From an uncultured Muribaculaceae bacterium (GTDB lineage Bacteria > Pseudomonadota > Alphaproteobacteria > Rs-D84), in NCBI GenBank assembly GCA_964619545.1, contig CAZUED010000003.1:163-64162 (forward strand): 64,000 nt of DNA, given 5' to 3'. A program made the position numbers and the translations under genes. This document shows, one piece after another, positions 1-64,000 of this stretch. Within the stretch, counting starts at the first letter, position 1. The number at the start of each line of letters is the position of its first letter. Under the pieces are notes generated by a model. The model had not been told where the DNA came from, did no database searches, and saw only the letters and a list, made by a program, of their open reading frames with translations.

Positions 1-124
1 TTCGTTCTGGTGATTATTGAGCACCAGCCACCCTCTGATCCATTCCGAACCAGACAGGGAAACGATGTATCGCCGATGGTACTTTGGCTTAAGCCACGGA
101 AGAGTAGGTCGTCGCCAGAACGAA
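1..124 (+). rRNA. rrf: 5S rRNA (near-complete; 5' end at or just before the window edge)
   Basis: Helix I pairs 1-12 (ttcgttctggtg) with 113-124 (cgccagaacgaa). Internal motifs ccgaacc, gaaacg and cgccgatggtact match bacterial 5S consensus. Confidence 0.8.
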
Positions 125-160
125 ATTCATAAAGACATGTAAAGCCGAGACAATGAAATA

Positions 161-187
161 CCGCCCCATTTTTGGGGCGTTTTTTTA
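161..187 (+). terminator. Rho-independent terminator after the rRNA operon
   Basis: ccgcccca/tggggcg hairpin followed by a T-run. Confidence 0.6.
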
Positions 188-418
188 TCCGATGTCATTC
201 CTATCACAATAGTTATAAATTTTAGTTATAATTTTTACATGGTTCAAAATAATCCGGACTTAAATTTTCCAAATTATACGGCACAGAATATGCCGCCAAA
301 AAATCCATGTGAAACCTGTTTGTTTTGGGGAATCACATGTAATCAATTAATATGCTCGAATTTCCAAAAATATAAAGAAGATACGAAAAAATTTGCGCTG
401 AGCAATGAAATTTCTCCC

Positions 419-447
419 TTTAACAATTTATATTGATGTGATATAAT
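419..447 (+). promoter_or_regulatory. Sigma70-like promoter for the first Cys-rich secreted protein gene
   Basis: TTTAAC, 17-nt spacer, TATAAT. The predicted TSS (~454) falls just downstream of the ATG at 451, which argues for the ATG at 475 as the real start. Confidence 0.45.
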
Positions 448-474
448 CAGATGAAAGTAGAGAAGGGGTTTTTT

Positions 475-2439
475 ATGAAAAGCCGGTTTTTAGCGTATTT
501 TGTGTTCGCATTTAGCGCTGTTTTTGTATTGCCTGGGGCGGCTGATCCAATTGCTGGATATGGCCAGACTGCGCCTGTTGCAACAACAAGCGCAACACAA
601 TCTCCGCGTGCAACAGGTCAGCGCGGCGGTCGTGCGACCCCCAGCCCCACTGCGGCAGCCAAAGTTGGCGCAACACAATCAGCGTCGCGTAGTGTGTCAT
701 CAAGAAGCGTTGGTGCGCGTGCAACCGCAACATCTGCGCAAAATATAGTTTCGCGTGGCACCAGTTCGCGTACAACAAGCAGTCGCGCGGTACGCGCTCG
801 TACAGCAAGTTCAGCAACAACGGCCAGGGTTTCGCTGACCGGTACCGCAATTCGCGGCAGCAGCACTTCGACCACAACACTTGCTAACAAGCTTTATACC
901 GGGACATATTCTAATATTATTGATCCTACAACCGGTTTAATTTCAGCAGATGCCTACAGCAACTGTCTTGAATCTTATTATGCTTGCATGGATGAAATTT
1001 GTACGGCGCGTAATCCAGGACAACGTCGTTGCGCGTGCGCCGGTCGAGTAAAAACTTTTGCTAATGTAGAAGCGCAATTGCAGACAGCACGTGAAGATTT
1101 ATTAAAAGTTTCGGGACAATTGTCATTATTAATCCTTACCAAGGGCAAGGATGTTACGTCTGCATTTACTTTGACCGAGTCAGAAAAAGTTTTGAATTGC
1201 GTTTCTTGGCGTGATGCCAAAACCGCTGGAAAGACCGATGAATGGTGCGAAAGTCATACCATGCTGTCTGGCACAACAAGTTGCACCAGCTATTCTGGGC
1301 CACCGGCGTTTGTAGCGGAATACTGCTCTAGTAACGATTTTGTTCTGGGTGGATCCGATTGGATGAATGTCTTGAATGGGGCGGATTCTGATATACTTTC
1401 CAGCTTGGAAACCTATGCCAGCACGATAAACCAAGTCAATGTTATTACCACAGATAACACAAACAGCTTGTTCAGTTCATTCATGAATGTCAGCGATATA
1501 GTTGGACAGCTGGACGGCACCGGGAATTTGTTCAGTTCAACAGAAACGGCGCCCGATACTTTGGCCCAGCTGTGGGGGTATAACTTGTTCCAGTACGCCC
1601 ATAACAATGTTTGCAATCGTGTTCTGAATTCTTGCTTTAACGGAATTTATGAAGCATGCGGAAGCAATAACGGAACAACTGGTCCATATAATTATAACAA
1701 TACAATAACTGTTAACAATGATGGATCGGACTTGAATTTTGTTGTTCCAGGATCGTCTTCTTCAACCAGCACGAATACAGCAACTTGCTTTGGTTATACA
1801 AGCAGCAGTGGCGATCCATATTCAACGTTGCGCCGGCCAGTGGCGGATTCGCGCCGCAGCATTTTGCAAAAGTATGCACTGGACGCAAATGCTGATTGCG
1901 ATACGTATGGTGAAGAGTTGAAAAAGCAAGCGACAAATATGGCATATCAAAAGATAGCCGCGACTCAGTACCTGCAGCAAAAGCGTCTTGAATTCGCAAA
2001 TGAAGATGAAACAAATACAACTGCTGAATTAGTTGCTGCCAAAGAGTCTTATCGCAGTTGCGTCAGCGAGGTTTATGATTGCTATGACCAACAGACACGG
2101 ACTAATCCAACCTGGACTGCGGCACGTGTAAAGAACTATTGCTCGCAAAGCGCGGAAGTTCCCAGCTGCTATGAAACGATGGTATGTGATCAAGAAGTTG
2201 GTCGTTTGATTGATGTCGCAGACAGCATAACATGCACAAGTACCCAAGATTGGGCAGCGAACACTTGCCGCAATGTTGTCAGATTGTCAGAAATCTTGAA
2301 TGGCACGGGCGCGGCAGCGGTTTCGACTGGTGCGAACTCGGCAGGTTTGCGCGAGTACTGCTTGCAAAGCACCCCAGGTGTATATGGCGAAGGCAGTATA
2401 CGTGATTTTGGCACCGGCTGGGGTCCAGGAAGTTTATAA
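475..2439 (+). CDS. Large secreted Cys-rich protein, paralog 1. It has a signal peptide, a Ser/Thr/Ala/Arg-rich low-complexity region and a Cys-rich C-terminal region
   Basis: Track ORF 451..2439; start moved to M9, which sits after GAAGGGG and in front of a hydrophobic signal (MKSRFLAYFVFAFSAVFVLPGAA). Shares the motif C-x6-C-M-D-x2-C-x8-R-C-x-C with the next gene. Confidence 0.75.
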   Translation: MKSRFLAYFVFAFSAVFVLPGAADPIAGYGQTAPVATTSATQSPRATGQRGGRATPSPTAAAKVGATQSASRSVSSRSVGARATATSAQNIVSRGTSSRTTSSRAVRARTASSATTARVSLTGTAIRGSSTSTTTLANKLYTGTYSNIIDPTTGLISADAYSNCLESYYACMDEICTARNPGQRRCACAGRVKTFANVEAQLQTAREDLLKVSGQLSLLILTKGKDVTSAFTLTESEKVLNCVSWRDAKTAGKTDEWCESHTMLSGTTSCTSYSGPPAFVAEYCSSNDFVLGGSDWMNVLNGADSDILSSLETYASTINQVNVITTDNTNSLFSSFMNVSDIVGQLDGTGNLFSSTETAPDTLAQLWGYNLFQYAHNNVCNRVLNSCFNGIYEACGSNNGTTGPYNYNNTITVNNDGSDLNFVVPGSSSSTSTNTATCFGYTSSSGDPYSTLRRPVADSRRSILQKYALDANADCDTYGEELKKQATNMAYQKIAATQYLQQKRLEFANEDETNTTAELVAAKESYRSCVSEVYDCYDQQTRTNPTWTAARVKNYCSQSAEVPSCYETMVCDQEVGRLIDVADSITCTSTQDWAANTCRNVVRLSEILNGTGAAAVSTGANSAGLREYCLQSTPGVYGEGSIRDFGTGWGPGSL

Positions 2440-2460
2440 AGCACAAGGCGTAGATAATAA

Positions 2461-4704
2461 ATGAATAAAAATTCCAGATTTTGCAAAAAGTTTGGTGCAT
2501 GTTTATCTATGCCTTATGCTGTTTTTTTGATGTTCTGCATGGGTATAGCTGATGCAGCTGAAGTAAGTCGTGCACTTCCCGGAAAACAAGTTGCTATTTC
2601 AACGACATTCCAAAATCAGATACAATCCGAAGATGAAGTACCGGTGATAGAGCCCGGACAAGTTTCTGTACCCATATCGGTTTCACGTACGGCAGCATTG
2701 CCTGCACAAAGAAGTCAAAATGAAATAAGATCACGCACAGCGGCGACAGCTGTTCCACGCGATGCACTGAATGAAGCTGCGCGCCAAGTTGGACGCAGCG
2801 CCAAGGCCGAGGCAGCAAGTATGAATGCAACGGCACCAGTTCGTCGTGCGGGGATTTCTTTACGTCCGACAGCTGCCGAGGTTGGCGGCCGTGCAGCAGT
2901 TGTTACAGCTGGTACAACTACAGCTTCAAGTGTCAGCGCGGCAAGTCGTAGATTAACTTCACGTGCTGCAACTACAGGTCCCGATACAGCTGGGATTGAC
3001 GATACAATAGCTGTGACGGAATCATGCCAAGCGCAATATACCGACTGCATGGATCAGTTCTGCGCTGTCATTGATGCCAACCAAAAAAGATGCAGCTGCA
3101 GTAATCGTCTTTCTTCTTATTCGCGTGTAGAAACATCTGTAAAAGAAGCAAACAATCAGCTGAATGACGTCGCACAACGCATACGCTATGTGGGATTGTC
3201 TGCGGATGAAATTAGTGCGATTATGAGCGCGACCGAGGCTGAGATTGCATTACAAAATACCCGTGATACAACAGAATCACGGAATATGCTGGATGAAATT
3301 GAAAATCTTATTCGTTCGCCGGAAAATGTTGTTGCGCAAAGTTCTTCATCAACGATTGATTTGGACTTGAGTTTTGATGCAGAGGCTGATCCCATGGAGT
3401 TGTTTAATCTTTCCGGATCATCAACAGGGTCATTTTCTAATTTGCGTGGAACGGATTTGCTAAATGCCGCAAAAAAACGTTGCCAATCTGTGCTGACATC
3501 ATGCAAAGCCAAAGGTGCAAACGTCAATCAAATTACAGGTCGGTATGAAATAGAGATAGATAAAGACTGCATAACATATGAAAAAGGTCTGGAAAAGATG
3601 AATCAGACCTTGCGCACAAATGTTCGCAGTGCAACACAAATGTTGCAAAAGGCAAGACTTGCTGTGCTTGAAAATCATAACTCTTACGACGCCAAGGGTT
3701 GTGTTGGTGCTTTGGAACAATGCATGCACGACGAAATGGTTTGCGGAAGCGACTATTCTAAATGCCTTGATCCGACTAAACGCTTTATAGACGAAAGCGG
3801 AAAAGTAGTTTTGGGTCAAAATATTTCCATGATAAGAAACATTATGGCGAATTTTGATAATTCTATAATAGACGAGTCGTTTATAGGTTCAGCATGGGCA
3901 ATGTCGGGAATGTCTGGTTGTGATCAGGCACCAAATAATAATGGCAAATGCATTGTGAAGTATTTGTTGGGAAAAATCGGAATGGGCGAAGATAGCAGCT
4001 CTGGTTTGTGTCGCCCGGTTTTAGACAAGTGTCAAAAACAAACGTATGATGGCCGCGGCAAATATAATCCGAAAAACGCAATAGTCGTGGGCTATATACA
4101 GCGCGCAATGACTAATATTCGTGCTGCCCAGGAAAATATAATTTCAGATTACGCATCGACATGTATGGCGGAAATTGCAACTTGCTATTCCAAGCAGGTT
4201 ACGCAAATCAATGCATGGTCATCAAATGCCAACGTTCAGAATGTGTATTCAGTTCTGAAAGGCGCATGTCGTAATGTTGCACTGACATGCAGCTATGCGG
4301 TTTTCTCGGCCGACCAAACTGTGAATGGTTGCCCAATAACCAGCAATGATATGGCTGGAACCGATGGTGATAGGCAAAGCAAATGTATAGAAAACATTTC
4401 GGATATATTCTATCAATCAATGTTGTGTCCAGATTATTCGACATGGGTCCCGGCACAGACAGGTGCTATCGCAGGCACTATGTATCCTTATTCGCCCGAT
4501 ACACCGATCAGAGTGCATGTTAACGAGCGCTGTGTATGCCAATCAGGATATGGCGTAAATGCGGGTAGTTGTGAACAATGCCCGACCGGATACGCATTCA
4601 ATGCAAATTGCACTTATGCCAGTGCATCCCAAGGTTGTCCGATTATAGGATGCGGTTGCCCAGCGGGTACGACTTGGAATACGACTGCATCTGCGTGCCA
4701 ATAA
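2461..4704 (+). CDS. Large secreted Cys-rich protein, paralog 2, with an EGF/furin-like Cys-rich C-terminus
   Basis: 747-aa ORF with an N-terminal hydrophobic signal and an Arg/Ser/Thr/Ala-rich region. It has the same CxxYxxCMDxxC...RCxC core as paralog 1. The C-terminal end reads CVCQSGYG...CEQCPTGY...CPIIGCGCPAG. Confidence 0.75.
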   Translation: MNKNSRFCKKFGACLSMPYAVFLMFCMGIADAAEVSRALPGKQVAISTTFQNQIQSEDEVPVIEPGQVSVPISVSRTAALPAQRSQNEIRSRTAATAVPRDALNEAARQVGRSAKAEAASMNATAPVRRAGISLRPTAAEVGGRAAVVTAGTTTASSVSAASRRLTSRAATTGPDTAGIDDTIAVTESCQAQYTDCMDQFCAVIDANQKRCSCSNRLSSYSRVETSVKEANNQLNDVAQRIRYVGLSADEISAIMSATEAEIALQNTRDTTESRNMLDEIENLIRSPENVVAQSSSSTIDLDLSFDAEADPMELFNLSGSSTGSFSNLRGTDLLNAAKKRCQSVLTSCKAKGANVNQITGRYEIEIDKDCITYEKGLEKMNQTLRTNVRSATQMLQKARLAVLENHNSYDAKGCVGALEQCMHDEMVCGSDYSKCLDPTKRFIDESGKVVLGQNISMIRNIMANFDNSIIDESFIGSAWAMSGMSGCDQAPNNNGKCIVKYLLGKIGMGEDSSSGLCRPVLDKCQKQTYDGRGKYNPKNAIVVGYIQRAMTNIRAAQENIISDYASTCMAEIATCYSKQVTQINAWSSNANVQNVYSVLKGACRNVALTCSYAVFSADQTVNGCPITSNDMAGTDGDRQSKCIENISDIFYQSMLCPDYSTWVPAQTGAIAGTMYPYSPDTPIRVHVNERCVCQSGYGVNAGSCEQCPTGYAFNANCTYASASQGCPIIGCGCPAGTTWNTTASACQ

Positions 4705-4763
4705 AACCCTTGAAAATCGTGTGGTATTTGCTATGCTTTTCCTATTAAAAGGAAGAAAGCATA

Positions 4764-6308
4764 ATGAGTCAAGCATACGCCGTTCTGGCGCGAAAATACC
4801 GCAGTCAAGATTTTGCCAGTCTGATTGGACAGGACGTTCTTGTTAAAACCCTTACTACAGCAATCAATACAGACCGAATCGCGCATGCGTATATTTTTAC
4901 GGGCATTCGTGGAACTGGGAAAACCAGCACCGCTCGCATTCTGGCCAAGGCGCTGAATTGTTTAAGCGCAAATAAAGCAACCGCTGCCCCATGTGGTGTA
5001 TGTGAAAATTGCAAAGCGATTGCTGCCGGTCAGCATATTGATGTTTTGGAAATTGACGCAGCATCGCACACTGGTGTTGATAATATGCGCGACATTTTGG
5101 ATGCAGCCCAGTATCGTCCAACTAATGGCAGATACAAGGTTTACATTATCGACGAAGTGCATATGCTTTCAACCAGTGCATTTAATGCATTATTAAAAAC
5201 TCTGGAAGAGCCGCCCGAGCATGTTATTTTTATTCTGGCGACGACAGAAATACGAAAAGTTCCTGTAACTATTCTTTCCAGATGCCAACGATTTGATCTT
5301 GTACGTGTTTCAGTCGAAACACTTAAGAAACATTTTGCTTGGATTGCCCAGTCGGAAAAAGTGAATTTGACAGATGGTGCAAACGAATTGTTGTCGCGTG
5401 CAGCAGATGGTTCAGTTCGTGATGGTCTGTCTTTATTGGATCAAGCAATTGCGCAAACAGGCGGCAATGTGGATGAGGCTGCAGTGCTGTCCATGTTAAA
5501 ACGCGCGGACCGCGGCGTGGTCGTTGATTTTATGCAGACATTACTGTCGGGCGATGTTGCGGCCGCAATAGACAAGGCGGACTCTTTGTATGCTAATGGC
5601 GCGGATTTATCAATGTTGCTTACTGACATGATGGAATGGACGCACTGGGCGACTCGTATGCACCCCAGCTTGCATGCAGGTGATGCAGCTGCAATTCCAT
5701 ATACGGCTGATCAAAAAGAACAAATAAGAAAAATTAACGAAACGACTAGCCTGAATACTTTGTCGCGCATATGGCAAGTAATGGTTGCCAGTGTACCTGA
5801 AATGCAGACTGCTGGGAATCAAAAGCAATGCTTTGATATGCTGGTTGTTCGTTTAATGCGTGTTGCTGATATGCCGCCCATCAACGAATTAGTAAAGCAA
5901 ACAGCAACGTCTGCACCCCAAGCAAAACAGCAGATACATAAAGTTCCAGCAAAAGACAATGCATTTATAAAAATTTCAACGCCAATTGAACTTTCTGGCG
6001 CCCTTTCTGATGCCAAAGAACCTTTGTTAATGACTCATTGGGCAAATAATGTAGAGGTTGCAGAATTTTCAGATGGGCAAATTAAGTTTTTTGATCGTAA
6101 TGATGATCGTGATTTCCCTACAAAATTGCGTGATTTTTTACGTACCAAAACCGGCAAAGAATGGATTTTGGAAAAGATAGAACCAGAGCAGAAAAATCAG
6201 CCCATGCAAACCCCGACCGAGGCACAGCGCGCAGAACTTGAAGCCGATCCTGTGGTTGCAAACGCGCTGGATTTATTTGCTGGTGCCGAAATTATTTCGG
6301 TAAAATAA
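4764..6308 (+). CDS. dnaX: DNA polymerase III subunit tau/gamma
   Basis: Walker A (GIRGTGKTS), the clamp-loader Zn motif (CGVCENC) and SRC and DEVH motifs. Confidence 0.95.
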   Translation: MSQAYAVLARKYRSQDFASLIGQDVLVKTLTTAINTDRIAHAYIFTGIRGTGKTSTARILAKALNCLSANKATAAPCGVCENCKAIAAGQHIDVLEIDAASHTGVDNMRDILDAAQYRPTNGRYKVYIIDEVHMLSTSAFNALLKTLEEPPEHVIFILATTEIRKVPVTILSRCQRFDLVRVSVETLKKHFAWIAQSEKVNLTDGANELLSRAADGSVRDGLSLLDQAIAQTGGNVDEAAVLSMLKRADRGVVVDFMQTLLSGDVAAAIDKADSLYANGADLSMLLTDMMEWTHWATRMHPSLHAGDAAAIPYTADQKEQIRKINETTSLNTLSRIWQVMVASVPEMQTAGNQKQCFDMLVVRLMRVADMPPINELVKQTATSAPQAKQQIHKVPAKDNAFIKISTPIELSGALSDAKEPLLMTHWANNVEVAEFSDGQIKFFDRNDDRDFPTKLRDFLRTKTGKEWILEKIEPEQKNQPMQTPTEAQRAELEADPVVANALDLFAGAEIISVK

Positions 6309-6318
6309 GGAGAGAAAA

Positions 6319-6777
6319 ATGAGAGAGCAATGCGGACGCAGCCTGATTGAAATGCTTGGAGTGCTGGCCATCGCAGGTGTTATGACCGCTGGTGCAATTG
6401 CTATGTATAACATTGTGCGCACCCGACAGATTCGGATGGTGGCGACCCAAGATATGAAAACAATCGCAAATAATACAAAGCTGTTGTATGCCGCGCGCCG
6501 TGATTATACCGGCATATCCGCAGATTATTTGGTTAAGGCTGGCGCAATGCGCAATGAAAAATCTCCTTTGGCTGGCGCTCAGTTTTCTATTTCTGCAAGT
6601 CCAGGCCCCAAGGAATTCGCAATGGTTTTTGCAGAATTAAATTTTAATGATTGCTCTTGGCTTGCGACGCAGAATTTTGATTGGGCGGACAGAATTAGTG
6701 TGAATGGGTATTTTGAGTCCGCATCGACTTATTGTCGTCAGATGGATAAAAATGAAGTTGCGGTTTGGGTGAAATAA
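6319..6777 (+). CDS. Type IV pilin-like / pseudopilin protein (prepilin-type N-terminus)
   Basis: G|RSLIEMLGVLAIAGVMTAG fits the class III signal, with Glu at +5 and a hydrophobic helix. There is a C-terminal Cys pair. Confidence 0.55.
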   Translation: MREQCGRSLIEMLGVLAIAGVMTAGAIAMYNIVRTRQIRMVATQDMKTIANNTKLLYAARRDYTGISADYLVKAGAMRNEKSPLAGAQFSISASPGPKEFAMVFAELNFNDCSWLATQNFDWADRISVNGYFESASTYCRQMDKNEVAVWVK

Positions 6778-6826
6778 AAATTAAAGAGCAAAGAGTTCCA
6801 CGGTACATTAATATAAAAGATAAGCT

Positions 6827-7546
6827 ATGAAAGTAAAACTGAAATGTTTTTATAAAACTTCATTTGCAAATTGCTCGTTGCTCTTTTCTCTTTGCGCATT
6901 TTTAAGTGGTTGTGTCACATATCAAACGCCGCCGCGCAATGATTGGCCGATTATTTTACGTGGCGCGACCTTCTCTGAAATGACCGATACTATGAAAATT
7001 GCAAAGCGACCCGTTTTTATTGGTGGTGGTGGAAAAATAATAAACAAAGATGCCGGGCCAGAAAATATAAGTCAATATGGTAAAGAGCCCACGCCAACAG
7101 ACATTAGTCCAGCAGTATTAAAGTATATGGCTTCGCTGGAATATGAGTTATATGATTCTTTATTAAAACCGGGAATCCAGGTTCAGCGCGTGGGCACCGA
7201 TGTTGTTTTATTGCTGACACGTGATTCGTTTATGTATTTGGACGCACCAGAAGTTTCGGATGATGGTGAAGATACATTGAAAATCGTTGCAAAAATACTG
7301 AAAAAATATGATGCTACGTTTATGGAAATTTCGGGTTATACCGATGCAACAATAGACAAGAATGCGGCATCTGCACTTTCGTTGGATATGGCGCAAAGGG
7401 TTGGAATTTTTATGGCAAACCATGATATAAACCCTGCACGTATGTTTATTGTTGGTCGGGGCGCTGCACGTCCTATTGCGGCCCAAGATGATACAGGTCG
7501 GCGCATGAATCGGCGCGTTGAAATCAGATTGTCGCCAGCAAGATAG
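6827..7546 (+). CDS. OmpA-family peptidoglycan-associated lipoprotein
   Basis: Lipobox LSGC plus a C-terminal OmpA_C domain (SGYTD...NRRVEI). Confidence 0.8.
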   Translation: MKVKLKCFYKTSFANCSLLFSLCAFLSGCVTYQTPPRNDWPIILRGATFSEMTDTMKIAKRPVFIGGGGKIINKDAGPENISQYGKEPTPTDISPAVLKYMASLEYELYDSLLKPGIQVQRVGTDVVLLLTRDSFMYLDAPEVSDDGEDTLKIVAKILKKYDATFMEISGYTDATIDKNAASALSLDMAQRVGIFMANHDINPARMFIVGRGAARPIAAQDDTGRRMNRRVEIRLSPAR

Positions 7547-7613
7547 CAAATTTTCTGATTGAAATTTATTTTTTATGGATTACAATTAGCAAAGAAAACA
7601 AAAAGGAAGGAAA

Positions 7614-8273
7614 ATGAAAAACCAAAAACCGCTTCCAAAAAAAGCGAAAAACTACAAGAAAATTGGTCTTATCGCTGCTGTGGTTGTCGCCGTGGCTGCA
7701 TTGGGATTTTGGGCTGTTCGGTATTTTACCGCACCGATTTCAATTGAAAAAGCAATCGAGCATGTTTCAACTGAAGCGGTAAGCGGCAGCGACCTGCGTA
7801 TTGCGGTCGTACGTATGGATGCAATTCAGACCCAAGCAAAAGTTTTGGCCGATTTGCATAAACAACGCGAATCTTATGAGAATAAGCTGCGTGATGAATT
7901 GTCAAATCGTCAGAAAGAGCTAGAAAATGAAAAGGCAGAAATAGAAAAATCGCAAGATGTTCTTTCACGTGAAGCTTTACAAAAACGCGTTTCTGATTAT
8001 CAGCAGAAAGTTTCAAAGTTGCAGCAAGATTTGACTACTCGCGCCCAGGCAATAGATGCATCTTTCCAGAAAGCATTGGCCAAGGTACAAAGCGAACATC
8101 TGGATCCGATAATTGACGCTGTTATTACAAAAAAGAACTTGTCATTGGTTATTGATGGCCGTTTGGCTCGCACAGGCGGAGAAATCAAGAATCTGGACAT
8201 TACGGATGACATAGTGATTGCTTTGGATAAAAGAATCCCAAGCGTCAAAATGGAAACTCCAAAAGGGTTCTAA
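7614..8273 (+). CDS. skp: Periplasmic chaperone Skp/OmpH-like
   Basis: N-terminal hydrophobic signal/anchor, a coiled-coil body, and a position upstream of lpxD. Confidence 0.7.
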   Translation: MKNQKPLPKKAKNYKKIGLIAAVVVAVAALGFWAVRYFTAPISIEKAIEHVSTEAVSGSDLRIAVVRMDAIQTQAKVLADLHKQRESYENKLRDELSNRQKELENEKAEIEKSQDVLSREALQKRVSDYQQKVSKLQQDLTTRAQAIDASFQKALAKVQSEHLDPIIDAVITKKNLSLVIDGRLARTGGEIKNLDITDDIVIALDKRIPSVKMETPKGF

Positions 8274-8403
8274 AATAGTTCTGAATTAAATCGCCGCAAT
8301 CGCGGCGATTTTTTTAATATAAAAATGTTTTGTAAAAAACTTTGATTTTGTTGATTTTGCCTTTCTACTTTTGCCTTTTGTTTTTTTGTGTTATAATTCA
8401 CCT

Positions 8404-9147
8404 ATGAAAAAGTTTTTTGCTTCATTGTTTGTTATTAGTTTTTCATTGCTGTTCATGGCGCCTGTGCGTGCATCAGATGCCCCGGATTTCAAGATTTACG
8501 AAGACGTTTCCATAAATAATCAGCCAAAATCCATGCCAGAAATAGAGGAATTATTTCTTAATCCCCGTGCCCAGACAGAAAATCTTTGGGCTGCCGGAAA
8601 AAATTCAATGTTAGAAATTTCTTATACTGGTTGCCCATTTCATACAATTCGTGAATGCCTGATTTGGAAGCGTAAACCAGTAATAATGGAAACAATCCCA
8701 TTGCCAACGCGGCATATTAAAAAAACTGATGATTATCAAACCGCATTGGTAAAAAGGTACGAGGCTCTGATGCAGGCAGCCAGATCTTGTTGCACTGCCG
8801 GCATGGAGAACAAGTTGATAAATTCTGGCGCATCCGCTGGTTTGATTTATAAATTTATGGTTGATGATGCAAACTTTTACGGATTTGGGGATAGATGCTT
8901 GATGATAACAGATGAAGAACTGCAAGAAAACTATTCTGGGACTGCAACCGCAAGGGCGGTGATGGGTGTTCGTGATACATGCCTGTGTCAGCGGCGGGAT
9001 TATTTTGATGCACTACTGGCGCCATTTGACGATTTTCCAGACGAAGAGTATAATTATACTTATCAAGATGGATTGAAGCGCGAGGTAAATGTTTCAATCA
9101 GCAATGATGTACGTGCAGTCAAAGAAATTTTGACACGCTGCCTATAA
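8404..9147 (+). CDS. Secreted Cys-containing hypothetical protein inserted between skp and lpxD
   Basis: Track ORF 8371..9147; the signal peptide starts at M12 (MKKFFASLFVISFSLLFMAPVRA). Ten Cys residues. Confidence 0.55.
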   Translation: MKKFFASLFVISFSLLFMAPVRASDAPDFKIYEDVSINNQPKSMPEIEELFLNPRAQTENLWAAGKNSMLEISYTGCPFHTIRECLIWKRKPVIMETIPLPTRHIKKTDDYQTALVKRYEALMQAARSCCTAGMENKLINSGASAGLIYKFMVDDANFYGFGDRCLMITDEELQENYSGTATARAVMGVRDTCLCQRRDYFDALLAPFDDFPDEEYNYTYQDGLKREVNVSISNDVRAVKEILTRCL

Positions 9148-9215
9148 AAAAGTTAATAATCACTACATTTCCAATAAACTTGCACTGACAATTTCTGTGT
9201 GGTATTATTTCAATC

Positions 9216-10265
9216 ATGAAAAAACTAATACAATTTTTGTTCGGCCAATGTGCTGAAAAAACTACTGCCGGTGCGCTGGCTAAGAAATTTGGCATGGAGC
9301 TGCATGGTAATGCTTCGGTTCCAGTTCGTGGTGTTGCGCCTATTGCGGATGCAAAGCCCGGTGACTTGGCATTCTATTCAACCGAGAGAAATTCCGAAGC
9401 ATTCAAGATTTTACCGATTGAAACATTAAAAAATACCAAGGCATCGGTAATATTGGTACAAAAAGAAAATGTGAAATTTGCCCCAAAATGTGCAACTTTG
9501 CTGCTGACCGACAGCCCTCGCGCAAACATTATAAAAATCATAGGTGAAATTTATAAAGAAAAACCGCGACTGGGTGTTCATTGGGCTGCTAATATAGAGC
9601 ATGGGGTATTTTTCCGTAAACGCCGAAGTGTTTATGTTAGTCAGTTTGCAACTATTGAAAAGGGTGCGGTGATAGAACAGGGGGTGAAAATTTATCCGGG
9701 GGCTTTCATCGGTCGCGGTGTGGTGCTGGGGACTGGAACAATCGTTCATACTGGTGCACATATTGAAAATGCCACCATTGGTGCGAATTGTGTAATTCAC
9801 AGCGGTGCTGTTATTGGCAAGGAAGGATTTGGATATACGCGTCAAAATGGTAAGAATGTATTTATTCCGCACGTTGGTCGCGTGGTTATCGGGGATCGCG
9901 TTTCTGTTGGTGCAAATTCTTGCATAGATCGCGGAATGATGACAGATACAACCATTGGGGCTGGAACAAAGATTGATAACTTGATTCAGATTGCGCATGG
10001 CGTTGTTATAGGTCAAGAGTGTTTTTTAGCCGCAGGCGTTGGTCTGGCCGGTGGGGTTGTAATTGGCGACAGGGCAATGATTGGCGGTCATGTTGGAATT
10101 GCCAATGGTGTTAAAGTTGGTGATGATGCTGAAATAGGCGCGCAAAGTGGTGTTTTTCGCGATATTCCAGCGGGCGAGCGTCATATGGGCTATCCCGCAG
10201 TTCCGGGGATGGAATTTATGCGCGCTCATGCATGGGTCAAGAAAAACATGAGGGATAAGAAATGA
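9216..10265 (+). CDS. lpxD: UDP-3-O-acylglucosamine N-acyltransferase
   Basis: Left-handed beta-helix hexapeptide repeats and an LpxD N-terminal region. Overlaps fabZ by 4 nt. Confidence 0.95.
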   Translation: MKKLIQFLFGQCAEKTTAGALAKKFGMELHGNASVPVRGVAPIADAKPGDLAFYSTERNSEAFKILPIETLKNTKASVILVQKENVKFAPKCATLLLTDSPRANIIKIIGEIYKEKPRLGVHWAANIEHGVFFRKRRSVYVSQFATIEKGAVIEQGVKIYPGAFIGRGVVLGTGTIVHTGAHIENATIGANCVIHSGAVIGKEGFGYTRQNGKNVFIPHVGRVVIGDRVSVGANSCIDRGMMTDTTIGAGTKIDNLIQIAHGVVIGQECFLAAGVGLAGGVVIGDRAMIGGHVGIANGVKVGDDAEIGAQSGVFRDIPAGERHMGYPAVPGMEFMRAHAWVKKNMRDKK

Positions 10266-10690
10266 TGGTAGATACAAAGGGTGTAGAAGCTGTAATTCCA
10301 CATCGCGGCAATATGAGATTGGTGGATGAAATTCGCGAATTTAATGAAATCAGTGGTGTTGGTATAAAACATGTCAGGGATGATGAATTTTGGTGTGCCG
10401 GACATTTTCCCGGAAATCCGATAATGCCTGGTGTTTTACAGGTCGAGGCCTTGGCGCAAACTGCATGCTTTATTGTGTTCAAGCAAATGGGTGCAACAGG
10501 TAAGGACACTTTGGGCTATTTTACCACTATGGAAAAAATCAGATTTTCGCACATGGTAAAACCTGGCGATACGCTTGAATTGCATGTAGAAATTTTGGCA
10601 AAAAAATTAAACATGTATAAATTTCATGGAATTGCAATGGTTGGCGGGAAAAAAGTTTCCGAGGCTACATTTTCCGCAATCATGAATTAA
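10262..10690 (+). CDS. fabZ: 3-hydroxyacyl-ACP dehydratase
   Basis: Hotdog-fold motifs (HFPGNPIMPGVL). Confidence 0.95.
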   Translation: MMVDTKGVEAVIPHRGNMRLVDEIREFNEISGVGIKHVRDDEFWCAGHFPGNPIMPGVLQVEALAQTACFIVFKQMGATGKDTLGYFTTMEKIRFSHMVKPGDTLELHVEILAKKLNMYKFHGIAMVGGKKVSEATFSAIMN

Positions 10691-10794
10691 AATCGCTGTA
10701 CGTGCCTTTATCGGCAGTTAAATACTTGTATAAAGCATCGGGCGTCCATATAAATGGCGCCCGAATTTTTAATACGTGTTTTGCGAAAGAAACA

Positions 10795-10995
10795 CAGGTT
10801 ATGTTAGAGCATAAGTTATAGGGCATAACGCATAGATATTTTTTACCTTGTGCCTTATGCTCTAAAAACACCCATCCATTTTGTTCCAGGATTTTTAGGT
10901 CGCGGGTTTGCAGCAGTATAAAGTTTATTTTCCCTGAACCGACTTGTATCATAGTGTATCTATGTCTTATGCCTTTAGCCTTATGCTCTAAAACG
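10795..10995. repeat. Three copies of a ~35-40 bp repeat unit (consensus ...gccttatgctctaaaa...), one inverted and two direct
   Basis: Copies at 10799-10840 (reverse), 10845-10872 and 10960-10995. The track ORFs here contain the internal repeats IVLEHKAKG and VFLEHKAQG and are probably non-coding. Confidence 0.6.
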
Positions 10996-11096
10996 ATTGC
11001 GCAGTGTCGAAATTTTCGGCAAAAAATGCGTGGCATTATTTTCCTGGTATTATTTGTAAATCCGATAAGCATGAAAATCTCCGATTTTTATTTAAT

Positions 11097-11205
11097 TTTC
11101 AAAGTGCAATTGTGGTGTCGGCTTCACCGACAACCTATAAATAATTATTTTACCTGTGAGCAACGCGAACACATTAATTGCACATTGCACTTTGCTAATT
11201 GCTCA
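11097..11205. repeat. MITE-like element, copy A (~100 bp, with terminal inverted repeats AAGTGCAA...TTGCACTT)
   Basis: Its reverse complement aligns at ~80% identity to 18612-18720. Confidence 0.7.
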
Positions 11206-11616
11206 TTAGTTTTCCAGCCATCCTTTGATTTTTGCAGCTTGCGCGATAGTTTGCATTGCATCATTCCACAGGGCAGCTTTGGCATTTTCTGACCATTCAT
11301 GCTGATGTGGAGCGCGCCGCAAGTCTCCAAATTCTTTCAAGACTTCCAGTTGTTTGGGCGTTAGCTTGCCGGCCAGGTAAAGCCGAGTGATAAGAGTTTC
11401 AACATCAATAGCTTCACAAGGATATGGATTTCGTGCCACTGGTCTTCCGATACGCATACGCGCAATGCTGGCAGATGAAAGCGCATCCTTTTGTCGGCAA
11501 GTTAAAAACCAAAACCACATTTGATCGGCGTCTTGAAATTTTCTTTCTGGTGCGTCAAAAGCCGTAGAAGGTATATTTTTTTGTTTTAAGTTGGCGTTCA
11601 TTTTTTCTCTCTCCAT
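11206..11616 (-). CDS. Hypothetical small protein with a possible helix-turn-helix (LTPKQLEVL)
   Basis: ORF with two possible ATGs (11616 and 11601; the second follows GGAG). Lies inside the IR-bracketed block. Confidence 0.5.
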   Translation of the reverse strand: MEREKMNANLKQKNIPSTAFDAPERKFQDADQMWFWFLTCRQKDALSSASIARMRIGRPVARNPYPCEAIDVETLITRLYLAGKLTPKQLEVLKEFGDLRRAPHQHEWSENAKAALWNDAMQTIAQAAKIKGWLEN

Positions 11617-11741
11617 TTTACCCCGTATAATTACTGGGTATGCATTCCTACACTAAAAATAATTGAATTATATCAAATGATACAACTACAAATAGATACT
11701 GCGGTTAGGTTTCTGACATTTTTTGTTTTTTGATAAATTAA

Positions 11742-11775
11742 AAAAATTCGCCACTTGGGCGAATCGGAGAATTGT
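11742..11775 (-). terminator. Rho-independent terminator after the Cys-rich paralog 3 gene
   Basis: attcgcc-acttg-ggcgaat hairpin with a T-run on the minus strand. Confidence 0.5.
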
Positions 11776-11790
11776 AAATACTAAATAAAA

Positions 11791-13938
11791 TTATCTATCT
11801 TGACCGATTTTGGTAGATGTTCCGGATTTCAGGTTGTCATTGGCTATACGAAGTTGTACTTGGTATGCGTTTATACAATCTGTCATACTGGAATTAGTCA
11901 TAGAATCGCCACATTTTTCAAATTGAGATTCAGATAATTTCAATGTTGTTGACATTCCTTTCAGCAAGTCAGAATCAAATTTAAGCTGCTTTCTGGCATC
12001 TGTTTTATTTGATGCGGAACGTATTACGCTCAAGTTGTTATTCAAGCAAGAAATCATATCTGATGTGCTGTAAACCTCATTACAATCACGAGCACCATTT
12101 AATCTTACATTACCTTTAGAAGATTTGCTTGCACTAGTAGAAGAATCATCAGTAGTATCGCCGCCAGCGGCCTGTAATTTTGATACCAGAATGGATTTCT
12201 CCATCTGAGTCTTTAACCGCTTCATAGTAACGTCCAAAAAGTCATACTGACGTTTCATCTGTTGAGTAATAATTGTCGTTTTCAATGCGATTGTATCCGC
12301 CATCATTTGTTTGTCAGCGGCCGAGGTTGGATTTTTTGTACTTCCAATGTTATAAGCATGGGTGCTGCACAAAGCGATGGCTGAATTGATATAATCATTT
12401 CCGCTGTCTTCTTTGCACCCGTTATCAGCTGTGCCAATGGAAAGAATTGCGTCCAGATTGTTGTTTTTGACACACAGATTGCGATCTGGCAAACGTCTTA
12501 GCTGTGCCAAATTACTTATAACAGCTAACTGATCAGAATTTGTTGCACACCATTTTATTGCGTCGGCTGCAGATTCTTCGCCGCGAATTACACTTGGTGC
12601 GTCCTGGGCAATTATTCTGCGCAAAGTTTCTATATCAATCGTCGATTGCTTTTTGCGATTTTTAAATAACACGGAATTATCAATTGCGTCAGATGCACAT
12701 GCAACGCGAATCCCGCCAGAACTGCCCGCATCCATATCCAGCCAGTTTTGTTGAATGTCCTCTTGATTATTTAACATCTTTAACAAAGTGCAATGGGGCT
12801 GTTGAGATTTTACTCGGCGGTTCCCCTGAGCATCATTTTCGTATGCTATAGGCCAGTATCCGCGGCCGGTTTTTGTATCATAATCGCAAGTTATGCTTGT
12901 CTTATCATCAATTTTTTCAGTTTGATTTTGAGAACATGTCTCGCACATATATTGCCCCCAGACATTGCAAGAGCCATTCAGCATCATGTAAATATCTGTT
13001 ATATCAACGCCCAAAGATTGCGCTAAAACCAACGCATCATACAACTCGTCCAAAACTGCATCATACGGATCAAAGAATTTATTTGCCTTATCCTTGAACG
13101 CTTTGACTCGCCGAGGACCCTGGCAATTATTTCCATTAGAATCACAACGCGCATAATCAAAAACATTTTGCATTGTGTTTTTTAAATCTTTCATCGCAAC
13201 ATCAGAATTTTCAAGCTGGGTCAGTATTTGACCACCAATTTGTTCGCGTGCCAAAACATCTGCCGATACACCCGCATTGACTGCATTAGTAATTGTTTTA
13301 TCGGGTGCTGATGCGCTTGCTGCTTGGGCCGCGGCCTGTGCTTGCTGGGCCGCCAGTTGTTTTTGCTCTTCCAATGCTTGCTGAACAGCCGCGGCGGATT
13401 GAGCAGATTGTTCTTGCATCTGTTGCTGCATCTGCATCATCTGCGCTTGCATTTGTTCTATCTGAGTGTTTGATTGCGCCGCTGCTGCATTTGCAGCCTG
13501 CGTTGTTGCAGCATTTTGCGCCTCGGTTGCTTTTGCAATAGCGGCACTTACCATCTGTGCCGCCAATGTTTGGATTAAATCGTCACCATATTGCTCGCAC
13601 GAAGGATTACTTTTCACGCAACCTTTCACAATCGGAAGCGCCAATTCCATGGTTGTGCAGCCCGCGCACTTTGGCTGGGCGCAACGCAAAATAAGTGAAT
13701 TACAATTTCCAAAATCTGCAACCGGCCTTTGTTGCCCCAGTGGATTAGGGTTTATCGCGGCATTCCACTGATTGTTGTTCAATGCGCCGGCACTGCCGGT
13801 AAATACAGTTCTGTTACCTGAAATTCCGCCAGAATTTGCAAAAGAAGGCCCTGGTCCGCCGATAGGACTGTCGCCATAGGCAGTCCCCAGTGCAAAGCAG
13901 GCGGTACAAACAGATAAAAATCTGATTAAAATCTTCAT
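11791..13938 (-). CDS. Large secreted Cys-rich protein, paralog 3. It has a signal peptide, a Gln/Ala-rich coiled region and many Cys residues
   Basis: Track ORF 11791..13998; start moved to M21 (MKILIRFLSVCTACFALGTAYG). The motif C-x6-C-x4-C-x2-C resembles paralogs 1 and 2. Lies 67 nt downstream of virB10. Confidence 0.7.
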   Translation of the reverse strand: MKILIRFLSVCTACFALGTAYGDSPIGGPGPSFANSGGISGNRTVFTGSAGALNNNQWNAAINPNPLGQQRPVADFGNCNSLILRCAQPKCAGCTTMELALPIVKGCVKSNPSCEQYGDDLIQTLAAQMVSAAIAKATEAQNAATTQAANAAAAQSNTQIEQMQAQMMQMQQQMQEQSAQSAAAVQQALEEQKQLAAQQAQAAAQAASASAPDKTITNAVNAGVSADVLAREQIGGQILTQLENSDVAMKDLKNTMQNVFDYARCDSNGNNCQGPRRVKAFKDKANKFFDPYDAVLDELYDALVLAQSLGVDITDIYMMLNGSCNVWGQYMCETCSQNQTEKIDDKTSITCDYDTKTGRGYWPIAYENDAQGNRRVKSQQPHCTLLKMLNNQEDIQQNWLDMDAGSSGGIRVACASDAIDNSVLFKNRKKQSTIDIETLRRIIAQDAPSVIRGEESAADAIKWCATNSDQLAVISNLAQLRRLPDRNLCVKNNNLDAILSIGTADNGCKEDSGNDYINSAIALCSTHAYNIGSTKNPTSAADKQMMADTIALKTTIITQQMKRQYDFLDVTMKRLKTQMEKSILVSKLQAAGGDTTDDSSTSASKSSKGNVRLNGARDCNEVYSTSDMISCLNNNLSVIRSASNKTDARKQLKFDSDLLKGMSTTLKLSESQFEKCGDSMTNSSMTDCINAYQVQLRIANDNLKSGTSTKIGQDR

Positions 13939-14005
13939 ATTCTCTCTTGAAGCAAGTTTATCATAAAATGCGAGGAAATGCAAGCCTCCCTTTAACAAGT
14001 GGAAG

Positions 14006-16300
14006 CTAAATTATTGGGGGAAAGCAATCACCGCCAGCTGCTGGACAGCAGTTGAATCCTTGGCTACCCATGTCTGTATAAACCTCGCCCGTGCAACAGC
14101 CGTTTAAGTCTGGCGATGTACCATCTTCGCAGGTCAGTGCCGTCGTGGTGGTGGTTGCGGGTGGTGTTTCTTTGGCAAATGGATTTTTTATTGTACCGTC
14201 CGCATTGTATTGCAGGCCCAAAACTTGCTCGTTATATTCTTTTGTTCCCTTAGTTAATTGCTGGCCATTGGTTCCGACAATACCGGTTTGCTGCTGGTTA
14301 TTCCAAATAGCCTGCTGTTGGGCATTATTTATCGCTTGATACTGAATTGCTTTACAATATGCAACAACGGTACGATAGTCATAGCCAGCCTCGGAAATAG
14401 TTTGTGCTGTTACACCCGCACTCAGCTGTCCATTAGTGCCGCAGTATTTCTGTATATCAAATCCGCGAACTTGTCCAACCCATGATGCATCATCATAATT
14501 TGGTATGGCTTCGGACGCTTTATGAGAAACATATTGCGAAGGAGTCAAATTGCAATTTTCAAGCCCATTCACCTTGTCGCAGAAGTTCACAATTAAATCC
14601 TTTGGCGAATAAACCGTTATGCGCGTACCAGCGGCAATAGAAAATGGAGGAACCGTGTTGTCCAGCATATCAACCATTAATTTTTGCGCAACTCTGTTCC
14701 ATGTTGAAATAATTTCATTTTTTGCCAGCTCGGACGAGCGAACTTGACCACTTTGTGTAACCGTATTGTTATCCAGATCAATTTGATTTACGAACTTGTC
14801 TGAAATTGGCGCAATCAAATTAACAGCGGCAGGCACAACTGCCGTTATCATCGGCATTATGAATTGCTCCATATAATCTGTGCTGCCGTGACCTGGAACG
14901 CCAACGCGACCTTGGCTGTCGCCAGCAAAGGGCTCGTCCCCGGCAAAGCTGAATTCAACTCCGTCCGGTCTAACAAAGCGATACCATTTGATTTGCATAC
15001 GACCGATGGCTTTATACGGACCCGGCATTTCACCAGTCAAATAACCCAACATCAATGTTCCGGTCGGAATTATTATAGTGCGTCCGTTATCAGAATAGAC
15101 ATGTCTATCAACTGTTGCCTGAACTGGCAACATGGATTGACGCTCTATCTTTGCATCTGCACGTATTTCATTTACGATTGTCGCAGGAATAGGCTTGTAC
15201 TGGCGCAGAACAAAAGTGCGGTCATAGGGCTCGGTCGATATAAATGCATCGCCCGCAGATGAAGGTACCAGGTTACTTTCTGGTTTATATGCAAATGCTG
15301 GATTTATCTCTGACAAACGTTTTGCACCACCCGCAGCTCTGGGTAATTCTGCCGCTGCTGCATTTACTTGTCTTGCTCGATTTTGTACGCGTGCGTTCGC
15401 CGGATTGGACAATACAGGAACATTCGCGCTTGATGCAATAAATCCGATTCGATCAAAGTCAGAGCCTATTTTTCTGCTGGGATTTTTAAGATCGGTAATA
15501 AATCCGGTATCCAAATTATATTCACCCAGTGGGCTGGTGCAGTCCAAGTCAGAAAAAGGATGAAAAAGATAATGTCCACCTTGGGGACGTATCCATCCGA
15601 TTTGCTTTCCATATGCGTCATAGCCGCCGAATGCAAATTCATAGCAGCGCTCGGTATTTAATGCTGCTGTAGTTACTGGCGCAGGCAAATTTTCTGTTGC
15701 AAATTTTGGCGCAAGGGTTTCGACCGCCTCGGCCACAGGATTAATTTCAGGGGCAGTCAAAACAGGTTCTGGTTCTGGCAATTGCACTGGTTTTTGTGGT
15801 TCTACTTTTTTTGTAGATAAAGCAACAGGAATTTCAGCAGTTTGTGCCATTTTGGCCTCGGCACTGGCGGGGTAATACTCAATAAGTACTTTAATGCCGG
15901 TTGGTTCCAAGTCTGCAGCAGGCGTCCAAGTTAATTCTGCACTGCAAGGAATGCCAAGTGTAATTTCGCCCATATTTGTACAGGTGGTATCTATGCTTAA
16001 TCCATCAATTTTTTGGGATAGTTTTACGCTGGGAATCATTGCGACTGCATTCGAAGAAATTTTAATAGTCTGTGTCTGTTTTTCGCCAACTGGAATGTTT
16101 TGCCATGCGATCTCAGATGGATCCATGGTCAGCTCCAGAACTGGTTTTGATTCGGACTTTGGTTTATCCTTGGAATCGCGACCCATCAGAATAACCAGCA
16201 AAACAACGACTACCAAAAAAGCAGCGAACATCACGATCCACAGCACATGCCGTGGCATGGACTTTTTTACATCGCTGATAGTGGTTGTTATCATCGCCAA
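14006..16300 (-). CDS. virB10: Type IV secretion protein VirB10/TrbI-like with a long C-terminal extension
   Basis: N-terminal TM segment, a Pro-rich region and a TrbI-type domain (...VDRHVYSDNGRTIIIPTGTLMLG...). This is followed by a Q/N-rich stretch, a TTTTT linker and a tail with 6 Cys. Confidence 0.88.
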   Translation of the reverse strand: MAMITTTISDVKKSMPRHVLWIVMFAAFLVVVVLLVILMGRDSKDKPKSESKPVLELTMDPSEIAWQNIPVGEKQTQTIKISSNAVAMIPSVKLSQKIDGLSIDTTCTNMGEITLGIPCSAELTWTPAADLEPTGIKVLIEYYPASAEAKMAQTAEIPVALSTKKVEPQKPVQLPEPEPVLTAPEINPVAEAVETLAPKFATENLPAPVTTAALNTERCYEFAFGGYDAYGKQIGWIRPQGGHYLFHPFSDLDCTSPLGEYNLDTGFITDLKNPSRKIGSDFDRIGFIASSANVPVLSNPANARVQNRARQVNAAAAELPRAAGGAKRLSEINPAFAYKPESNLVPSSAGDAFISTEPYDRTFVLRQYKPIPATIVNEIRADAKIERQSMLPVQATVDRHVYSDNGRTIIIPTGTLMLGYLTGEMPGPYKAIGRMQIKWYRFVRPDGVEFSFAGDEPFAGDSQGRVGVPGHGSTDYMEQFIMPMITAVVPAAVNLIAPISDKFVNQIDLDNNTVTQSGQVRSSELAKNEIISTWNRVAQKLMVDMLDNTVPPFSIAAGTRITVYSPKDLIVNFCDKVNGLENCNLTPSQYVSHKASEAIPNYDDASWVGQVRGFDIQKYCGTNGQLSAGVTAQTISEAGYDYRTVVAYCKAIQYQAINNAQQQAIWNNQQQTGIVGTNGQQLTKGTKEYNEQVLGLQYNADGTIKNPFAKETPPATTTTTALTCEDGTSPDLNGCCTGEVYTDMGSQGFNCCPAAGGDCFPPII

Positions 16301-16321
16301 CGCAGACTCCTGAGCCTTTTA

Positions 16322-17797
16322 TTATTGAACTCTTACTACATTGCAAGCGGTCCCTTGGAACTTTGTCATTTTATCACAAAGCTTTTGTGCGCTTTCAATG
16401 TCCGACATGGGCCCAATACGCAGGCGATAAAGCCGCGCGGTTGCAGCGCCCGTACCCAGATCTCCAACTCCAGACTCGTCAACTGCGAAATAAACCATAT
16501 TACGATAAGGATTCAGCAGTCCTTGTCCATCATCACCACTGAATTTCGCCAGCAGCTTTGTCCAATAATCATTCAGTGCTTTGACAGAAGTATCGGATTT
16601 CAGCTCAACAGCGACACCTGCTTGATTAGAGGTTATAATTGGAATGTCGCTTTGCGGCAGGAACGAGCCCGCAGTATTGCGAACACTTGGCAGCATATTA
16701 ACGCCAGTCGCACCAGTTGATGCGCCATTTGTCGGCATTACCATCGGCGGTTGAAATCCATTAACCTGTTGGTCAGTGATTGGCTGCAACATTGCACCAG
16801 AATCAACCGGCATATTTCCATAACCAACATTTTGCAAGGATTGTGATGATTGCATGCTTTGCATAACGTTAGATTCAGCCAGTGCCATGACGCTGGAAGT
16901 GTCAGCAATCAAGAAGGGTTTTGCGCGACGCTTGATACAAACAATTCGCTGACCACTGCGCAATACCATATCCCCAACTGCTTCTACAATCAACAGGCGT
17001 CCGTTTTCACCATCAGTACGAAAACCGACTGGCGATTCACCACCTTCGACCAAGATAGAAACAACTGGTCTTTGAGTCATTGCGATAACCTTGTCGCCAA
17101 AATCAATATAGGTAAAGATTCTGTCGCGCCATACGCGTTCAGGCGCAATTACAAAGTCATCAGGATTCGGGACAAAAATGTCTAAATCAAAGCGGAACTC
17201 TGACGGATCAATTTTCATTGTTTTTATCCAGCCGTAATCTTCGCCGTCAACGCCCAAGGTAGAAGTTGAATTTTTCTTTGGGAAAATAGAGTTCATACCA
17301 GAAGTTTGACCAGCAGAAGAGCTGGTTGCATTTGGTATGCTAGAACGCCCATCCAGAACAACATCAACCTGGGAATAAGAAATTTCGCTGGAATTAGCAG
17401 GTTCGGAACGCAGATAGAATAAATATTTATTTCCTGATTTGCCAGTAATAATCAAATTTGTGTCGCTGCCCTGATTTGTTGCAACCGGTGTCATATAAAT
17501 TGTTCTGCCACCTTTTTGCGGATCCATTTGGAACAAACCTTCGTTACCAATGACGCCATCTTCGATAATTTCGCCTTCGGGCAAATTTATCATGGTTACC
17601 ATTCCATTACGCAAACGAATCGGAAGAACTGCGCCTGGCGCCCATGTCAGTTGGGCAAAGCCAGGTTTAGAACTGCCTGTGGCCATATTTGCCTCTGGGT
17701 TATCCCACGCATCCTGGACACCATAATCTTCGGCACTTGCCCCGCCAATACAAAAGGCAAAAATCAAAGGGCAAAGAGCAAATAATTTTATATTCAT
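16322..17797 (-). CDS. virB9: Type IV secretion protein VirB9-like with a C-terminal SPOR-like extension
   Basis: Signal peptide, and N- and C-terminal domains similar to VirB9/TrbG. About 190 extra residues end in a putative SPOR fold. Confidence 0.82.
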   Translation of the reverse strand: MNIKLFALCPLIFAFCIGGASAEDYGVQDAWDNPEANMATGSSKPGFAQLTWAPGAVLPIRLRNGMVTMINLPEGEIIEDGVIGNEGLFQMDPQKGGRTIYMTPVATNQGSDTNLIITGKSGNKYLFYLRSEPANSSEISYSQVDVVLDGRSSIPNATSSSAGQTSGMNSIFPKKNSTSTLGVDGEDYGWIKTMKIDPSEFRFDLDIFVPNPDDFVIAPERVWRDRIFTYIDFGDKVIAMTQRPVVSILVEGGESPVGFRTDGENGRLLIVEAVGDMVLRSGQRIVCIKRRAKPFLIADTSSVMALAESNVMQSMQSSQSLQNVGYGNMPVDSGAMLQPITDQQVNGFQPPMVMPTNGASTGATGVNMLPSVRNTAGSFLPQSDIPIITSNQAGVAVELKSDTSVKALNDYWTKLLAKFSGDDGQGLLNPYRNMVYFAVDESGVGDLGTGAATARLYRLRIGPMSDIESAQKLCDKMTKFQGTACNVVRVQ

Positions 17798-17876
17798 TTC
17801 ACATCCTTCCTAATTTTTTTCTCAAGCGAATTCAGCTGTGACATTTGCCACTTGCCGTTTGCTATTTAAGTTTATG

Positions 17877-18530
17877 CTATTGCATAAAATCGAGCGGATC
17901 ACTTCCCCCTGATTCCACCCGGTATTCCGAGACTTGCAGCCCCAGCGGATTTTCCTGTCTGTTGCCCCATTTCAATTCTGGCGTGTAGGTCAATCCTATT
18001 ACAATAGTAAAATCTTTTGGCGGGGTATGTCCAGCGCTTTCTGATGTGCAAAACCATCTGAATTTTACAGCGAATTTATCACTTCCGCGTGGCTCAATTG
18101 CGGGCGATTGAAACTCTACAGGGCACGAAAACTGAACGTTCGGAGAATCCTGCATGAAAGCAGACCATAACTGAGTTGTTGCAAATCTGGCATAAACCTC
18201 TCTAGATGACCAGATATAAACTGGGCCGTCTGGGCTGCGCCACTTGTACCGCATGGTATTTACATTGGGTGTTATTTCGTTGCGCGCGCGAATATATTCC
18301 TTGATGAAGCTTTCCTTGTAATCGATCATAGTTTTGTTATTTACTGGCAGTTGTTGAATTTCGATTATTTGACCCTCGACACGGCGCGCATTCAGCAAGA
18401 AAACCTGGGTCCTATTCAATGGGAACATGTTAGAGACTGCGAAAATCATGGCCAAAGCAGTTGCAATTGCTGCGGCCAGCACGAAAGACATCATGCGCGC
18501 GGTAAAAGCATTGGGTGTGACAACTGCCAT
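17877..18530 (-). CDS. virB8: Type IV secretion protein VirB8-like
   Basis: N-terminal TM segment, a periplasmic domain and the NPLG motif (NPLGLQVSEYRV). Confidence 0.78.
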   Translation of the reverse strand: MAVVTPNAFTARMMSFVLAAAIATALAMIFAVSNMFPLNRTQVFLLNARRVEGQIIEIQQLPVNNKTMIDYKESFIKEYIRARNEITPNVNTMRYKWRSPDGPVYIWSSREVYARFATTQLWSAFMQDSPNVQFSCPVEFQSPAIEPRGSDKFAVKFRWFCTSESAGHTPPKDFTIVIGLTYTPELKWGNRQENPLGLQVSEYRVESGGSDPLDFMQ

Positions 18531-18611
18531 TTTCTTCAGAATTCTCCCTTCTTTGCGCGATTGTAGTAAATTTCCAGATTACTATGCAAGGGAAAAGTTC
18601 AATTTTCAATT

Positions 18612-18720
18612 ATCAAAGTGCAATTAACGTGTTCGCTGCGCTCACAATTAAATAATTATAAAAGCATCGGTGAATGCCGACACCACAATTGCTAATTGAA
18701 TTTTGTACATTGCACATTAA
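18612..18720. repeat. MITE-like element, copy B (inverted relative to copy A)
   Basis: caaagtgcaatt...gccgacaccacaattgc aligns to the reverse complement of 11097-11205. Confidence 0.7.
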
Positions 18721-18729
18721 ACTTTTCCC

Positions 18730-18758
18730 TTGCCTTAAAAAAACTAATAGGGTAGAAT
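18730..18758 (+). promoter_or_regulatory. Sigma70-like promoter for the tRNA-Trp-secE-nusG unit
   Basis: TTGCCT, 17-nt spacer, TAGAAT. Confidence 0.45.
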
Positions 18759-18873
18759 ACTTTTCGCTTGATTTTGGTAATAAATGTGTTATTGTGCGCG
18801 AACGAAAATAAGATAAACTGGGGTGGAGTTCGCACGATTCCTGCGGTGCAGGCGCGTGGCAGACAAGAGTTTT

Positions 18874-18947
18874 AGGGGCATAGTTCAACGGTAGAATAGA
18901 GGTCTCCAAAACCTTTGGTGTGGGTTCGATTCCTACTGCCCCTGCCA
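18874..18947 (+). tRNA. tRNA-Trp (CCA)
   Basis: Cloverleaf folded by hand. The anticodon loop is CTCCAAA, the T-loop is TTCGATT, and CCA is encoded. Confidence 0.9.
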
Positions 18948-19018
18948 AAAAGCTTTTGTGATGGGTATAAAAATGTCCACCAAAAGCCAAGCGACCAGTT
19001 AAAAAGTTTGGAACACGT

Positions 19019-19198
19019 ATGAAGAAATTTCTTGATTACATCAAAGCAGTTCGCCAGGAATGGTTTAAAATTGTGTGGCCATCACGCGATGCGGTTATTC
19101 GCGCGACCATAATGATTTTGGTGTTTTCAGGACTTGCAGCGCTGTTCTTTTTTATCACCGATAGTGCATTGAATGCGCTGGTGGAGTGGATTTTTTAG
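19019..19198 (+). CDS. secE: Preprotein translocase subunit SecE (59 aa; below the track's size cutoff)
   Basis: Translation MKKFLDYIKAVRQEWFKIVWPSRDAVIRATIMILVFSGLAALFFFITDSALNALVEWIF. The position between tRNA-Trp and nusG is the conserved one. Confidence 0.8.
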   Translation: MKKFLDYIKAVRQEWFKIVWPSRDAVIRATIMILVFSGLAALFFFITDSALNALVEWIF

Positions 19199-19241
19199 AA
19201 AATGTGCAATCTGCACATAAAACGAATTGAGTGGAGCAATT

Positions 19242-19763
19242 ATGAATTGGTATGTCGTGAATGTTCATACAGGATGCGAGGATAAAGTAGCGCGTGAATT
19301 GCGTGAGCAAATCAATACGCGAAAATTAAATCCTTTATTCGGCGAGATACTGGTACCAACTCGCGAAGTATCCGAGGTAAAGGGCGGCAAACGCGTAAAA
19401 ACGGAAAGAAAATTTTTCCCTGGATATATCGTTGTTCAAATGCAAATGACTAACGAGACTTTTTCGTTGGTAAAGTTGCACCCTCAGGTTGTTATGTTCT
19501 TGGGACAAAAGCAAAAACCTGTAGCGATAACAGAGGATGAAGCCCGCCGTCTGATGAAACAGATGGAAGAGGGTTCGGCAAGTTTGGACGAGTCTGAATA
19601 CGAAGTCGGTCAAGAAATTCACATTATTGATGGTCCATTCATGAACTTTAACGGAATTGCCGCCGAGGTTGATAATTTGAAACAGAAAATGGTTGTGAAC
19701 GTTTTAGTGTTCGGCCGTGAAACCAGCGTCAGCTTAGACTTTAACCAGGTGGAAAAAGTTTAG
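19242..19763 (+). CDS. nusG: Transcription antiterminator NusG
   Basis: NGN and KOW domains. The ATG at 19242 follows GGAG; the track start at 19227 is a TTG. Confidence 0.95.
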   Translation: MNWYVVNVHTGCEDKVARELREQINTRKLNPLFGEILVPTREVSEVKGGKRVKTERKFFPGYIVVQMQMTNETFSLVKLHPQVVMFLGQKQKPVAITEDEARRLMKQMEEGSASLDESEYEVGQEIHIIDGPFMNFNGIAAEVDNLKQKMVVNVLVFGRETSVSLDFNQVEKV

Positions 19764-19896
19764 TTAAATCGAGTGGTTTAATTATAGGGATTTTTATGGT
19801 TTAGGAATGTTCTGAAAACCATATCCTGGAAACGGGAAATAAACGCGGAAGCAGTAGCCACTGCGCACCGCAAACTCTAAAACAACGGAGAAAAAA

Positions 19897-20328
19897 ATGG
19901 CAAAGAAAGAGTTCAAGGGGCTGGTAAAGCTTGTTGCCCCTGCAAAACAGGCGAACCCATCGCCTCCGATTGGCCCAATTTTGGGCGCTAACGGCGTTAA
20001 CATCGCCGAATTCTGCAAACAATTTAATGATGCAACCAAGGACATGGAAGCAGGTATGCCTGTTCCAGTCATTATTACTGTTTATACTGACCGCAGTTTC
20101 GAATTTATTATGAAATTGCCACCAGTGTCGTACTTTATTAAAAAGGCGTTGAAATTGAAATCTGGTTCTAAAAAGCCAGGTCGTGATTTTGTCGGAACTT
20201 TATCAATGGCCGAAGTTCGCAAAATTGCCGAAGGTAAAATGCCAGACTTGAATTGCTCTACCATTGATGCGGCCGCAAAAATCGTTGCCGGACAATGCCG
20301 TTCTATGGGCGTAAAGGTGGAGGAATAA
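19897..20328 (+). CDS. rplK: 50S ribosomal protein L11
   Basis: L11 motifs (PPIGPILG). Confidence 0.95.
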   Translation: MAKKEFKGLVKLVAPAKQANPSPPIGPILGANGVNIAEFCKQFNDATKDMEAGMPVPVIITVYTDRSFEFIMKLPPVSYFIKKALKLKSGSKKPGRDFVGTLSMAEVRKIAEGKMPDLNCSTIDAAAKIVAGQCRSMGVKVEE

Positions 20329-20331
20329 GAT

Positions 20332-21003
20332 ATGAAAACGACAAAAAGAATGAAAGCTTGGGAAGCATTGGATACAAAAAAAATATATGGTCTGAACGAA
20401 GCTATCGAAGTTTTGCGCGGCTATGCCAGCAAAAAATTCGATGAAAGTCTGGAAGTTGCGGTTCGCTTGGGTATTGATGTTACCAAGGCTGACCAAAACA
20501 TTCGCTTGATGTTGGCATTGCCAAATGGCACCGGGAAAAAAGTTCGTGTCGCGGTTATCACCAATGACAAACAAGATGAAGCCAAAAAAGCAGGTGCAGA
20601 TTTGGTTGGTGCAGACGACTTGATTGATAAAATCGCAGCTGGCGAAATGAATTTTGATCGAGTAATTGCATCCCCAGACATGATGCCAAAAATGTCAAAG
20701 GTTGCCCGTGTATTGGGCCCCAAGGGTTTAATGCCGAATCCAAAATTGGGTACAGTTACAAATAATGTTGCCGAAGCAATTAAAACGGCTAAGGCCGGTC
20801 AGGTTGAGCTGCGCGCCGAAAAGAAAGGCATAATTCACGCAGGCTGTGGCAAAATGTCGTTCAAGAATGAAGAATTATCCCAGAACGTTTTGGCGATAAT
20901 TGATACATTGAAAAAGGCAAAGCCAGCCAGCAGCAAAGGCCAGTATATTATTGGTGTTTGTGTGTCCACGACACAGGGGCCTGGGTTAAAGGTAAATATA
21001 TAA
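20332..21003 (+). CDS. rplA: 50S ribosomal protein L1
   Basis: L1 family sequence. Confidence 0.95.
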   Translation: MKTTKRMKAWEALDTKKIYGLNEAIEVLRGYASKKFDESLEVAVRLGIDVTKADQNIRLMLALPNGTGKKVRVAVITNDKQDEAKKAGADLVGADDLIDKIAAGEMNFDRVIASPDMMPKMSKVARVLGPKGLMPNPKLGTVTNNVAEAIKTAKAGQVELRAEKKGIIHAGCGKMSFKNEELSQNVLAIIDTLKKAKPASSKGQYIIGVCVSTTQGPGLKVNI

Positions 21004-21174
21004 AGAATTCTTGTCCAAGACTGATGGGGGAGAAATCCTTAAAAAAATAACCCCTCAATAGACAAAAGAGATGAATACTCTTTTGGGACAGAATGAAAGG
21101 GTGGAAAAATCCACCCTCCAAAAGAGCCCCAATCGAAAGATTGGAAAAAAGAAACGAAAGCAAAAGGATAAAGC
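21004..21174 (+). promoter_or_regulatory. rplJ leader, a possible L10(L12)4 autoregulatory structure
   Basis: Structured 170-nt leader (gggtggaaaaatccaccc hairpin) between rplA and rplJ. The autoregulatory role is inferred by analogy to E. coli. Confidence 0.3.
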
Positions 21175-21651
21175 GTGAAAAGAGATGAAAAATCCGCGCT
21201 GGTATCGTCTTTGCAGGAAAACATCAAATCCGCGAATGGTATTTTCGTTATAGAAAACCATGGAACAAGCGTGAAAGATTTCGAGGCTTTGCGTCGCGAA
21301 CTTGCGCCTGTTACTTCGGTATTCAAGGTCGTGAAAAATCGTTTGTTCAAGTTGGCATTGAAAGATTCCGGCTTTGTTGATGTTGAAAAGCTGATGAAGC
21401 GTCCAACGGCGGTTGCTATTGCAACTGACGGCTTGGCTGTGACCAAAGTTTTGGCAAAATTTGCTGAAACTCACCCAACAATAACAATTGTTGGTGGCCA
21501 AATGGATGCTGGTTTGCTGGATGCAAAAGCGGTAGAGCAATTGTCCAAACTTCCGTCATTGCTTGAAATTCGTGGCACGATTGCACGCATACTGATAGAG
21601 CCTGCGTCTCGTATCGCCCGTGTTTCTGCAGAATACGGAAAAAAGAATTAA
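21175..21651 (+). CDS. rplJ: 50S ribosomal protein L10 (GTG start)
   Basis: L10 family sequence with AAGGA upstream. Confidence 0.93.
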   Translation: MKRDEKSALVSSLQENIKSANGIFVIENHGTSVKDFEALRRELAPVTSVFKVVKNRLFKLALKDSGFVDVEKLMKRPTAVAIATDGLAVTKVLAKFAETHPTITIVGGQMDAGLLDAKAVEQLSKLPSLLEIRGTIARILIEPASRIARVSAEYGKKN

Positions 21652-21669
21652 AATCAAAAGGAAACTAAA

Positions 21670-22032
21670 ATGGCAGATATTCAGAAAATTGTAGAAGACT
21701 TGTCAAAATTGAGTGTTTTAGAAGCAGTTGAATTGTCCAAAGCTTTGGAAGAAGCTTGGGGCGTTTCTGCGGCAGCGGCAGTTGCAGTTGCAGCTGGTCC
21801 AGCAGCCGTAGCAGAAGAAAAAACCGAATTTGATGTTGTGTTGGCAGATGCTGGCAGCAATAAATTGGGTGTTATTAAAGCTGTGAAAGACGCAACTGGT
21901 TTGGGTTTGGGCGATGCAAAAGCGTTCGTCGAATCCGCACCAAAAGTTGTGAAAGAAGGATTGTCCAAGGACGATGCTGAAAAATTGAAAGCAACACTGG
22001 AAGCCGCAGGCGCTAAGGTGGAGCTGAAATAA
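21670..22032 (+). CDS. rplL: 50S ribosomal protein L7/L12
   Basis: Ala-rich hinge and conserved CTD. Confidence 0.95.
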
Positions 22033-22044
22033 AAAAAAGTAAAC

Positions 22045-22090
22045 AGCAAAGTGCAAAGTGCAAGTACGCGCTTTGCCTTTGCTTTTGCGG
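22045..22090 (+). terminator. rplL-rpoB intergenic hairpin (attenuator-like)
   Basis: Imperfect palindrome agcaaagtgcaaagtgcaag / cgctttgcctttgcttttgc. Confidence 0.4.
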
Positions 22091-22208
22091 ATAATTCTGA
22101 GATTGCTTTGCAATTTTTGAGTTATTCAATTGCATCTTGCACCCTGCAAAATGCAAATTTTGCAAAAATCGACAGGCGATTTTTGATATGCGACTAAGGA
22201 GCGAACAT

Positions 22209-25200
22209 ATGGCTGTTATCCAAAAATTCAGAAAGTATTTCGGAAAAAGTTTCTTGAAAACACCCCTGCGTGATTTAGTGGAAATTCAATATGATTCTTA
22301 TAGAGATTTTCTGCAAGAAAATGTTGCACCAAATGCGCGTCGCAATGTCGGCTTGCAAAATGTTTTCAAGTCTGCATTCCCGATAAAGGATTATGCGGGT
22401 ATTGCTGATTTAGAGTTTGTTGAATATACTTTGGACAAGCCTTTGTATAATGTCAAAGAATGCATGCTGCGTAATATGACATATAGCGCGCGTTTAAAAT
22501 TAAAGTTGAAACTTATAATTTGGGATGTTGCGGAAAATGGAAAGAAAACACTTCGCGACATCAAAGATCAAGAAATTTTTATGGGCGAAGTTCCATTGAT
22601 GACCGAACGCGGAACCTTTGTTTCGTCTGGTGTTGAACGTGTTATCGTTTCGCAAATGCATCGTGCACAGGGTGTGGTTTTTGGTCTGACCAAGGAAGCG
22701 AAAACTGCTGATGCGACAAACGCAACATATACTGCCCGTATTATTCCAGAACGCGGATCTTGGATTGATTTCGAAGAAGCCAAGGGCGTTATCTATGTTC
22801 GCATAGATCGCAAACGCAAAATCCCTGCATCTGTTTTGTTGCGCGCATTACCAGCTGCAAGTGATGAAAAAAAGTTTGAATCTGATCCCCGTCGCGCAGC
22901 TGTTTCCGGCATGACTGATGTGGAAATTTTGTCAGAATTTTATAAAAAGATTTCTTTATCGTTTGATGGAAAATTCTGGATTGGCGAAACAGCCGATTTT
23001 ATCGAACTTGGAAATTATCGTCTGAATTACGATCTTTTGGACGTTAAATCTAAAAAGCCGATTGCTGAAAAAGGCGAGCGTATTACCGCAAAAAAATGGG
23101 AAAAGCTGGTCGCGGCTAACAAAGAATTTGCAATAACAAAAGAAAGTGTAATCGGAGAATATTTATTTGATCCACTGGCCAATGGCGGCGAAACATTGTT
23201 CCCATCAGCCACAGAAATCACAGAAGAAATACTGGCGGATTTTGAAAAGCTGGATGTTAAAAATATATCAATTATCTCTATAGATAATATGTTTTATGGC
23301 GCACACATGCGTAATACTTTGGCAGCAAGCAAAACCACAACGCGCGACGAAGCATTAATTGAAATTTACAATGTAATTCGTCCGGGAGAGCGCCCAACAC
23401 CAGAAGCCGCTGCAGCATTGTTCGCGCATCAGGGATTTGATTCTTCTTATTATGATTTGTCAGCAGTTGGTCGATTCAAGATGAACAAGCGCTTGAAAAT
23501 TGATTCTGGCAAAAAACCAGAAGATGAAAGATTGTTAAGCAAACAAGATTTTCTGGCGACATTAAAAACTTTGGCAAACATTATTGATCGCAAAGATGTT
23601 ATTGATGACATTGATAACCTGTCGAACCGCCGTGTGCGTACGGTTGGAGAATTGCTGGAACAGCAATTCCGTATTGGTATGGCGCGTATCGAAAGATTAG
23701 TTCGCGAGCATTTGGCATCACCAAACATTTCAAACATGAAGCCCCAGGATGTTATCAATGTAAAGCCTTTGACGGCTTTGGTTGCTGAATTCTTTGGCAC
23801 ATCACAATTGTCGCAGTTTATGGATGCGTATAATCCATTGGCGGAATTAGAACATAAACGTTTGATTTCTGCAATGGGTCCTGGCGGCCTTAATCGCGAC
23901 CGCGCAGGCATTGATGTCCGTGACGTACATCCGACTCACTATGGTCGCTTGTGCCCGATACACACGCCCGAAGGCGCAAACATTGGTTTGATTAACCATC
24001 TTGCATCATATGCCCGTGTTAATCCGTATGGATTTATTGAAACTCCTTACTACATCGTTAAAAACGGAAAAATTACGGAAGAAATTGTCTATTTGACAGC
24101 TGACGAAGAAACTGGTCATCGTATTGCCCAGGGTAATACTGCGACAAACTCGGATGGAAAAATTTCCGAAGAAGTTGTGACTGCACGTGTTGATGGCGAA
24201 TTCGTAAAAATCCCGCGTGAAGAAATTGACCTTATCGACGTTGCACCGCGTCAGGTTGTGTCTATTGCGCCAGGACTGATACCATTTATTGAAAATGACG
24301 ACGCAAACCGCGCACTGATGGGATCAAACATGCAGCGCCAGGCAATTCCGTTAATGCGCGTTGATGCGCCAACAATCGGAACAGGTATTGAACGCGAAGT
24401 TGCACGTGATTCCAGAACTGGCAAAGTTGCAAAGCACAGCGGTGTTGTTGAATCTGTTGATGCAAATCGTATTGTGGTGAAGTGTATGAACAGCCGCAAT
24501 GTTGTAACCGGTGTTGACATCTATAATTTGGAAAAATTCCAGAAATCAAATTCAGAAACAATGATACACCAAAAACCATTGGTAAAGGTTGGCGATCGTA
24601 TTTCTGCCGGTGACATTATTGCCGATGGTGCCAGTATGAATTATGGCGAACTTGCACTGGGTAAGAATGTGTTGGTTGCCTTTGTGCCTTGGCGTGGTTA
24701 TAACTTTGAAGACTCTATAGTTATTTCTGAAAAGATTTCACGCGATGACGTATTTACTAGCATCAAGATTGTTGAAAAAGAGTTCAAGGCTCGTGATACT
24801 CAACTGGGCCCAGAAAGCTTTACACGCGATATTCCAAACGTTGGCGAAGAAGCACTGAAAAATCTGGACGAGTCTGGAATTATCTATATCGGCAGCCATG
24901 TGAAGCAAGGCGACATCTTGGTTGGTCGTGTATCACCTAAATCTGAAAGCTTGCTGACCCCAGAGGAAGCATTGCTACGCAGCATCTTTGGTGAAAAGGC
25001 TTTATCTGTAAAAGATACATCAATGCGCGTTGGTCCGAACGAGGAAGGCGTTGTTATTGGTGTGAACATCTTGACCCGTCATGGTGTGAAGAAAGACGAA
25101 CGCACGCAGATGATAGAGCTGCAAAAGATCGAACAGATAAACAAAAACCGCGAAGAAGAGATTGCAATTTTGGAGCGTGGATTTGCAGCCCAAGCATTCC

Positions 25201-26348
25201 AGATCGCTGAAGGCCTGACAATCGAAGGCGGTATTGGCAGCGTAAAGCCATTTATTGGTAAAAAGCTGACAGCCGAAGTTTTTGAAGGTATCCGCCCATC
25301 TGATATGAAAAAGATTCAGGTCAAAAGCAAAGAAGCCGCAGAAAAATTGGAAGAGTTGCGTGAACAAAATGCAATAACTTTGAAAAACTTGAACGAAAAG
25401 GCCGACGGGGAAGTTGCGCGCGTGACCGAAAGCAACTCGCTTAATGCAGGTGTATTGAAAGAAGTCAAAGTTTATATCGCGCATAAAATGAAACTGCAAC
25501 CCGGCGATAAAATGGCTGGCCGTCACGGAAACAAGGGTATCGTTTCCAAGGTTGTGCCGATTGAAGATATGCCACACATGGAAGATGGAACGCCGGTTGA
25601 TATAGTTTTGAATCCATTGGGTGTGCCCAGCCGTATGAACATTGGTCAGGTATTAGAAGTTCACTTGGGTATGGCCGCACGTGAATTAGGTAAACAAATC
25701 GGCGAAGTGCTGGATGAAGTAAAGGCAAAGCGCGCCGTGACCGATGACTTGCGCACAATGATTGGCAAAATCTATGGCAAGGATGTTACTCAGCAACTTG
25801 AAAAGATGACTGACACTGATGTTCGCGCCCAGGCTGCATTATTGCGCAGTGGTGTATCAATGGCAACACCGACATTTGACGGGGCTATGCCGGAAGACAT
25901 CAAAAAAATGTTAAAGATGGCAAAGCTTCCAGAGAGCGGACAATTCACTTTGTATGATGGAATGACCGGTGAAAAATTTGCACGACCAGTAACAGTTGGT
26001 GTTATGCATATGTTAAAGCTGCATCACTTGGTGGATGAAAAAATCCATGCGCGTTCAGTAGGCAGCTATTCTTTGGTTACACAACAGCCTTTGTCCGGTA
26101 AAGCGCACAATGGTGGACAGCGTTTGGGTGAAATGGAAGTCTGGGCGCTGGAAGCGCACGGCGCGGCCCACCTGATTAAAGAAATGCTGACCGTTAAATC
26201 GGACGACATTGCGGGCAAAAACAAGATGTATGAAACCATAATCAGCGGAAGCTATGACATTCAAACAGGCACGCCCGAGGCATTTAATGTCTTGACCCGT
26301 GAACTGCGCGGACTGGGCTTGGCTATGACACCGCGAAAGCTAGATTAA
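22209..26348 (+). CDS. rpoB: RNA polymerase beta subunit
   Basis: Start at MAVIQKF after AGGAG. The track ORF begins 72 nt upstream, inside the leader. Confidence 0.97.
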   Translation: MAVIQKFRKYFGKSFLKTPLRDLVEIQYDSYRDFLQENVAPNARRNVGLQNVFKSAFPIKDYAGIADLEFVEYTLDKPLYNVKECMLRNMTYSARLKLKLKLIIWDVAENGKKTLRDIKDQEIFMGEVPLMTERGTFVSSGVERVIVSQMHRAQGVVFGLTKEAKTADATNATYTARIIPERGSWIDFEEAKGVIYVRIDRKRKIPASVLLRALPAASDEKKFESDPRRAAVSGMTDVEILSEFYKKISLSFDGKFWIGETADFIELGNYRLNYDLLDVKSKKPIAEKGERITAKKWEKLVAANKEFAITKESVIGEYLFDPLANGGETLFPSATEITEEILADFEKLDVKNISIISIDNMFYGAHMRNTLAASKTTTRDEALIEIYNVIRPGERPTPEAAAALFAHQGFDSSYYDLSAVGRFKMNKRLKIDSGKKPEDERLLSKQDFLATLKTLANIIDRKDVIDDIDNLSNRRVRTVGELLEQQFRIGMARIERLVREHLASPNISNMKPQDVINVKPLTALVAEFFGTSQLSQFMDAYNPLAELEHKRLISAMGPGGLNRDRAGIDVRDVHPTHYGRLCPIHTPEGANIGLINHLASYARVNPYGFIETPYYIVKNGKITEEIVYLTADEETGHRIAQGNTATNSDGKISEEVVTARVDGEFVKIPREEIDLIDVAPRQVVSIAPGLIPFIENDDANRALMGSNMQRQAIPLMRVDAPTIGTGIEREVARDSRTGKVAKHSGVVESVDANRIVVKCMNSRNVVTGVDIYNLEKFQKSNSETMIHQKPLVKVGDRISAGDIIADGASMNYGELALGKNVLVAFVPWRGYNFEDSIVISEKISRDDVFTSIKIVEKEFKARDTQLGPESFTRDIPNVGEEALKNLDESGIIYIGSHVKQGDILVGRVSPKSESLLTPEEALLRSIFGEKALSVKDTSMRVGPNEEGVVIGVNILTRHGVKKDERTQMIELQKIEQINKNREEEIAILERGFAAQAFQIAEGLTIEGGIGSVKPFIGKKLTAEVFEGIRPSDMKKIQVKSKEAAEKLEELREQNAITLKNLNEKADGEVARVTESNSLNAGVLKEVKVYIAHKMKLQPGDKMAGRHGNKGIVSKVVPIEDMPHMEDGTPVDIVLNPLGVPSRMNIGQVLEVHLGMAARELGKQIGEVLDEVKAKRAVTDDLRTMIGKIYGKDVTQQLEKMTDTDVRAQAALLRSGVSMATPTFDGAMPEDIKKMLKMAKLPESGQFTLYDGMTGEKFARPVTVGVMHMLKLHHLVDEKIHARSVGSYSLVTQQPLSGKAHNGGQRLGEMEVWALEAHGAAHLIKEMLTVKSDDIAGKNKMYETIISGSYDIQTGTPEAFNVLTRELRGLGLAMTPRKLD

Positions 26349-26426
26349 ATGATAAATGGCGAAAGATGAGTGTTTGCATTCATCTTTCATCACATATCAT
26401 TCATCATTATTCAAGGAGCAAAATAA

Positions 26427-29400
26427 ATGACTAACATGCTGCAAAAGATTTTTGGCCAGATTGAAACGAAGGAGCAGTTTGATGCGCTGCAAATAAAAAT
26501 TGCGTCACCAGAAGAAATTCTGTCTTGGTCTCATGGCGAAGTTAAAAAGCCTGAAACCATCAACTATCATTCGTTAAAGCCGGAATCAGATGGATTGTTT
26601 TGCCAGCAGATTTTTGGCCCCAGCAAAGATTACGAATGCGCATGTGGAAAATACAAACGTGTTAAGTTCCGCGGTGTAGTATGCGAGCGTTGTGGTGTCG
26701 AAGTCGGATCAAGCAGTGTTCGTCGTGAGCGTATGGGACATATTAAATTGGCGACACCCGTATCTCACTTTTGGTTCATGCGCGAAGGAAAAATTGCTAC
26801 TCTTTTGAACAATATGCCGCAAAAAAAGTTAGAGCAGGTTATTTATTATGACGCTTATATTGTGACCGAGCCAGGTCTGACCAAGCTGAAACTTTATGAT
26901 GTTATTTCCGAAGATGAATACCAAGAAGCACTGACTGAATTCGGCGATGGAGCATTCCATGTTGGAATTGGTGCAGACGGCGTACGCAGTGTTATTGCAA
27001 ATTTGGATATGGGGGATGAGCGGACTCGTTTGCGTCAAGAGTTGTCGGAAACAAAATCCGAAGCAAAACGCAAAGGAATTATCAAACATCTGAAATTAGT
27101 TGAAGCATTCATGGATTCTAAAACAGAACCTGCATGGATGTTGCCGGATGTTTTGCCGGTTATTCCACCAGATATGCGTCCTTTGGTTACGCTCGAGGCT
27201 GGACATGTCGCTTCATCTGACTTGAACGATTTGTATCGCCGCGTAATTATTCGCAACAATCGTCTGAAAAAATTGATAGACTTGCGTGCACCAGAAATCA
27301 TCGTGCGCAACGAAAAACGTATGTTACAGGAAGCGGTTGATGCCTTGTTCGATAACGGACACAAAAGCCGCCCATTGGTTTCGCAAAATCGTCAAAAGTT
27401 AAAGTCTTTGTCAGATTCATTGTTGGGGAAGCAGGGTCGCTTCCGTATGAATATGTTAGGTAAACGTGTGGATTATTCTGGACGCAGTGTTATCGTGTCG
27501 GGCCCCAGCTTGAAATTACACCAGGTTGGTTTGCCGAAATCCATGGCACTGGAGCTGTTTAAACCTTTTGTTTATGCACGTTTATTGGCTGGCGACTATG
27601 CTAATACATTAAAGACCGCAAGAAAGATGGTCGAAGCCGGTGAAGACATTGTGTGGGAAATGTTGGAAAAGGTTATTTATCAGCATCCGGTCTTGTTAAA
27701 CCGCGCGCCATCTTTGCATCGTCTTTCAATGCTTGCGTTCGAGCCCATCTTAATCGAAGGTAAAGCAATTCGTCTACATCCGTTGGTTACCAAGGGATTT
27801 AATGCTGACTTTGACGGCGACCAAATGTCTGTCTATGTCCCTATTTCATTGGAAGCACAATTAGAAGCGCGTACATTAATGTTGTCTTCTAATAACGTGT
27901 TGTTACCTGCGAACGGCGAACCGGTTATAGTTCCATCACAAGACATGGTTTTAGGTGTTTATTATTTATCATTGGTAAATGGTGAACATAACGAAAAATC
28001 ACCACGTTTTGCATCAATGGATGAAATTTATATGGCATTGAATGCAAAGACAATTACTTTGCACACTCCAATCATTGCGCGTTATCACGCGGCCGAGGGG
28101 ACTCAAACCGTAAAGACGACTGCTGGTCGTATGATTTTGGGCGAATTGCTGCCGAAAAAACCTGGCATGCCATTTGACTTGGTAAATCAGGAAATGCCAG
28201 TCGGAAAGATAAAATCATTGTTGGCAACTACTTACGAACGTTGTGGCGACAAGGATATGATTGCTTTGGCGGATAATCTGAAAAATACAGGTTTCGAGCA
28301 AGCTGCACGCAGCGGAATTTCCATTGGCTTTGACGATATAAAAATTCCAGAAGAAAAACAGGAAATTATCGCCAATGCAACAACTCAGACAGAAGAAATT
28401 GAAACCCAGTATCAAAATGGATTGATTTCACGCAAAGAAAAATATAACAAAATTGTCGATATGTGGCATGGGGTTACAAACAGACTGGCGGATTTGGCTT
28501 TCTCGAACTTGCGTAAGTCCGAAGGCGATAACTGGAACAGCATCTCGATGATGCAGGCATCTGGTGCCCGTGGATCTAAAACCCAAATTCAGCAGCTGGC
28601 AGGTATGCGTGGAATGATGATGAAGCCGGACGGATCTATTATCGAGGTTCCGATTATCTCGAACTTTAAAGAAGGTCTGTCAATGGCGGAATACTTTACC
28701 AGTACGCACGGCGCGCGCAAAGGTATGTCCGATACAGCATTAAAGACTGCGAACGCGGGTTATCTGACACGCAGAATGGTTATCTTGGCTCAGAATACAT
28801 TTATTACCGAACATGATTGCGGTACAGATGAATCCATAACTGCAAAACCAGTATTTGATGGCTCTATGTTGTCTATTTCACTGGGCGATGTAGTTTTGGG
28901 CAGAACCGCAGCGCAAGATGTTGTGAATCCTGGAACTGGTGAATTAATCGTTAAAAGGGGCGACTTGATTACAAAGGCGGATTCAAAGAAAATTAATGAT
29001 TCCGGTTTGGGCAGTATTGAAATTCGCAGTGGTTTGACATGCAAATCTAATGGTTTGTGCGCAAAATGTTATGGTATGGATTTGTCGCGCGGTACTTTGG
29101 TGCATGTTGGTGAAGCAGTTGGTGTTATCGCTGGACAATCTATTGGTGAGCCCGGAACTCAGTTGACCCTTAGAACCTTCCACGTTGGTGGAATTGCGTC
29201 CTCTGGCAGCGGCAGCAACTTTATCGAAGCGCCAATGAATGGTCGCCTGGAACTGATTGATGCCGACTTGGTCACAAACAGCGCAGGCAAAAACATAGTT
29301 GTATCGCGCAACTCGAAAATAGCGGTCACCGATAACAAAGGTAATCATTTATTTACCGCAAAATTGCCGTATGCTTCGTGGCTGATTGTAAAAGATGGGG

Positions 29401-30551
29401 CAATGGTTGAAAAGGGAACAAAGATTGCAGAATGGGATGCGTACGCTAATCTGATTATTGCTGAAAAAGATGGAAAAGTTCAGTTGTCAGATATGATTGA
29501 GAATATTTCATTCTCGGAAAGTATTGATCCTATGACTGGAATAACCAGTCGCAAAATCTTGAACTGGAAAAACCAGACCAAGAAAGCATTGCAGCCGAAA
29601 GTATCGCTTTTGGGTGCAAATGGCGCAGTGGTTTCTTTGGGTGGTAAGAAATTGGCAGAATATATGTTGCCGATATACTCGGTTCTGAACGTTGCCGAAG
29701 GTGCATCCGTTCGTGCTGGCGATGTCTTGGCGCGTATTCCAATTGAAAGCAAAAAAGTTCATGACATTACCGGCGGATTGCCACGAATCAATGAACTGCT
29801 GGAAGTTCGTCATCCAAAGAATCCAGCGATACTGGCCGAAATTGATGGCGAGATTGAAATCGAAGACAGCGGAAAGAATAAAGTTGTTGTCCGTATTGTT
29901 CCTACCGAGGGAACGCCAGTGGAATATATGATTCCAAAGGGCGAACCACTATTAGTTCGCAGCGGTGACATTGTGAAAAAAGCCGATATGTTGGTCAGTG
30001 GTGATCCAGTCGCACAAGACATCTTGCGCATATTGGGTCAAAAAGCATTGGCGACATTTATGGTGAATCAAATCCAACAAGTTTATCGCTTGCAGGGCGT
30101 GGTTATCAACAATAAGCACATCGAAATCTTGATACGTGAAATGACCAGACGTGTAGAGGTCTCGGAACCGGGCGACACCCAGTTCTTGATGGGACAGGTT
30201 GTTGATCGTGTTGATTTCGAAGAAGAAAACGAACGCGTAGCACGTGAAAATGGGCGCCAAGCCGAAGCCAGCCAAATTTTGGTTGGATTGACCCGTGCCA
30301 GCTTGACCAGCCGTTCATTTATATCTAACGCGGCTTTCCAACAGACAACAAAGATCTTGGTGGATGCAGCGATAAATGGTGCAACCGATAAATTGGCAGG
30401 TATAAACGAAAACCTTATTGTTGGTCGCTTGATACCAGTTGGTACGGGCTCTTATGTTCGTCGAGTTCGCGAAATTGCCAAAGAGGAAGAGCGTCAGGAA
30501 AAACTGGCCAGCGAAAACTCTGGTGGTGAACAGCAAATGTTGGGAATATAA
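26427..30551 (+). CDS. rpoC: RNA polymerase beta' subunit
   Basis: NADFDGD motif and Zn-binding Cys residues. Confidence 0.97.
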   Translation: MTNMLQKIFGQIETKEQFDALQIKIASPEEILSWSHGEVKKPETINYHSLKPESDGLFCQQIFGPSKDYECACGKYKRVKFRGVVCERCGVEVGSSSVRRERMGHIKLATPVSHFWFMREGKIATLLNNMPQKKLEQVIYYDAYIVTEPGLTKLKLYDVISEDEYQEALTEFGDGAFHVGIGADGVRSVIANLDMGDERTRLRQELSETKSEAKRKGIIKHLKLVEAFMDSKTEPAWMLPDVLPVIPPDMRPLVTLEAGHVASSDLNDLYRRVIIRNNRLKKLIDLRAPEIIVRNEKRMLQEAVDALFDNGHKSRPLVSQNRQKLKSLSDSLLGKQGRFRMNMLGKRVDYSGRSVIVSGPSLKLHQVGLPKSMALELFKPFVYARLLAGDYANTLKTARKMVEAGEDIVWEMLEKVIYQHPVLLNRAPSLHRLSMLAFEPILIEGKAIRLHPLVTKGFNADFDGDQMSVYVPISLEAQLEARTLMLSSNNVLLPANGEPVIVPSQDMVLGVYYLSLVNGEHNEKSPRFASMDEIYMALNAKTITLHTPIIARYHAAEGTQTVKTTAGRMILGELLPKKPGMPFDLVNQEMPVGKIKSLLATTYERCGDKDMIALADNLKNTGFEQAARSGISIGFDDIKIPEEKQEIIANATTQTEEIETQYQNGLISRKEKYNKIVDMWHGVTNRLADLAFSNLRKSEGDNWNSISMMQASGARGSKTQIQQLAGMRGMMMKPDGSIIEVPIISNFKEGLSMAEYFTSTHGARKGMSDTALKTANAGYLTRRMVILAQNTFITEHDCGTDESITAKPVFDGSMLSISLGDVVLGRTAAQDVVNPGTGELIVKRGDLITKADSKKINDSGLGSIEIRSGLTCKSNGLCAKCYGMDLSRGTLVHVGEAVGVIAGQSIGEPGTQLTLRTFHVGGIASSGSGSNFIEAPMNGRLELIDADLVTNSAGKNIVVSRNSKIAVTDNKGNHLFTAKLPYASWLIVKDGAMVEKGTKIAEWDAYANLIIAEKDGKVQLSDMIENISFSESIDPMTGITSRKILNWKNQTKKALQPKVSLLGANGAVVSLGGKKLAEYMLPIYSVLNVAEGASVRAGDVLARIPIESKKVHDITGGLPRINELLEVRHPKNPAILAEIDGEIEIEDSGKNKVVVRIVPTEGTPVEYMIPKGEPLLVRSGDIVKKADMLVSGDPVAQDILRILGQKALATFMVNQIQQVYRLQGVVINNKHIEILIREMTRRVEVSEPGDTQFLMGQVVDRVDFEEENERVARENGRQAEASQILVGLTRASLTSRSFISNAAFQQTTKILVDAAINGATDKLAGINENLIVGRLIPVGTGSYVRRVREIAKEEERQEKLASENSGGEQQMLGI

Positions 30552-30572
30552 AACCCCAAGGGTAAATAAAAA

Positions 30573-30600
30573 GGGCGCGAAATGCGCCTTTTTATTTTTT
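30573..30600 (+). terminator. Rho-independent terminator after rpoC
   Basis: gggcgcgaaatgcgcc followed by a T-run. Confidence 0.7.
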
Positions 30601-30785
30601 TAATTATTATTTAATTAGTATGTAAAAATTATACATCCGAATCAAACCGCGCCTGTGCGCGGTTTTTGTATAGGCCTTTGTATGTAAAAAAATTGAACAA
30701 AAAATAAAAAAATTACAAAAAAAGGTCGTGCCGATTCGAAAAATAGGCAGATTTCTGGTAAAAATAAAGTTTCTTAAAAATCCTC

Positions 30786-30815
30786 TTGACGGGCGATTCG
30801 TTTTTGTTCTATGAT
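30786..30815 (+). promoter_or_regulatory. Sigma70-like promoter
   Basis: TTGACG, 18-nt spacer, TATGAT. Confidence 0.4.
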
Positions 30816-30881
30816 TCGTGTGTAGACAAGAGTATAGGCGATAAAAACCGCAGAAAATAGGGAAAAACAAAGGAGGGCGAT

Positions 30882-31211
30882 GTGCCGAAAAACATTAAAG
30901 AAATAATGATTGCGCTGGACAGCGTTCTCACCACAAGTGTTTGGGTAAATGGCGATCGCCAAATAGTTTCATTGGCTGACGAATTGCACATTGGGGTAGG
31001 AACAGCGCCACGTAGTATCGAGGATTTGCCTCGTGCGTCATTGGTGGGTGCATATGTATCTTTGCAAATTCGCACAGATAATTTTGACATTGCAGCAGAA
31101 AGTCTGGAAACAGAGGTTTTGGCATGCAAGGTCAAAGAAATGGTATTTGCGGAAGCAAAAAAGATAATGGACGCATCCGAGACAGAAGAAAAAATTGCCA
31201 AGGCTGCATAA
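30882..31211 (+). CDS. Hypothetical protein (GTG start)
   Basis: ORF with AGGAGGG immediately upstream. Confidence 0.4.
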   Translation: MPKNIKEIMIALDSVLTTSVWVNGDRQIVSLADELHIGVGTAPRSIEDLPRASLVGAYVSLQIRTDNFDIAAESLETEVLACKVKEMVFAEAKKIMDASETEEKIAKAA

Positions 31212-31344
31212 GTAAAAAGCGCCAAAGCGAATAAAGTTTCCGGTATCCGGAAGGAAGGGAGAGGCCGCGGGCAATTTGCCCGCGGTTTTTTGTTTAATTA
31301 CTGATTAATAAAAATAAATAGGCGGTAAGAATTTTTTAGAATTT

Positions 31345-31920
31345 TTAATGTTCAAAGCCAAGTGCGTGTGCCAGCTCTTTTGCAAATAAAGTTCGATAAT
31401 TTACATAAAATGCAAGATTGTCTGCACTATCTTCGCGCGTGTAATCTGGTGAATACCAGTGACCCACTATTTTTACAATGCCATACCATTTACCGCGAAC
31501 TTTCATAAAGCCGTATGCATGACGGCTGTTTTTACTATCTTTCTCTTGAAAATAAAATTTTGATATATCTACGTCTCGCATACATTTCATTTTATTCCAA
31601 AGCGTTCGAACAGCAGAAAAATTTTTATCGTGATTAGTAACAGCAATAGATTCAATTTCCTTTGGATTCACACCAATCATGTTTGCCATTATTTTCTGAA
31701 AGTTTTTCCAACAAGCAGCATCATAGCAAATAGTTGTTTGTTTGCGCGCTTTGCCATGATACTTATATTCCCAAGCCCAACCATTCGCAATGGCTTTTTC
31801 AACAAGTTCGGTCATTTCATGTTGAGATATATTGGTAACGGCCATGGGATTTTGTATATTATATTCGCATTGATGTTTTTTTTGATTTTTTAACACAGGA
31901 ATAGTTATAGACTCACTCAT
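31345..31920 (-). CDS. Hypothetical protein (191 aa, ends ...ELAHALGFEH)
   Basis: ORF; no family recognised. Confidence 0.5.
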   Translation of the reverse strand: MSESITIPVLKNQKKHQCEYNIQNPMAVTNISQHEMTELVEKAIANGWAWEYKYHGKARKQTTICYDAACWKNFQKIMANMIGVNPKEIESIAVTNHDKNFSAVRTLWNKMKCMRDVDISKFYFQEKDSKNSRHAYGFMKVRGKWYGIVKIVGHWYSPDYTREDSADNLAFYVNYRTLFAKELAHALGFEH

Positions 31921-32053
31921 AATACTCAGTCCTTATTTATTTTGGTCAAGATTATAGTCGTATATTATATTTCGTCAAGAGTTTTATAAATTGTTGCAAT
32001 ATGTAAATGTTAAAAAAATCGCCGCGTTTGCGGCGATTTTTTTCTTTTACAAT

Positions 32054-32308
32054 TTATTCAGCAACAACTGAAACTGTTTTACGATCGCGAACGCCACGTT
32101 TGAATTCTACGTGTCCGTTAACTTTCGCAAACAATGTGTGATCTTTGCCCATGCCGACATTTAATCCCGGATGAACAGTTGTTCCACGTTGTCTGACAAT
32201 AATGTTGCCAGCAATTACTTTCTGACCGCCGCCTTTTTTGACGCCCAACCGACGTCCGGCCGAGTCGCGTCCATTCGTAGATGCTGAACCTGCTTTCTTA
32301 TGTGCCAT
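32054..32308 (-). CDS. rpmA: 50S ribosomal protein L27
   Basis: [16 protein letters not shown]... Confidence 0.95.
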
Positions 32309-32342
32309 AATTTGCTCCTTTCAGTCGCAAATAGTCTATAGA

Positions 32343-32645
32343 CTATCCCTTGATTTCTGTTATCTTCAAGACCGTGATGTTTTGGCGGTGGCCTTTGGTT
32401 CTGCGATAGTTGTGACGACGTTTTTTCTTGAAAACCAAGATTTTGTCCGCACGTTCTTGCGCAATAACCTGGGCGGATACTTTCGCGCCTGAAACCAACG
32501 GATTTCCAATTTTATCGCCGACCATCAAAACCTGGTCAAAGTCAATTTTTTCATCAGCTTTCAGCTTTTCTACCTTTATGGTATCACCGGTTTTAACACG
32601 GTATTGCTTTCCACCGGTCTGAAATATTGCATAAATTTCTGCCAT
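32343..32645 (-). CDS. rplU: 50S ribosomal protein L21
   Basis: [17 protein letters not shown]... Confidence 0.95.
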
Positions 32646-33076
32646 ATTTTTACCCTTTTTTGCTCAGTTTGTAAAAAACTTTATGCAATAATAGCGTTTT
32701 TATAGCAAAAGTCAAGCTAAAATTCGTCGACTATAAAATTGTAAATATATTTTTTATTTATAGGTTTTAAGACAAAAATACCAATAATTTCGGTTATAAC
32801 AGATGGTCAAGGGCCATCGTATGTTTACTTATACATTTTTTGTGCAAAAAACTAACGAATCGCCAAAGGAAAAAATGCCCGAAAACGAGGCTATTCATAA
32901 AATCAAGCACCAAATACACATAATTGTAAAAAAAATTATCGCCCGGTACGCTAAAATACTATATCTTGTGTCTTAGAGGCTGGTTTGGCCACTACCTGTT
33001 GATTTTTTGTGATTCTGGGGAGGGCGCAAAAACAATAGTAAATATGTTTAAAAAGTAATATAAAGGGCCGATAATA

Positions 33077-34948
33077 ATGAACGAATCATTGAAACTTTTA
33101 TCCGATTTGGTTTATTACATGAAATACAGCCGGTATTTGCCAGATTTAAAGCGCCGTGAAACATGGAAAGAAACAGTTTTGCGTAATAAAGAAATGATGA
33201 TGGCTAAATATGCCCATATCCCCAATGTTTTTCCATATATTGATAAAGCTTTTGATCTTGTGTTGGAAAAAAAGATTTTGCCATCTGGCCGTTCTTTGCA
33301 ATTTGGTGGCGAAGGCATTCTGAAAAACAACAATAAAATTTATAATTGTTCTGCCATAGGGATTGATTCCATCAAGGCTTTTACTGATTTGATGTTTTTG
33401 TTGCTTTGTGGGTGTGGTGCTGGAATTTCTGTGCGTCATGTTTTCATAGATAAACTGCCATTATTGATACCAAAGTCTGGTAAAAAAGTAAAATTTAAAC
33501 CGGACGATTCTATCGAAGGTTGGGCGGATTGTTTGAACGAACTTTTGCATGCTTCGTTTGAAACCGGTGCGGATGTAGAGTTTGATTTTTCAGCTGTTCG
33601 GCCAAAGGGTGCATTAATTAGATCTTCGTTGTGCAGCGCACCAGGACCAGAGCCGTTGGCAGAAATGTTGAAAAACATCAAAACATTTATAGATAAAAAA
33701 ATTGCGGCCGAAGATTACAAAATGACATCGCTTGATTGCTTTGACATTTGTTGTTTGGCGGCCGATGCAGTTTTGTCTGGTGGAATTCGCCGTAGCGCAT
33801 TGATTACCCTGTTTGACAAGGATGATGAATTAATGCTGCATGCGAAAGAAGGTAAGTGGTGGGAAACTGCTCCTTGGCGTGGAAATTCTAATAACTCGGT
33901 TCAATTTGATCGTGCGACCACGACCAAGGAAGAGTTTGATAAGATTTTTGAACAATGCAAAAAATCCGAATGTGGCGAACCTGGATTCGTTTGGACCAAT
34001 AATCCAGAGTGGTGTGTGAATCCGTGCTGTGAAATTTCAATGCCCAGCCATGGTTTTTGCAATCTTTCATCTATAAATTTGGGCAGTGTTGAATCCCAGG
34101 AAGATTTTAATGATCGTGCTTATTGGTGTTCGGTCCTTGGGACTTTGCAGGCTGGATTTACAGATCTGAAATACATTGATTCTAAATGGAAAGAAACTGC
34201 CGAAGACATGTCTTTAATTGGCGTTTCCATAACTGGTATTGCATCTCATCCTGACATTACGCAACTCAGCTTTGAAGAAGCAGTATCGCATGTAAAAAAG
34301 GCAAATGAAGAAGTTGCAAAAATTTTGGGCATAAAACCGGCTGACAGATTAACCAATGTAAAGCCTGATGGAACTGGTGCACCAGTATTGGGAACCAGCA
34401 GCGGAATTCACAGCTGGCATGCAAAGCATTACTATCGTCGTATTCGCGTGAACAAGCTGGAGCCGATATATGAATACATGGTCAAAAATTTCCCAGACTT
34501 GGTAGAAGATGACAAGCGTAAATCCACAGACGGGGTTATAACTTTGGTTATTCGTGCACCCGAGGGAGCAGTTACTCGTCGTAATGAAACAGCCATAGAA
34601 TTTTTGGAACGTGTGAAGTATATTTTTGAACATTGGGTAAAGCCTGGACACATCCGCGGCGACAATTACAACAATGTTTCATGCACATGCAATGTAAAGA
34701 ATCACGAATGGGACGAGGTTCGCGAATGGATGTGGGAAAATCGTGAAAACTATACTGGAATTTCTTTATTGCCTTATTCGGATGCCAGTTATGAACAAGC
34801 CCCATTCGAAGATACTAATGAAGATGTATACAGAGAGTTTGCTGCAAAAAATTATAATTTCGAATTTGATAAGATAAAAGAAGAAAAAAATTGGGTGAAC
34901 TTTGGCGCAGCGATGGCATGTTCGGGCGGCGGATGCGAGGTTTTCTGA
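33077..34948 (+). CDS. nrdJ: Ribonucleotide reductase, class II-like (monomeric NrdJ type, presumed adenosylcobalamin-dependent)
   Basis: Thiyl-radical loop NPCCEI (N-x-C-x-E). Single 623-aa chain with no class I R2 partner. Confidence 0.8.
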   Translation: MNESLKLLSDLVYYMKYSRYLPDLKRRETWKETVLRNKEMMMAKYAHIPNVFPYIDKAFDLVLEKKILPSGRSLQFGGEGILKNNNKIYNCSAIGIDSIKAFTDLMFLLLCGCGAGISVRHVFIDKLPLLIPKSGKKVKFKPDDSIEGWADCLNELLHASFETGADVEFDFSAVRPKGALIRSSLCSAPGPEPLAEMLKNIKTFIDKKIAAEDYKMTSLDCFDICCLAADAVLSGGIRRSALITLFDKDDELMLHAKEGKWWETAPWRGNSNNSVQFDRATTTKEEFDKIFEQCKKSECGEPGFVWTNNPEWCVNPCCEISMPSHGFCNLSSINLGSVESQEDFNDRAYWCSVLGTLQAGFTDLKYIDSKWKETAEDMSLIGVSITGIASHPDITQLSFEEAVSHVKKANEEVAKILGIKPADRLTNVKPDGTGAPVLGTSSGIHSWHAKHYYRRIRVNKLEPIYEYMVKNFPDLVEDDKRKSTDGVITLVIRAPEGAVTRRNETAIEFLERVKYIFEHWVKPGHIRGDNYNNVSCTCNVKNHEWDEVREWMWENRENYTGISLLPYSDASYEQAPFEDTNEDVYREFAAKNYNFEFDKIKEEKNWVNFGAAMACSGGGCEVF

Positions 34949-34949
34949 T

Positions 34950-35405
34950 ATGAAGCTGAAAATCGTATTTGAATCTGAAAAAATCCGCGATGCATATCTG
35001 AATGGTCAGAAAAAATTCGCTTGGGCTAATGGGGATTCAGGAATTGATTTGCGCAGCGCAGAAGATGCATTTGATTTGCAGCCAGGGGAAAGAAAGTTGG
35101 TCAGTTCGGGGGTTCGAACTCAACTGATTGCGGAAAATGATTTGTGGGAGATTCAGCTTCGCCCAAGATCAGGAATGAATGCCAATGGTATTTATGTGGC
35201 ATTTGGAACGATAGATTATTCTTATACTGGTGTTATCGGGGCTGTGATGACGAATCAAACTTTACAGCCAGTCAGGGTCGAGTTTGGTGATCGTATCGCG
35301 CAAATCGTGGTATGTCCAATAGCAAAGCCAGAAATAGAATTTGTTGAAAACTTGAATAAAACAGACAGAAGCGGCAATGGATTTGGGTCAACAGGGATAA
35401 AATGA
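34950..35405 (+). CDS. dut: dUTP diphosphatase
   Basis: Start at MKLKIV, immediately after the nrdJ stop. dUTPase motifs (GDSGIDL, RSG, GTIDYSYTG). Confidence 0.88.
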   Translation: MKLKIVFESEKIRDAYLNGQKKFAWANGDSGIDLRSAEDAFDLQPGERKLVSSGVRTQLIAENDLWEIQLRPRSGMNANGIYVAFGTIDYSYTGVIGAVMTNQTLQPVRVEFGDRIAQIVVCPIAKPEIEFVENLNKTDRSGNGFGSTGIK

Positions 35406-35432
35406 ACCATTAAAAAAATTAAAGGGTTTGTC

Positions 35433-35975
35433 ATGGCACAAATTACAACCAAGAAAGGTGATTACGGAATGACTCAGCTGAATCCAGACAGGATTGCCAG
35501 CAAGACTCATCCTGTGATTGAAATTATGGGGTCCGTGGACGAGCTTTCATGCGCCCTGGGATTGTGTGATGACAAGTATGATGGTATACAGACCTTTTTG
35601 TCGGAAATGATGGGATACCTGTATTATAAAACGATTGATGAAAGACGTGTTGCGCAACAGATTTGGCAACTGGAAGATTATATTACGACTCACAATAATT
35701 CTATACCTCCGTTTTTTGTAAATCCACGTGGCTATGTCAGCTTGGCGCGCGCAATATGCCGTCGCGCAGAAAGACGTGTTGTGGAATTTATGGAGGCCGA
35801 GCGTAATGCATCCCTGGAAGAAAGATATGGATTGAATTTGCAGCCTATCCAGCAATACCTGAACAGATTGAGTGATTATCTGTTTGTAAAAAGCTTTGAA
35901 CGTGTCGTTGCTGAACCCAGCCTGTTCCAAGATGAGCTGGCGACAAATCCACAAGTATTTGCAGCTGTTGCATAA
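35433..35975 (+). CDS. ATP:cob(I)alamin adenosyltransferase, PduO type
   Basis: N-terminus TKKGDYGMTQL...IEIMGSVDELS matches the PduO/MMAB consensus. Confidence 0.82.
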   Translation: MAQITTKKGDYGMTQLNPDRIASKTHPVIEIMGSVDELSCALGLCDDKYDGIQTFLSEMMGYLYYKTIDERRVAQQIWQLEDYITTHNNSIPPFFVNPRGYVSLARAICRRAERRVVEFMEAERNASLEERYGLNLQPIQQYLNRLSDYLFVKSFERVVAEPSLFQDELATNPQVFAAVA

Positions 35976-36000
35976 AAAATCCGCCAATTTGGCGGATTTT

Positions 36001-36117
36001 TTATTCTGTTGGATAATTTCGTGGGAACTGGTCACCACCTGGGTGTTTCAGGTTGGATTTTACACCACAACCACCCAGCACAATAACCAGCATTAAAAAT
36101 AAAATTACTTTCTTCAT
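36001..36117 (-). CDS. Putative small lipoprotein (38 aa, MKKVILFLMLVIVLGGCG...)
   Basis: Not in the track (<60 aa). Lipobox LGGC; the stop abuts a bidirectional terminator. Confidence 0.35.
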   Translation of the reverse strand: MKKVILFLMLVIVLGGCGVKSNLKHPGGDQFPRNYPTE

Positions 36118-36164
36118 ATCCCGATTATACATTAGAAAAGTGAAAAATAAACAAAAAATGTCAC

Positions 36165-36193
36165 TTGCACGGCATTCGCAATTAAGTTATTAT
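36165..36193 (+). promoter_or_regulatory. Sigma70-like promoter
   Basis: TTGCAC, 17-nt spacer, TATTAT. Confidence 0.45.
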
Positions 36194-36237
36194 TCGCATG
36201 CTATAACAGATTATCAAATTATAAAAAAGGAAGGAAA

Positions 36238-36744
36238 ATGAGATTTGGAAAAGTTCTTATTGGATTGGGCTTTGCGGTTATTACTCAGGGCGCAATCGCC
36301 GGACAAAATATTGAAATTTATTATTCGCCATCATGCCCCCATTGTCACCATGCAATGGAGTTTATTGATAAAACTTTGAGCGTGCAGTACAAAGATTTGC
36401 AGGTCAACAAGGTAAATGTTGTCGAACAAAAAAATCGTGATGCATTCATGAATGTTTTGAAAAAATGTGAATACAAATCTGGTGGTGTTCCAGTGATGGT
36501 CGTAAATGGTAAATGCTTCCAAGGTTATGCCGAATTCATGAATACAGAAATAATGCAGGCAATGGGCCCGGCCGATGTTGCTAGTGATAAAGCTGTCGCA
36601 ACAGAAAAATCTGAATCTGTTGCCCAGCTTCCGCCCGAACAAATACAGCCGGCAGACAAGGGAACATCAACAATGCTTTATGTTTTGCTGGGTTTGTTGG
36701 TAGCAGCGCTGGGCGTAGTATTGTTCGTTAAGAAGAAAAAATAA
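36238..36744 (+). CDS. Exported glutaredoxin-fold protein (CPHC) with a C-terminal TM anchor
   Basis: Signal peptide, a Grx-like fold (CPHC ... GGVPVMVVNGKCFQGY) and a C-terminal hydrophobic helix ending in KKKK. Confidence 0.65.
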   Translation: MRFGKVLIGLGFAVITQGAIAGQNIEIYYSPSCPHCHHAMEFIDKTLSVQYKDLQVNKVNVVEQKNRDAFMNVLKKCEYKSGGVPVMVVNGKCFQGYAEFMNTEIMQAMGPADVASDKAVATEKSESVAQLPPEQIQPADKGTSTMLYVLLGLLVAALGVVLFVKKKK

Positions 36745-36806
36745 ATAAATAGGGGATAGGATTAGAATGCAGAAATTTTTCTGTTTATTAACTATTACTT
36801 ACAAAA

Positions 36807-37562
36807 ATGTTTGACTTAACTACTCTTGATTATATTTACATAGGATTGTTGTTGGTATCGACAATTTGGGCGTCGATTCGCGGTGGTGTGTATGAAACTG
36901 TGGCGACGATTTCTTGGATTGTTGCGGCATTGGCGGCGCGTTTTATATCACCCTTACTGGATGGATTGCTGCAAGGCTGGTTCAATCTGAATGAATCTAC
37001 GATTGGAACATTGGTTACTTCGTATTTTATCGTCTTTTTTGTAATTTTGGTCATATTTGGGCTGTTTAATCAAAAGCTGCGTGACCGCGTGCAAGATAGT
37101 ATGCTGAATGTAACCGACCATGCATTTGGAATTATTTTCGGCATTATTCGCGGTATAGCGGTAATGGGTTTGGTTTATTGGGTTTTACTTTGGTATTATT
37201 CAGACACAAAATTGCCTTCTTATATTACGACTTCGCGGACGCGACCAGTTATGCAGCTGACTACAAAGAAAATACATGACTGGTTTATCCCGGGTGACAA
37301 TAAATTATTAGAACGTGATATACAGGGCGAGCAAGAGGCACAAAAGATATATGAAAATCTGATAAATCCAGCAGTAAGCCCAAAAACCACATCACAACAA
37401 AATGCACAAACATCCAATGAAAAACCTGTGAAAGCTGAACCAGTTGCCAATACCACGAATGCTTCTGCTGAAATAAATTTGGATAAACCTGCCGAGGTTG
37501 GATATAAGGATTCCGAGCGCCAAGCCCTGGATAACCAGTTAATCCAAATTGAATCAAAGTAA
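36807..37562 (+). CDS. cvpA: CvpA-family membrane protein
   Basis: Four TM helices in a CvpA-like layout, followed by a hydrophilic tail. Confidence 0.75.
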   Translation: MFDLTTLDYIYIGLLLVSTIWASIRGGVYETVATISWIVAALAARFISPLLDGLLQGWFNLNESTIGTLVTSYFIVFFVILVIFGLFNQKLRDRVQDSMLNVTDHAFGIIFGIIRGIAVMGLVYWVLLWYYSDTKLPSYITTSRTRPVMQLTTKKIHDWFIPGDNKLLERDIQGEQEAQKIYENLINPAVSPKTTSQQNAQTSNEKPVKAEPVANTTNASAEINLDKPAEVGYKDSERQALDNQLIQIESK

Positions 37563-37601
37563 TAATAAATAAAAAAAAATCGCGCTGTTTAGCGCGATTT
37601 T

Positions 37602-38162
37602 TTATACACTCATTATATCTTGTTCTTTTTGTTTGGCCAGTTTATCTACTTCGGCCGCGCGCGCATCAAAAACTTTTTGTAAATCTTCTTCGTATCTGTG
37701 CTGATCGTCTTCGGAAATGTCTTTATCGTCTTTGGCGCGTTTTATTTTACCCATAGCATCCTGGCGGATGTTTCGCATAGAAATTTTTGCATCCTCGGCA
37801 TATTTTCCAGCAACTTTCACCAGTTCTTTGCGGCGTTCTTCTGTCAAAGGCGGCAGATTCAGGCGAATTACTCCGCCGGCGGTCATTGGGTTCAGTCCCA
37901 GGCCAGATTCACGAATTGCCTTTTCAACAGCAGCAGCGTTTGATAAATCCCACACGGAAATGGATAAAACCTGGGATTCGGGTGCGGAAACGGTTGCCAG
38001 CTGATCAACAGGCATTTCAGTTCCATATACGGGTACGCGAATACCATCCAGTAAATGTACGGACGCACGGCCTGTGCGCAGTCCTGCGAATTCTGTTTTT
38101 AATACTTCTATAGTTTGCAGCGTTTTTACCTCTGCTTCGGATTTTAAATTATCGTAATCCAT
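37602..38162 (-). CDS. frr: Ribosome recycling factor
   Basis: RRF family sequence. Confidence 0.95.
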   Translation of the reverse strand: MDYDNLKSEAEVKTLQTIEVLKTEFAGLRTGRASVHLLDGIRVPVYGTEMPVDQLATVSAPESQVLSISVWDLSNAAAVEKAIRESGLGLNPMTAGGVIRLNLPPLTEERRKELVKVAGKYAEDAKISMRNIRQDAMGKIKRAKDDKDISEDDQHRYEEDLQKVFDARAAEVDKLAKQKEQDIMSV

Positions 38163-38240
38163 TAAAGCTCCTTTTGGACTATAATCTTAGCAAAATCGTT
38201 TGACTTTTGGCAAGTGTAAATATAGAATGCGCAGATGTTC

Positions 38241-38316
38241 GGGGTTGTAGCTCAGTTGGTAGAGCACTTGCATGGCATGCAAGGGGTCGTCGGTTCGAGT
38301 CCGATCAGCTCCACCA
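38241..38316 (+). tRNA. tRNA-Ala (GGC)
   Basis: Folded by hand. G3:U70 identity pair, anticodon loop ATGGCAT, CCA encoded. Confidence 0.9.
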
Positions 38317-38355
38317 TGTTTTTTGAAAGACAAAAAATAATAAAAAGGTTCAGCT

Positions 38356-39048
38356 ATGAAAATAACGTCTTTATTTGATGTTCTTTCGCAGATTGGTAAA
38401 CCTGATTCAGGAAATCAAGATTATTTTTTTGCAAAACAAAGCTTTAATAGTTTCGACAGTTTTATAGTCGTAGGTGTTGGTCATAAATCAAGAATTTCCA
38501 ACATAGATAATTTCCGTACTTTTGATAATTATGTTTTAGATCATTTATATAAGTTTAACTTGGATTCATACGAATTAGTCGAAGAAATAGAAAAACATAA
38601 AATACATAAAAGAAGCATTTGTAAATCGCCAGAGAAAGAAGATACGTATTTCATGGGTGCGATAGAGGTTAAGGCTTTTAAGCAGCATCTTGAGATGGGA
38701 AATGGATTGTTAAGAAAATTCCCACAGATAGATAAAAAAATCATTCCTAATGGAATTGGTAAAAAATTTCATTTTTTTACGGATTTCCCAACTGATGATT
38801 ATTTAAGCGAAATGCCGTTCTTCCCAGGAATTGGGAAGGGTACTTTTGCATATTTTCAACCAGAAAACAAAGAAGAGTTACTTAATCAAATGCGCAATCT
38901 GGATGAATGGGTAGGGCGAAAGAAATCCATAACAGAAGAAGAGTTTGCATACGTAAAAAATTATAAAGAGTATTTGAATAAACGTGGCAAGAATTTACAA
39001 CAAAATGTAAATATGCCGGGAATGTTGGATGGACGTAGGGAAAAGTAA
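38356..39048 (+). CDS. Hypothetical protein, very AT-rich, lying between two tRNA genes
   Basis: 230-aa ORF rich in K, N, F and D, with no recognisable family. Confidence 0.5.
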   Translation: MKITSLFDVLSQIGKPDSGNQDYFFAKQSFNSFDSFIVVGVGHKSRISNIDNFRTFDNYVLDHLYKFNLDSYELVEEIEKHKIHKRSICKSPEKEDTYFMGAIEVKAFKQHLEMGNGLLRKFPQIDKKIIPNGIGKKFHFFTDFPTDDYLSEMPFFPGIGKGTFAYFQPENKEELLNQMRNLDEWVGRKKSITEEEFAYVKNYKEYLNKRGKNLQQNVNMPGMLDGRREK

Positions 39049-39114
39049 GATTGGACTTTTATATATTTTCCTTGAAAATCTAAATTTTGGATGCTAGGCT
39101 TGCAAAGCTTCGAC

Positions 39115-39191
39115 GGCGGATGTAGCTCAGTTGGTAGAGCGCCGGTTTGTGGTACCGGTTGTCGCGGGTTCGAACCCCGTCATTCGCCCCA
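39115..39191 (+). tRNA. tRNA-His (GTG) with encoded G-1
   Basis: Folded by hand. Extra 5' G paired to discriminator C73, anticodon loop TTGTGGT, CCA encoded. Confidence 0.9.
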
Positions 39192-39311
39192 TTATTAAAA
39201 AAAACCGCCGCAATTCGCGGCGGTTTTTATTTTTTACTAGATTTATCATATTTCAAGGGTTAATATGCTCGACCCAATAATTATAAGAAATAAAAAATAA
39301 AAGAGATAGAA

Positions 39312-39587
39312 ATGGCAAAAAATAAAAAAATAGATGGTTTTCGTATGCTTGTGTTAAAGAATGGACTTATAGATTTTAGTTCTACAATGAGTTTTATTTG
39401 TTTAAATTGTTCAAAGGGACAATGCGCAGGTGAATGTGAAAAAATAAAAGAGATTAAAAAAATTGAAGATATTAAAATTCAAGAAAATGATGAATTGAGT
39501 AAGGGCGATATTATATTTGATAATAGTGGTCGACTTATGAGTGTTATGAATAAGCTTTTAAATGAAAAATTACAAAATCAAAAGTAA
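39312..39587 (+). CDS. Hypothetical small protein with a C-x2-C...C-x3-C cluster
   Basis: AT-rich 91-aa ORF. It is flanked by two near-identical terminator hairpins at 39199-39236 and 39604-39640. Confidence 0.4.
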   Translation: MAKNKKIDGFRMLVLKNGLIDFSSTMSFICLNCSKGQCAGECEKIKEIKKIEDIKIQENDELSKGDIIFDNSGRLMSVMNKLLNEKLQNQK

Positions 39588-39634
39588 TAAATAACAGCTA
39601 TTAAAAAACCGCCGCAATCCGCGGCGGTTTTTAT

Positions 39635-40519
39635 TTATGACTCTCGGGTAATCATATAATCCATCAACTCTCGCAAATCGTCTGCGCGGTTATCAAAAAT
39701 GCTTAAGGCTGACTTTGCATCAACCGCAAATTGCCGGGCGTACTTTCTTGCGCCGTCCAATCCGTACAGCGAAATGTATGTTGCTTTGCCCGCCGCATCA
39801 TCTTTGCGCAAAGTTTTACCCACCTTTGATTCGTCGCCAATTGCGTCCAGAATGTCATCGGTAATCTGAAAGCACAATCCCATTGCGTCGGTGAATTTCT
39901 TTAATGCTGCGCGCTGCACATCACTTGCATTTCCCAATGTTGCACCAAACATGGTGCAAGCGTTAAAGATACAACCTGTTTTCAATGATTGAATTTCATT
40001 TACTTCTTCCAATGTTTGAAAGCTTCCCGTTTCAGCCTGAACATCCATCCATTCACCTAACAGCATTCCTTCGGTCATTTGCGAAAGTATACGGGCAAGT
40101 TCCATCCGAGTTTTAAAATTATCAGAAATCTTTTCATCAGTTGCCAGGATAAAGTAAGGACGATTTAACAAATAATCGCCGCCCAGCATTCCATCACACT
40201 CTCCGAATTTAGCCCAAGCAGATGCGCGCCCACGGCGCAGCCGGTCATTATCAATGCAAGGCATATCATCGTGTATTAATGAAAAGTTATGCACCATTTC
40301 AATGCATGCACCAGCCCGCAATGCAGGTTCATAATCAACACCAAACAATTTTGCAGATTGAATACACAAGAAAGTACGCAAACGTTTACCAGCGTCCAAT
40401 GCGGAATAGCGCGCGACATTAGCGGGCGCACCAGTCCAATCGGCACGAGAACTTGGAATCATTTCATCCAATACTTTATCAACATCATTTGCTATGCGTG
40501 AAAGTTCGGTTTTAAGCAT
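39635..40519 (-). CDS. ispA: Polyprenyl (farnesyl/geranylgeranyl) diphosphate synthase
   Basis: Two DDxxD motifs (LIHDDMPCIDND and FQITDDILD). Confidence 0.9.
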   Translation of the reverse strand: MLKTELSRIANDVDKVLDEMIPSSRADWTGAPANVARYSALDAGKRLRTFLCIQSAKLFGVDYEPALRAGACIEMVHNFSLIHDDMPCIDNDRLRRGRASAWAKFGECDGMLGGDYLLNRPYFILATDEKISDNFKTRMELARILSQMTEGMLLGEWMDVQAETGSFQTLEEVNEIQSLKTGCIFNACTMFGATLGNASDVQRAALKKFTDAMGLCFQITDDILDAIGDESKVGKTLRKDDAAGKATYISLYGLDGARKYARQFAVDAKSALSIFDNRADDLRELMDYMITRES

Positions 40520-40536
40520 TTGCCCCCCCTATAATT

Positions 40537-41595
40537 TTAATTCCATCCAAATACTCGTGCAAAATCATTCCACATCGTGAATGCGAACAAAGCCATTATT
40601 AAAATCCAGCCAAATAAAATCACAAAGTCCATACCGCGACCTTGCAATTTTTTACGAATCACACCCTCGACCCCCAGAATTAAAAGATAGCCACCATCCA
40701 AAACCGGCAAAGGCAACAGATTGATGATTGCCAAGTTAACCGACAAAAGTCCGATTATTGACAGCAATGCGAAAATGCCAGAGCTCATGGCTTTGCCGCT
40801 GACCTCGGCAATAGTAATAAAGCTGCCCAATTGTTTGGAAGAACGTTCGCCAGTTATTATTTGCTTTAATACACGGACAAGGGTTTTGCTTTGCACCCAT
40901 GTTTCGCGTGCGCCGCTGTATGCGGCCTGGAAAATGTTTTTCTTTTGTAATTCAGATCTTGTTCCATCCGCGACCAAACCCCATCTGTCACCCGGTGCAA
41001 TTTTAACCTGGACCAGTGATTCGCCGCGAATCAAGACTACATCCGCATCGCGTTTACCAGCCAGTTCTTTACCTAAAATAATTTCACCCCAGTTGGTAAT
41101 TTTCGCACCATCAATTCTTGCAATAGTATCACCTGCACGCACGCCTGCAATAAATGCAGGGCTGCCCTGGATAACCTGACCAACAACTGGCAATTGTACC
41201 ATACGTGGTTTTGCTGCAAACATTGCCGTATAAATTCCCCATGCCAGAAGGAAATTCATGATAACGCCGGCCGCAACAATCAATGCTTGTTTCCAAGCTG
41301 GGACAGAAAGGTAATGACCTTTCTTTTTTGCGGCGGAAAGTTTGGCGTATTTTTTACGATCAAACATATCTTCTTGGCCATATGCCGCGCAATACCCACC
41401 AAGTGGCAAAACAGAAATTTTCCACAATGTGCCATGCTTGTCATGCCATTTAATCAGTGCAGGTCCGAATCCGATAGAAAAAGTATTAACACGAACACCC
41501 GCCCAGCGCGCGGCCAGAAAGTGTCCCAGCTCGTGAATAAATACCACGACACCCAGAACAATCAATAAAGCAATAATCATTAAAAAAATATTCAT
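40537..41595 (-). CDS. rseP: RIP metalloprotease RseP (site-2 protease)
   Basis: HELGH motif, PDZ domain and TM segments. Confidence 0.9.
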   Translation of the reverse strand: MNIFLMIIALLIVLGVVVFIHELGHFLAARWAGVRVNTFSIGFGPALIKWHDKHGTLWKISVLPLGGYCAAYGQEDMFDRKKYAKLSAAKKKGHYLSVPAWKQALIVAAGVIMNFLLAWGIYTAMFAAKPRMVQLPVVGQVIQGSPAFIAGVRAGDTIARIDGAKITNWGEIILGKELAGKRDADVVLIRGESLVQVKIAPGDRWGLVADGTRSELQKKNIFQAAYSGARETWVQSKTLVRVLKQIITGERSSKQLGSFITIAEVSGKAMSSGIFALLSIIGLLSVNLAIINLLPLPVLDGGYLLILGVEGVIRKKLQGRGMDFVILFGWILIMALFAFTMWNDFARVFGWN

Positions 41596-41617
41596 TAAAT
41601 TTTTCCTTACTTATTAT

Positions 41618-42247
41618 TTACAGCATAACCAACCAGACCAATGGCAAAACCAAAATCCAGCCATCAAAGCGATCTATAAATCCACCATGTCCCGGCAGAG
41701 ATTTTCCAAAATCATCAATGCCAATTTTACGTTTCAAAGTACTGGCAATCATTCCTCCGTATTGTGACAGCAAGGAAATTGAAATTCCAATCCACATCAG
41801 CTGGGGCATAAAAGTATCTGTTCCCAGCAAACCATAAAGTACTGCAGCGGCTGTTCCGCATGCGATACCTGCGATTTGTCCGGACCATGTTTTGTTCGGA
41901 GAAACTTTTGGCCACATTTTATCACCGCCTATTTTGCGTCCAAAAAACCAAGCACCTATGTCAGCTGCAGATATAATCAACAACAGCAGTAAAATTATCC
42001 AAGGCCGAGTACCCACAAAATAAGCACTGACACCAACCAAAATCAGCCAAGCGCCAAATGCTACGCGCAATGTGCACAACTTTTTATCCTTTATCTTCAG
42101 CATCATGGTTTCAAGAATCATAATTGCAACAACCAATGGCGCCAAATAACGTACAACAGGAATTCCATAGTGTTCGGCAATCCCCGCGCCCAATGCAGCC
42201 AAGAACATTGCACCGCCGGTTAAAATTCTTTTCAAGGTATTAGTCAT
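41618..42247 (-). CDS. cdsA: Phosphatidate cytidylyltransferase
   Basis: C-terminal signature PGHGGFIDRFDG. Confidence 0.9.
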   Translation of the reverse strand: MTNTLKRILTGGAMFLAALGAGIAEHYGIPVVRYLAPLVVAIMILETMMLKIKDKKLCTLRVAFGAWLILVGVSAYFVGTRPWIILLLLLIISAADIGAWFFGRKIGGDKMWPKVSPNKTWSGQIAGIACGTAAAVLYGLLGTDTFMPQLMWIGISISLLSQYGGMIASTLKRKIGIDDFGKSLPGHGGFIDRFDGWILVLPLVWLVML

Positions 42248-42259
42248 TATATTTTCTCC

Positions 42260-42958
42260 TTATTTTCCAAATCTTCTTTGTCTGTCAGAGTATTCATCCA
42301 GCATTTTCTGAAAATCGCGTTTACCCAGTGCAGGCCAGTATTTTGGATAAAACATCAGCTCGGCATATGCCAGCTTCCACAGCATGAAATTAGAAATGCG
42401 TTGTTCATGACTGGTTCGGACAACCAAATCAATTGGCAATAATTCGCCCGAATCCATAAAACACTCCAAGTCATCTATATTAACAGAATTTCCATCAGCA
42501 ATCGCAGCATTCACAGCGCGTAAAATTTCGTCTTGGCCACCATAATCCAGTGCCATTACGATTGTGCCTGCTGTATTTTCAGATGTTTGTTTTTCTATTT
42601 TCTCAAAAATTTTGATGACTTTCGCAGAAAACCTGTCACGACGCCCTATAATTTTGACACGAATGTTTTTTTTATCAGCGCGGTCCGCATGCTGCTGCAA
42701 TTCTGCCGCTAGTAAATTCATCAAGTATTCTACTTCATTTTTTGGGCGCAGCCAATTTTCCGTAGAAAATAAAAAATAGCTGACCGTTGAAACGCCGCAT
42801 CCAATAAAAAACTCGGCCGACTTATCAACAATGTCAGCGCCCACTTTATATCCTGCAACAGCTGGTATTCCGCGATGCTTTGCCCAGCGGCGATTACCAT
42901 CGCATATAAACGCGATATGCTGTGGTATTTTGAGTTTTTTCTTTTTTATAAAAAACAT
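42260..42958 (-). CDS. uppS: Undecaprenyl diphosphate synthase
   Basis: DGNRRWA motif. Confidence 0.95.
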   Translation of the reverse strand: MFFIKKKKLKIPQHIAFICDGNRRWAKHRGIPAVAGYKVGADIVDKSAEFFIGCGVSTVSYFLFSTENWLRPKNEVEYLMNLLAAELQQHADRADKKNIRVKIIGRRDRFSAKVIKIFEKIEKQTSENTAGTIVMALDYGGQDEILRAVNAAIADGNSVNIDDLECFMDSGELLPIDLVVRTSHEQRISNFMLWKLAYAELMFYPKYWPALGKRDFQKMLDEYSDRQRRFGK

Positions 42959-43057
42959 GAACTTTCCTTACTCCGGCAATTTTATATTGTCAAATGGCAA
43001 AAAACAAGTTCTTTTAATCCTTGAAAAGCAAACTATAAATTGCTAGATTGCACAGCG

Positions 43058-45364
43058 ATGAAAAAACCATTATTTGTTATTCTGGGTATATTATCCTTTA
43101 TACCTGTATCTCACGCTGAAATAATTTCGCGGGTGGATGTCGTCGGCAATCGCCGAATGGACGCAGAATCCGTGCGATTACTTGCCGATGTCAAGACTGG
43201 TCAGAACTTGACCACCGAGGGCGTAAATCAGGCTGTAAAGCGTCTGCAGCAGTCTGGCTATTTTTCCAGTGTTCGTGCGCAAATAGATAATGGAGTTCTT
43301 AAAATAAATGTATCGGAATCACCAACTATAGACAAAGTAACAATCGAGGGTAATGACGATATTTCAACAGATGATTTACGAAAAGAACTGCGATTGAAAG
43401 AGCGTGGCACATTCGATGAATCGGTAATTGGCGCAGATGTTCAACGGATTTTGATGGTCTATCAACGTAAGGGATTTTTCGGAACACGTGTAAATCCACA
43501 AAAAATAGAGCAGGCTGATGGCCGCGTAAATGTTGTCTATGAAATTACCGAGGGGCATCCGACTTATGTGAAAGAAATTGATTTTAATGGGAATAAAAAG
43601 TTTTCATCAAGAACACTAAGGGGTGAGTTGCTATCGCGTGAGCATGCTTGGTGGCGCTTTATGTCACAATTTGATGTGTATGACGAAGATCGGATTCAAT
43701 ACGATGCCCAGTTGTTGCGGCAGTTTTACATGCGTAATGGATTTGCCGATGTTCAAGTTAAAATAGCAAGGGGGGCATTTACACCAGATCGTCAGTATTA
43801 TTCTGTTGTTTTCCAAGTAGAAGAGGGTGCGCGTTACAAGGTTGGAACACTGAAAATAGAAAATCCGTTCAAAGATGTTGATAACGAAGATTTGTATGAT
43901 GCATTGAAAATTGGCAAAGGTGACATTTATAATGTTGATCAGGTCGAGGCAACTATCGCTGCATTACGTGGTGTTGTTGCGGGCAGTGGATACTCTTTCA
44001 TAAACGTTGATGTTGTGCCAGAAAAAGATGATTTTGCGCGGACAATTTCTATGACTTTCAAGATTCAGAAAACGAATCGAATTTATTTGGACAGCATAAA
44101 CATACTGGGAAATGTCCGAACATTTGACAGCGTCATAGATCAACAGCTGGGTATTCGTGCAGGCGACCCGTTTTCATTACAGGAAATAGAGGCTGGTCGC
44201 CAAAGAATGATGCGTTCTCGTTATTATAAAGACGTCCAGATGATTCCATCACGCGTTGCAGATGCAAACTTGATGAATTTGGATGTTCAGATTGAAGAAC
44301 AGCCGACCGGTGAATTATCCGGCGGAGTTGGTTGGTCCAGCATCAATGGCTTTATGGTTGATGCAGGAATTACTGAAACTAACTTTATGGGTCGTGGTCA
44401 GATAGTTCAGTTAAAGGGAAGTCTTGCGCAATATACAAAACAAGCCACTTTTAGCTTTACCGAGCCATATCTATTTGGGCGTGAACTTTCCGCCGGATTT
44501 GATGTAAATTACACGGTTTATAATTATGGTAAATTGGGCAGCTATGGATACGATCGGGACAGCATCAGTGTAGCTGGAAGACTGGGGTGGAAACTGACAG
44601 ATCACTGGACCCAGGGATTGCGTTTGTCTGCAATGTATGATCAGAACTATGATTTGCATGCAACCAATGGTTGGCAACAAGCAAATCTGTATACTTTGGG
44701 GACAAATTTCAAGTATCAAAATTTGGATACGGATTTTACGCAAAATACTCATACTGGTGTGGTTGCAAATTTGGGAGTTGCTTATACTGGATTTGGTATC
44801 AGTACAGAACCATTTATGCGATATAACGGCGACATTACTGGTCTGTTGAATTTCTTTGATAACAGGTGGCAGTTAAAATCAAGTTTGGAATTTGGATATG
44901 TTCAACCACTGGATGGCGATTATATCAGTCGCGTGTATCGTTATTTCTTGGGCGGTGAATCTTTACGTGGTTTCCAAATTGCCGGGATGGGTTCCAGAAA
45001 TTGGGCTTATCAGAATTATGCGCTGGGTGGATTATGGAAGGCAAATGGCAGTACCCAATTAAATTTCCCGGTATTTATTCCTGATGAATACCAGGTTAAG
45101 GGTTTTGTCTTTGCGGACTATGGTATGGTTGGCAAGCCACCAAAAGATGAGTATAAATACCGTCCAACAATAGGGTATTCCTGTCCAGCATCAAACCCAG
45201 GATGTGATAACTTTATCGATCAGGATTTACGCACTAGCGTTGGTGTTGGCGTGTATTGGAATACACCGATGGGGCCGATGAATTTTTCATGGGGTTGGCC
45301 GCTGAAGCTGAATGAATACGACCGAGAACAAAGATTTTTGCTATCATTTGAAACTCAGTTTTAA
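43058..45364 (+). CDS. bamA: Outer membrane protein assembly factor BamA
   Basis: POTRA repeats and a C-terminal beta-barrel. The ATG at 43058 precedes the signal peptide; the track start is a TTG. Confidence 0.95.
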   Translation: MKKPLFVILGILSFIPVSHAEIISRVDVVGNRRMDAESVRLLADVKTGQNLTTEGVNQAVKRLQQSGYFSSVRAQIDNGVLKINVSESPTIDKVTIEGNDDISTDDLRKELRLKERGTFDESVIGADVQRILMVYQRKGFFGTRVNPQKIEQADGRVNVVYEITEGHPTYVKEIDFNGNKKFSSRTLRGELLSREHAWWRFMSQFDVYDEDRIQYDAQLLRQFYMRNGFADVQVKIARGAFTPDRQYYSVVFQVEEGARYKVGTLKIENPFKDVDNEDLYDALKIGKGDIYNVDQVEATIAALRGVVAGSGYSFINVDVVPEKDDFARTISMTFKIQKTNRIYLDSINILGNVRTFDSVIDQQLGIRAGDPFSLQEIEAGRQRMMRSRYYKDVQMIPSRVADANLMNLDVQIEEQPTGELSGGVGWSSINGFMVDAGITETNFMGRGQIVQLKGSLAQYTKQATFSFTEPYLFGRELSAGFDVNYTVYNYGKLGSYGYDRDSISVAGRLGWKLTDHWTQGLRLSAMYDQNYDLHATNGWQQANLYTLGTNFKYQNLDTDFTQNTHTGVVANLGVAYTGFGISTEPFMRYNGDITGLLNFFDNRWQLKSSLEFGYVQPLDGDYISRVYRYFLGGESLRGFQIAGMGSRNWAYQNYALGGLWKANGSTQLNFPVFIPDEYQVKGFVFADYGMVGKPPKDEYKYRPTIGYSCPASNPGCDNFIDQDLRTSVGVGVYWNTPMGPMNFSWGWPLKLNEYDREQRFLLSFETQF

Positions 45365-45366
45365 GC

Positions 45367-45396
45367 TTGACTATCCGCGTTAAAATTCTTTATAAT
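45367..45396 (+). promoter_or_regulatory. Sigma70-like promoter
   Basis: TTGACT, 18-nt spacer, TATAAT. Confidence 0.45.
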
Positions 45397-45423
45397 TTTT
45401 GATGAAAAGATAAAGGTGGGAAG

Positions 45424-45570
45424 ATGAAAAAAATTCTTTTGGGTTTGTTGGTTGTTTTCGCATTGGCTGGATGCGGGCAAGTTTATGATCGTGAACCAGT
45501 TGGTGTCGGATTTGACAATAATGAATTAAAATTATCTCCTTGCGCATGCATGCAGGTCTATCGCGCATAA
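45424..45570 (+). CDS. Putative small lipoprotein (48 aa, MKKILLGLLVVFALAGCG...)
   Basis: Not in the track. RBS AAGGTGGG, lipobox LAGC, and the promoter just upstream. Confidence 0.5.
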   Translation: MKKILLGLLVVFALAGCGQVYDREPVGVGFDNNELKLSPCACMQVYRA

Positions 45571-45582
45571 AGGCGCGAACTG

Positions 45583-46275
45583 GTGAGCGTCATGGATTTT
45601 CCGGCAGATTATGATACAAAGATGTTTCCGGAAACACGCTACCTTGGGATGGCGCGGGCTTTTGCGATTTGGTCCGCGATTTTGTTTTTATTAATTGCTG
45701 GACTTTCTTGGGCATTGGTTTGGACGATGCGTGCCAGCAGGGTAGAACCTGTTTTGGTTTCAATTTCTGCCGATGGTGCAACTTGGACGGCAGTATTGGA
45801 CGGAACAGGTCGCTTAAATTATTCTGTATCGCGCGCAATGCAAGAGGCAACAGTCGGAAAATTCACAAAACTTTGGTTCAGTATTTCGCGTGATGCAAAA
45901 GAAAATGAATCTAACTGGTGTCAATGCGAACAAACAAAATGTTGGGATGACGATGCGGCTGCGCCGCAGTGCAAAGTTTGTTGCGCTTCGGGCACCAGTT
46001 TATTTTCTAATTTCTTACAAGTTGTGAATGGTGACTTTCGTGAGCGGGCCGCGGCCGGCGAAGAATGGTCGATTGTTTCTGATTCGATTCGTGCAACACC
46101 TGTGGGTGAAATCTCTGACAATGGTGGATTATGGCGTGTTACTGCCAGTGTGAAAATGGGCGCGGGTCGGACGCAAAAGATAGAGGCGTTTGCACGTATC
46201 ATCAAAGCATCCGAAGGCTATCCATCAACAATGGGTTATTATGTCGCAGATTTTCATGCATATCCCGGGGAATAA
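45583..46275 (+). CDS. Hypothetical membrane-anchored periplasmic protein
   Basis: Single N-terminal TM segment and a ~180-aa exported domain with a Cys cluster (WCQCEQTKCW...CKVCC). Confidence 0.55.
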   Translation: MSVMDFPADYDTKMFPETRYLGMARAFAIWSAILFLLIAGLSWALVWTMRASRVEPVLVSISADGATWTAVLDGTGRLNYSVSRAMQEATVGKFTKLWFSISRDAKENESNWCQCEQTKCWDDDAAAPQCKVCCASGTSLFSNFLQVVNGDFRERAAAGEEWSIVSDSIRATPVGEISDNGGLWRVTASVKMGAGRTQKIEAFARIIKASEGYPSTMGYYVADFHAYPGE

Positions 46276-46283
46276 AAAATTAA

Positions 46284-46934
46284 ATGAAAACACTAGTATC
46301 ATTTTTTTTCGGAATTATTTTGATGGCTTTGGTCTTGGCTATTGCACTAACGGGCGGCAAGTCATTTGATGCCAGTCGAAATTTTTCTATAAATTCTGTA
46401 ATTTTTCAGCCTGCGGATTTATCGCGAGATCGGATTGAAAAGCCAATACCACTGGATGTTTTATCAGACGAGTTTGTGCGCGACAGCCTGATAAAAAAAT
46501 TTGTGAACGAGTATTTTTACATAGCGCCAGATAGCTTTGATATGGCGCGTCGTAGAAGAACAGACAGCACACTTGCAAGAATGTCCGATCCCGCAGTATT
46601 TGATCAATGGAATGAAAAGTTTGCCGAAGATATGGAAAATCTGGCAGATCAAAATGTAATGCGTCGGGTTATTGTAAATAGCATTAATCTGCCAGCTAAC
46701 AGCGAGTATTTCCAAGTGTCATATGACTTGCTGACATGGGATGTTGCGAACGACATCACTCGTCAGCCATTAATCCAAAAAAACAAATCAATGTCTGTTC
46801 GATTGGATTTCGAAAAAGGGGTTCGGCAACAGCAAACAAACGGCGCACGTTTTGATGTAAAAAAATATTTGGTTGATGGTGGTGATCCTGCTACAATTTT
46901 CAGATTCCGAGTGTTGGAAGTAGTTGTGAAATAA
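46284..46934 (+). CDS. Hypothetical membrane-anchored periplasmic protein
   Basis: Single N-terminal TM segment and a ~190-aa exported domain. Confidence 0.55.
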   Translation: MKTLVSFFFGIILMALVLAIALTGGKSFDASRNFSINSVIFQPADLSRDRIEKPIPLDVLSDEFVRDSLIKKFVNEYFYIAPDSFDMARRRRTDSTLARMSDPAVFDQWNEKFAEDMENLADQNVMRRVIVNSINLPANSEYFQVSYDLLTWDVANDITRQPLIQKNKSMSVRLDFEKGVRQQQTNGARFDVKKYLVDGGDPATIFRFRVLEVVVK

Positions 46935-46944
46935 GGGATAAATA

Positions 46945-47805
46945 ATGATGGTTGAAGTAAAAATACTTTTTAGAAAATTAATTAAATCGCTGGTGATAAT
47001 TGGTGTTGCCTTCATCCTTAATCCCTCATCCTTCATCCTTTCTGCGCAAGCTGCGGAAGAGGCGGATCCATTCATAATAAATGCGGCGCTGGGCGAAGAT
47101 GCGAAATTGCCAGATGCAAAAATTTCCGCACCCGAGCCAGTTCAGTTTGATACAGCGCCATTACCACTTAATGATGGCGCAGGCTTTTATGATGTTTCTG
47201 ACTTTGACATTTCGGGCATATATTTGGGTATGCCTTTCGAGGATGTTCAAACTTTGTTTTTCAAAAGCCATTCTCTTTATACGCCACTGAAAAATAATTC
47301 TATAATTTATACATTGGCAGGTGATTGGCGTATTAATTTGGACTATGAATGTCGCCAGCAAGGTATAGTTGTTCCAGCTGGTTTGGAAAATTGCATTTTG
47401 TCTGCGGCGCGAAAACGCGGATTGTTGTACCCGGCCCAGCTTCGTCTGATACGTGAATCCACTGGTGAAACGATAGACATTTATTTTACTAGCAATGCTA
47501 CAGATAACGTGGTTTGGCGGGTAGTATATAAAAATGATGTAAATGATTTAGAAGGCGCGGCAGAAAAGTTTTCGCGTCAACGGGATAATAAAATTTTGTC
47601 TTTTTGGCAGGATGTTGTCGATAAATACGGCCAGCCAAACAGCGGAAATGATAAATGGGCATCCAGTGATAATTCTTTTGATCCGATGCTGACGGCATAC
47701 TATGGCATGCTGGATTTGACCGACCAAGGCTTGATGGCGTCTGATGCAGCAAAGAATGTATCCGATGCGCGTGAAAATTTCCGGGCAAAACCTTATGCGT
47801 TCTAA
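46945..47805 (+). CDS. Hypothetical secreted protein
   Basis: ORF with a signal peptide. Confidence 0.55.
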   Translation: MMVEVKILFRKLIKSLVIIGVAFILNPSSFILSAQAAEEADPFIINAALGEDAKLPDAKISAPEPVQFDTAPLPLNDGAGFYDVSDFDISGIYLGMPFEDVQTLFFKSHSLYTPLKNNSIIYTLAGDWRINLDYECRQQGIVVPAGLENCILSAARKRGLLYPAQLRLIRESTGETIDIYFTSNATDNVVWRVVYKNDVNDLEGAAEKFSRQRDNKILSFWQDVVDKYGQPNSGNDKWASSDNSFDPMLTAYYGMLDLTDQGLMASDAAKNVSDARENFRAKPYAF

Positions 47806-48145
47806 AAACACTTATCGCGCGGGACTTTTTGCTGAGTTTTTGGCACGAGTTTATTTGCGTATTCATGGATTCAGTATTGTAAAATCCAGATACATAACGG
47901 GTCAACATACCAAACGTGCAGAAATTGATATAATTGCAATACGCGGAAATTTAATTGCGTTTATAGAGGTTAAAAATCGACCAAATGTCCGCACTGCATT
48001 TGATGCGATCGGTCATACCCAGGCGTTAAGGTTGCGACGTGCCGCCGAAACATGGATTGCAAAAAATCGTTGGCATGGTGATGCCAGATTTGATGTAATA
48101 GTTGTAACCCGTTTACATATTCGGTGGTTTAAAAACGCTTTGTAA
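47795..48145 (+). CDS. yraN: YraN/UPF0102 family endonuclease
   Basis: YRAGLFAEFLARVYL...EIDIIA...FIEVKNR. Start taken at MRSKNTY. Confidence 0.8.
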   Translation: MRSKNTYRAGLFAEFLARVYLRIHGFSIVKSRYITGQHTKRAEIDIIAIRGNLIAFIEVKNRPNVRTAFDAIGHTQALRLRRAAETWIAKNRWHGDARFDVIVVTRLHIRWFKNAL

Positions 48146-48228
48146 AATAAAATTTACATAATGGGTTTTTTAGTTTATAATTGCCCTGTTCTGCCAAGGC
48201 AGTTCTAAACCAATAAAGGAGAAAATAA

Positions 48229-48378
48229 ATGAAAAAAGCATTATTGTTGGGATTTGCAGTTTTAACATTGGCTGCTTGCACAGGTTCTTATAAATCTGGA
48301 AATTGCGAATATGATTTCTTGCTGCACAAAGACATCTCGATTTCCAAAGTAATTGGCAACGCAACAGGCGGCTGCTAA
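48229..48378 (+). CDS. Putative small lipoprotein (49 aa, MKKALLLGFAVLTLAACTG...)
   Basis: Not in the track. RBS AAAGGAG and lipobox LAAC, with a terminator following. Confidence 0.5.
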   Translation: MKKALLLGFAVLTLAACTGSYKSGNCEYDFLLHKDISISKVIGNATGGC

Positions 48379-48419
48379 AAATTAGAATAAATAAAACGCG
48401 GCGGTTGCCGCGTTTTATT

Positions 48420-48704
48420 TTATCACTGCTGATTTTATCAAGGATAAGTCTTCTTTAATTCCGTCTATTTTTAATTGCAGCTGACCAATACCCGATTCCA
48501 GAATTGTTGTTCTGTTTTCCAGCGTGGTTATGCGGGCATCAGATTTTTTATTTTTTCCATCTCTTCGTTTGACAGCATAGATTGCATATCAAATGCAGCT
48601 GCAATAAAAGATTGTTCTTGAATATCGTATGGGTTGGAAGTTTTTTTGTCAGCCAATTTCTTTTCAACAACTGCTATCAATTCTTTTTTATGTTTTTCAA
48701 ACAT
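48420..48704 (-). pseudogene. Disrupted coiled-coil protein gene, interrupted in a poly-A run
   Basis: MFEKHKKELIAVVEKKLADKK...EKIKN (58 aa) stops inside GAAAAAATAAAAAAT. The open frame continues in another frame (ITTLENRTTILESGIGQLQLKIDGIKEDLSLIKSAVIK). There is also an upstream in-frame TGA. Confidence 0.35.
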
Positions 48705-48819
48705 CCGAGTGGCATTTATAGATTCTGCAACTTTTTTTCAATCATCTGTAAGCACTAATGGCATAATTCATCCTTTGTAGTACAGGTCAATTATACTTTT
48801 AAATAATGAGTTTTCAATA

Positions 48820-49656
48820 TTAAATCCTAAACTCGGTTTTTGCCTGGACGGGACGCAAAGTTTGACCAAGTGGACGAACCGGGGCTGCGTTCAGGTCCAG
48901 CGCCCCAGCAATCGCGTCCAGACCGTCATCGTGCCCCGAATCGCCCATCGGCGTCCAACCCAGCATTTCAGACAGCAATGGAGTCGCCTGAATTCTTTGG
49001 TGGGCCCAAATACGACCCGTCGTCAGTAGTGGCTCTACCGCGTTCAGAATCCGAGATTCCTTGCGCGTGTGATTTATGATTTTTTGGATAACAACAGATT
49101 GGTCGTGTTTTTTTGCGACTTCGCGCAAAATCTCGGGCAAGGCGTTTCCCAGCCCATTTACTTCTATCCCGATTATATGCGCGCCATGTATTTTCATAAA
49201 TCCCAAAACTTTCTCGCACTGAGTCGCCAGTGGATGCAAATCATTGTCATCCACAATCAAGTACCGAACATCATGAATAAATGCGCGCCGATTTTTATCG
49301 TCTCGGTAAAGCAAGACACATACACTGGAATCGGCCCCTTTACGCCCGCCTGATGGATCCCAATAGCACGATACGCCCGTTATCAAAAATTCTTTATCAA
49401 TTCCCAGTTTCGCTGTGCGAGCATCAAACTCTCCGTCATAAAAATAAAGCGCGCCTGGATCCAGCCGCGCTTTATCTTCCGAAATATATTCCAGCATCAT
49501 TTGACTGGAAAAATGACGTGGTCCGACCGTTTCCCTTAATTCTTCTATTTTTTCCAGTGGAAAAATATCTGGCCATGCAGGTATGCCGCCAGAATCAATT
49601 ATCGGTAGGCGGAATAATTGGTATCCGCGTAAAAATGGCAAGGTCTGTTCATTCAT
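48820..49656 (-). CDS. Phage terminase large subunit, C-terminal nuclease-domain fragment
   Basis: RNaseH-like nuclease motifs (CYWDPSGG..D...VLLY..D...RAFIHDV.YLIVDD, GHDDGLDA). Confidence 0.6.
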   Translation of the reverse strand: MNEQTLPFLRGYQLFRLPIIDSGGIPAWPDIFPLEKIEELRETVGPRHFSSQMMLEYISEDKARLDPGALYFYDGEFDARTAKLGIDKEFLITGVSCYWDPSGGRKGADSSVCVLLYRDDKNRRAFIHDVRYLIVDDNDLHPLATQCEKVLGFMKIHGAHIIGIEVNGLGNALPEILREVAKKHDQSVVIQKIINHTRKESRILNAVEPLLTTGRIWAHQRIQATPLLSEMLGWTPMGDSGHDDGLDAIAGALDLNAAPVRPLGQTLRPVQAKTEFRI

Positions 49657-49726
49657 GGGAAAATAAAAAAAACGCGCTATGCGCGTCTGTTTGATGCCTC
49701 AATTATATCAAATTTTTCATAAAAAA

Positions 49727-51268
49727 TCAATCTAAAAATGGAACGTCAGCCATATCAGGCACTTCGGCATTACCATTGCTTGCGCTAGCAGGTGCAGAAT
49801 AAGATGGTTCTTCCGATTGATAACCTTCATCCAAATCATCAAACAAAGAATATTCCCCACTGAATTTCAGTTTAATCGTTTCTGGTTTTCCATGACGATT
49901 TTTACCGATAATCAATTCGGCCTTACCGCGTGATGCGTCCAGACGCTTGCGCCAATTGTCTGCCTTGTTGGTTGTAAATTTTTCGGAATGGTCACCGACA
50001 ACATCAGATGGATCGCGACCCTGCAAGTAATACTCTTCACGATAAGTGAACATAACAATGTCGGCATCTTGTTCAATAGACCCAGATTCGCGCAAGTCCG
50101 ACAGCAATGGTCGTTTGTCATCGCGTGATTCGACTGCGCGGGAAAGCTGAGACAGCGCGATAACCGGCGCATCCAATTCCTTGGCCAACATTTTCAGACC
50201 CCGGGTGATTTCTGATAATTCATTAACACGGCTGTCGTTTTTACGAAGAGTTGGTGACTGCATCAACTGCAAATAATCGATAACGATAAGTGCAATACCG
50301 CCATGCTTACGGGCAATACGGCGTGCGCGTGCGCGCATCATAGGGACACTCATCCCCGGGGTATCATCAACCAGCAAAGGAACATTAGATAGTGCATCAG
50401 AATACTGCGACATCCGCAGAAACTCTTGATCATTCAGGCTGCCGTTACGCATAGAACTGGATGGAATTTTCGCCTGGGACGACAGAACGCGAGCCGCCAG
50501 TTGAGATGCTGACATTTCAAGGCTGAAAAACACGACCGCGCCACGATACTTTTTATTTGCGCGATTTGCCATAATTGCGCTGGCCGCGTTAAAGGCAATA
50601 TTCATCGCAACCGTGGTCTTTCCCATAGCAGGACGACCAGCAATTATTACCAAATCAGACTTGTGCAATCCGCTGATAGATTTATCCAAATCACGCAGAC
50701 CTGTGGTCAGACCCGATAATTTTCCATCGGCCTTATAAGCAATTTCGGCTTCTTCTAATGCAACGCGAAGTGCCGCCCCCAGTGGAGATGCCCCGCGGTC
50801 GGACGATCCGGTGGTGGATAAATCAAACAGTTTTTGTTCGGCTATTTCTATTTGTCTGTCTACCGGATTGTCTAAATCTTCGACAAATGCCGAATCGGTA
50901 ATGTTTTGACCTATATTAATCAGGTGACGCCGCAAAGCATTATCATAAACTATTTTGGCATAGCTTTCTATATTTACAACAGATGCGCCGGCACTCGCCA
51001 GTTCTGACAAATACTCGACCCCGCCGACAGAATCAAGAACACCTTGTTGTGTCAGATAGTTTTTTGCCGTAATGATGTCAAATGGGATTCCGGCGGCGAA
51101 TTGCTTTTCGGCAAGTTTAAAAATCTCTTGGTGGGCGGGATGAGTAAAATGTTCAGAGTGTAAAAAATCGCTGACTTTTTCCAGTGCGCGGTTGTTCATC
51201 AAGACTGCTGCCAGCACGGCTTGCTCAGCTTCCAAATTAGTCGGTAAAGACTTGGGAGTAAAATCCAT
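49727..51268 (-). CDS. dnaB: Replicative DNA helicase DnaB
   Basis: N-terminal domain (LEAEQAVLAAVLMN) and Walker A (AGRPAMGKTT). No intein. Confidence 0.95.
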   Translation of the reverse strand: MDFTPKSLPTNLEAEQAVLAAVLMNNRALEKVSDFLHSEHFTHPAHQEIFKLAEKQFAAGIPFDIITAKNYLTQQGVLDSVGGVEYLSELASAGASVVNIESYAKIVYDNALRRHLINIGQNITDSAFVEDLDNPVDRQIEIAEQKLFDLSTTGSSDRGASPLGAALRVALEEAEIAYKADGKLSGLTTGLRDLDKSISGLHKSDLVIIAGRPAMGKTTVAMNIAFNAASAIMANRANKKYRGAVVFFSLEMSASQLAARVLSSQAKIPSSSMRNGSLNDQEFLRMSQYSDALSNVPLLVDDTPGMSVPMMRARARRIARKHGGIALIVIDYLQLMQSPTLRKNDSRVNELSEITRGLKMLAKELDAPVIALSQLSRAVESRDDKRPLLSDLRESGSIEQDADIVMFTYREEYYLQGRDPSDVVGDHSEKFTTNKADNWRKRLDASRGKAELIIGKNRHGKPETIKLKFSGEYSLFDDLDEGYQSEEPSYSAPASASNGNAEVPDMADVPFLD

Positions 51269-51371
51269 GTCTCAAACCATACAACACGAATTTTAATTTG
51301 CAATGATTTTTCTTGCTTTGTTATAAAAAAAAAACTACTCTGTTTGTCAATAAGAACAAGAGGATTCAGTC

Positions 51372-52388
51372 ATGGCATGGGAAGAAATCTGTTTTCCAAA
51401 TAACCTTAGAAATATAAGGTTGTCGCGCGGAATGCGTATGACCGAAGTCGCCAAAAAATCCGGCCTTTCGCTGTCAGCAATGTCCAAGGTTGAAAAGGGG
51501 GTGCGCCGGTTAAAACAAAGTCAACTGATGCAGCTTTGCACAATTCTGGACTGCAAGTTGGCCGACATCTTTATAAAGGCTGACGATGAAAAGGCTACCA
51601 AATGGCAATCTGAAATGCAACGTCGCTTGACTGAAAATGAAACCGCTGGTTTGAAGGTATTTGGTGCGGGGATACGGGTTTTACGCCGTGAAGTTGGTAA
51701 GACTATCGCCCAGGCGGCCCATGATGCTAAGATGACGCTAAGCGTATATCACAAGATAGAAACTGGCCAGCGAGAGGTTTATGAAAACGAAATAGAAAAT
51801 TTGGCAAAGGCAATGGGTAAATCGATTGATGAAATGTTCAAGGCAATCGCAGGACTTTATAATTCTGGTGCGCTGAACAGACAAATCGACAAGGCCGAAG
51901 AACGTGTTCGCGAAGCGCTGAAAGTTGGTAAGTCCGAATCTAATTTAGATATGGGCAGCGCGATTTATGGCGCAACGGTTTATGATTCTGTGCGGAAAAA
52001 TTTGGTTCCGGTATATGGAACCGCGAATGGAAAAAATATAGTATTTATGAAATCTGATGACAATATGCTGCCACCATTGCCAAAGATAAAAAGCGGCAGT
52101 GGGATATATGCTGTTCAGGCACCTGCTGGTCGGTTGGGACCGCTGTTTCCGCACAAATCACATTTGCTTGCAAATCCTGGTATAATGCCTGTGGCTGGTG
52201 ATTTAGCGGTTTTGTTTGATGATGATTACGAAAATATCGAGCCTCGTACCCAGGCGACCGCACGGATTGTCATGCTGAAAGAGGATAAAAATGGCACGCT
52301 AATCGGTGTTCAGTCTTATCCAGAAGAGAAAATACAGATAAAGAACGGCAAAAAGCGACTGCATAAAATTGTGCAGATTGTCTGTTAA
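51372..52388 (+). CDS. XRE-family regulator with two HTH domains and an S24/LexA-like C-terminal domain (phage-repressor-like)
   Basis: Two HTH_XRE segments. The C-terminal beta-rich domain resembles the CI/LexA C-terminal domain, but no clear Ser-Lys dyad was found. Confidence 0.65.
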   Translation: MAWEEICFPNNLRNIRLSRGMRMTEVAKKSGLSLSAMSKVEKGVRRLKQSQLMQLCTILDCKLADIFIKADDEKATKWQSEMQRRLTENETAGLKVFGAGIRVLRREVGKTIAQAAHDAKMTLSVYHKIETGQREVYENEIENLAKAMGKSIDEMFKAIAGLYNSGALNRQIDKAEERVREALKVGKSESNLDMGSAIYGATVYDSVRKNLVPVYGTANGKNIVFMKSDDNMLPPLPKIKSGSGIYAVQAPAGRLGPLFPHKSHLLANPGIMPVAGDLAVLFDDDYENIEPRTQATARIVMLKEDKNGTLIGVQSYPEEKIQIKNGKKRLHKIVQIVC

Positions 52389-52411
52389 TAATTTGTAAAA
52401 TAGAGAGAGAA

Positions 52412-53047
52412 ATGAGAGAACTGACTTCCATAATAGCGCAGCGCTTGTTGAACTTGTATCGCCAGGCTCATGTGATTGATGGCGGCTGGGCAGCTGTTAA
52501 TAAGGCATTGTTGGCCGAGGCAGATAATGAAGTTCTGGCCGATTTGCAAAAATTGCCGAACGGGGGAAAGTTGGTTCAGCATATAAAAAATTTGCAATCT
52601 GGAAAAACGGAAGTCAGCGGAATAGAACGCGAAGTTATACCATATGGTGGTAAGATGGACAGCGCGGTAAAGGCAACGCAAATTTCCAACAAGGATTTGA
52701 AAGAGTTAGAATCTGCGCTGGCAGAATTTCAATCAGACGAAGAACATATTGAAAAAATTAAAAATTTATCATTTGTTCAATCTTTTGGTGAAAAGTGGAT
52801 TTCCGGGGTTCGGTCATCATTATCTGGCAAGCCAGAGTTAGAGAAAAAATGGCTTGAAGTTTCCAGATCCGCACGGGCATATGATTTATGGAATAAAGCC
52901 TATGCCGTTTTAATTCCGCCAGTTTCGGACAGAGCACGTGCCGAGATTCAGGCAGAATTATCTGAATATGAAACTTATCTGCCGATGTTTGGCGAAGACG
53001 GAACGCAACTTTTATCGCGACTCCGCTCATTTGTAAGCAGTTTGTAA
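52412..53047 (+). CDS. Hypothetical protein
   Basis: ORF followed by a terminator at 53048-53075. Confidence 0.5.
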   Translation: MRELTSIIAQRLLNLYRQAHVIDGGWAAVNKALLAEADNEVLADLQKLPNGGKLVQHIKNLQSGKTEVSGIEREVIPYGGKMDSAVKATQISNKDLKELESALAEFQSDEEHIEKIKNLSFVQSFGEKWISGVRSSLSGKPELEKKWLEVSRSARAYDLWNKAYAVLIPPVSDRARAEIQAELSEYETYLPMFGEDGTQLLSRLRSFVSSL

Positions 53048-53074
53048 AAAAAACGCGGTGGTTCCCCGCGTTTT

Positions 53075-53731
53075 TTAATTTTCAACCTTATAAATTGTGT
53101 CAACTGCATGTGGTGTGCCGATATAAATCATGGTGCCGCTAGGGGAAAGAATAAAGTCCAGTTCCCGCAGACGCATGCGTAACATTTCTCGTTTTTGAGA
53201 AGTATTGCTGGTGTTGGGAACTTCCACGTCATCGCAGATAATCATATCGGCGCGCTGACCTGTTATATTTCCATGAATACCTTGGCAGACTACAGAAGGT
53301 TCCCGAATTCCAACTTGGCGCGAGATTGTAATTTTATGCATTCCCCATTCTTTTTTAACGTTTGGCAATAAATCTCGGCATTCTGGATGATTTTCCAGAA
53401 TATGTTTTATATGTGACACCATTCTTGATGCCAGATTGGATTCTGCAGAAAGAATAAGTATACGTGTTTGTGGTCTTATAGAAAGTACCCATGCGGCGAA
53501 AATGCCAACAACTGATGATTTTCCTGAATGTCTAAATGCCAATAAAAGCGCCCGACGGGGCGGATTTTCAAGGCTGTTTACCAGAAATCTCAAAATGTTT
53601 TTATGATGTGTTGGTGTTTCCATTCCCAGTATCTGGTTCCATGCATCTAAAAAATTTTTCGCGGATTCATAAAGTTCCATAATCATCAATACTTTCACTG
53701 GGGCCTGTATCTGCCGGGGTTCCATAATCAT
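53075..53731 (-). CDS. Phage terminase large subunit, N-terminal ATPase-domain fragment
   Basis: Walker A-like RHSGKSS, Walker B IICDDVE and the coupling motif IGTP. The fragment ends right after the ATPase domain. Confidence 0.65.
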   Translation of the reverse strand: MIMEPRQIQAPVKVLMIMELYESAKNFLDAWNQILGMETPTHHKNILRFLVNSLENPPRRALLLAFRHSGKSSVVGIFAAWVLSIRPQTRILILSAESNLASRMVSHIKHILENHPECRDLLPNVKKEWGMHKITISRQVGIREPSVVCQGIHGNITGQRADMIICDDVEVPNTSNTSQKREMLRMRLRELDFILSPSGTMIYIGTPHAVDTIYKVEN

Positions 53732-54215
53732 TTATCATTCGCGGCATGGCAGTACTCAGCACTGATAAAAGATTATTATAAAGCCCCAGTGCAGCGCCTC
53801 CACCAGTTTTATCTTCTATTAATTCTTTAATGACATCCATCTGATGCACGACATTGTCATGAATATTTTGCCACTGGGCAATACTGATTTCAACTGAGTT
53901 TAAATCTCGGAAAGCCTCTAGTATAAAATTAAAATCTGCGTTCAGGTTTTCGGGATCAATTTTTGCAGCTGGCTGATAATCGATAAAGCGGGATAGACTT
54001 ATCTTGCGAAATATATCTATACGAGAATTTTGCACGGGTGGATTTGCAAAAGAAATTATTCCACCAATCATATTCTCATCATATTGCAAATTATATTCAG
54101 TAGAATCCAAAATAACTTCATTGATTGCCACATGAACGTCTAATGGCTGAAAAAAAGGAAAAGCAAAGGCAAAGCAATATGCTTCGCCGTCACCGACATA
54201 AGAAATCTTGTACAT
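53667..54215 (-). CDS. Hypothetical phage-associated protein
   Basis: ORF sitting between the structural genes and the terminase. Confidence 0.4.
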   Translation of the reverse strand: MYKISYVGDGEAYCFAFAFPFFQPLDVHVAINEVILDSTEYNLQYDENMIGGIISFANPPVQNSRIDIFRKISLSRFIDYQPAAKIDPENLNADFNFILEAFRDLNSVEISIAQWQNIHDNVVHQMDVIKELIEDKTGGGAALGLYNNLLSVLSTAMPRMINDYGTPADTGPSESIDDYGTL

Positions 54216-54232
54216 TTTATAACCTTTGTTTG

Positions 54233-54580
54233 TCAGGCAATCAATCCATCCAGTCTGGAAATGAATGATTTCAACAGATTGGATTTTGGTGTTTTTATTT
54301 TATAAAGCTTGTCCAGATTGGATTTCTTTTTTTCATCAAATGGTTCTTCGGTTTCTTCACGCAGTCTTTTCAGAACAGCCTCTTCGGTCATTCCTTTATT
54401 TGTCATTCCTGCGCTGCCGTATTTTGCACGTTGTGCGGCTAATGTTTTTTTTACCAGATTGATTTTTGCTTTTTCATCCGCCGCAATTTTTTCTAAAATT
54501 CTTTTTCGTTCTGACACGTTTTCTTTTTTGTCTTGTTTTTGATTTAAGATGTCTGTGACATCTGATACAAGTTGTCCCAT
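54233..54580 (-). CDS. Hypothetical protein (K/E-rich)
   Basis: ORF. Confidence 0.4.
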   Translation of the reverse strand: MGQLVSDVTDILNQKQDKKENVSERKRILEKIAADEKAKINLVKKTLAAQRAKYGSAGMTNKGMTEEAVLKRLREETEEPFDEKKKSNLDKLYKIKTPKSNLLKSFISRLDGLIA

Positions 54581-54590
54581 TTTTTTCTCC

Positions 54591-56315
54591 TTAGATTAAA
54601 TACCAGCCTTCTACTGATATGCCCAGTATGCTTACAGGTAATGGTTCGCTACCCGATATAGTCCAAAGAGGACAGGTAGTATCGTCAATTGTTCCCAATG
54701 AACCTACAGAAACATCTCCGCAGTATCCAGGCGAGTCTACACCAAGTGCATCATTTGGAAGTTGTGCACGAACTGCATTTATAAATAAAGATTTGGTATT
54801 CAGGCATCGTGCGGAAATTTTATGCACTCGAATTTTTTTCGGAGCTCGTCCACTGGCGAATAAAGGCATCGCAGCAGCCGTATGTGAAAATCCGAATTGA
54901 CCAGAATCAAGAGTTTCTGCTGCTGAAAATTTTTCTATGAATACGCCTGATTCGCGCGCGACTATTACAAATGTTTCACCATTCAGCACAGCGACAGATT
55001 TGAATGATCCCAGTGTTTTGTAGATGCCCCAGGCAGAAATTTCCAATGCCGAGTTTTTATTCAGTACTGCCATGGAACCATCTGTCATCACCACAAACAA
55101 CTGGCGTGTTTTATCATTATATGCCAGATCCACGGGATGCTTCATCAAGTGACCGGAAATCGCGCACAAGTTTGGTGCATTGTAGTTTTCACCTAACTCA
55201 TCCATAATCATTTCTCTGATTTCGTTGCCACCTTTGGAAACAAAAATAGTGCTGCGGTCTATCTTTTGTGGCTGCAGATAAATCGAAGAAATACTTCCTG
55301 CATTGGTATGTTGTCTGATGTCCATGGATGATGGAGTTAATGGTTTTGCGCTGATTGCCCATTCGCCTGCTGTGGTTAAAATTTGTAAATTATCGCTGGA
55401 TACAACCGTGCAAATTTGTTGGCGTGCAGATGAAAGCAGTGTCAGAAAAATGGCTTGGTCATCCAATCCTGTTTCAGCATTAAAGTTTTGATGATCACCA
55501 ACGCATGACATCCAAACCCCACATGGCCACGCGCGCGAACCCCCAAATACCAATCGGTCCTGATGAAAAGTGATGCTGCGTGGCCATCCGCGGCGGACAC
55601 CAAATGCGGCTTCGCGCCAATCAGAAATTGCCGCACTGGGCAGCGAGTAAGTTCCATTAGTGTATGCAACGATAGTGGTAGAATTTACATACTCGTAAAT
55701 GACCCATTGCTTACCCATCAAGTAAAGTCTGCCATTGAGATTTTCAGGTGTCCAAAAAGCGGCACTGGCAGTAAAAGTAGCATAGTTATTCCCATTCGCA
55801 TTACTTGATACAGAAATTTTTATACCAGCTGCATCGTCAAATTTCATAAATGGCATATTTCGTGACATATCATCGTTTGTTGAAAAATCAAATGTGGACA
55901 GATAAAACGCGCCACCTGTTTTTTTCAGAACTCGTGGCTGAAAATCCTGATGCACGAAAATCATGGTATCAAAACGTTGCGCATATTGCATGTTACACAA
56001 TGCATCCGCGCCCCAAGGCGAGATCAAGGCCTGGACCATATTCTGACCATCATAAATTTTCATCTGACCATCAGAAATAGCCAGCATATAATTTTCTGAA
56101 TCGGAAATAGAAAAAGGAATCAAAATTGCACCATTTTTTGTCGCAGCAATCCGAATTGTTCCATTCCGCCGTGAAATAGCCCCCGATGCCAAGACATCCA
56201 TATTTTCCATACGCGACAAGCCGCGGGATGAAACATCCAAATCACCACGCGCAAAAAATTCTGGCGATACTTCCCCCAATGCGAAAGAGTTCTGATTGTG
56301 AATAAATTTTCCCAT
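54591..56315 (-). CDS. Putative phage structural protein, positioned like T7 gp12 (tail tubular protein B)
   Basis: 574-aa beta-rich ORF immediately downstream of the gp11-like gene. Confidence 0.35.
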   Translation of the reverse strand: MGKFIHNQNSFALGEVSPEFFARGDLDVSSRGLSRMENMDVLASGAISRRNGTIRIAATKNGAILIPFSISDSENYMLAISDGQMKIYDGQNMVQALISPWGADALCNMQYAQRFDTMIFVHQDFQPRVLKKTGGAFYLSTFDFSTNDDMSRNMPFMKFDDAAGIKISVSSNANGNNYATFTASAAFWTPENLNGRLYLMGKQWVIYEYVNSTTIVAYTNGTYSLPSAAISDWREAAFGVRRGWPRSITFHQDRLVFGGSRAWPCGVWMSCVGDHQNFNAETGLDDQAIFLTLLSSARQQICTVVSSDNLQILTTAGEWAISAKPLTPSSMDIRQHTNAGSISSIYLQPQKIDRSTIFVSKGGNEIREMIMDELGENYNAPNLCAISGHLMKHPVDLAYNDKTRQLFVVMTDGSMAVLNKNSALEISAWGIYKTLGSFKSVAVLNGETFVIVARESGVFIEKFSAAETLDSGQFGFSHTAAAMPLFASGRAPKKIRVHKISARCLNTKSLFINAVRAQLPNDALGVDSPGYCGDVSVGSLGTIDDTTCPLWTISGSEPLPVSILGISVEGWYLI

Positions 56316-56842
56316 TAGAACCTCGTTGATATAAGTGAAAAGTCAGGTATGTCATTGCTGGGTGACACAGTGCTGTCTATGAATTTTGCCGCGCGCAGCT
56401 CGGATTCAAACAATGCTGCAATGGTGCGTAATAAATTCTGGTCGCCGGTCAATGGCATACAGAATTCCCGTGCAAGTTGCAATGCAGCGACATTTGAAAA
56501 ATATGAAGGATAATTTTCTGGTCCCATTCGCACAACAGCAGTGATTGAAATTTTATCGGCCGGTGCAGAAATTCTGTTCCCGCTAGTTTGATAAAGCAAG
56601 CAATCACAATCCAAAACACGAAGAATTTCTACTGGCAAAAGAAAATCACCATCTGTGGTCTTGCTTAAATTGAATTTTTTCTGGGCAAATTTCCACGGAT
56701 GCGACGCCAGCAAAGAATCAATCGTAGTATCAAATAGGGTCTTTGCGACTTTGGCTGCAGCACTATCGTCGTTAAAAGACTGAATGGGATTTTCACCAAT
56801 TTTCAATAAAGCAATAGAACACAGATCAATTTTAGTAAGCAT
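56315..56842 (-). CDS. Tail tubular protein A-like (T7 gp11-like)
   Basis: N-terminal pattern IALLKIGENPIQSFNDDSAAAKVAKTLFDTTIDSLLASHPWKF resembles the gp11 N-terminus (recalled from memory, not searched). Confidence 0.45.
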   Translation of the reverse strand: MLTKIDLCSIALLKIGENPIQSFNDDSAAAKVAKTLFDTTIDSLLASHPWKFAQKKFNLSKTTDGDFLLPVEILRVLDCDCLLYQTSGNRISAPADKISITAVVRMGPENYPSYFSNVAALQLAREFCMPLTGDQNLLRTIAALFESELRAAKFIDSTVSPSNDIPDFSLISTRF

Positions 56843-56865
56843 GGGGAACTCCTGACTTTTAACTT

Positions 56866-57150
56866 TTATGCCAAAGCACTGGTTGTTACATTCTGGGATG
56901 TGATGTTAATTTTTTTGATTACGGTGTTGTCGGAAGCATTGATAATTACAATGTCGCCAATATTCATCAAAGTGCGGACCGGATTAAAAAAACCAGTAGT
57001 ACTGATGGTCGCAATACTTTCTTGGGCGGCATAGTGCCACAGAGTAAATCCATTTGCATACGCAATAACGGACAAGTTTTTGTTTTGGAAATACATGAAA
57101 AACTCCATTGTTTGAGGGATGAAGGAGGAAGTTTGAGGTAAAAAAATCAA
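56866..57150 (-). CDS. Hypothetical phage protein
   Basis: ORF between the capsid and tail-tube genes. Confidence 0.35.
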   Translation of the reverse strand: MIFLPQTSSFIPQTMEFFMYFQNKNLSVIAYANGFTLWHYAAQESIATISTTGFFNPVRTLMNIGDIVIINASDNTVIKKINITSQNVTTSALA

Positions 57151-57188
57151 TAAAACTAAAACCTAATCCTTCATCCCTCATTCTTTAA

Positions 57189-58004
57189 TTATTCGGCGCA
57201 ATTGATTTTGACGATCCCGTCCTGATCAATCAGCACGCTGCCCTGGGACATGCTGTTGCTGATAAAGTGCGCAGCGCGTTCGCCATTCCAAAAGATGTCA
57301 GATTTGACTTCTTGGCCACATGCATGACCGATAGCGGACGAGTGATACATAAAGCACTTACGCATATTGGTACCGGTTGGCAGGCCGTTATGCATAATCC
57401 AATTGATGCCCAACCACTTACGCAGTTCGAATCCACCAATCAAAGGTGTTTCGTTGCCGACGTATTCAGCCGAAACGAATTCATCCATAGACAAAAGCTC
57501 ATTCCACTGATGAACACCGACGACGCAGAATCTGCGACCATCGTCAGGAACGTCTTTAGAGTTCAATGCTTCGACCGCGGACAAAATAATTTCTTTGGTC
57601 AAAGCGGCAGTTCCATCTCCGACAGCGGTTGTTGCATTGGCCATAGATGTTATAATCAGCTCGTCAGTCTTGCGACCCAATGCATATGCACCTGCGCTTG
57701 CGACAACCCGACGTTCATCAATGTTGATTTTTAATTCATCCAAAGCATCAACCCAATCGCCCGCATAATAGTCCTGCAATACGCATTCAACAGGCTCGTG
57801 GTCCAAGTTCATGACAGGAACTAATCCGTGGCGAGATTTGGTAGTGGCAGTACCACGACCAACTTTTTGGAAAGTTGTACTGCTGCCTATAACGCCGGAT
57901 TTACTGCGTATTGTGTTGCGAAGCTTTGTCCCCATTTGTTGATAAGCAAGATGAACATCGGCCTCGAATTGTTTTACGAATATCTGGTCTATTGATTCAG
58001 ACAT
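57189..58004 (-). CDS. Major capsid protein, T7 gp10-like
   Basis: Several local pattern matches to gp10 as recalled (FVKQFEADV..., RRFCVVG, FMYHSSAIG). Strong RBS AAAGGAGA. Confidence 0.5.
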   Translation of the reverse strand: MSESIDQIFVKQFEADVHLAYQQMGTKLRNTIRSKSGVIGSSTTFQKVGRGTATTKSRHGLVPVMNLDHEPVECVLQDYYAGDWVDALDELKINIDERRVVASAGAYALGRKTDELIITSMANATTAVGDGTAALTKEIILSAVEALNSKDVPDDGRRFCVVGVHQWNELLSMDEFVSAEYVGNETPLIGGFELRKWLGINWIMHNGLPTGTNMRKCFMYHSSAIGHACGQEVKSDIFWNGERAAHFISNSMSQGSVLIDQDGIVKINCAE

Positions 58005-58311
58005 AGTTTCTCCTTTTTGATTGAAAAAAACCGGACATTATTGTCCGGTCATAAATAATTTGTTTTTCAGGTTCCGCGCAAAAGCGCGCCGTAAAAACAA
58101 ATATGCGGGTTCGTCAGAATTGTATGTCTTTTTCTGATGCTATGTTTTGCCTTATTATATACCAATTGTCCTTAAATCCGTTTTAGTGGTAGTTGCGAGA
58201 AAACAGCACATTACAGCACTTCATAGGTTGTAATGGGGCATTTTAGCACTAGAAAAGCGGTAATAAAAAATCCCGCTTTGCGGGATTTTTTATTTCAATA
58301 ATGTAATTACA

Positions 58312-58800
58312 TTATTTCTTTTTAGCAACTGGCTTTTTCGCCGGGGCTTTCTTAGCAACAGGCTTTTTAGCAGCTGGTTTTTTCGCAGCTGGCTTTTTCG
58401 CCGGGGCTTTCTTAGCGACAGGCTTTTTGGCAACCGGCTTTTTAACCGCAACTTTCTTAGCAGCAGGTTTTTTAGCAGCAGGTTTTTTAGCAGCAGGTTT
58501 CTTTGCCATTGGCTTTTTAGCAACAGGTGCTTTTACTGCCAATTTCATAACTTTTTTTGCAGCTGGTTTTTTTGCTGGAGCTTTCTTAGCAACAGGCTTT
58601 TTAGCGGCAACTTTTTTTACAGCTGGTTTTTTTGCAACTGCTTTTTTCACAGCTGGTTTTTTAGCAGCAGGTTTTTTAGCAGCTGGTTTTTTTACAACGG
58701 GCTTTTTAGCAGCTGGTTTTGCAGTTGCTTTCTTTGCCGCTGGTTTCAAGAATGAAAATGCCATTCTCTTCTCCTTCCTTTTTTTGTTTTTATAGAACAA
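58312..58800 (-). CDS. Histone H1-like Lys/Ala-rich protein (AKKP-type tandem repeats)
   Basis: About 25 PAAKK/PVAKK repeats and strong DNA-level tandem periodicity. An alternative start exists at M13 (58764). Confidence 0.7.
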   Translation of the reverse strand: MFYKNKKRKEKRMAFSFLKPAAKKATAKPAAKKPVVKKPAAKKPAAKKPAVKKAVAKKPAVKKVAAKKPVAKKAPAKKPAAKKVMKLAVKAPVAKKPMAKKPAAKKPAAKKPAAKKVAVKKPVAKKPVAKKAPAKKPAAKKPAAKKPVAKKAPAKKPVAKKK

Positions 58801-58876
58801 AAAATTTTTGTTCTTGATTACATTTTATCTGAAACAAAAAAATTAGTAAAGCGAAAAGAAAAAAATTACATAAAAT

Positions 58877-59575
58877 TTATGAATATAATTTTTTGAAACC
58901 AGTTTCTATTTTACGAATATATTCTGAATCATGATCACGCCAATATTTTGGATCTTTCATCATGTTGCGTAATTCATTATCAGATAGTTTTTCTGATGCA
59001 TGATTTCCAGTTGCAACATCTGGTTCCATTGATTGCATCATTTTATAAATGCTTTGGATTCCCTGGGGTGTAGAGCACAATGACTCAAATGCATCAGATG
59101 GTAAAAACTTTTCACCGAATGCATTGATAGCCTGCATGGCATCTTTCATCTTTTCTTCGCTACCGAAAAAATTTTGTAATGTGGCGATTGATTCTGACTG
59201 GGCGCGCAAAGAGAAAATTTCTGACAATGCTGGGGATAAAAATTCTTCAGCTATCGAATAAATTTTTTCAACTTGCTTTGGAGTCAATCCTGCATCAAAA
59301 AATTTTTTGCGAATCGTTTCATCATCAAACATCGGATTTGATGGATATTCGTCAGCAGTCTTTGGAACCCCCAATGTGCGCATAAATTTTTCACGTGAAT
59401 TTTCGTCGGCATCTTCGCCTGGGATGGATACCATGGTCCCGATTTTCTTTTCCAGTTCGGAATAAGACTTAATCAAAGCATCGCTGTTTAATGTTCCATC
59501 ATCGTTTTGGAATTTTTCTGGAATTTGCATTCTTTCCCCTTTGAGTTGATTTGCGTAAGAAATATATCCCCGCAA
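58877..59575 (-). CDS. Putative scaffolding protein (acidic, helical), in the gp9-like position
   Basis: Inferred from composition and its position upstream of the capsid gene. Confidence 0.35.
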   Translation of the reverse strand: MRGYISYANQLKGERMQIPEKFQNDDGTLNSDALIKSYSELEKKIGTMVSIPGEDADENSREKFMRTLGVPKTADEYPSNPMFDDETIRKKFFDAGLTPKQVEKIYSIAEEFLSPALSEIFSLRAQSESIATLQNFFGSEEKMKDAMQAINAFGEKFLPSDAFESLCSTPQGIQSIYKMMQSMEPDVATGNHASEKLSDNELRNMMKDPKYWRDHDSEYIRKIETGFKKLYS

Positions 59576-59720
59576 GAGTAAAAATTGAATTCATAGTCGT
59601 AAAAACATTTTCATCACCAACAAGATATGCCGTGATTGCGGATAAAATTCCAACGCCGGAAATTATGTAAGTCCGTTGTCCTGCAAAGAATCCGCCACTT
59701 AAAATTTTTGACATTCGCAT
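59499..59720 (-). CDS. Small two-TM protein, a possible holin
   Basis: 73 aa with two hydrophobic segments and a charged C-terminus. Adjacent to the cell-wall hydrolase. Confidence 0.3.
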   Translation of the reverse strand: MRMSKILSGGFFAGQRTYIISGVGILSAITAYLVGDENVFTTMNSIFTLAGIYFLRKSTQRGKNANSRKIPKR

Positions 59721-59737
59721 AAAAAACTCCGTTCAGG

Positions 59738-60190
59738 TTATTTATAGAAAAGCAGCCCATCAATATCTGCAATACTTCCTTTATCTGTTGCCCAATCTGG
59801 CAAAATGTCTTCGCGATGAAATCGAACTGCGCTACGAACAGAATCAGGCAGTTTCCCATTAATCATTCTTTTTAAGACACGCAAACACATTTGGAATTTT
59901 GGGTCATCTTCGGAAATTAAAAGATCGCTGTGGCGGGAAGATTCTTTTTGCAAACATTCAAATAAAGATTCGTCCGCTGCAATACAAGAAAAAGGCTGCA
60001 TAGATTGTTGATAAATATTTCCAATCATAGACGCCATGGCTTCAACCGCTGGCAAACTTGACGTGCGCGTTTCGGCATAAATAATTTTTCCCAGTTGGAC
60101 AAGTATTGTTTTTTCATCCTGAAACTCATTACGAGGCATTGTTTGCATTCGGACTTCCTTTGTATAAGAAAGACCCGCGCAGCAATGCAC
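59738..60190 (-). CDS. Cell wall hydrolase, SleB/Hydrolase_2 family
   Basis: AETRTSSL...QFSC...RFHREDILPDWA pattern. Confidence 0.65.
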   Translation of the reverse strand: MHCCAGLSYTKEVRMQTMPRNEFQDEKTILVQLGKIIYAETRTSSLPAVEAMASMIGNIYQQSMQPFSCIAADESLFECLQKESSRHSDLLISEDDPKFQMCLRVLKRMINGKLPDSVRSAVRFHREDILPDWATDKGSIADIDGLLFYK

Positions 60191-60292
60191 GGGTCAAAAT
60201 AACATAAAAAAAACGCGCATGGGCGCGATTAAATTTTTATTGTTTGATAGATTAATCATATCACAAAATCACAAAAAAAGCAACAAGAAAAA

Positions 60293-60976
60293 TTAAATGC
60301 TGATCTCGTCCCCATATGCCATTATGTATTCTTGTCCAGCGCGCAGCACCAATGCGCCATCATCATTCAGTCCGCATAAAACTGCCTGGCGTCCACGATA
60401 GGTAATAGTTTCGTTCAGATTTGCTGCCAAATCCATCCATCTATTTTTAACAATGACGAAGCCGCGAGATAACCAAATATCCATCTGTTTTGCCAAGGTT
60501 GCCAATAATTCGTCGCGAGAAATCTGGTTTGTATAATCTGAAACTTTAGTTGTTTGGTAATCAGCTCTTACACTGGGATTTGATTTAATGTTTATTCCAA
60601 TTCCGATTATTACAAATTCTTTGGCATATTCGATTAAAATCCCACTAATTTTTTTGCCATCTATTAAAATGTCATTAGGCCATTTTATTTGTGGCTGTAT
60701 ACCGAAAGAAATTAAAGTTTCTGCAACAGCAACGGCAACAGCGTATGAAAGTCTGGGCTCGCGATTTTCGATTTTATAAATAAAGCTGGCATACAGATTG
60801 CCATGATGAGAAACCCAAGTGCGACGATAGCGTCCGCGACCATTACTTTGTGAATCAGCTAAAATAATGGTGCGATCGGTTGCGTTTCCCAAACGAATCA
60901 AGTCCTGGGCATACGATTGAGTGCTGGGAATTTTATCAAAAGAGATAAGTTTATAATTTATATTTTCCACCTTCAT
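60293..60976 (-). CDS. birA: Biotin-[acetyl-CoA-carboxylase] ligase (class I)
   Basis: GRGRYRRTW motif. Confidence 0.9.
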   Translation of the reverse strand: MKVENINYKLISFDKIPSTQSYAQDLIRLGNATDRTIILADSQSNGRGRYRRTWVSHHGNLYASFIYKIENREPRLSYAVAVAVAETLISFGIQPQIKWPNDILIDGKKISGILIEYAKEFVIIGIGINIKSNPSVRADYQTTKVSDYTNQISRDELLATLAKQMDIWLSRGFVIVKNRWMDLAANLNETITYRGRQAVLCGLNDDGALVLRAGQEYIMAYGDEISI

Positions 60977-61358
60977 TTTTTATAAATTCTTTTCCAAAGA
61001 TTTTACGCAGCTGATAGATTGTCGTGCCCACCGCGTTTGTTGCGGCGCCTGGTGCATAGCCTAACTGCTGTTGCAGTTCACCGGCGTTTGCACCAAATGC
61101 GCCCGCGTGGTGCAGTGCAATAATTATTTTTTTCTGCGAACCTGAAAGAGTTGTAACACCGCAGATTTTTTTAATAATTGATACTTCGCGTGCATCACGC
61201 AGACGCAAAATTTCGGCTTTTAATTCAGCGGGAGAAAGTTTTTTATTTGCGGAAAAAATTACATCAGCAGATTCGCGTGCAGCAAACCCCGCGCCCAGGT
61301 CGGTCAGAATCCCGCGCCAAACCATATCATCAGTCCAAATCGTAATTCCATTAAACAC
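60951..61358 (-). CDS. Small protein with an OmpR-like winged-helix C-terminus
   Basis: ...TTIYQLRKIFG resembles an OmpR/PhoB wing. Confidence 0.4.
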   Translation of the reverse strand: MFNGITIWTDDMVWRGILTDLGAGFAARESADVIFSANKKLSPAELKAEILRLRDAREVSIIKKICGVTTLSGSQKKIIIALHHAGAFGANAGELQQQLGYAPGAATNAVGTTIYQLRKIFGKEFIKNEGGKYKL

Positions 61359-61421
61359 TGATTAGATTATAGACTAAAAAATCCCGCTGCCGCAAATAAA
61401 AATCGCCCATACGGGCGACTT

Positions 61422-64000
61422 TTATTTTTTGCCATATTTGACAGCTGCTTGGGCAGCGGCCAGTCTTGCAATTGGCACTCGGAATGGACTGCAAGAAACA
61501 TAGTCCAAACCAGCTTTGTGGAAGAATTCCACAGATTCTGGGTCTCCGCCGTGTTCTCCGCAAACGCCCAAGTGTATTTCATGACCTTTGGCTTCACGTG
61601 CCATTTTAACTGCGCCTGCAACCAGTTGTCCAACACCTGCTTGATCAATGCTGGCAAATGGGTCTGCAACATAGACTCCACGAGCGCGATACTCGTCCAA
61701 GATTGCGCCAGTGTCATCACGAGACATTCCAAGAGTTGTTTGAGTTAAATCGTTTGTTCCAAAACCGAAAAACTCTGCGCTTTGGGCAATTTCATTTGCC
61801 AATAAAGCAGCGCGTGGCAATTCAATCATGCATCCGACCTTGTATTTAACCCTTTCACCGGATTCAGCAAAAATCTGTGCAGCGGTTGAATCAATAATGG
61901 CCTTTACAATGTCTTGTTCTTTTTTCGAGCCTATCAAAGGAACTTCGATTTCAGGCAAAACTTTTACGCCAGATTTTACGCACTCGATAGCTGCGCCCAA
62001 GATAGCGCGGGTCTGCATTTCGCAAATTTCTGGATAAGTGATCGCCAAGCGGCAACCACGATGTCCCAGCATTGGATTTTGTTCATGCAACGCTGCGGTG
62101 CGCTCTTTAACGAACGACGCAGGCTTTCCAATATGATCGGCCAACAATTTGATGTCTTCTTCTGTATGTGGCAAGAATTCATGAAGTGGTGGATCGATCA
62201 AGCGGATAACGACAGGCAATCCATCCATAATTTTGAACAATTCAACAAAGTCCGCACGTTGATAAGGTAACAACTTGTTTAGTGCATTACGGCGACCTTC
62301 GGTTGTTTCTGCCAAAATCATTTCGCGCATATCCATAATACGTGAAGGATCAAAGAACATGTGCTCGGTACGAGCCAAACCAATTCCTTCGGCGCCGAAT
62401 TCCAATGCTTGTTTTGCATCACGTGGAGTTTCAGCGTTTGCACGAACTTCCAAAGTTTTGATTGAATCAACCCACTCCATCAACTTACCAAAGTTTCCAG
62501 TCATTTCGACAGAAACTGTTGGAACCTGACCCAAGATGATTTCACCCTTTGCGCCATCAATAGAAATCCAATCACCTTCGTTGATAACGTCGCCCTTGGT
62601 GGTTTTCATAGTTTTTGAAGCATAGTCAATTTTGATGTCTGCGCTACCTGAAACGCAAGGAGTCCCCATACCGCGTGCAACGACAGCAGCGTGAGAAGTC
62701 ATTCCACCACGAGCAGTGATAACGCCCTGGGCTGCGTCCATTCCAGCAATGTCTTCAGGGGAAGTTTCAATACGGACAAGGATAACTTTTTCACCACGAC
62801 CTGCCCATTCAACAGCGTCTTCGGCATTGAAAACTGCGCGTCCAACAGCCGCACCAGGGGATGCAGGCAAACCAGTTGCAATTACATTCTTGTTTGCTTT
62901 TGGATCAAGCATAGGATGCAACAAGTGATTTAATTGATCTGCACCAACGCGCAGTATTGCTTCTTCTTTATTCAGCAATCCTTCGCTAACCATTTCAACA
63001 GCGATACGAACTGCGGCGGCGGCGGTACGCTTTCCATTACGAGTTTGCAGCATCCACAATTTTCCATGCTCGATAGTAAATTCCATATCTTGCATGTCTT
63101 TGTAATGCTGTTCCAGTTTGTTGCGAGCAGCAACCAGTTCGGTATAAACAGCAGGCATAGCTTCTTCCAAAGACAAGCGTCCGCTGTCATCTTTCGCCAT
63201 AGGCTGTGGAGTGCGAATTCCAGCAACAACGTCTTCACCTTGGGCATTGATTAAGTATTCTCCGTAAAAGCGATTTTCGCCGGTCGCCGGATCGCGCGAA
63301 AAACATACGCCAGTTGCGCAATCATCACCGGCGTTTCCAAAGACCATCGCTTGAACATTGACGGCAGTTCCCCAATCGCCCGGAATGTTGTTTAATTTAC
63401 GATAAGTGATTGCTTTCTTTGACATCCAAGAACCGAACACTGCGCCAATACCGGCTTTTAATTGAGCCCATGGATCTTGTGGAAATTCTTTACCAATGTT
63501 TTTTCCAATTTCTTTGAATTTTTCAACCAACTCTTTCAAGTCATTGGCGGTCAGTTCGTTATCAAATTTGTATCCTTTGGATTCTTTCATGTGTTCCAAG
63601 GCATGCTCGAACAAGTCAATGTCTGCGCCCAAAACTACGTCAGAAAACATCATGATAAAACGACGATAAGAATCATAAGCAAAACGTTCATCGTTTGCAG
63701 CAGCGGCCAAAGCCTGTACCGTTTCGTCATTCAAACCCAAATTCAAAACCGTATCCATCATGCCCGGCATAGAAACGCGAGCTCCACTGCGAACAGAAAC
63801 TAACAAAGGATTAGTTTTATCAGCGAATTTTTTACCCATAACTTTTTCAATGTGGGAAATGCCCTCGCGAACTTGGTCATCTAAATCAGCAGGGTAAGAA
63901 TTGTTGTTTTCGTAATAGTACGTGCAAACTTCAGTAGTAACTGAAAAACCGGCAGGGACAGGCAGTCCAACAAGATTCATCTCGGCCAGGTTAGCGCCTT
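61422..64000 (-). CDS. ppdK: Pyruvate phosphate dikinase (5' end lies beyond the window)
   Basis: PEP-utilizer His motif GGMTSHAAVVARGMG and a C-terminal TIM barrel. Confidence 0.95.
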   Translation of the reverse strand, partial: GANLAEMNLVGLPVPAGFSVTTEVCTYYYENNNSYPADLDDQVREGISHIEKVMGKKFADKTNPLLVSVRSGARVSMPGMMDTVLNLGLNDETVQALAAAANDERFAYDSYRRFIMMFSDVVLGADIDLFEHALEHMKESKGYKFDNELTANDLKELVEKFKEIGKNIGKEFPQDPWAQLKAGIGAVFGSWMSKKAITYRKLNNIPGDWGTAVNVQAMVFGNAGDDCATGVCFSRDPATGENRFYGEYLINAQGEDVVAGIRTPQPMAKDDSGRLSLEEAMPAVYTELVAARNKLEQHYKDMQDMEFTIEHGKLWMLQTRNGKRTAAAAVRIAVEMVSEGLLNKEEAILRVGADQLNHLLHPMLDPKANKNVIATGLPASPGAAVGRAVFNAEDAVEWAGRGEKVILVRIETSPEDIAGMDAAQGVITARGGMTSHAAVVARGMGTPCVSGSADIKIDYASKTMKTTKGDVINEGDWISIDGAKGEIILGQVPTVSVEMTGNFGKLMEWVDSIKTLEVRANAETPRDAKQALEFGAEGIGLARTEHMFFDPSRIMDMREMILAETTEGRRNALNKLLPYQRADFVELFKIMDGLPVVIRLIDPPLHEFLPHTEEDIKLLADHIGKPASFVKERTAALHEQNPMLGHRGCRLAITYPEICEMQTRAILGAAIECVKSGVKVLPEIEVPLIGSKKEQDIVKAIIDSTAAQIFAESGERVKYKVGCMIELPRAALLANEIAQSAEFFGFGTNDLTQTTLGMSRDDTGAILDEYRARGVYVADPFASIDQAGVGQLVAGAVKMAREAKGHEIHLGVCGEHGGDPESVEFFHKAGLDYVSCSPFRVPIARLAAAQAAVKYGKK

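Follow-up and report, generated by a model that had tools for sequence, protein, structure and literature searches.

The P-type T4SS cores that served as our comparison set (VirB7/9/10 with VirB8 of A. tumefaciens, TraN/O/F of pKM101, TrwH/F/E of R388, and VirB7/9/10 of Xanthomonas) combine a VirB8 carrying NPxG and a two-domain VirB9 with a VirB10 that has a membrane helix, a Pro-rich region, and a TrbI barrel with a hydrophobic helix pair; the Rs-D84 proteins described below share all of these features. To our knowledge, all T4SSs described to date have VirB4. The Cag system of H. pylori, with its three ATPases and numerous accessory genes, has VirB9 and VirB10 homologues (CagX and CagY) that are enlarged by lineage-specific domains; CagX has no SPOR domain. 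SPOR proteins such as FtsN, DamX, DedD, and RlpA are division proteins or lytic transglycosylases. In the operon of the Rickettsiales vir homolog (rvh) system, virB10 is followed by virB11-virD4, and no rvh VirB9 or VirB10 of enlarged size is known to us. T4SS loci that are split, with no ATPase genes next to them, are known from the rvh islets of Rickettsia, a chromosomal, vertically inherited system of reduced alphaproteobacterial genomes with duplicated virB4, virB8, and virB9 and with virB7 (PMC2653234), and from H. pylori ComB, which is encoded in two operons and lacks VirB1, VirB5, VirB11, and VirD4 (PMC7366825). Missing adjacent ATPases alone are therefore not anomalous.

We examined a virB8-virB9-virB10 locus in a 64-kb stretch of DNA (the window) from the order Rs-D84, the relatives of Candidatus Enterousia, which are gut Alphaproteobacteria with genomes below 1 Mb. 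The locus comprised the following features.

17877..18530, minus strand: virB8, 217 aa; N-terminal membrane helix, then periplasmic VirB8 domain with NPLG motif
16322..17797, minus strand: virB9, 491 aa; signal peptide, VirB9 N- and C-terminal domains, variable linker, SPOR domain
16928..17653, minus strand: VirB9 core (CagX/TrbG domain), residues 49-290; Pfam CagX 1.6e-21
16673..16867, minus strand: low-complexity variable linker of VirB9, residues 311-375; 36% conservation, variable length
16325..16672, minus strand: C-terminal SPOR domain region of VirB9, residues 376-491; sequence and predicted fold
14006..16300, minus strand: virB10, 764 aa; short cytoplasmic tail, membrane helix, extra periplasmic domains, TrbI barrel, C-terminal extension
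16181..16249, minus strand: VirB10 inner-membrane helix, residues ~18-40; hydrophobic 19-mers begin at residues 14-16
15821..16138, minus strand: putative Ig-like (ASH/HYDIN-type) beta-sandwich of VirB10, residues ~55-160; tentative assignment
15401..15649, minus strand: conserved middle domain of VirB10 with two conserved Cys, residues 218-300; conservation
14594..15208, minus strand: TrbI barrel of VirB10, residues 365-569; Pfam TrbI 2.6e-18
14285..14587, minus strand: post-barrel domain of VirB10 with four conserved Cys, largely helical, residues ~572-672
14138..14284, minus strand: Q/N-rich and Thr-rich flexible linker of VirB10, residues 673-721; low conservation, low pLDDT
14009..14137, minus strand: 43-residue six-Cys C-terminal module of VirB10, C-x11-CC-x15-CC-x6-C ending CFPPI; conservation and model

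The identification of the three adjacent minus-strand genes as virB8, virB9, and virB10, proposed earlier from the letters alone, was borne out by Pfam HMMs, with matches to VirB8, CagX/VirB9, and TrbI/VirB10 each above the cut-off; the NCBIfam matches (VirB9, VirB10, and ComB10) all fell below equivalog cut-offs. VirB8 matched at E 6.6e-14 (52.7 bits versus a cut-off of 23.2), its hydrophobic 19-mers begin at residues 11-20, and its NPLG motif, also pointed out in the earlier note, lies at residue 194 and was invariant in 79/79 sequences. VirB8 was found by tblastn in 80/80 loci with a median identity of 42%. Similarity to solved P-type structures was marginal (TrwF 0.002, TrwE 0.06, VirB8 0.05), and a PDB search with VirB8 gave no match better than E 0.05. 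The operon specifies the outer-membrane core of a divergent P-type (VirB/Trb-like) T4SS together with the scaffold that spans the periplasm. With a probability of roughly 0.65, we read it as the wall-anchored VirB8-9-10 core of an Rs-D84 T4SS that was domesticated from a conjugative T4SS and is completed by a VirB4 encoded elsewhere.

Matches were present in 298 species-level genomes, and the order virB8-virB9-virB10 was constant across 80 related genomes that were fetched. In nearly all of those whose contig reached that far, the genes adjoined nusG-rplKAJL-rpoBC; the flanking genes were housekeeping genes, e.g. YidC, LspA, and Kef. Full-length VirB9 homologues of 65-93% identity formed more than 120 protein clusters in addition to the 80/80 loci. 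VirB9 measured 483-588 aa at every one of the 80 loci. VirB10 spanned 765-905 aa in 75 loci, and copies shorter than this were truncated where a contig ended. Since the enlarged lengths recurred across related loci, neither wrong start sites nor frameshifts account for the long forms. Conservation across the order was 67% for VirB9, compared to 80% for RpoB, 75% for NusG, and 74.5% for L1, and the C-terminal domain of VirB9 (residues 186-310) reached 93%, above RpoB. VirB9 is thus under purifying selection and is conserved about as NusG, and virB8-virB9-virB10 is a chromosomal, vertically inherited operon fixed across order Rs-D84. A genomic paper on the order makes no mention of a T4SS, which counts against the T4SS reading given above.

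These data bear on whether the locus is a decaying remnant of an integrated conjugative element without present function, as might be suspected from the presence of 3 of ~11 T4SS genes and from a nearest relative that is plasmid-borne. The conservation data contradict this reading: the ORFs were intact, length-conserved, and in the same place in 80/80 genomes, and VirB9 was conserved like ribosomal and transcription proteins. Moreover, none of the annotated window ORFs was recognized as a relaxase or integrase, the GC of the locus was that of its surroundings, and published genomes of the lineage have 89-91% coding density with no accumulation of pseudogenes (PMC12306168). We consider a decaying remnant hardly credible.

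The extra length of VirB9 had been suggested to end in a SPOR-like fold, and both sequence match and predicted fold agreed that a SPOR domain is fused there. Whole VirB9 scored 20.8 bits against the Pfam SPOR cut-off of 21, and the isolated C-terminal 120 aa scored 24 bits (E 4.9e-5); a SPOR match was found in 43/47 VirB9 homologues. The SPOR region was 75% conserved across the order. In the modelled fragment, the first 20 residues (372-391), which adjoin the linker, had pLDDT below 50. Judged by sequence and model, a flexible stretch of ~65 residues connects the VirB9 core to a terminal SPOR domain. In contrast to the known SPOR proteins, the domain is here fused to an outer-membrane core protein of a secretion system, and the literature search found no paper in which VirB9 and a SPOR domain appear together.

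VirB10 is about twice the usual P-type length and carries four additions, namely an Ig-like domain, a middle domain, a post-barrel helical domain, and the 43-residue six-Cys module. Enlargement on the N-terminal side of the barrel had escaped the earlier note. The segment after the membrane helix may be an Ig-like domain: Pfam ASH matched 5/48 VirB10 homologues (best 6.5e-5), and a faint HYDIN_VesB_CFA65-like Ig match was seen on VirB10 of a related element (L171), but the family search gave no ASH/HYDIN Ig match on the window VirB10 itself. The middle domain had no family match; its identity across the order was 0.59-0.64 at residues 221-280 and 0.46 at 281-300, with poorly conserved flanking linkers. 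The barrel matched NCBIfam VirB10 (3.6e-16) and ComB10 (7.9e-13), both below cut-off, and its PDB matches were CagY (1.2e-7), Xanthomonas VirB10 (1.4e-4), and ComB10 (3e-3). Barrel identity was 0.76-0.87 over most 20-residue blocks and lower at residues 381-400 and 441-460. The hydrophobic helix pair at ~480-500 inside the barrel (hydrophobic 19-mers at 480-481) would form the outer-membrane antenna. CagY was thus the closest PDB sequence to the barrel; in its full-length chain of 1927 residues the corresponding barrel occupies 1629-1816, and therefore the extra length of CagY comes before the barrel and not after it.

C-terminal to its barrel, VirB10 continues with a helical domain rich in disulfides and then, beyond a flexible linker, with the six-Cys module. 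The Q/N-rich stretch, TTTTT linker, and six-Cys tail were present as first described, and the extension is conserved. The Cys-rich VirB10 tail is previously undescribed, and no Pfam or PDB relative of the module was found. Its identity across the order was 0.67-0.84, and its predicted structure is a beta-hairpin (pLDDT 84-90). Other, unrelated proteins of the lineage end in the module as well; these are exported or anchored in the membrane, with a signal peptide or membrane helix, and their loci are on Enterousia-type chromosomes, and a DsbA gene is near one of them. The tail is thus a mobile module common to other envelope proteins, an observation absent from the first reading.

The best sequence match found was to a T4SS on plasmid p1 of Sphingosinicella sp. 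BN140058 (NZ_CP035502.1), to whose VirB9 the Rs-D84 VirB9 core is 41.5% identical (E 4e-60); similar VirB9 matches lie on Erythrobacter aureus and Microvirga plasmids. We know this system from annotation and are aware of no experimental study. It shares the gene order virB8-virB9-virB10, its VirB9, at 430 aa, is likewise enlarged and can be aligned at its C-terminal end with the final 35 residues of the SPOR region, and the segment after the membrane helix of its VirB10 is similar. Unlike the Rs-D84 locus, which is fixed beside the rpoB operon, it is plasmid-borne and complete, with virB2-like, virB3-like, virB4, virB11, and virD4 genes and a MobA/MobL relaxase, and its VirB10 (548 aa) lacks both the helical domain after the barrel and the Cys module.

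This relationship also bears on the earlier label "Rickettsiales-style". Membership in the rvh system would fit the order virB8-9-10 in a reduced alphaproteobacterial genome, and some MAGs were submitted as "Rickettsiales bacterium". However, Ca. Enterousia is placed in Alphaproteobacteria incertae sedis by NCBI and in order Rs-D84 by GTDB; virB11-virD4 after virB10, duplicated virB8 or virB9, and virB7 were not seen here; VirB8 lacked a PDB match at the above threshold; and the closest relative found was the Sphingomonadales conjugative-plasmid system. The label was dropped, and we regard rvh membership as very improbable.

As first reported, no ATPase gene (VirB4, VirB11, or VirD4) adjoined the operon or lay within the 64 kb, as determined by Pfam and phmmer. 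Window ORFs of at least 300 aa were identified housekeeping or phage genes or had no Pfam match at E<=0.001, and of the VirB1-B11/D4 sets of two reference systems only VirB8, VirB9, and VirB10 gave phmmer matches. The search was extended to 80 genome loci, 80 metagenome loci, and 8 other lineage loci, with two complete reference sets and parts of two further systems as queries; together with the window, this covered ~2.9 million residues of six-frame ORFs, highly redundant and estimated at no more than 1/3 of one genome's gene space. VirB4, VirB11, VirD4, VirB6, VirB3, VirB2, VirB5, and VirB1 were found in none of these sequences, nor was a VirB7-like lipoprotein ORF found 5' of virB8; both results count against the preferred reading. 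A database search with Sphingosinicella VirB4 returned 43 proteins, none on the 0.7-0.9 Mb contigs typical of the lineage; this negative is weak evidence because the search was word-limited and largely blind below ~30% identity.

One explanation is that only VirB8-9-10 of an ancestral conjugation system were co-opted, as a scaffold without ATPases, a wall-anchored ring across the envelope that would act as a passive conduit, a junction, or an attachment to a partner cell. In its favour, none of the lineage sequence reached contained an ATPase or other T4SS gene, in 80/80 genomes the operon stops at virB10 where that of the nearest relative goes on to virB11-virD4, and the VirB4 search from this relative gave no lineage-like group. 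VirB9 is also as conserved as housekeeping proteins, unusually so for a T4SS component, the added anchoring domains might suit a static structure, and the genomes reportedly lack ordinary transporters (PMC12306168). Against it, VirB4 belongs to every described T4SS, VirB8 and the membrane helix of VirB10 have been kept, which suggests an inner-membrane partner complex, the gene space sampled is estimated at no more than about 1/3 of one genome, and distant VirB4s are invisible to the database search; in addition, reduced genomes normally have split T4SS loci (PMC2653234). We consider such a scaffold unlikely, yet worth keeping in view.

A ComB-like DNA uptake system, with this operon as the comB8-comB10 counterpart, a comB2-4-like operon elsewhere, and imported DNA as nucleotide source, appears more doubtful. 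The components missing from ComB are missing here as well (PMC7366825), the lineage lacks nucleotide synthesis (PMC12306168), VirB10 has the sub-threshold ComB10 similarity given above, and several homologues carry the JGI name "ComB9 competence protein". But the ComB10 match, at 48 bits, falls well short of the 300-bit cut-off and scores lower than the VirB10 match, the comB6 and comB7 genes that precede comB8 were not found before virB8, and neither ComEC nor ComB4 was found in the sequence reached. ComB, from Epsilonproteobacteria, also lacks a SPOR domain, and its VirB10 counterpart is not extended at the C-terminus, and the closest relative of the Rs-D84 locus is a conjugative plasmid system.

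For the preferred wall-anchored core completed from elsewhere, the SPOR domains would tether the core to cell-wall glycan strands devoid of peptides. Such tethering may steer assembly to septal or polar wall, and may compensate for the lack of a VirB7 lipoprotein and of the lytic enzyme VirB1. The six-Cys module could be a general periplasmic or envelope docking domain. An inner-membrane part is probable because VirB8 and the VirB10 membrane helix have been kept; VirB4, and perhaps other parts, would be encoded elsewhere in the genome by analogy with Rickettsia rvh and H. pylori ComB. The machine might serve a partner-dependent lifestyle through effector export or the exchange or uptake of macromolecules, in keeping with a lineage reported to have no biosynthesis and few transporters (PMC12306168). 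Its ancestor would be a conjugative T4SS from the subfamily that Sphingomonadales plasmids carry today.

Four features lie downstream of virB10.

11791..13998, minus strand: Cys-rich (24 Cys), Q/A-rich secreted protein, 735 aa; probable start ATG at 13938
11745..11765, minus strand: terminator-like hairpin and T-run 3' of the Cys-rich gene; consensus match only
11206..11616, minus strand: conserved cytoplasmic protein, 115-136 aa, with WFWF motif
10680..11072, minus strand: conserved 111-130 aa protein with invariant Cys18, His23, and Cys93

The earlier note had virB10 followed by a gene for a Cys-rich secreted protein, which is true of the window but not in general. The gene occurred in only 6/80 loci, those of the six closest genomes, and is a clade-specific insertion after virB10; its product had no Pfam, NCBIfam, or PHROG match. 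The hairpin likely marks the end of a virB8-9-10-Cys-rich transcript. The two smaller proteins had no family or PDB match; the WFWF-motif gene followed virB10 in 65/80 genomes, and the Cys18/His23/Cys93 gene came after it in 64/80.

The core of a type IV secretion system (T4SS) was encoded in the window by three adjacent minus-strand genes, which formed a pack with a fourth gene (intergenic gaps of 79, 21, and 7 bases):

17877-18530, minus strand: virB8, 217 aa, Pfam VirB8
16322-17797, minus strand: virB9, 491 aa, Pfam CagX/VirB9 over residues 49-290
14006-16300, minus strand: virB10, 764 aa, Pfam TrbI/VirB10 over residues 365-569
11791-13998, minus strand: gene of a Cys-rich, Q/A-rich secreted protein, 735 aa, no family match

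All three Pfam assignments were well over the curated cut-offs: VirB8 was matched at 6.6e-14 and 52.7 bits (cut-off 23.2), VirB9 matched CagX at 1.6e-21 and 77.5 bits (cut-off 34.2) over profile positions 5-197 of 198, and VirB10 matched TrbI at 2.6e-18 and 67 bits (cut-off 35). The hallmarks of VirB8 in P-type T4SSs are a bitopic topology, an NTF2-like domain, and an NPxG motif; here a hydrophobic helix was present at the N-terminus, and the NPLG motif was invariant in 79 of 79 sequences. NCBIfam concurred on the families, but its scores stayed under the equivalog cut-offs, indicating that the system is divergent. Resemblance to solved T4SS structures was likewise marginal: VirB10 matched CagY (1.2e-7), Xanthomonas VirB10 (1.4e-4), ComB10 (3e-3), and TrwE (0.06), the VirB9 profile matched R388 TrwF (0.002), and VirB8 reached 0.05.

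A scan of one genome per species revealed a close VirB9 relative encoded in 298 genomes. The best 80 of these were gut metagenome-assembled genomes (MAGs) sampled from termites, ruminants, horses, mice, and humans; their labels read Candidatus Enterousia, Alphaproteobacteria, or 'Rickettsiales bacterium'. Two sequences, OZ246409.1 (716,531 bp) and OZ007020.1 (958,618 bp, with 'circ' in its title), were labelled chromosome. Members of the GTDB order Rs-D84 (Ca. Enterousia and relatives), which are widespread in the guts of humans, rodents, ruminants, birds, and termites, have genomes under about 1 Mb without biosynthetic pathways or standard transporters, and have been proposed as obligate symbionts or parasites (PMC12306168). 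Dependence on a partner is presumed, but no machinery for such an interaction is known to have been described in these bacteria (PMC12306168). That genomic paper does not mention a T4SS, and our literature search found nothing on a T4SS in Rs-D84 or Enterousia. Several public MAGs with this alphaproteobacterial locus (among L001, L002, L006, L025, L064, and L034) were labelled 'uncultured Muribaculaceae bacterium' and one 'Bacteroides fragilis'; these labels are likely taxonomic mislabels, or the contigs mis-binned.

The earlier note had described the locus as a Rickettsiales-style virB8-virB9-virB10 core. Overall its description was accurate and its interpretation right in part: the three families held, the Rickettsiales style did not. 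Such a style would make the locus part of the Rickettsiales vir homolog (rvh) T4SS, and this was effectively excluded. The genes following virB10 were not virB11-virD4 but unrelated ones in 80 of 80 loci, and the host belongs to Rs-D84 by GTDB and to Alphaproteobacteria incertae sedis by NCBI, where the genus Enterousia is placed, rather than to the order Rickettsiales. The marks of rvh include duplicated virB8, virB9, and virB4 and multiple virB6 genes (PMC2653234); one virB8 and one virB9 were present in our locus, with no second copy elsewhere in the lineage sequence sampled.

The setting of the cluster was chromosomal and stable. It was flanked by housekeeping genes: lpxD-fabZ at one end, and at the other tRNA-Trp, secE, nusG, rplKAJL, and rpoBC. 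The order virB8-virB9-virB10 was kept in 80 of 80 loci, and nusG-rplK-rplA-rpoB lay upstream in nearly all of those whose contig extended that far. Downstream of the operon in other genomes, Pfam identified housekeeping genes only (YidC, LspA, and Kef). The GC content of the locus equalled that of its flanks, and neither a relaxase nor an integrase was identified among the annotated window ORFs. Synteny, GC, and the lack of a relaxase or integrase ruled out a recent mobile insertion or integrated element as the origin of the locus.

VirB9 was 483-588 aa long in 80 of 80 loci, and VirB10 was 765-905 aa long in 75, the remaining five being cut by contig ends; each was covered at full length in more than 120 protein clusters. 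This recurrence excluded start-site or frameshift artefacts, so that the long VirB9 and VirB10 reported earlier are real. With the eight closest genomes left out, the median identity to the window proteins was 67% for VirB9, 47% for VirB10, and 42% for VirB8, against 80% for RpoB, 82% for L11, 75% for NusG, and 74.5% for L1. Across all loci, mean conservation of the window residues was 93% in the C-terminal core domain of VirB9 (residues 186-310) and 75% in its SPOR region (residues 376-491). Conservation of a T4SS part at a level resembling that of transcription and translation proteins is unusual, and a decaying element was for practical purposes excluded. With its presence in 298 species-level genomes and the RpoB/NusG-like conservation, the VirB9-bearing core is the best candidate for the partner-interaction machinery of Rs-D84, and it gives imaging, antibody, and metatranscriptomic work something concrete to aim at.

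Two further features, a predicted wall-binding domain on VirB9 and an extension with a new Cys module on VirB10, together with this housekeeping-level conservation across an order of gut bacteria, make the core distinctive. The SPOR profile (PF05036) scored 20.8 bits on whole VirB9, just under the cut-off of 21, and 24.0 bits (E 4.9e-5) on the isolated last 120 residues, and it matched 43 of 47 VirB9 homologues. The tail was also predicted to adopt the RNP-like beta-alpha-beta-beta-alpha-beta fold, and we accepted it as a SPOR domain, in agreement with the SPOR-like end proposed from the sequence. It was joined to the VirB9 core by a low-complexity, variable linker of ~65 residues. SPOR domains bind peptide-stripped glycan strands, which are enriched at the division site. 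The domain would thus tether the core complex to the cell wall, and may direct its assembly to the septal or polar wall. VirB9-SPOR is a natural fusion predicted to tether an outer-membrane core directly to peptidoglycan, and our literature search found nothing on VirB9 together with a SPOR domain. Such a tether may replace VirB7 and VirB1, and could be the reason why the VirB7 lipoprotein and the VirB1 lytic enzyme are absent from the locus. The gaps beside virB9 (79 and 21 bases) were too short for a VirB7 gene, and no small ORF upstream of virB8 resembled a signal-peptide lipoprotein when translations were read, although small lipoproteins easily escape such a reading and the VirB7 gene could lie elsewhere.

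The layout of VirB10 was drawn from per-block conservation and per-member Pfam scans.

Layout of VirB10 (residues, segment, basis)
1-17: short cytoplasmic tail; sequence
18-40: membrane helix; hydrophobicity, the hydrophobic stretch overall spanning 14-40
about 55-160: possible Ig-like segment; weak matches, ASH in 5 of 48 homologues and a faint Ig match in one relative
161-217: Pro-rich linker; conservation
218-300: conserved domain with no assigned fold; conservation
365-569: TrbI barrel; Pfam
about 572-672: post-barrel domain; four conserved Cys, modelled as helical with pLDDT 82-88
673-721: Q/N-rich and Thr-rich linker; sequence and conservation
722-764: Cys tail; 43 residues, C-x11-CC-x15-CC-x6-C, ending in CFPPI

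A second hydrophobic segment at about 480-500, within the barrel, would correspond in position to the VirB10 outer-membrane antenna. We know of no C-terminal extension on VirB10 described before, and this one appears to be a lineage invention.

The Cys module had no relative in Pfam or PDB. When the last 200 residues of VirB10 were searched exhaustively, without a profile, against 1.84 billion representative proteins, 208 proteins were returned at E <= 0.001, and beyond VirB10 the module was found to end three further kinds of protein: small secreted proteins of 215-270 aa, which carry two or three copies in tandem; bitopic membrane proteins (about 700-750 aa) in which a cytoplasmic N-domain is followed by a coiled coil, a single membrane helix, a long acidic spacer, and the module; and a secreted protease with a faint Pfam Trypsin match. 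The invariant residues were six Cys and one each of Pro, Gly, and Glu. A signal peptide or membrane helix in every carrier places the module outside the cytoplasm, from which we infer a disulfide-bonded periplasmic or envelope docking domain. The module behaves as a common C-terminal tag of envelope proteins, and may represent a new family of C-terminal envelope-docking domains. Its carrier genes lay in Enterousia-type chromosomal settings, beside gcrA, ftsQ/ftsA, and a LolCDE-like transporter, and no T4SS genes were found around three of these other carrier genes. A metagenome scan with the module returned virB10 loci almost exclusively.

Individual carriers were seen on three Rs-D84-type contigs: a 739-aa bitopic membrane protein adjoining gcrA (L082:10001-12220), a 250-aa secreted protein with two modules adjoining the LolCDE-like transporter (L086:10001-10753), and the protease, with its faint Trypsin match, adjoining a DsbA gene (L088:10001-11311). 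At L082:1740-9326, on an Enterousia-type contig, a prepilin-peptidase-like gene (Peptidase_A24) was followed by genes of four secreted proteins of 546, 581, 105, and 896 aa with no recorded Pfam family; three of them were Cys-rich, and none was an ATPase.

The nearest relative of the system was found by tblastn of VirB9 against 72,556 plasmids. Plasmid p1 of Sphingosinicella sp. BN140058 gave the best match (41.6% in tblastn, across residues 27-291, and 41.5% in blastp, across the core), far better than any solved or named system and followed by Erythrobacter aureus (39%) and Microvirga (32%). The p1 system is complete, with a VirB2-like pilin, a VirB3-like protein, VirB4, VirB8, VirB9, VirB10, VirB11, VirD4, and a MobA/MobL relaxase. 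Its VirB10 resembles that of Rs-D84 in the segment following the membrane helix, but lacks the post-barrel domain and the Cys module. Since the end of its 430-aa VirB9 can be aligned with the final 35 residues of the SPOR region, even though the Pfam SPOR profile falls short of 0.01 on it, the VirB9-SPOR fusion is probably older than Rs-D84 and probably derived from a little-known conjugative subfamily. The same gene order, with VirB11, was present in a divergent hit, L171, a mobile element of 68% GC.

A VirB3-sized small ORF followed by virB4 was also observed at L172:8497-11235 (ENA contig k87_1968470, 29% GC). This VirB4 was 36% identical to that of Sphingosinicella and belongs to the same T4SS subfamily. 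Its neighbours were housekeeping genes (tig, dnaN, ruvC, lpxC, and mucR) of an AT-rich alphaproteobacterium whose trigger factor was only 42% identical to that of Enterousia, which marks L172 as a different reduced-genome lineage; its virB4 was for this reason rejected as evidence for a VirB4 in Rs-D84. L172 looks like a second instance in which this plasmid-type system became fixed in a chromosome as split islets.

None of VirB4, VirB11, VirD4, VirB6, VirB3, VirB2, VirB5, and VirB1 was found in the 64-kb window, nor in 80 genome, 80 metagenome, and 8 Cys-module loci. The full sets of S. meliloti pRmeGR4a and of Sphingosinicella p1, supplemented by some components from L171 and L172, were searched by phmmer against six-frame ORFs of the window and the 168 lineage loci, which by our estimate sample at most about one third of one genome's gene space, and matched VirB8, VirB9, and VirB10 only. 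The earlier statement that no virB11 or virD4 lies within the 64 kb was thus confirmed by both ORF annotation and phmmer. A protein-database search seeded with Sphingosinicella VirB4 returned 43 proteins, of which none came from contigs of 0.7-0.9 Mb, the size typical of Rs-D84; because that search needs exact shared words and would overlook a VirB4 of less than about 30% identity, this negative is weak evidence.

To our knowledge, the VirB4 ATPase is universal in T4SSs. Some accepted T4SSs lack VirB11, VirD4, or both (PMC7366825), and the rvh genes of Rickettsia are dispersed over several islets (PMC2653234). The lack of adjacent ATPases alone is not anomalous, since reduced genomes normally have their T4SS genes in split loci. 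That VirB8 and the VirB10 membrane helix have been kept suggests an inner-membrane partner complex. We favor a complete, split T4SS in Rs-D84, with a probability of roughly 65%. A true ATPase-less scaffold would agree with the missing parts, and we consider it unlikely; should complete genomes turn out to lack VirB4, no earlier case would be known of a T4SS-derived structure that works in the absence of the universal ATPase. Uptake of the ComB type, as a functional sub-case, has a precedent in H. pylori, where ComB is encoded in two operons and VirB4 is the sole ATPase (PMC7366825). It is very unlikely here: the NCBIfam ComB10 equivalog scored 48.3 bits against a cut-off of 300, and upstream of virB8 there was no comB6-comB7 but tRNA-Trp and secE instead. 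A broader, quite improbable conjecture is that all that Rs-D84 retains of a conjugation machine is a VirB8-9-10 ring without ATPases, bolted to the wall by SPOR and maintained by selection of housekeeping strength as a core organelle (a junction or conduit) for living off a partner cell, with the six-Cys module as a new envelope docking domain that would gather the protease, the bitopic membrane protein, and the small secreted proteins around the ring.

The Cys-rich secreted protein that the earlier note placed after virB10 was indeed present in the window, but was limited to the six closest of the 80 genomes. The 735-aa protein matched no family, a terminator-like hairpin followed its gene, and no homology was detectable to the Cys-rich paralogues at 451-4704, of which it had been considered a homologue. 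In 64-65 of the 80 genomes, two small conserved genes directly followed virB10:

11206-11616, minus strand: small conserved gene, 136 aa, WFWF motif
10680-11072, minus strand: small conserved gene, 130 aa, invariant Cys18, His23, and Cys93

Neither protein had a signal peptide or a significant Pfam, NCBIfam, PHROG, or PDB match, and the related plasmid and element loci contained no homologue of either. Judged by Cys18, His23, and Cys93, the 130-aa protein might be a small thiol enzyme, and its His/Cys pattern raises a tentative suspicion of a permuted papain-like amidase.

The plus-strand paralogues at 451-2439 and 2461-4704 are secreted proteins of 662 and 747 aa (mutual E 3e-12) with an S/T/A/R-rich N-terminal region, many Cys, and no family match. 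A homologue was located at L065:15055-17310, and in three related loci (L041, L054, and L065) a homologue lay directly beside the virB operon. At 53075-60190, on the minus strand, the window of this lineage with genomes under 1 Mb also carried a compact T7-like podovirus structural cluster. Its products were a truncated large-terminase fragment of 218 aa, proteins resembling tail tubular B and A, a major capsid protein, a K/A-rich protein similar to HC2/histone H1, a T7-type scaffold protein, and an endolysin-like protein; genes for a portal or for replication were not seen. The cluster could represent a prophage in decay or a particle that has been domesticated.

Follow-up and report, generated by a model that had tools for sequence, protein, structure and literature searches.

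The window analysed here, a stretch of DNA of 64,000 nucleotides, harbors a compact gene cluster, nrdJ-dut-pduO, which is preceded by a predicted tandem operator and followed by a gene for a glutaredoxin (Grx)-like protein (Table 1). The cluster lies between rpoBC and rplU-rpmA/cvpA, as the initial annotation had described. The dut gene is tightly coupled to nrdJ, a point also made there: the junction reads ...TTC TGA T ATG..., with the nrdJ stop codon at 34946-34948, a single T at 34949 and the dut ATG at 34950, and a Shine-Dalgarno-like GAGG within nrdJ is found 9 nt 5′ of this ATG. The same 1-nt junction occurs in the related loci L006 and L008-L010, and the gene order rpmA-rplU / nrdJ-dut-pduO-grx-cvpA-frr is common to the window and L006-L010. 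The relatives considered (35 species-level MAGs or loci) form a single clade with the window. In all 35, pduO is localized downstream of nrdJ, either adjoining or with one small gene between them. The slot between nrdJ and pduO is occupied by dut only in the subclade of the window and in L023, and is empty in most relatives. A divergently oriented trxB is the upstream neighbour of nrdJ in most of them. One clade member has nrdDG next to nrdJ; L014 and L028 carry nrdDG or nrdG in addition to nrdJ. The host belongs to a clade of uncultured, small-genome alphaproteobacteria from guts, termite guts among them, in which the operon is universal; the earlier remark that such genes are unusual for Rickettsiales is therefore moot. 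Neither the window nor the fetched flanks contain genes for NrdR, TrxA, TrxB, a cobalamin transporter or thymidylate synthase, and consensus scans for an nrdJ promoter stayed at chance level and located none. T7-like phage structural genes occur elsewhere in the window.

Table 1. Features of the nrdJ locus and its flanks, with positions counted from the first nucleotide of the window.
Feature	Position	Strand	Description
rpoC	end at 30551		flank of the nrdJ block
rpmA + rplU	32054-32645	-	flank of the nrdJ block
Predicted NrdR box 1	32956-32971	+	ATACTATATCTTGTGT; 14/16 to consensus, 6/6 key positions
Predicted NrdR box 2	32989-33004	+	CCACTACCTGTTGATT; 5/6 key positions, 17 bp past box 1
nrdJ	33077-34948	+	ORF, 623 aa
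dut	34950-35405	+	ORF, 151 aa
pduO	35433-35975	+	ORF, 180 aa
Grx-like gene (CPHC protein)	36238-36744	+	168 aa; neighbour, outside the dNTP module
cvpA	36807-37562		flank downstream of the Grx-like gene

The nrdJ product matches the Pfam families Ribonuc_red_lgC, RNR_Alpha and RNR-II_ins_dom, the last of which (PF21995, a dimer-mimicking insertion domain) scores 26.6 bits and just misses its cutoff of 27. The best NCBIfam model is TIGR02505 (RTPR) with 233.4 bits, below the equivalog cutoff of 340; the protein belongs to a divergent subfamily, to which the phage enzymes belong as well. The only sequence match in the PDB is the RTPR of Lactobacillus leichmannii (1L1L, E = 6e-28). The NPCCEI motif occupies residues 315-320, and its N315-P316-C317-C318-E319 aligns with N406-P407-C408-G409-E410 of 1L1L, giving the shared N-P-C-x-E thiyl loop. 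C317, E319 and C328 correspond to C408, E410 and C419, and C615 and C620 to the C-terminal CxxxxC shuttle (C731 and C736). C91 is presumably the equivalent of C119 and would complete the active-site cysteine pair. N315, P316, C317, E319 and other catalytic residues are invariant among 67 homologues, as is C91. The AlphaFold2 model (pLDDT 90, pTM 0.90) again has 1L1L as its top Foldseek match (TMq 0.79, E = 1e-33), and structures of dimeric NrdJ rank next with TMq 0.51-0.55. Sequence and model together indicate a reductase of the monomeric RTPR/NrdJm type, a single chain and not the common dimeric NrdJ; the initial annotation, which had recognized a class II ribonucleotide reductase (RNR) with NPCCEI and a 623-aa single chain, is refined in this respect. 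Compared with L. leichmannii RTPR, likewise a single-chain AdoCbl reductase, the protein is about 115 residues shorter (623 vs. 739 aa).

The two NrdJm enzymes that have been characterised both act on NTPs as monomers and are reduced by Trx/TrxR (PMC6459318). By analogy with these two, L. leichmannii RTPR and the NrdJm of Thermus virus P74-26, the enzyme of the window is probably monomeric, dependent on AdoCbl and active on NTPs; the preference for NTPs over NDPs is extrapolated, because the protein is only about 21% identical to the L. leichmannii enzyme. Dimeric NrdJ (Thermotoga maritima, TIGR02504) shares the AdoCbl-dependent, oxygen-independent thiyl-radical chemistry and the ten-stranded barrel, but uses NDPs and has its specificity site at the dimer interface. 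Were the enzyme an NDP reductase of this kind, dut would serve ordinary pyrimidine housekeeping and not the detoxification of a direct product. This is unlikely: although the score lies under the RTPR cutoff, and merely two NrdJm have been characterised, both very distant from this protein, its sequence and fold are clearly nearer to RTPR than to dimeric NrdJ (42 bits with TIGR02504, TMq about 0.54 and the PF21995 match), and NTPs are used by both characterised monomeric enzymes even though these are distant from each other.

The other two products of the cluster can be assigned from their sequences with similar qualifications. The dut product matches PF00692 with 75.7 bits (cutoff 22) and comes slightly under the cutoffs of NF001862 (100.4 vs. 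103 bits) and TIGR00576 (100.2 vs. 102.55 bits). It contains all five dUTPase motifs, as DSGIDL, RPRSG, GTIDYSYTG, DRIAQ and RSGNGFGSTG, and is predicted to be a dUTPase of the homotrimeric type (dN/dS = 0.13). The pduO product matches PF01923 (Cob_adeno_trans) with 101.4 bits (cutoff 24) over residues 4-152, covering profile positions 1-166 of 171, and TIGR00636 (PduO_Nterm) with 76.5 bits, below the equivalog-domain cutoff of 108. Near the N terminus it carries the ATP-binding motif, TKKGDYGMT. It is predicted to be a PduO-type ATP:cob(I)alamin adenosyltransferase (dN/dS = 0.036). These identities agree with the initial annotation, and the NCBIfam scores under the cutoffs mark all three proteins, including NrdJ, as divergent members of their families. 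The link drawn earlier, in which PduO supplies AdoCbl to NrdJ, gains from the pairing of the two genes in 35/35 relatives and from an independent lineage of spirochaete MAGs (L039, L044, L047), where pduO is also adjacent to nrdJ. A nrdJ-pduO cluster with the same logic is already known from Lactobacillus: in L. delbrueckii, a B12 auxotroph, nrdJ-cbrS-cbrT-pduO form a published cluster (PMC5997447). Unlike that cluster, the locus described here has no ECF-CbrT transporter genes between nrdJ and pduO, belongs to a Gram-negative alphaproteobacterial host and has a tandem NrdR operator predicted upstream.

This operator was recognized in a region for which the initial annotation had proposed a scan with a cobalamin riboswitch model. 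That model, RF00174, gave no match reaching the gathering score anywhere in the window and none up to E = 10 in 32550-33150; tandem NrdR boxes are found there instead. Six positions of the NrdR box are highly conserved (C4, A6, A8, T9, T11, G13, PMC13584703), and the only deviation from these in the window is a C in place of A at position 8 of box 2. Box 1 is nearly invariant 5′ of nrdJ in 34/35 related loci. Tandem boxes occur in 30 of the 35 clade loci, with a linker of 17 bp in 26 of these and of 15-16 bp in 4, and boxes 14-17 bp apart are functional (PMC12051234). The pair is the sole tandem NrdR pair on either strand of the 64-kb window, and none was seen in about 129 non-clade loci, upstream of viral and other homologues. 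In L014, two boxes that follow this type of consensus precede a bona fide nrdDG operon. As in known NrdR operators (Streptomyces coelicolor nrdRJ; Escherichia coli nrdAB, nrdHIEF and nrdDG), two partially palindromic 16-bp boxes with the C4/A6/A8/T9/T11/G13 signature lie about three helical turns apart, directly 5′ of an RNR operon. They differ from these in the C at position 8 and in the 17-bp spacer of most clade members, where 15-16 bp predominates elsewhere. The stretch 32956-33004 is thus predicted to be a tandem NrdR operator of host type ahead of the nrdJ operon. Neither the window nor the 171 fetched loci, which represent a small part of each genome, show a Zn-ribbon motif as in NrdR.

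To the initial annotation, the genes suggested a B12-dependent island at a non-canonical site that had arrived by horizontal transfer, possibly from a phage. A recent acquisition of this kind is very improbable. The NrdJ homologues of the clade are 65-96% identical to that of the window and monophyletic (100/100 bootstrap), so that the protein groups with those of its close relatives, an outcome that the initial annotation itself had named as speaking against its view; the operon is present in every one of the 35 species-level relatives, its local synteny extends to L006-L010, and nrdJ is under strong purifying selection (dN/dS = 0.04). Its composition is not atypical either: the GC content of the operon is 0.40-0.44 (0.42 for the window), the codon-usage distance of nrdJ, 0.08, is comparable to those of rpoB and rpoC, and GC, GC3 and codon-usage distance of the operon all stay within the values spanned by core genes, among them rpoB, rpoC and bamA. 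Moreover, the predicted operator is of host type, with none seen 5′ of viral homologues, PduO is nearly absent from phages (9 weak records among 50,697), and IMG/VR holds no clade-like NrdJ (>50% identity). What speaks for an island is the largely viral character of the family. RTPR is far commoner among viruses (about 22%) than among cells (2-3%, PMC10547690), and the nearest relatives of NrdJ outside the clade, 45-49% identical, are mostly viral (phage isolates and IMG/VR contigs; the viral relatives comprise at least 600 IMG/VR contigs and 1207 phage records); the T7-like genes in the window may be added. A family connection to phages is thus borne out by the nearest non-clade relatives, but a recent import into this genome is not.

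A much older capture is a possibility, though one less likely than not. Here the common ancestor of the clade would have taken up a viral RTPR in place of its RNR or in addition to it, and the viral gene would later have come under NrdR control and been joined by a cellular pduO. In the neighbour-joining tree, the clade forms one long stem (0.28 substitutions per site) that emerges beside 119 sequences radiating in a star-like fashion (79 from IMG/VR, 37 binned in MAGs, 2 from phage isolates and 1 from a phage-like contig), and more distant relatives are again phage isolates (about 32% identity). The PduO of the clade is not phage-borne and has no close relatives outside (identity falls from 56% to 41% or less), which fits separate origins of nrdJ and pduO. 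However, the clade branches as a sister group of the viral radiation and not from within it, very short branches (0.006-0.036) make up the backbone, and the tree was built by neighbour joining only. Its sister group also includes genes that are genuinely cellular, from spirochaetes that have pduO next to nrdJ, so that a cell-to-phage transfer, or another bacterium as the source, is equally compatible. As the NrdJ family outside the clade is mostly viral, an ancient phage link, in either direction, is plausible.

Phage RTPR systems themselves (marine virioplankton RTPR, Thermus virus P74-26 NrdJm, Pseudomonas phage JG054 rtpR and Puniceispirillum phage HMO-2011) resemble the enzyme of the window in their architecture of roughly 620 aa, with all catalytic residues invariant, and the P74-26 enzyme is known to reduce NTPs as a B12-dependent monomer that relies on the Trx/TrxR of the host (PMC6459318). 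In contrast, the phage genes are embedded among replication genes (gp32, UvsX/RecA, DnaB, polymerase) without an adjacent pduO or NrdR box pairs, whereas nrdJ of the window is chromosomal, clade-wide and predicted to be regulated in the manner of a host RNR.

In the reading favoured here, nrdJ-dut-pduO is very likely a vertically inherited, NrdR-repressed operon for oxygen-independent dNTP supply in a small-genome gut alphaproteobacterium. PduO, as judged from its family, would use ATP and salvaged, reduced cobalamin to form adenosylcobalamin, with which the RTPR-type reductase would generate a thiyl radical at Cys317 in the NPCCEI finger loop. The substrates would be ribonucleotides, most likely NTPs, as for both characterised NrdJm. 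Thioredoxin and thioredoxin reductase would re-reduce the disulfide formed by Cys91 and Cys328 via the C-terminal Cys615 and Cys620. Should the enzyme accept UTP, dUTP would be a direct product, and the translationally coupled dUTPase may convert it to dUMP and PPi, thereby feeding thymidylate synthesis and keeping uracil from DNA. At high dNTP levels, NrdR, sensing dATP/ATP, would bind the two predicted boxes and switch the operon off.

The Grx-like protein had been included in the dNTP module, and its identification as an exported Grx-like protein is borne out: it matches PF00462 (Glutaredoxin) with 23.8 bits, barely over the cutoff of 22.9, with all NCBIfam Grx models far under cutoff, and its sequence shows a signal peptide of the Sec type (MRFGKVLIGLGFAVITQGAIA|GQ) and, at the C-terminal end, a TM helix with KKKK behind it. 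Its membership in the module does not hold. Sequence and model point to a periplasmic, membrane-anchored CPHC thiol-disulfide oxidoreductase in a separate transcription unit and therefore not to an RNR reductant. The idea that it acts as an NrdH-like hydrogen donor to NrdJ in a four-gene dNTP module could draw on the Trx/Grx fold, the CxxC motif and the location of the gene, which follows pduO on its strand after 262 nt, yet it is scarcely credible, given that the signal peptide, the TM anchor with KKKK and a second cysteine pair suited to an oxidising compartment all point to the periplasm. Furthermore, only the four closest relatives (L006 and L008-L010) have the gene, whereas nrdJ-pduO is universal in the clade, and in most relatives the redox gene beside nrdJ is trxB. 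The CPHC motif, as known from DsbA, argues in the same direction. The protein shares with DsbA and other periplasmic Trx-fold oxidoreductases the exported Trx fold, CPHC and the cis-Pro loop. Unlike DsbA, it is modelled as a minimal Grx/Trx fold without the helical insertion (PF01323 reaches only 17 bits, cutoff 25.6) and has a C-terminal TM tether and an additional cysteine pair, C77/C93, which is invariant in the family together with CPHC and the cis-Pro GGVP. This family comprises only 59 clusters, all from related MAGs.

The four ORFs proposed by the initial annotation as a compact dNTP-synthesis module (nrdJ, dut, pduO and a Grx-like gene) are recovered by mechanical ORF calling at exactly their original coordinates, and their identities are confirmed by Pfam and NCBIfam matches. 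The nrdJ product is a ribonucleotide reductase (RNR) with barrel, alpha and class-II insertion domains, dut encodes a dUTPase (75.7 bits) and pduO a PduO-type cobalamin adenosyltransferase (101 bits); the fourth product gives a weak glutaredoxin/thioredoxin-fold match (23.8 bits). The 1-nt spacing between nrdJ and dut also holds: the junction reads TTC-TGA-T-ATG, a single T separating the stop codon of nrdJ from the ATG of dut, and a GAGG is located 9 nt 5′ of that ATG. The operon is flanked by rpoB-rpoC upstream, by rpmA-rplU on the other strand, and by cvpA, frr and two tRNAs downstream.

Positions of features in the window and, where a locus handle (L) is given, in fetched loci carrying nrdJ homologues
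Feature	Position	Strand	Remarks
nrdJ	33077-34948	same as dut, pduO, Grx-like gene	623 aa
dut	34950 (first ATG)-35405	same as nrdJ	151 aa
pduO	35433-35975	same as nrdJ	180 aa
Grx-like gene	36238-36744	same as nrdJ	168 aa
NrdR box 1 (predicted)	32956-32971		ATACTATATCTTGTGT; 6/6 highly conserved positions
NrdR box 2 (predicted)	32989-33004		CCACTACCTGTTGATT; 5/6 highly conserved positions; spacer 17 bp after box 1
potC RNA match	32621-32694	+	sub-threshold
orf191	31345-31920	-	low-GC orphan
orf230	38356-39048	+	low-GC orphan
Large ORFs	451-2439; 2461-4704; 11791-13998
Type IV secretion genes	14006-18530		VirB10/TrbI-like ORF (764 aa); VirB9/CagX-like ORF with SPOR domain; VirB8
Second VirB8-like ORF	45583-46275		weak
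T7-like phage structural cluster	48820-60190	-
Large terminase, C-terminal nuclease ORF	48820-49656	-
dnaB	49727-51268		between terminase halves
Double-HTH regulator	51372-52388		between terminase halves
Unknown ORF			between terminase halves
Large terminase, N-terminal ATPase ORF	53075-53731	-
Tail protein	54591-56315	-
Tail tube	56315-56842	-
Major capsid	57189-58004	-
Lysine/alanine-rich ORF	58312-58800	-	histone H1-like nucleoprotein HC2 (PF07382), 81 bits
Capsid-assembly protein	58877-59575	-
Possible endolysin	59738-60190	-
Class III RNR operon	L014 2740-5718		between trxB and nrdJ
nrdJ-pduO, spirochaete MAG	L047 5971-8462
Slot ORF instead of dut (71-116 aa)	L016 7961-8275; L020 7915-8130; L030 3697-4047
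ATP-cone-like segment	L082 5647-5970; L083 1356-1688; L085 5644-6018		Lentisphaerae, Blastocatellia, Chloracidobacterium bins

The best NCBIfam model for NrdJ is TIGR02505 (adenosylcobalamin-dependent ribonucleoside-triphosphate reductase), at 233 bits and thus below the equivalog cutoff of 340; the dimeric-NrdJ model, TIGR02504, scores only 42 bits. Among solved structures, the sequence search hits only the monomeric L. leichmannii enzyme, RTPR (1L1L, E = 6e-28). In this alignment N315-P-C317-C-E319 pairs with N406-P-C408-G-E410, C328 with C419, and the C-terminal C615/C620 with C731/C736; these residues, together with C91, are invariant among the 67 homologues compared. An AlphaFold model built on the homologue alignment (pLDDT 90, pTM 0.90) retrieves 1L1L first in Foldseek (E = 1e-33, TMq 0.79), with the T. 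maritima dimeric NrdJ at TMq ~0.54. Two enzymes of this monomeric type have been characterised, those of L. leichmannii and Thermus virus P74-26; each is a monomer, reduces NTPs and depends on thioredoxin and thioredoxin reductase for its re-reduction (PMC6459318). The window NrdJ is therefore treated as a putative RTPR-type enzyme, and by analogy it would be specific for NTPs.

A homologue search over 5.8 billion proteins separates two tiers. The first (65-93% identity) derives from MAGs labelled Rickettsiales, Alphaproteobacteria or Proteobacteria bacterium, and its nrdJ is found in 35 MAGs among GTDB species-representative genomes. These come from termite guts, from mouse and other animal guts and from some co-assemblies mislabelled 'Muribaculaceae'; one is a closed chromosome of 716 kb (OZ246409.1). 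After a gap follows a very large set at ~47-50% identity, largely viral, exemplified by a 189-kb contig with gp32, RecA/UvsX, DnaB and Pol III alpha. Phage records with a NrdJ homologue number 1207 in all, the cultured phages Microcystis Mel-JY01, Oceanospirillum PD0307 and Vibrio VPs20 carry homologues at 44-45% identity, and at least 600 IMG/VR contigs have one, the top identity among the matches listed being 49%. Published surveys likewise find RTPR far more often in viruses than in cells (PMC10547690). An ATP-cone is absent from the window NrdJ and its clade; in the most distant MAG-borne homologues of this monomeric type (NrdJm), an ATP-cone-like segment directly precedes the reductase or is fused to it.

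Neighbour-joining analysis of 160 sequences recovers the 35 alphaproteobacterial NrdJ proteins as monophyletic in 100 of 100 bootstraps. Their clade occupies a long stem and is the sister group of a mostly viral, star-like radiation, without being nested in it in this tree, whose backbone is very short. Inheritance within the clade is thus clearly vertical; an ancient link between the clade NrdJ and phages, in either direction, is plausible. PduO, searched against phage genomes, is essentially absent from them, and its identity is 56-90% within the clade and at most 41% outside it. Dut has no close relative in phage genomes (at most 40% identity), a result uninformative on origin. The star-like radiation also includes truly cellular spirochaete genes. 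In spirochaete MAGs (L047, also L039 and L044), an RTPR-type nrdJ is directly followed by a pduO whose product is 26-29% identical to that of the window, in L047 within a clearly cellular context (CorA, OpuA-type ABC transporter, AcrB); this is an independent case of nrdJm-pduO linkage.

A horizontal acquisition, possibly from phage, had been suggested for the block, which was also noted to occupy a 'non-canonical spot'. It is not an island: the nrdJ-pduO pair occurs in 35/35 relatives, and GC, GC3 and codon usage of the four genes lie within the spread of core genes (rpoB, rpoC, bamA, dnaX and others), with no compositional signs of HGT in nrdJ, dut, pduO, the Grx-like gene or the composition profile of the window. 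The commonest clade arrangement is trxB (divergent), nrdJ, pduO, serS. The window arrangement (rpoC ... rpmA-rplU, nrdJ-dut-pduO-grx-cvpA-frr) is common to the nearest relatives: L008-L010 carry it in full, L006 all except rpoC, and the short contig L007 from rpoC to pduO. The unusual position is therefore the ordinary gene order of this lineage. Comparison with L006 gives dN/dS values of 0.04 (nrdJ), 0.036 (pduO), 0.13 (dut) and 0.09 (Grx-like gene), which indicates working genes rather than pseudogenes. More plausible candidates for recent acquisition are two orphans, orf191 and orf230 (GC 0.35 and 0.32 vs 0.42 for the window), neither with a match in Pfam, NCBIfam or PHROG. No copy of orf191, which lies between rpoC and rpmA, is found by tblastn in the fetched loci, though L007-L010 span the interval; orf230, between tRNA-Ala and tRNA-His, occurs in L006 as well.

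The slot between nrdJ and pduO is variable: it holds dut only in the window's subclade and in L023, a small unrelated ORF in three relatives, and nothing in most others. L006 and L008-L010 show the same 1-nt spacing between nrdJ and dut. Should UTP be a substrate of the reductase, dUTP would be its direct product, giving a simple rationale for a coupled dUTPase. The small ORF occupying the slot in three relatives is presumably similar to the '23S rRNA intervening sequence' proteins, a four-helix-bundle family.

The B12 riboswitch considered for the region upstream of nrdJ has no Rfam match there at the gathering score or at E <= 10. The only sub-threshold match there, to potC RNA (26.6 bits against a gathering score of 44, E = 0.005), overlaps the start of rplU on the other strand and is probably due to chance. 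The 431-bp intergenic region instead contains two predicted NrdR boxes, scored at the highly conserved positions C4, A6, A8, T9, T11 and G13 (PMC13584703). Their 17-bp spacer fits the 14-17 bp found functional experimentally (PMC12051234). Across the clade the sequence and spacing of the pair upstream of nrdJ are nearly invariant. The pair is also highly specific: a strict search is positive in 30/35 clade loci, detects exactly one pair in the 64-kb window with the two strands taken together, and finds none upstream of ~129 viral or other nrdJ homologues. The termite-gut relative L014 has a class III RNR operon comprising nrdD, whose product has an ATP-cone at its N terminus (PF13597, 595 bits), and nrdG, encoding the radical-SAM activase, preceded by its own tandem pair with a 16-bp spacer. 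Its presence at a genuine class III operon is independent validation of the motif as the predicted NrdR operator of the clade. A Zn-ribbon regex finds no nrdR in the window or in any of the loci fetched, which cover a small part of each genome; promoter and terminator consensus scans give match counts equal to those in shuffled sequence and carry no information.

That PduO would supply the cofactor of NrdJ, as first proposed, is supported by their constant pairing. The same logic is described for the nrdJ-cbrS-cbrT-pduO cluster of L. delbrueckii, a B12 auxotroph (PMC5997447), which activates salvaged cobalamin for its RTPR. In contrast to that cluster, the window operon belongs to another phylum, encodes a phage-like short RTPR, lacks transporter genes, has dut inserted and is predicted to be under NrdR control. 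None of the ~45 window ORFs with Pfam annotation is nrdAB, btuB, btuF or a cobalamin salvage gene. L028, another clade locus, also carries nrdG; with nrdDG in L014, some clade members therefore have two oxygen-independent RNRs, and NrdJ cannot be claimed as the sole RNR throughout the clade.

Reduced-genome gut alphaproteobacteria of the order Rs-D84 are reported to be without nucleotide biosynthesis (PMC12306168); the present clade may correspond to this order (Ca. Enterousia). It is conceivable, although we consider it rather unlikely in full, that an order-level clade of reduced-genome gut alphaproteobacteria makes its DNA precursors with a virus-type monomeric NTP reductase captured from phage in the distant past, domesticated under NrdR and joined by a dedicated B12-activating enzyme, and possibly the sole RNR in the window's lineage. 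If so, imported rNTPs would be turned into dNTPs in one step, and that lineage would depend obligately on cobamides from its neighbours. Independently of that reading, the analysis identifies an oxygen-free dNTP route for uncultured, very small-genome gut and termite-gut alphaproteobacteria: a single-chain reductase of phage type that depends on B12, is accompanied by an enzyme activating its cofactor, and is predicted to be under NrdR control. This route predicts an absolute cobamide requirement, useful for cultivation attempts and for understanding gut cross-feeding. The RTPR genes that dominate marine viromes also gain a clean cellular counterpart, which helps in rooting and interpreting that viral marker gene. 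No new enzyme class or type of regulation is revealed; the case is well explained and mechanistically ordinary.

In the Grx-like protein, a Sec-type signal peptide precedes a minimal Grx/Trx fold, in which CPHC is accompanied by a cis-Pro loop. The protein also has a further invariant Cys pair (four invariant cysteines in the family), a disordered linker and, at the C terminus, a TM helix with a KKKK end. The most fitting interpretation is a thiol-disulfide oxidoreductase tethered to the membrane in the periplasm, a location predicted from sequence from which it could not serve a cytoplasmic RNR. Its very small family (P0121-P0179) comprises 59 clusters, all from related alphaproteobacterial MAGs. 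Being exported, separated from pduO by 262 nt and present only in the closest relatives, the gene does not belong to the dNTP module. The initial annotation is thus partly supported: correct in its genes and B12 logic, wrong on the recent island, the riboswitch and this inclusion. The LPXTG 'cell-wall anchor' annotation given by several sources is an artefact: the protein lacks an LPXTG motif, what matches is only a hydrophobic helix and basic tail, and the host is Gram-negative, as BamA, LpxD and OmpH in the window indicate.

Elsewhere in the window, large ORFs lacking a Pfam match flank the type IV secretion genes. The T7-like structural cluster includes an HC2-like ORF, whose match may be driven by low-complexity sequence. 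The cluster may be what is left of a prophage, or an element that has been domesticated; its large terminase is split, the halves lying ~3.4 kb apart.

Follow-up and report, generated by a model that had tools for sequence, protein, structure and literature searches.

How can a phage-type large terminase gene lie in two ORFs with a replicative helicase gene between them? This question is raised by positions 48,820 to 53,731 of the window, that is, the whole 64,000-nucleotide stretch of DNA that we analyzed. A sequence-only reading had proposed that the terminase large subunit (TerL) is split into an ATPase ORF and a nuclease ORF by a 3.4-kb insert carrying dnaB, a CI-like regulator and a hypothetical gene. 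All five ORFs (the two terminase halves and the three genes between them) were present, with the coordinates given below.

Two ORFs Encode Consecutive Parts of One Large Terminase

The first ORF (TerL-N, 218 aa; 53075..53731, minus strand) encodes the N-terminal part of a T7-type TerL. It matched phrog_38 (terminase large subunit) at positions 270-458 of 760 (E 1e-40) and the NCBIfam model termin_lrg_T7 (NF033889) at positions 3-189 of 500 (E 9e-67). Pfam Terminase_6N and the solved T7-type terminase 8dgc_E (residues 11-211) were also matched. The second ORF (TerL-C, 278 aa; 48820..49656, minus strand) encodes the C-terminal part of the same TerL. It matched phrog_38 at positions 481-710 (E 5e-39), termin_lrg_T7 at positions 323-500, and Pfam Terminase-T7_RNaseH-like (PF22530). 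Thus, the comparison with terminase HMMs, which had been suggested as a check, placed both ORFs at consecutive positions of the same T7-type TerL profiles.

The ATPase and nuclease motifs quoted by the sequence-only reading were present and aligned with intact homologues. In TerL-N, Walker A (FRHSGKSS), Walker B (MIICDDVE) and motif III (GTPH) line up with the intact homologues and with 8dgc_E. In the TerL-C orthologs, D100, E165, D243, D244 and D247 are invariant. When the AlphaFold model of TerL-C was searched with Foldseek, the best match was the T7-type (PhiV-1) terminase chain 8dgc_E (E 1e-10), and the TerL nuclease domains of RB49, P22, Sf6 and SPP1 were also matched. The joined halves (218 + 278 = 496 aa) are colinear from end to end with intact homologues of 477-505 aa, and no part is lost or duplicated. 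Thus, the ORFs 53731-53075 and 49656-48820 are consecutive N- and C-terminal parts of one TerL. In all lineages examined, the two parts are separate ORFs 3.4 kb apart with their own stop and start codons, instead of one polypeptide of ~450-600 aa containing both domains. The true start of TerL-N is probably a few codons downstream of the ORF start, as this ORF and the 182-aa gene upstream of it overlap.

Break Point and Junctions

TerL-N stops about 10 codons past ATPase motif III, in an indel-rich loop of the intact-homologue alignment. Therefore, the ATPase domain is completed in the TerL-C ORF: residues 1-60 of TerL-C form the last part of that domain, and residues ~65-260 form the RNaseH-like nuclease. 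The assignment of the second ORF as a nuclease domain was correct for the latter region but not for the first ~60 residues. These residues include many invariant positions, yet they have no independent fold (AlphaFold pLDDT 39-66), whereas residues 65-260 were modeled as a confident nuclease domain. Thus, the gene is broken within the ATPase domain and not at a domain boundary. In all lineages examined, the stop codon of TerL-N is 2-8 codons after DTIY[KR], and TerL-C has its own ATG in each lineage, 5-15 codons before PFLRGY.

Terminators had been predicted at both junctions, and hairpins were found there. TerL-N and the 211-aa gene converge, and the interval between their stop codons is entirely taken up by a bidirectional intrinsic terminator (53048..53074; 27-nt hairpin, aaaacgcggggaaccaccgcgtttttttt). 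The other intrinsic terminator (49670..49688, minus strand; hairpin and T-run) follows dnaB, between the dnaB stop codon and the TerL-C start codon, and lies 14 nt upstream of the latter. Since TerL-C in the subclade of the window and L004 has this terminator just upstream and no visible Shine-Dalgarno sequence, its expression is uncertain. A promoter-like site is located at 49730-49702, just upstream of the dnaB terminator.

An intron-, intein- or homing-endonuclease-interrupted terminase was considered and rejected: the intervening ORFs encode DnaB, an HTH regulator and a helical protein, and none is a splicing element. No Rfam family of group I or group II introns reached the gathering score in the intervening sequence. 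There is no room for intein halves, as at most 8 residues of TerL-N lie beyond its last terminase-aligned position. A check of the insert boundaries for short direct repeats had been suggested; neither direct nor inverted repeats were found at the cassette junctions. Neither the cassette nor the DNA beside it contains a recombinase gene.

These results also bear on the idea that an intact terminase is rebuilt on demand in particle-producing cells, either by excision or inversion of the 3.4-kb cassette or by RNA splicing. The skin element in sigK is excised from DNA, and RNA splicing as in herpesvirus UL15 is the other such route; UL15 offers a formal parallel, and the loss of dnaB would be harmless in a cell about to lyse. 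However, the cassette region has no recombinase gene, junction repeats or detected intron families, TerL-N has its own conserved stop codon and TerL-C its own conserved start codon, and terminators flank the cassette. Moreover, the cassette layout varies between lineages (dnaB flipped, RecG inserted) while the halves are kept. Rebuilding on demand is extremely improbable.

Conservation and Selection in the Clade

We analyzed fifteen loci (L001-L011, L041 and L097-L099; ~12 lineages) in which DnaB shows at least 67% identity (67-87%) to that of the window. dnaB adjoins a terminase half in 15 of 15, and it is nested between both halves in all 13 loci with long enough contigs. In contrast, no terminase genes were found within 10 kb of the DnaB loci fetched outside the clade, where DnaB identity is 52% or less. 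The flanking genes lipB and yraN are conserved across the loci. The best 120 database homologues of TerL-N are all half-length (185-224 aa), and the best 120 homologues of TerL-C are 236-402 aa, nearly all of them 256-314 aa. The database contains hundreds of 90%-identity clusters of half-length terminase proteins. The two-gene arrangement of the relatives does not represent a conserved pair unrelated to terminase, because the conserved pair is the terminase.

The dN/dS values, which are rough because dS is saturated in most pairs, were 0.04-0.10 for TerL-N, 0.09-0.15 for TerL-C, 0.04-0.10 for the regulator, 0.02-0.05 for dnaB (the lowest in the region), 0.02-0.10 for the capsid gene and 0.06-0.13 for the flanking housekeeping gene lipB. 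Walker A, Walker B, motif III and the acidic residues of the nuclease are invariant. These values indicate that both terminase halves are under purifying selection. By these comparisons, the split terminase is an old arrangement fixed across the whole clade and not a recent insertion. Among the alternatives left open by the sequence-only reading (insertion, inversion or a naturally bipartite terminase), fixation and purifying selection thus favor the bipartite form.

Two loci on short single MAG contigs deviate from this layout. In L006, RecG lies between dnaB and TerL-C, and no TerL-N was seen on the short contig. In L005, the region from the capsid gene through TerL-N is lost, and TerL-C is intact with all catalytic residues.

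The Cassette Between the Halves

dnaB (49727..51268, minus strand) encodes a full-length replicative helicase with DnaB and DnaB_C domains (PF00772 and PF03796, E 1e-98). The protein scored above the curated equivalog cutoffs of NF006606 (607.5 bits versus 540) and TIGR00665 (500.8 versus 385) and below the cutoff of the phage_DnaB model TIGR03600 (411 versus 499). Its best matches outside the clade are on alphaproteobacterial genome or MAG contigs (44-52% identity), and the DnaB-family helicases of phages show ~42% identity. By these family models, the embedded gene is of the alphaproteobacterial cellular type. Deletions in L005 and in the window have taken out neighboring phage genes, on either side of the cassette, and left the cassette itself in place. 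The earlier claim that the cell's DnaB lies inside phage-derived DNA is supported by the family models and by these deletions, and the embedded gene is most likely the working copy. It may also be the only copy in the genome: a scan with six exact peptide patterns and 10-kb flanks retrieved one DnaB locus in each of eight species-representative assemblies. Against this, a TAA codon is found inside dnaB in the relative L004.

Most members of the clade carry dnaB and the terminase on opposite strands, which is the ancestral layout; this had escaped the sequence-only reading. In the subclade of the window, dnaB alone was flipped onto the terminase strand. Thus, the orientation in the window is a derived local inversion.

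The second cassette gene (51372..52388, plus strand) encodes a 338-aa regulator with two XRE-type HTH domains (HTH_3 twice, E 2e-16) and a C-terminal beta-rich domain. It had been described as CI-like with an S24-like domain. The two HTH domains agree with this description, but Pfam gave no match to Peptidase_S24 (PF00717) in the regulator. In its sequence pattern, the C-terminal region is similar to an S24/LexA-type domain; in the ortholog alignment, (K/G)RLG stands in place of GDSM, and all orthologs have Leu at the catalytic-Ser position. The S24-like label is unproven, and such a domain would be catalytically dead. The third gene (52412..53047, plus strand) encodes a clade-restricted, all-helical protein of 211 aa without a family match. 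A homologous regulator and a gene sharing the N-terminus of the 211-aa protein occur elsewhere, beside conjugation-like genes.

The cassette might instead be the replication/lysogeny module of the ancestral phage, with a phage-derived dnaB that is either a second copy beside the host gene or a xenologous gene that replaced it. We regard this as unlikely. dnaB does lie inside phage DNA beside a CI-like double-HTH regulator, phages carry DnaB-family helicases, and related cassette genes occur near conjugation-like genes. However, the full-length protein scores above the alphaproteobacterial equivalog cutoff and below the phage one, and its closest matches beyond the clade are on alphaproteobacterial contigs. 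The dN/dS of dnaB, the lowest in the region, and the sparing of dnaB where phage genes are deleted also argue against this origin, and a phage module would not normally sit inside the terminase reading frame.

Phage-Like Cluster and Deletion of the Portal Block

The rest of the phage-like cluster is upstream of TerL-N (53667..60190, minus strand); it was annotated by Pfam and PHROG matches and is colinear with L004, L001 and L097. In gene order, it encodes a cell-wall hydrolase (59738-60190), a scaffold protein (58877-59575), a (KPAAKK)n basic repeat protein (58312-58800), the major capsid protein (57189-58004), a small protein (56866-57150), tail tubular A (56315-56842) and tail tubular B (54591-56315), all on the minus strand. 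A 115-aa protein and then a 182-aa protein are encoded on the same strand between tail tubular B and TerL-N.

Downstream of TerL-C, blastn of the window against L097 and L004 revealed a deletion scar of ~255 nt of unrelated sequence (48555..48809). At this site, near relatives carry 3.28 kb encoding the portal, a GH108 lysozyme, a MORN protein, Bbp19 and the 5' part of an 81-aa gene. No portal was found anywhere in the window by tblastn, and an independent Logan assembly has the same deletion junction. The last 44 codons of the 81-aa gene, which ends the cluster in relatives, remain at 48418..48549 on the minus strand (97.7% identity to residues 38-81 of the L004 protein by tblastn), with a terminator at 48420-48389. 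Thus, the window's copy recently lost the portal block, a loss that the sequence-only reading had also missed, through a strain-specific 3.3-kb deletion. The complete head, portal, tail and packaging set of the near relatives is therefore absent in the window (portal, GH108 lysozyme and Bbp19 deleted). As the portal block is deleted, the window's copy is probably defunct, and it is most likely unable to build particles.

Several features of the loci resemble those of a gene transfer agent. Among the genes called, there is no integrase, and dnaB is the only replication gene. The cluster is far too small for a T7-like phage, and fibre-like genes vary at the strain level. Among real phages, the nearest are a gut virome contig and a pelagiphage; the capsid gene of a 5-kb faecal virome contig is related (64% identity), but the gene order of that contig is that of a normal phage. 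On the other hand, neither a small terminase nor T7 gp14-16-type ejection proteins were recognized in the cluster.

Several of these features would be expected of a decaying prophage remnant, in which the insertion inactivated the terminase, and the ORFs and the cluster are functionless relics that do not yet contain stop codons: the missing portal block, the missing capsid-to-TerL-N region in L005, the unrecognized small terminase and ejection proteins, and the lack of an obvious ribosome-binding site for TerL-C in the window. We consider such decay quite unlikely. Both halves are open in all lineages examined despite divergence to synonymous saturation, and their dN/dS (0.04-0.15) equals that of neighboring housekeeping genes. 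The invariant catalytic residues, the hundreds of clusters of half-length proteins and the complete cluster kept in more than 100 contigs of the window's close relatives also argue against it.

Since the window has no portal and L005 has an intact TerL-C without the region from capsid to TerL-N, either the system is being lost in the subclade or TerL-C has another role. For instance, the halves may be kept for a host function unrelated to packaging, with TerL-C as a RuvC/RNaseH-like nuclease acting with DnaB or RecG and with a functional linkage to dnaB. This is very unlikely, as TerL-N, capsid, tube and portal are equally strongly conserved in most lineages, and the invariant N-terminal stretch of 60 residues in TerL-C can only be understood as belonging to the ATPase domain. 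In its favor, TerL-C shares its fold with RuvC and stays beside dnaB in every arrangement, including that with RecG in between, and it keeps all catalytic residues without TerL-N in L005; L005 and L006, however, are the short single contigs.

Proposed Explanation

Based on these results, we favor, with a probability of roughly 55%, a gene transfer agent (GTA)-like podovirus cluster that is inherited vertically and whose terminase is made as two polypeptides. The cluster, ~14 kb of T7/pelagiphage-like genes for head, short tail and packaging, would have been passed down in the chromosome, between lipB and yraN, within a clade of uncultured alphaproteobacteria from gut, rumen and termites. Early in this clade, the cassette of dnaB, the double-HTH regulator and the 211-aa protein would have lodged in the terminase gene, at a variable surface loop ten residues past ATPase motif III. 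The enzyme would since have been made as two polypeptides, TerL-N with the ATPase core to motif III and TerL-C with the last ATPase elements and the nuclease. We infer that TerL-N and TerL-C associate without a covalent link to give an active packaging enzyme, which would make the terminase a gene in pieces like some phage enzymes that mobile elements have split. The cluster may make, or until recently have made, GTA-type DNA-packaging particles. dnaB was flipped in the window's subclade, and the portal block was deleted in the window's own strain, which probably left this copy defunct.

Comparison with Known Systems

The DnaB of the window resembles alphaproteobacterial DnaB (NF006606/TIGR00665) in its full-length match above the curated cutoffs. 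It differs in location, being inside a phage-derived gene, whereas the loci fetched outside the clade have no terminase genes within 10 kb.

Like the GTAs and viriforms RcGTA, BaGTA and FpGTA, the locus is a small phage-derived cluster of structural and packaging genes without an integrase or phage replication genes. It also shares with them a fixed chromosomal site, vertical inheritance and purifying selection. BaGTA is linked to run-off replication and to a helicase of phage origin (PMC2697382), and FpGTA of Faecalibacterium has been reported as the first podovirus-like GTA-like element (PMC12946183). The cluster described here differs in its T7/pelagiphage-like podovirus ancestry, its split terminase and its cellular-type DnaB.

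Genes in pieces occur in phages: nrdA of Aeromonas phage Aeh1 is split by a homing endonuclease gene, and the T4 topoisomerase is divided into gp39 and gp60. Interrupted terL genes have been documented in Twort-like and Bastille-like phages (PMC5618024, PMC11878797). As in those cases, which yield functional enzyme, an essential enzyme gene is interrupted here by foreign DNA. However, the interrupting element there is a mobile intron, intein or endonuclease gene, whereas here it is a cassette of cellular-type genes.

Herpesvirus UL15 has two exons ~3.5 kb apart with antisense genes between them (PMC3079670). A terminase ATPase/nuclease gene divided by opposite-strand genes is also the ancestral layout of the clade. 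In UL15, spliceosomal mRNA splicing gives one protein, whereas TerL-N ends at a stop codon and TerL-C begins at a start codon of its own. To our knowledge, bacteria do not have spliceosomal splicing machinery.

The closest likeness in the protein itself is to the T7-type large terminase (gp19; NF033889, PHROG 38). The ATPase motifs, the RNaseH-like fold and the acidic residues are the same, and the order and total length match when the ORFs are joined. Every intact relative found is a single protein of 450-580 aa, whereas here the enzyme is encoded as two polypeptides with 3.4 kb of cellular-type genes between them.

A phage-like gene cluster in a bacterial chromosome

The DNA of the window is bacterial chromosome. 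One 5S rRNA gene and three tRNA genes lie on it, alongside two ORFs of great length (1,403 and 1,374 aa; 22137-30551) and further genes of cellular appearance. A run of phage-like genes occupies 48.8-60.2 kb of the minus strand. It encodes, in order, a cell-wall hydrolase, a T7-type scaffold, a basic repeat protein, the major capsid protein (Phage_capsid_2, E 5e-69), tail tubular proteins A and B, two small proteins and ORF 53731-53075(-), downstream of which lie three intervening genes and then ORF 49656-48820(-). The cumulative GC skew peaks at about 48000-53000, where gene orientation changes from mostly plus to mostly minus; the peak may simply follow gene strand or may mark a replication-related switch point.

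The basic repeat protein, encoded between scaffold and capsid (58312-58800, minus strand), is a lysine-rich (KPAAKK)n protein of ~150 aa with a 15-nt period and about 27 copies. It resembles histone H1/AlgP-type DNA-binding tails, and the position of its gene is kept in relatives. The protein could serve to condense DNA inside the head.

The cluster holds head, short-tail, packaging and lysis genes, measures only about 14 kb, occupies a fixed chromosomal site and is under purifying selection. Gene calling gave neither an integrase nor a phage polymerase or primase. Taken together, these features form the genomic signature of a domesticated, gene-transfer-agent (GTA) kind of particle system, not of a prophage, and we infer that particles would be produced.

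Two ORFs form one large terminase

The sequence-only reading had proposed that ORF 53731-53075 (218 aa, TerL-N) and ORF 49656-48820 (278 aa, TerL-C) are parts of one terminase, split by a 3.4-kb insert with dnaB and a CI-like repressor. When aligned to terminase profiles, both ORFs matched the same models at consecutive positions. TerL-N covers positions 270-458 of PHROG 38 (terminase) and 3-189 of NCBIfam termin_lrg_T7, and TerL-C covers 481-710 and 323-500, respectively. TerL-N also aligns with residues 11-211 of 8dgc_E, a solved T7-type terminase. A PDB sequence search with TerL-C gave no match; a structural search with its AlphaFold model returned 8dgc_E as the best match, followed by the nuclease domains of the RB49, P22, Sf6 and SPP1 terminases. 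From the consecutive profile positions and the 8dgc_E matches, the observed split is thus correct far beyond chance. Joined, the ORFs give 496 aa colinear with five intact homologues, with nothing lost and nothing duplicated. The earlier interpretation was essentially right: the split is real, with dnaB and a regulator between the halves.

An exact database look-up of TerL-N gave no entry, because gene callers chose a different start codon. An exhaustive homologue search grouped it into a single cluster of short proteins; once identity fell under about 53%, the matches were mostly full-length terminases (450-580 aa) aligned over the first ~200 residues, and the shorter ones look like fragments. 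The best 120 database matches measured 185-224 aa for TerL-N and 236-402 aa for TerL-C, nearly all of the latter 256-314 aa. Where homologues of either half name a source, it is a MAG labelled Alphaproteobacteria, Rickettsiales or Proteobacteria.

The break lies in a variable-length loop, ten residues past motif III, between GTPH..DTIY and ..FLRGY. Thus, TerL-C also holds the end of the ATPase domain. Its residues 1-60, with invariant F8, L9, P18, G24, W28, F32, G45, R47, F49 and Q52-L55, were modelled alone by AlphaFold with low confidence (pLDDT 39-66), and residues 65-260 form a confidently modelled nuclease domain. Both edges of the break are lineage-specific: TerL-N stops 2-8 codons past DTIY[KR], and TerL-C starts at an ATG 5-15 codons ahead of PFLRGY.

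The stops of TerL-N and the 211-aa gene (52412-53047, plus strand) converge, and the 27-nt gap between them is wholly filled by a bidirectional terminator. A second terminator lies between dnaB (49727-51268, minus strand) and TerL-C. Immediately downstream of a strong promoter-like site (TTGATT, 17 nt, TATAAT, upstream TG) come the dnaB terminator and the TerL-C ATG, in that order (49670-49730); no Shine-Dalgarno sequence was found ahead of the ATG in the window. TerL-C expression in the window's subclade may depend on terminator read-through.

An Rfam scan for introns and ribozymes matched only tRNAs and 5S rRNA, and no intron family. A split intein was rejected, since the halves align right up to the break with no spare sequence. 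Short direct repeats at the insert boundaries, which the sequence-only reading had in view, did not emerge: direct and inverted repeats at the junctions (marks of transposons or recombination sites) were only short, low-identity, chance-level matches. Likewise, there was no recombinase gene and no trace of splicing or rearrangement. In view of these searches, we consider on-demand rejoining of DNA or RNA highly improbable.

Conservation of the arrangement among relatives

We fetched fifteen loci, representing about a dozen lineages (L001-L011, L041, L097-L099); where isolate or contig names are readable, they indicate rumen, deer and probably termite gut as sample sources. dnaB adjoins a terminase half in 15/15 and is nested between both in the 13 with long enough contigs, and the whole cluster is flanked by lipB and yraN. 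Every locus with DnaB at least 67% identical to the window's showed terminase adjacency; at 52% identity or less, terminase genes lay within 10 kb at none of about 70 loci.

Three layouts were observed. In seven lineages, the 211-aa gene, the double-HTH regulator gene and dnaB stand in this order between TerL-N and TerL-C, co-directional and antiparallel to the terminase. In the window, L004, L005 and L097-99, which form the window's subclade, dnaB alone is inverted. L006 has RecG inserted between TerL-C and dnaB (recG, 1072-3150); the isolate name Nt197P3bin44 suggests a termite-gut origin, and no regulator, 211-aa gene or TerL-N was found beyond dnaB on this short contig. In the majority layout (L001 13971-13979 and equivalents), dnaB and TerL-C start back to back, with about 7 nt between their divergent start codons, so the promoter of either gene must lie within the coding sequence of the other.

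The dN/dS values (Nei-Gojobori, pairs with finite dS) are rough, as synonymous sites are near saturation: TerL-N, 0.04-0.10; TerL-C, 0.09-0.15; capsid, 0.02-0.10; tube proteins, 0.03-0.17; DnaB, 0.02-0.05 (pairs without L004); and flanking lipB, 0.06-0.13. These low values mean that the terminase halves are not pseudogenes. The comparison with homologous loci, suggested earlier, revealed the same nested arrangement in the relatives: it is a clade-wide, selected feature.

The TerL-N protein is identical in L001, L003 and L002, and the genes past Bbp19 differ: 178 + 429 aa (L001 17200-19088), 660 aa (L003 17062-19044) or none (L002). An Mtd_N-like gene lies near the variable genes (L002 17637-18113). 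This variation resembles receptor-binding-protein turnover.

Deletions in the window and in L005

In near relatives (the window's 90% TerL-N cluster, >100 contigs, DNA about 86% identical), TerL-C is followed by portal, GH108 lysozyme, MORN protein, Bbp19 and an 81-aa gene. The window lacks a 3.28-kb block with the first four and the 5' part of the 81-aa gene; 255 nt of unrelated sequence (window 48555-48809), which opens a 58-aa ORF, replaces the block at L097 12498-15777. The same junction is present in an independent Logan assembly (L089, run SRR8925824), and the deletion is strain-specific. In L005, which is the nearest relative among species representatives, the portal was lost by a separate deletion, whose left boundary differs from the window's and whose right boundary is nearly the same; a second deletion fuses capsid codon 85 to TerL-N codon 192. 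The two L005 sites are at 636-964 and 5226-5490. L005 keeps the cassette and an intact TerL-C.

Thus, the phage genes have been eroded on either side, and dnaB, the regulator and the 211-aa gene have been spared. The system in the window's own genome is probably already broken. Such erosion would fit a functionless relic, which the low dN/dS of both halves makes unlikely. The intact TerL-C of L005 would fit exaptation for a host nuclease role; with TerL-N also conserved across the clade, this appears somewhat less likely still.

Genes of the cassette

The dnaB product (513 aa) scores above the curated cutoffs of NF006606 (alphaproteobacterial replicative helicase) and TIGR00665 and fails the phage_DnaB model. 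A phage-derived dnaB, as a second copy or a replacement, would agree with its place among phage genes and disagree with these profile results, and we consider it rather doubtful. No dnaB neighbours common to the clade and outgroup alphaproteobacteria were found that could point to its ancestral location. At L004 13458-13460, dnaB reads TAA where the window has TCA (Ser338), and the gene call is split into 337 + 157 aa. Either the sequence is in error there, or a supposedly essential gene carries a true nonsense variant.

The 338-aa regulator (51372-52388, plus strand) has two XRE-type HTH domains. The sequence pattern of its C-terminal domain is reminiscent of S24/LexA, with Leu at the catalytic-serine position in all orthologs; Pfam detected no S24/LexA domain there. 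The 211-aa protein is all-helical, occurs in this clade only and has no recognisable fold relative; contigs with its gene number about 550. A single study of the human faecal virome supplied three 'Bacteriophage sp.' contigs, one with a related capsid module (L086, MT838907), one with a regulator homologue (L087, MT835708) and one with an alphaproteobacterial-type DnaB (L088, MT835812); at least the latter two look like bacterial DNA within the virome fraction. MT835708 was rejected as a clue to the cassette's origin: the regulator homologue sits among conjugation-like genes, which does not clarify it.

Proposed mechanism

Our main reading, with a probability of about 0.55, is that the halves reassemble and that dnaB, cellular in type and most likely the cell's working copy, was lodged in the terminase by an old rearrangement. 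TerL-N and TerL-C would reassemble by fragment complementation, with TerL-C supplying the last ATPase strand and the lid. 'Genes in pieces' in phages are a precedent. If the halves cooperate, this would be a viral packaging ATPase naturally split inside the catalytic fold, and a useful handle on how its core communicates with the lid/nuclease. The fixation of an essential replication gene in phage-derived DNA would be a striking case, bearing on how domesticated elements resist deletion and possibly on their coupling to the cell cycle.

The cassette might persist neutrally, by linkage to an essential gene that protects the cluster from deletion, or by interlocked transcription of the particle genes and dnaB. 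Interlocking is testable because of the ancestral antisense layout and the flanking terminators; if true, particle production could be tied to a shut-down of replication, or the cluster could be shielded from deletion. The fullest version would be a clade-wide podovirus-type GTA with a two-polypeptide motor split within the ATPase fold, the cell's only dnaB and a dedicated regulator in the split, and particle-gene and dnaB transcription interlocked (antisense ancestrally). We put it forward tentatively, as possible rather than probable. If true, a T7-like lineage from abundant uncultured gut bacteria would join a very short list of domesticated phage particle systems.

Comparison with known systems

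Among bona fide phages, the nearest by capsid are a 5-kb contig from a human faecal virome (64%; gene order portal, scaffold, capsid, tube A, tube B) and Pelagibacter phage Hodr (46%); by terminase, they are T7-like phages (37%). Hodr has capsid, portal, tube and Bbp19 in common with the cluster. Its terminase belongs to a different type, and Hodr was therefore rejected as a model of the terminase gene before the split. Relatives with an intact terminase (L090, L092, L095; 45-50% identity) lie in small T7-like clusters abutting host genes (topA, fur), and the order of genes in each resembles a different circular permutation of one gene circle. There may be a broader family of chromosomal clusters of this kind.

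A literature search ('split terminase' and similar) gave no account of the cluster or of a terminase split this way, and the only podovirus-like GTA-like element found was FpGTA from Faecalibacterium, which a 2026 description presents as the first such element (PMC12946183). In herpesvirus UL15, two exons lie about 3.5 kb apart, with antisense genes between them (PMC3079670). The parallel is formal, as the UL15 pieces are rejoined by mRNA splicing, whereas the window locus is without sign of it. The arrangement is best filed as a variant of two known kinds, the domesticated phage cluster and the gene in pieces.
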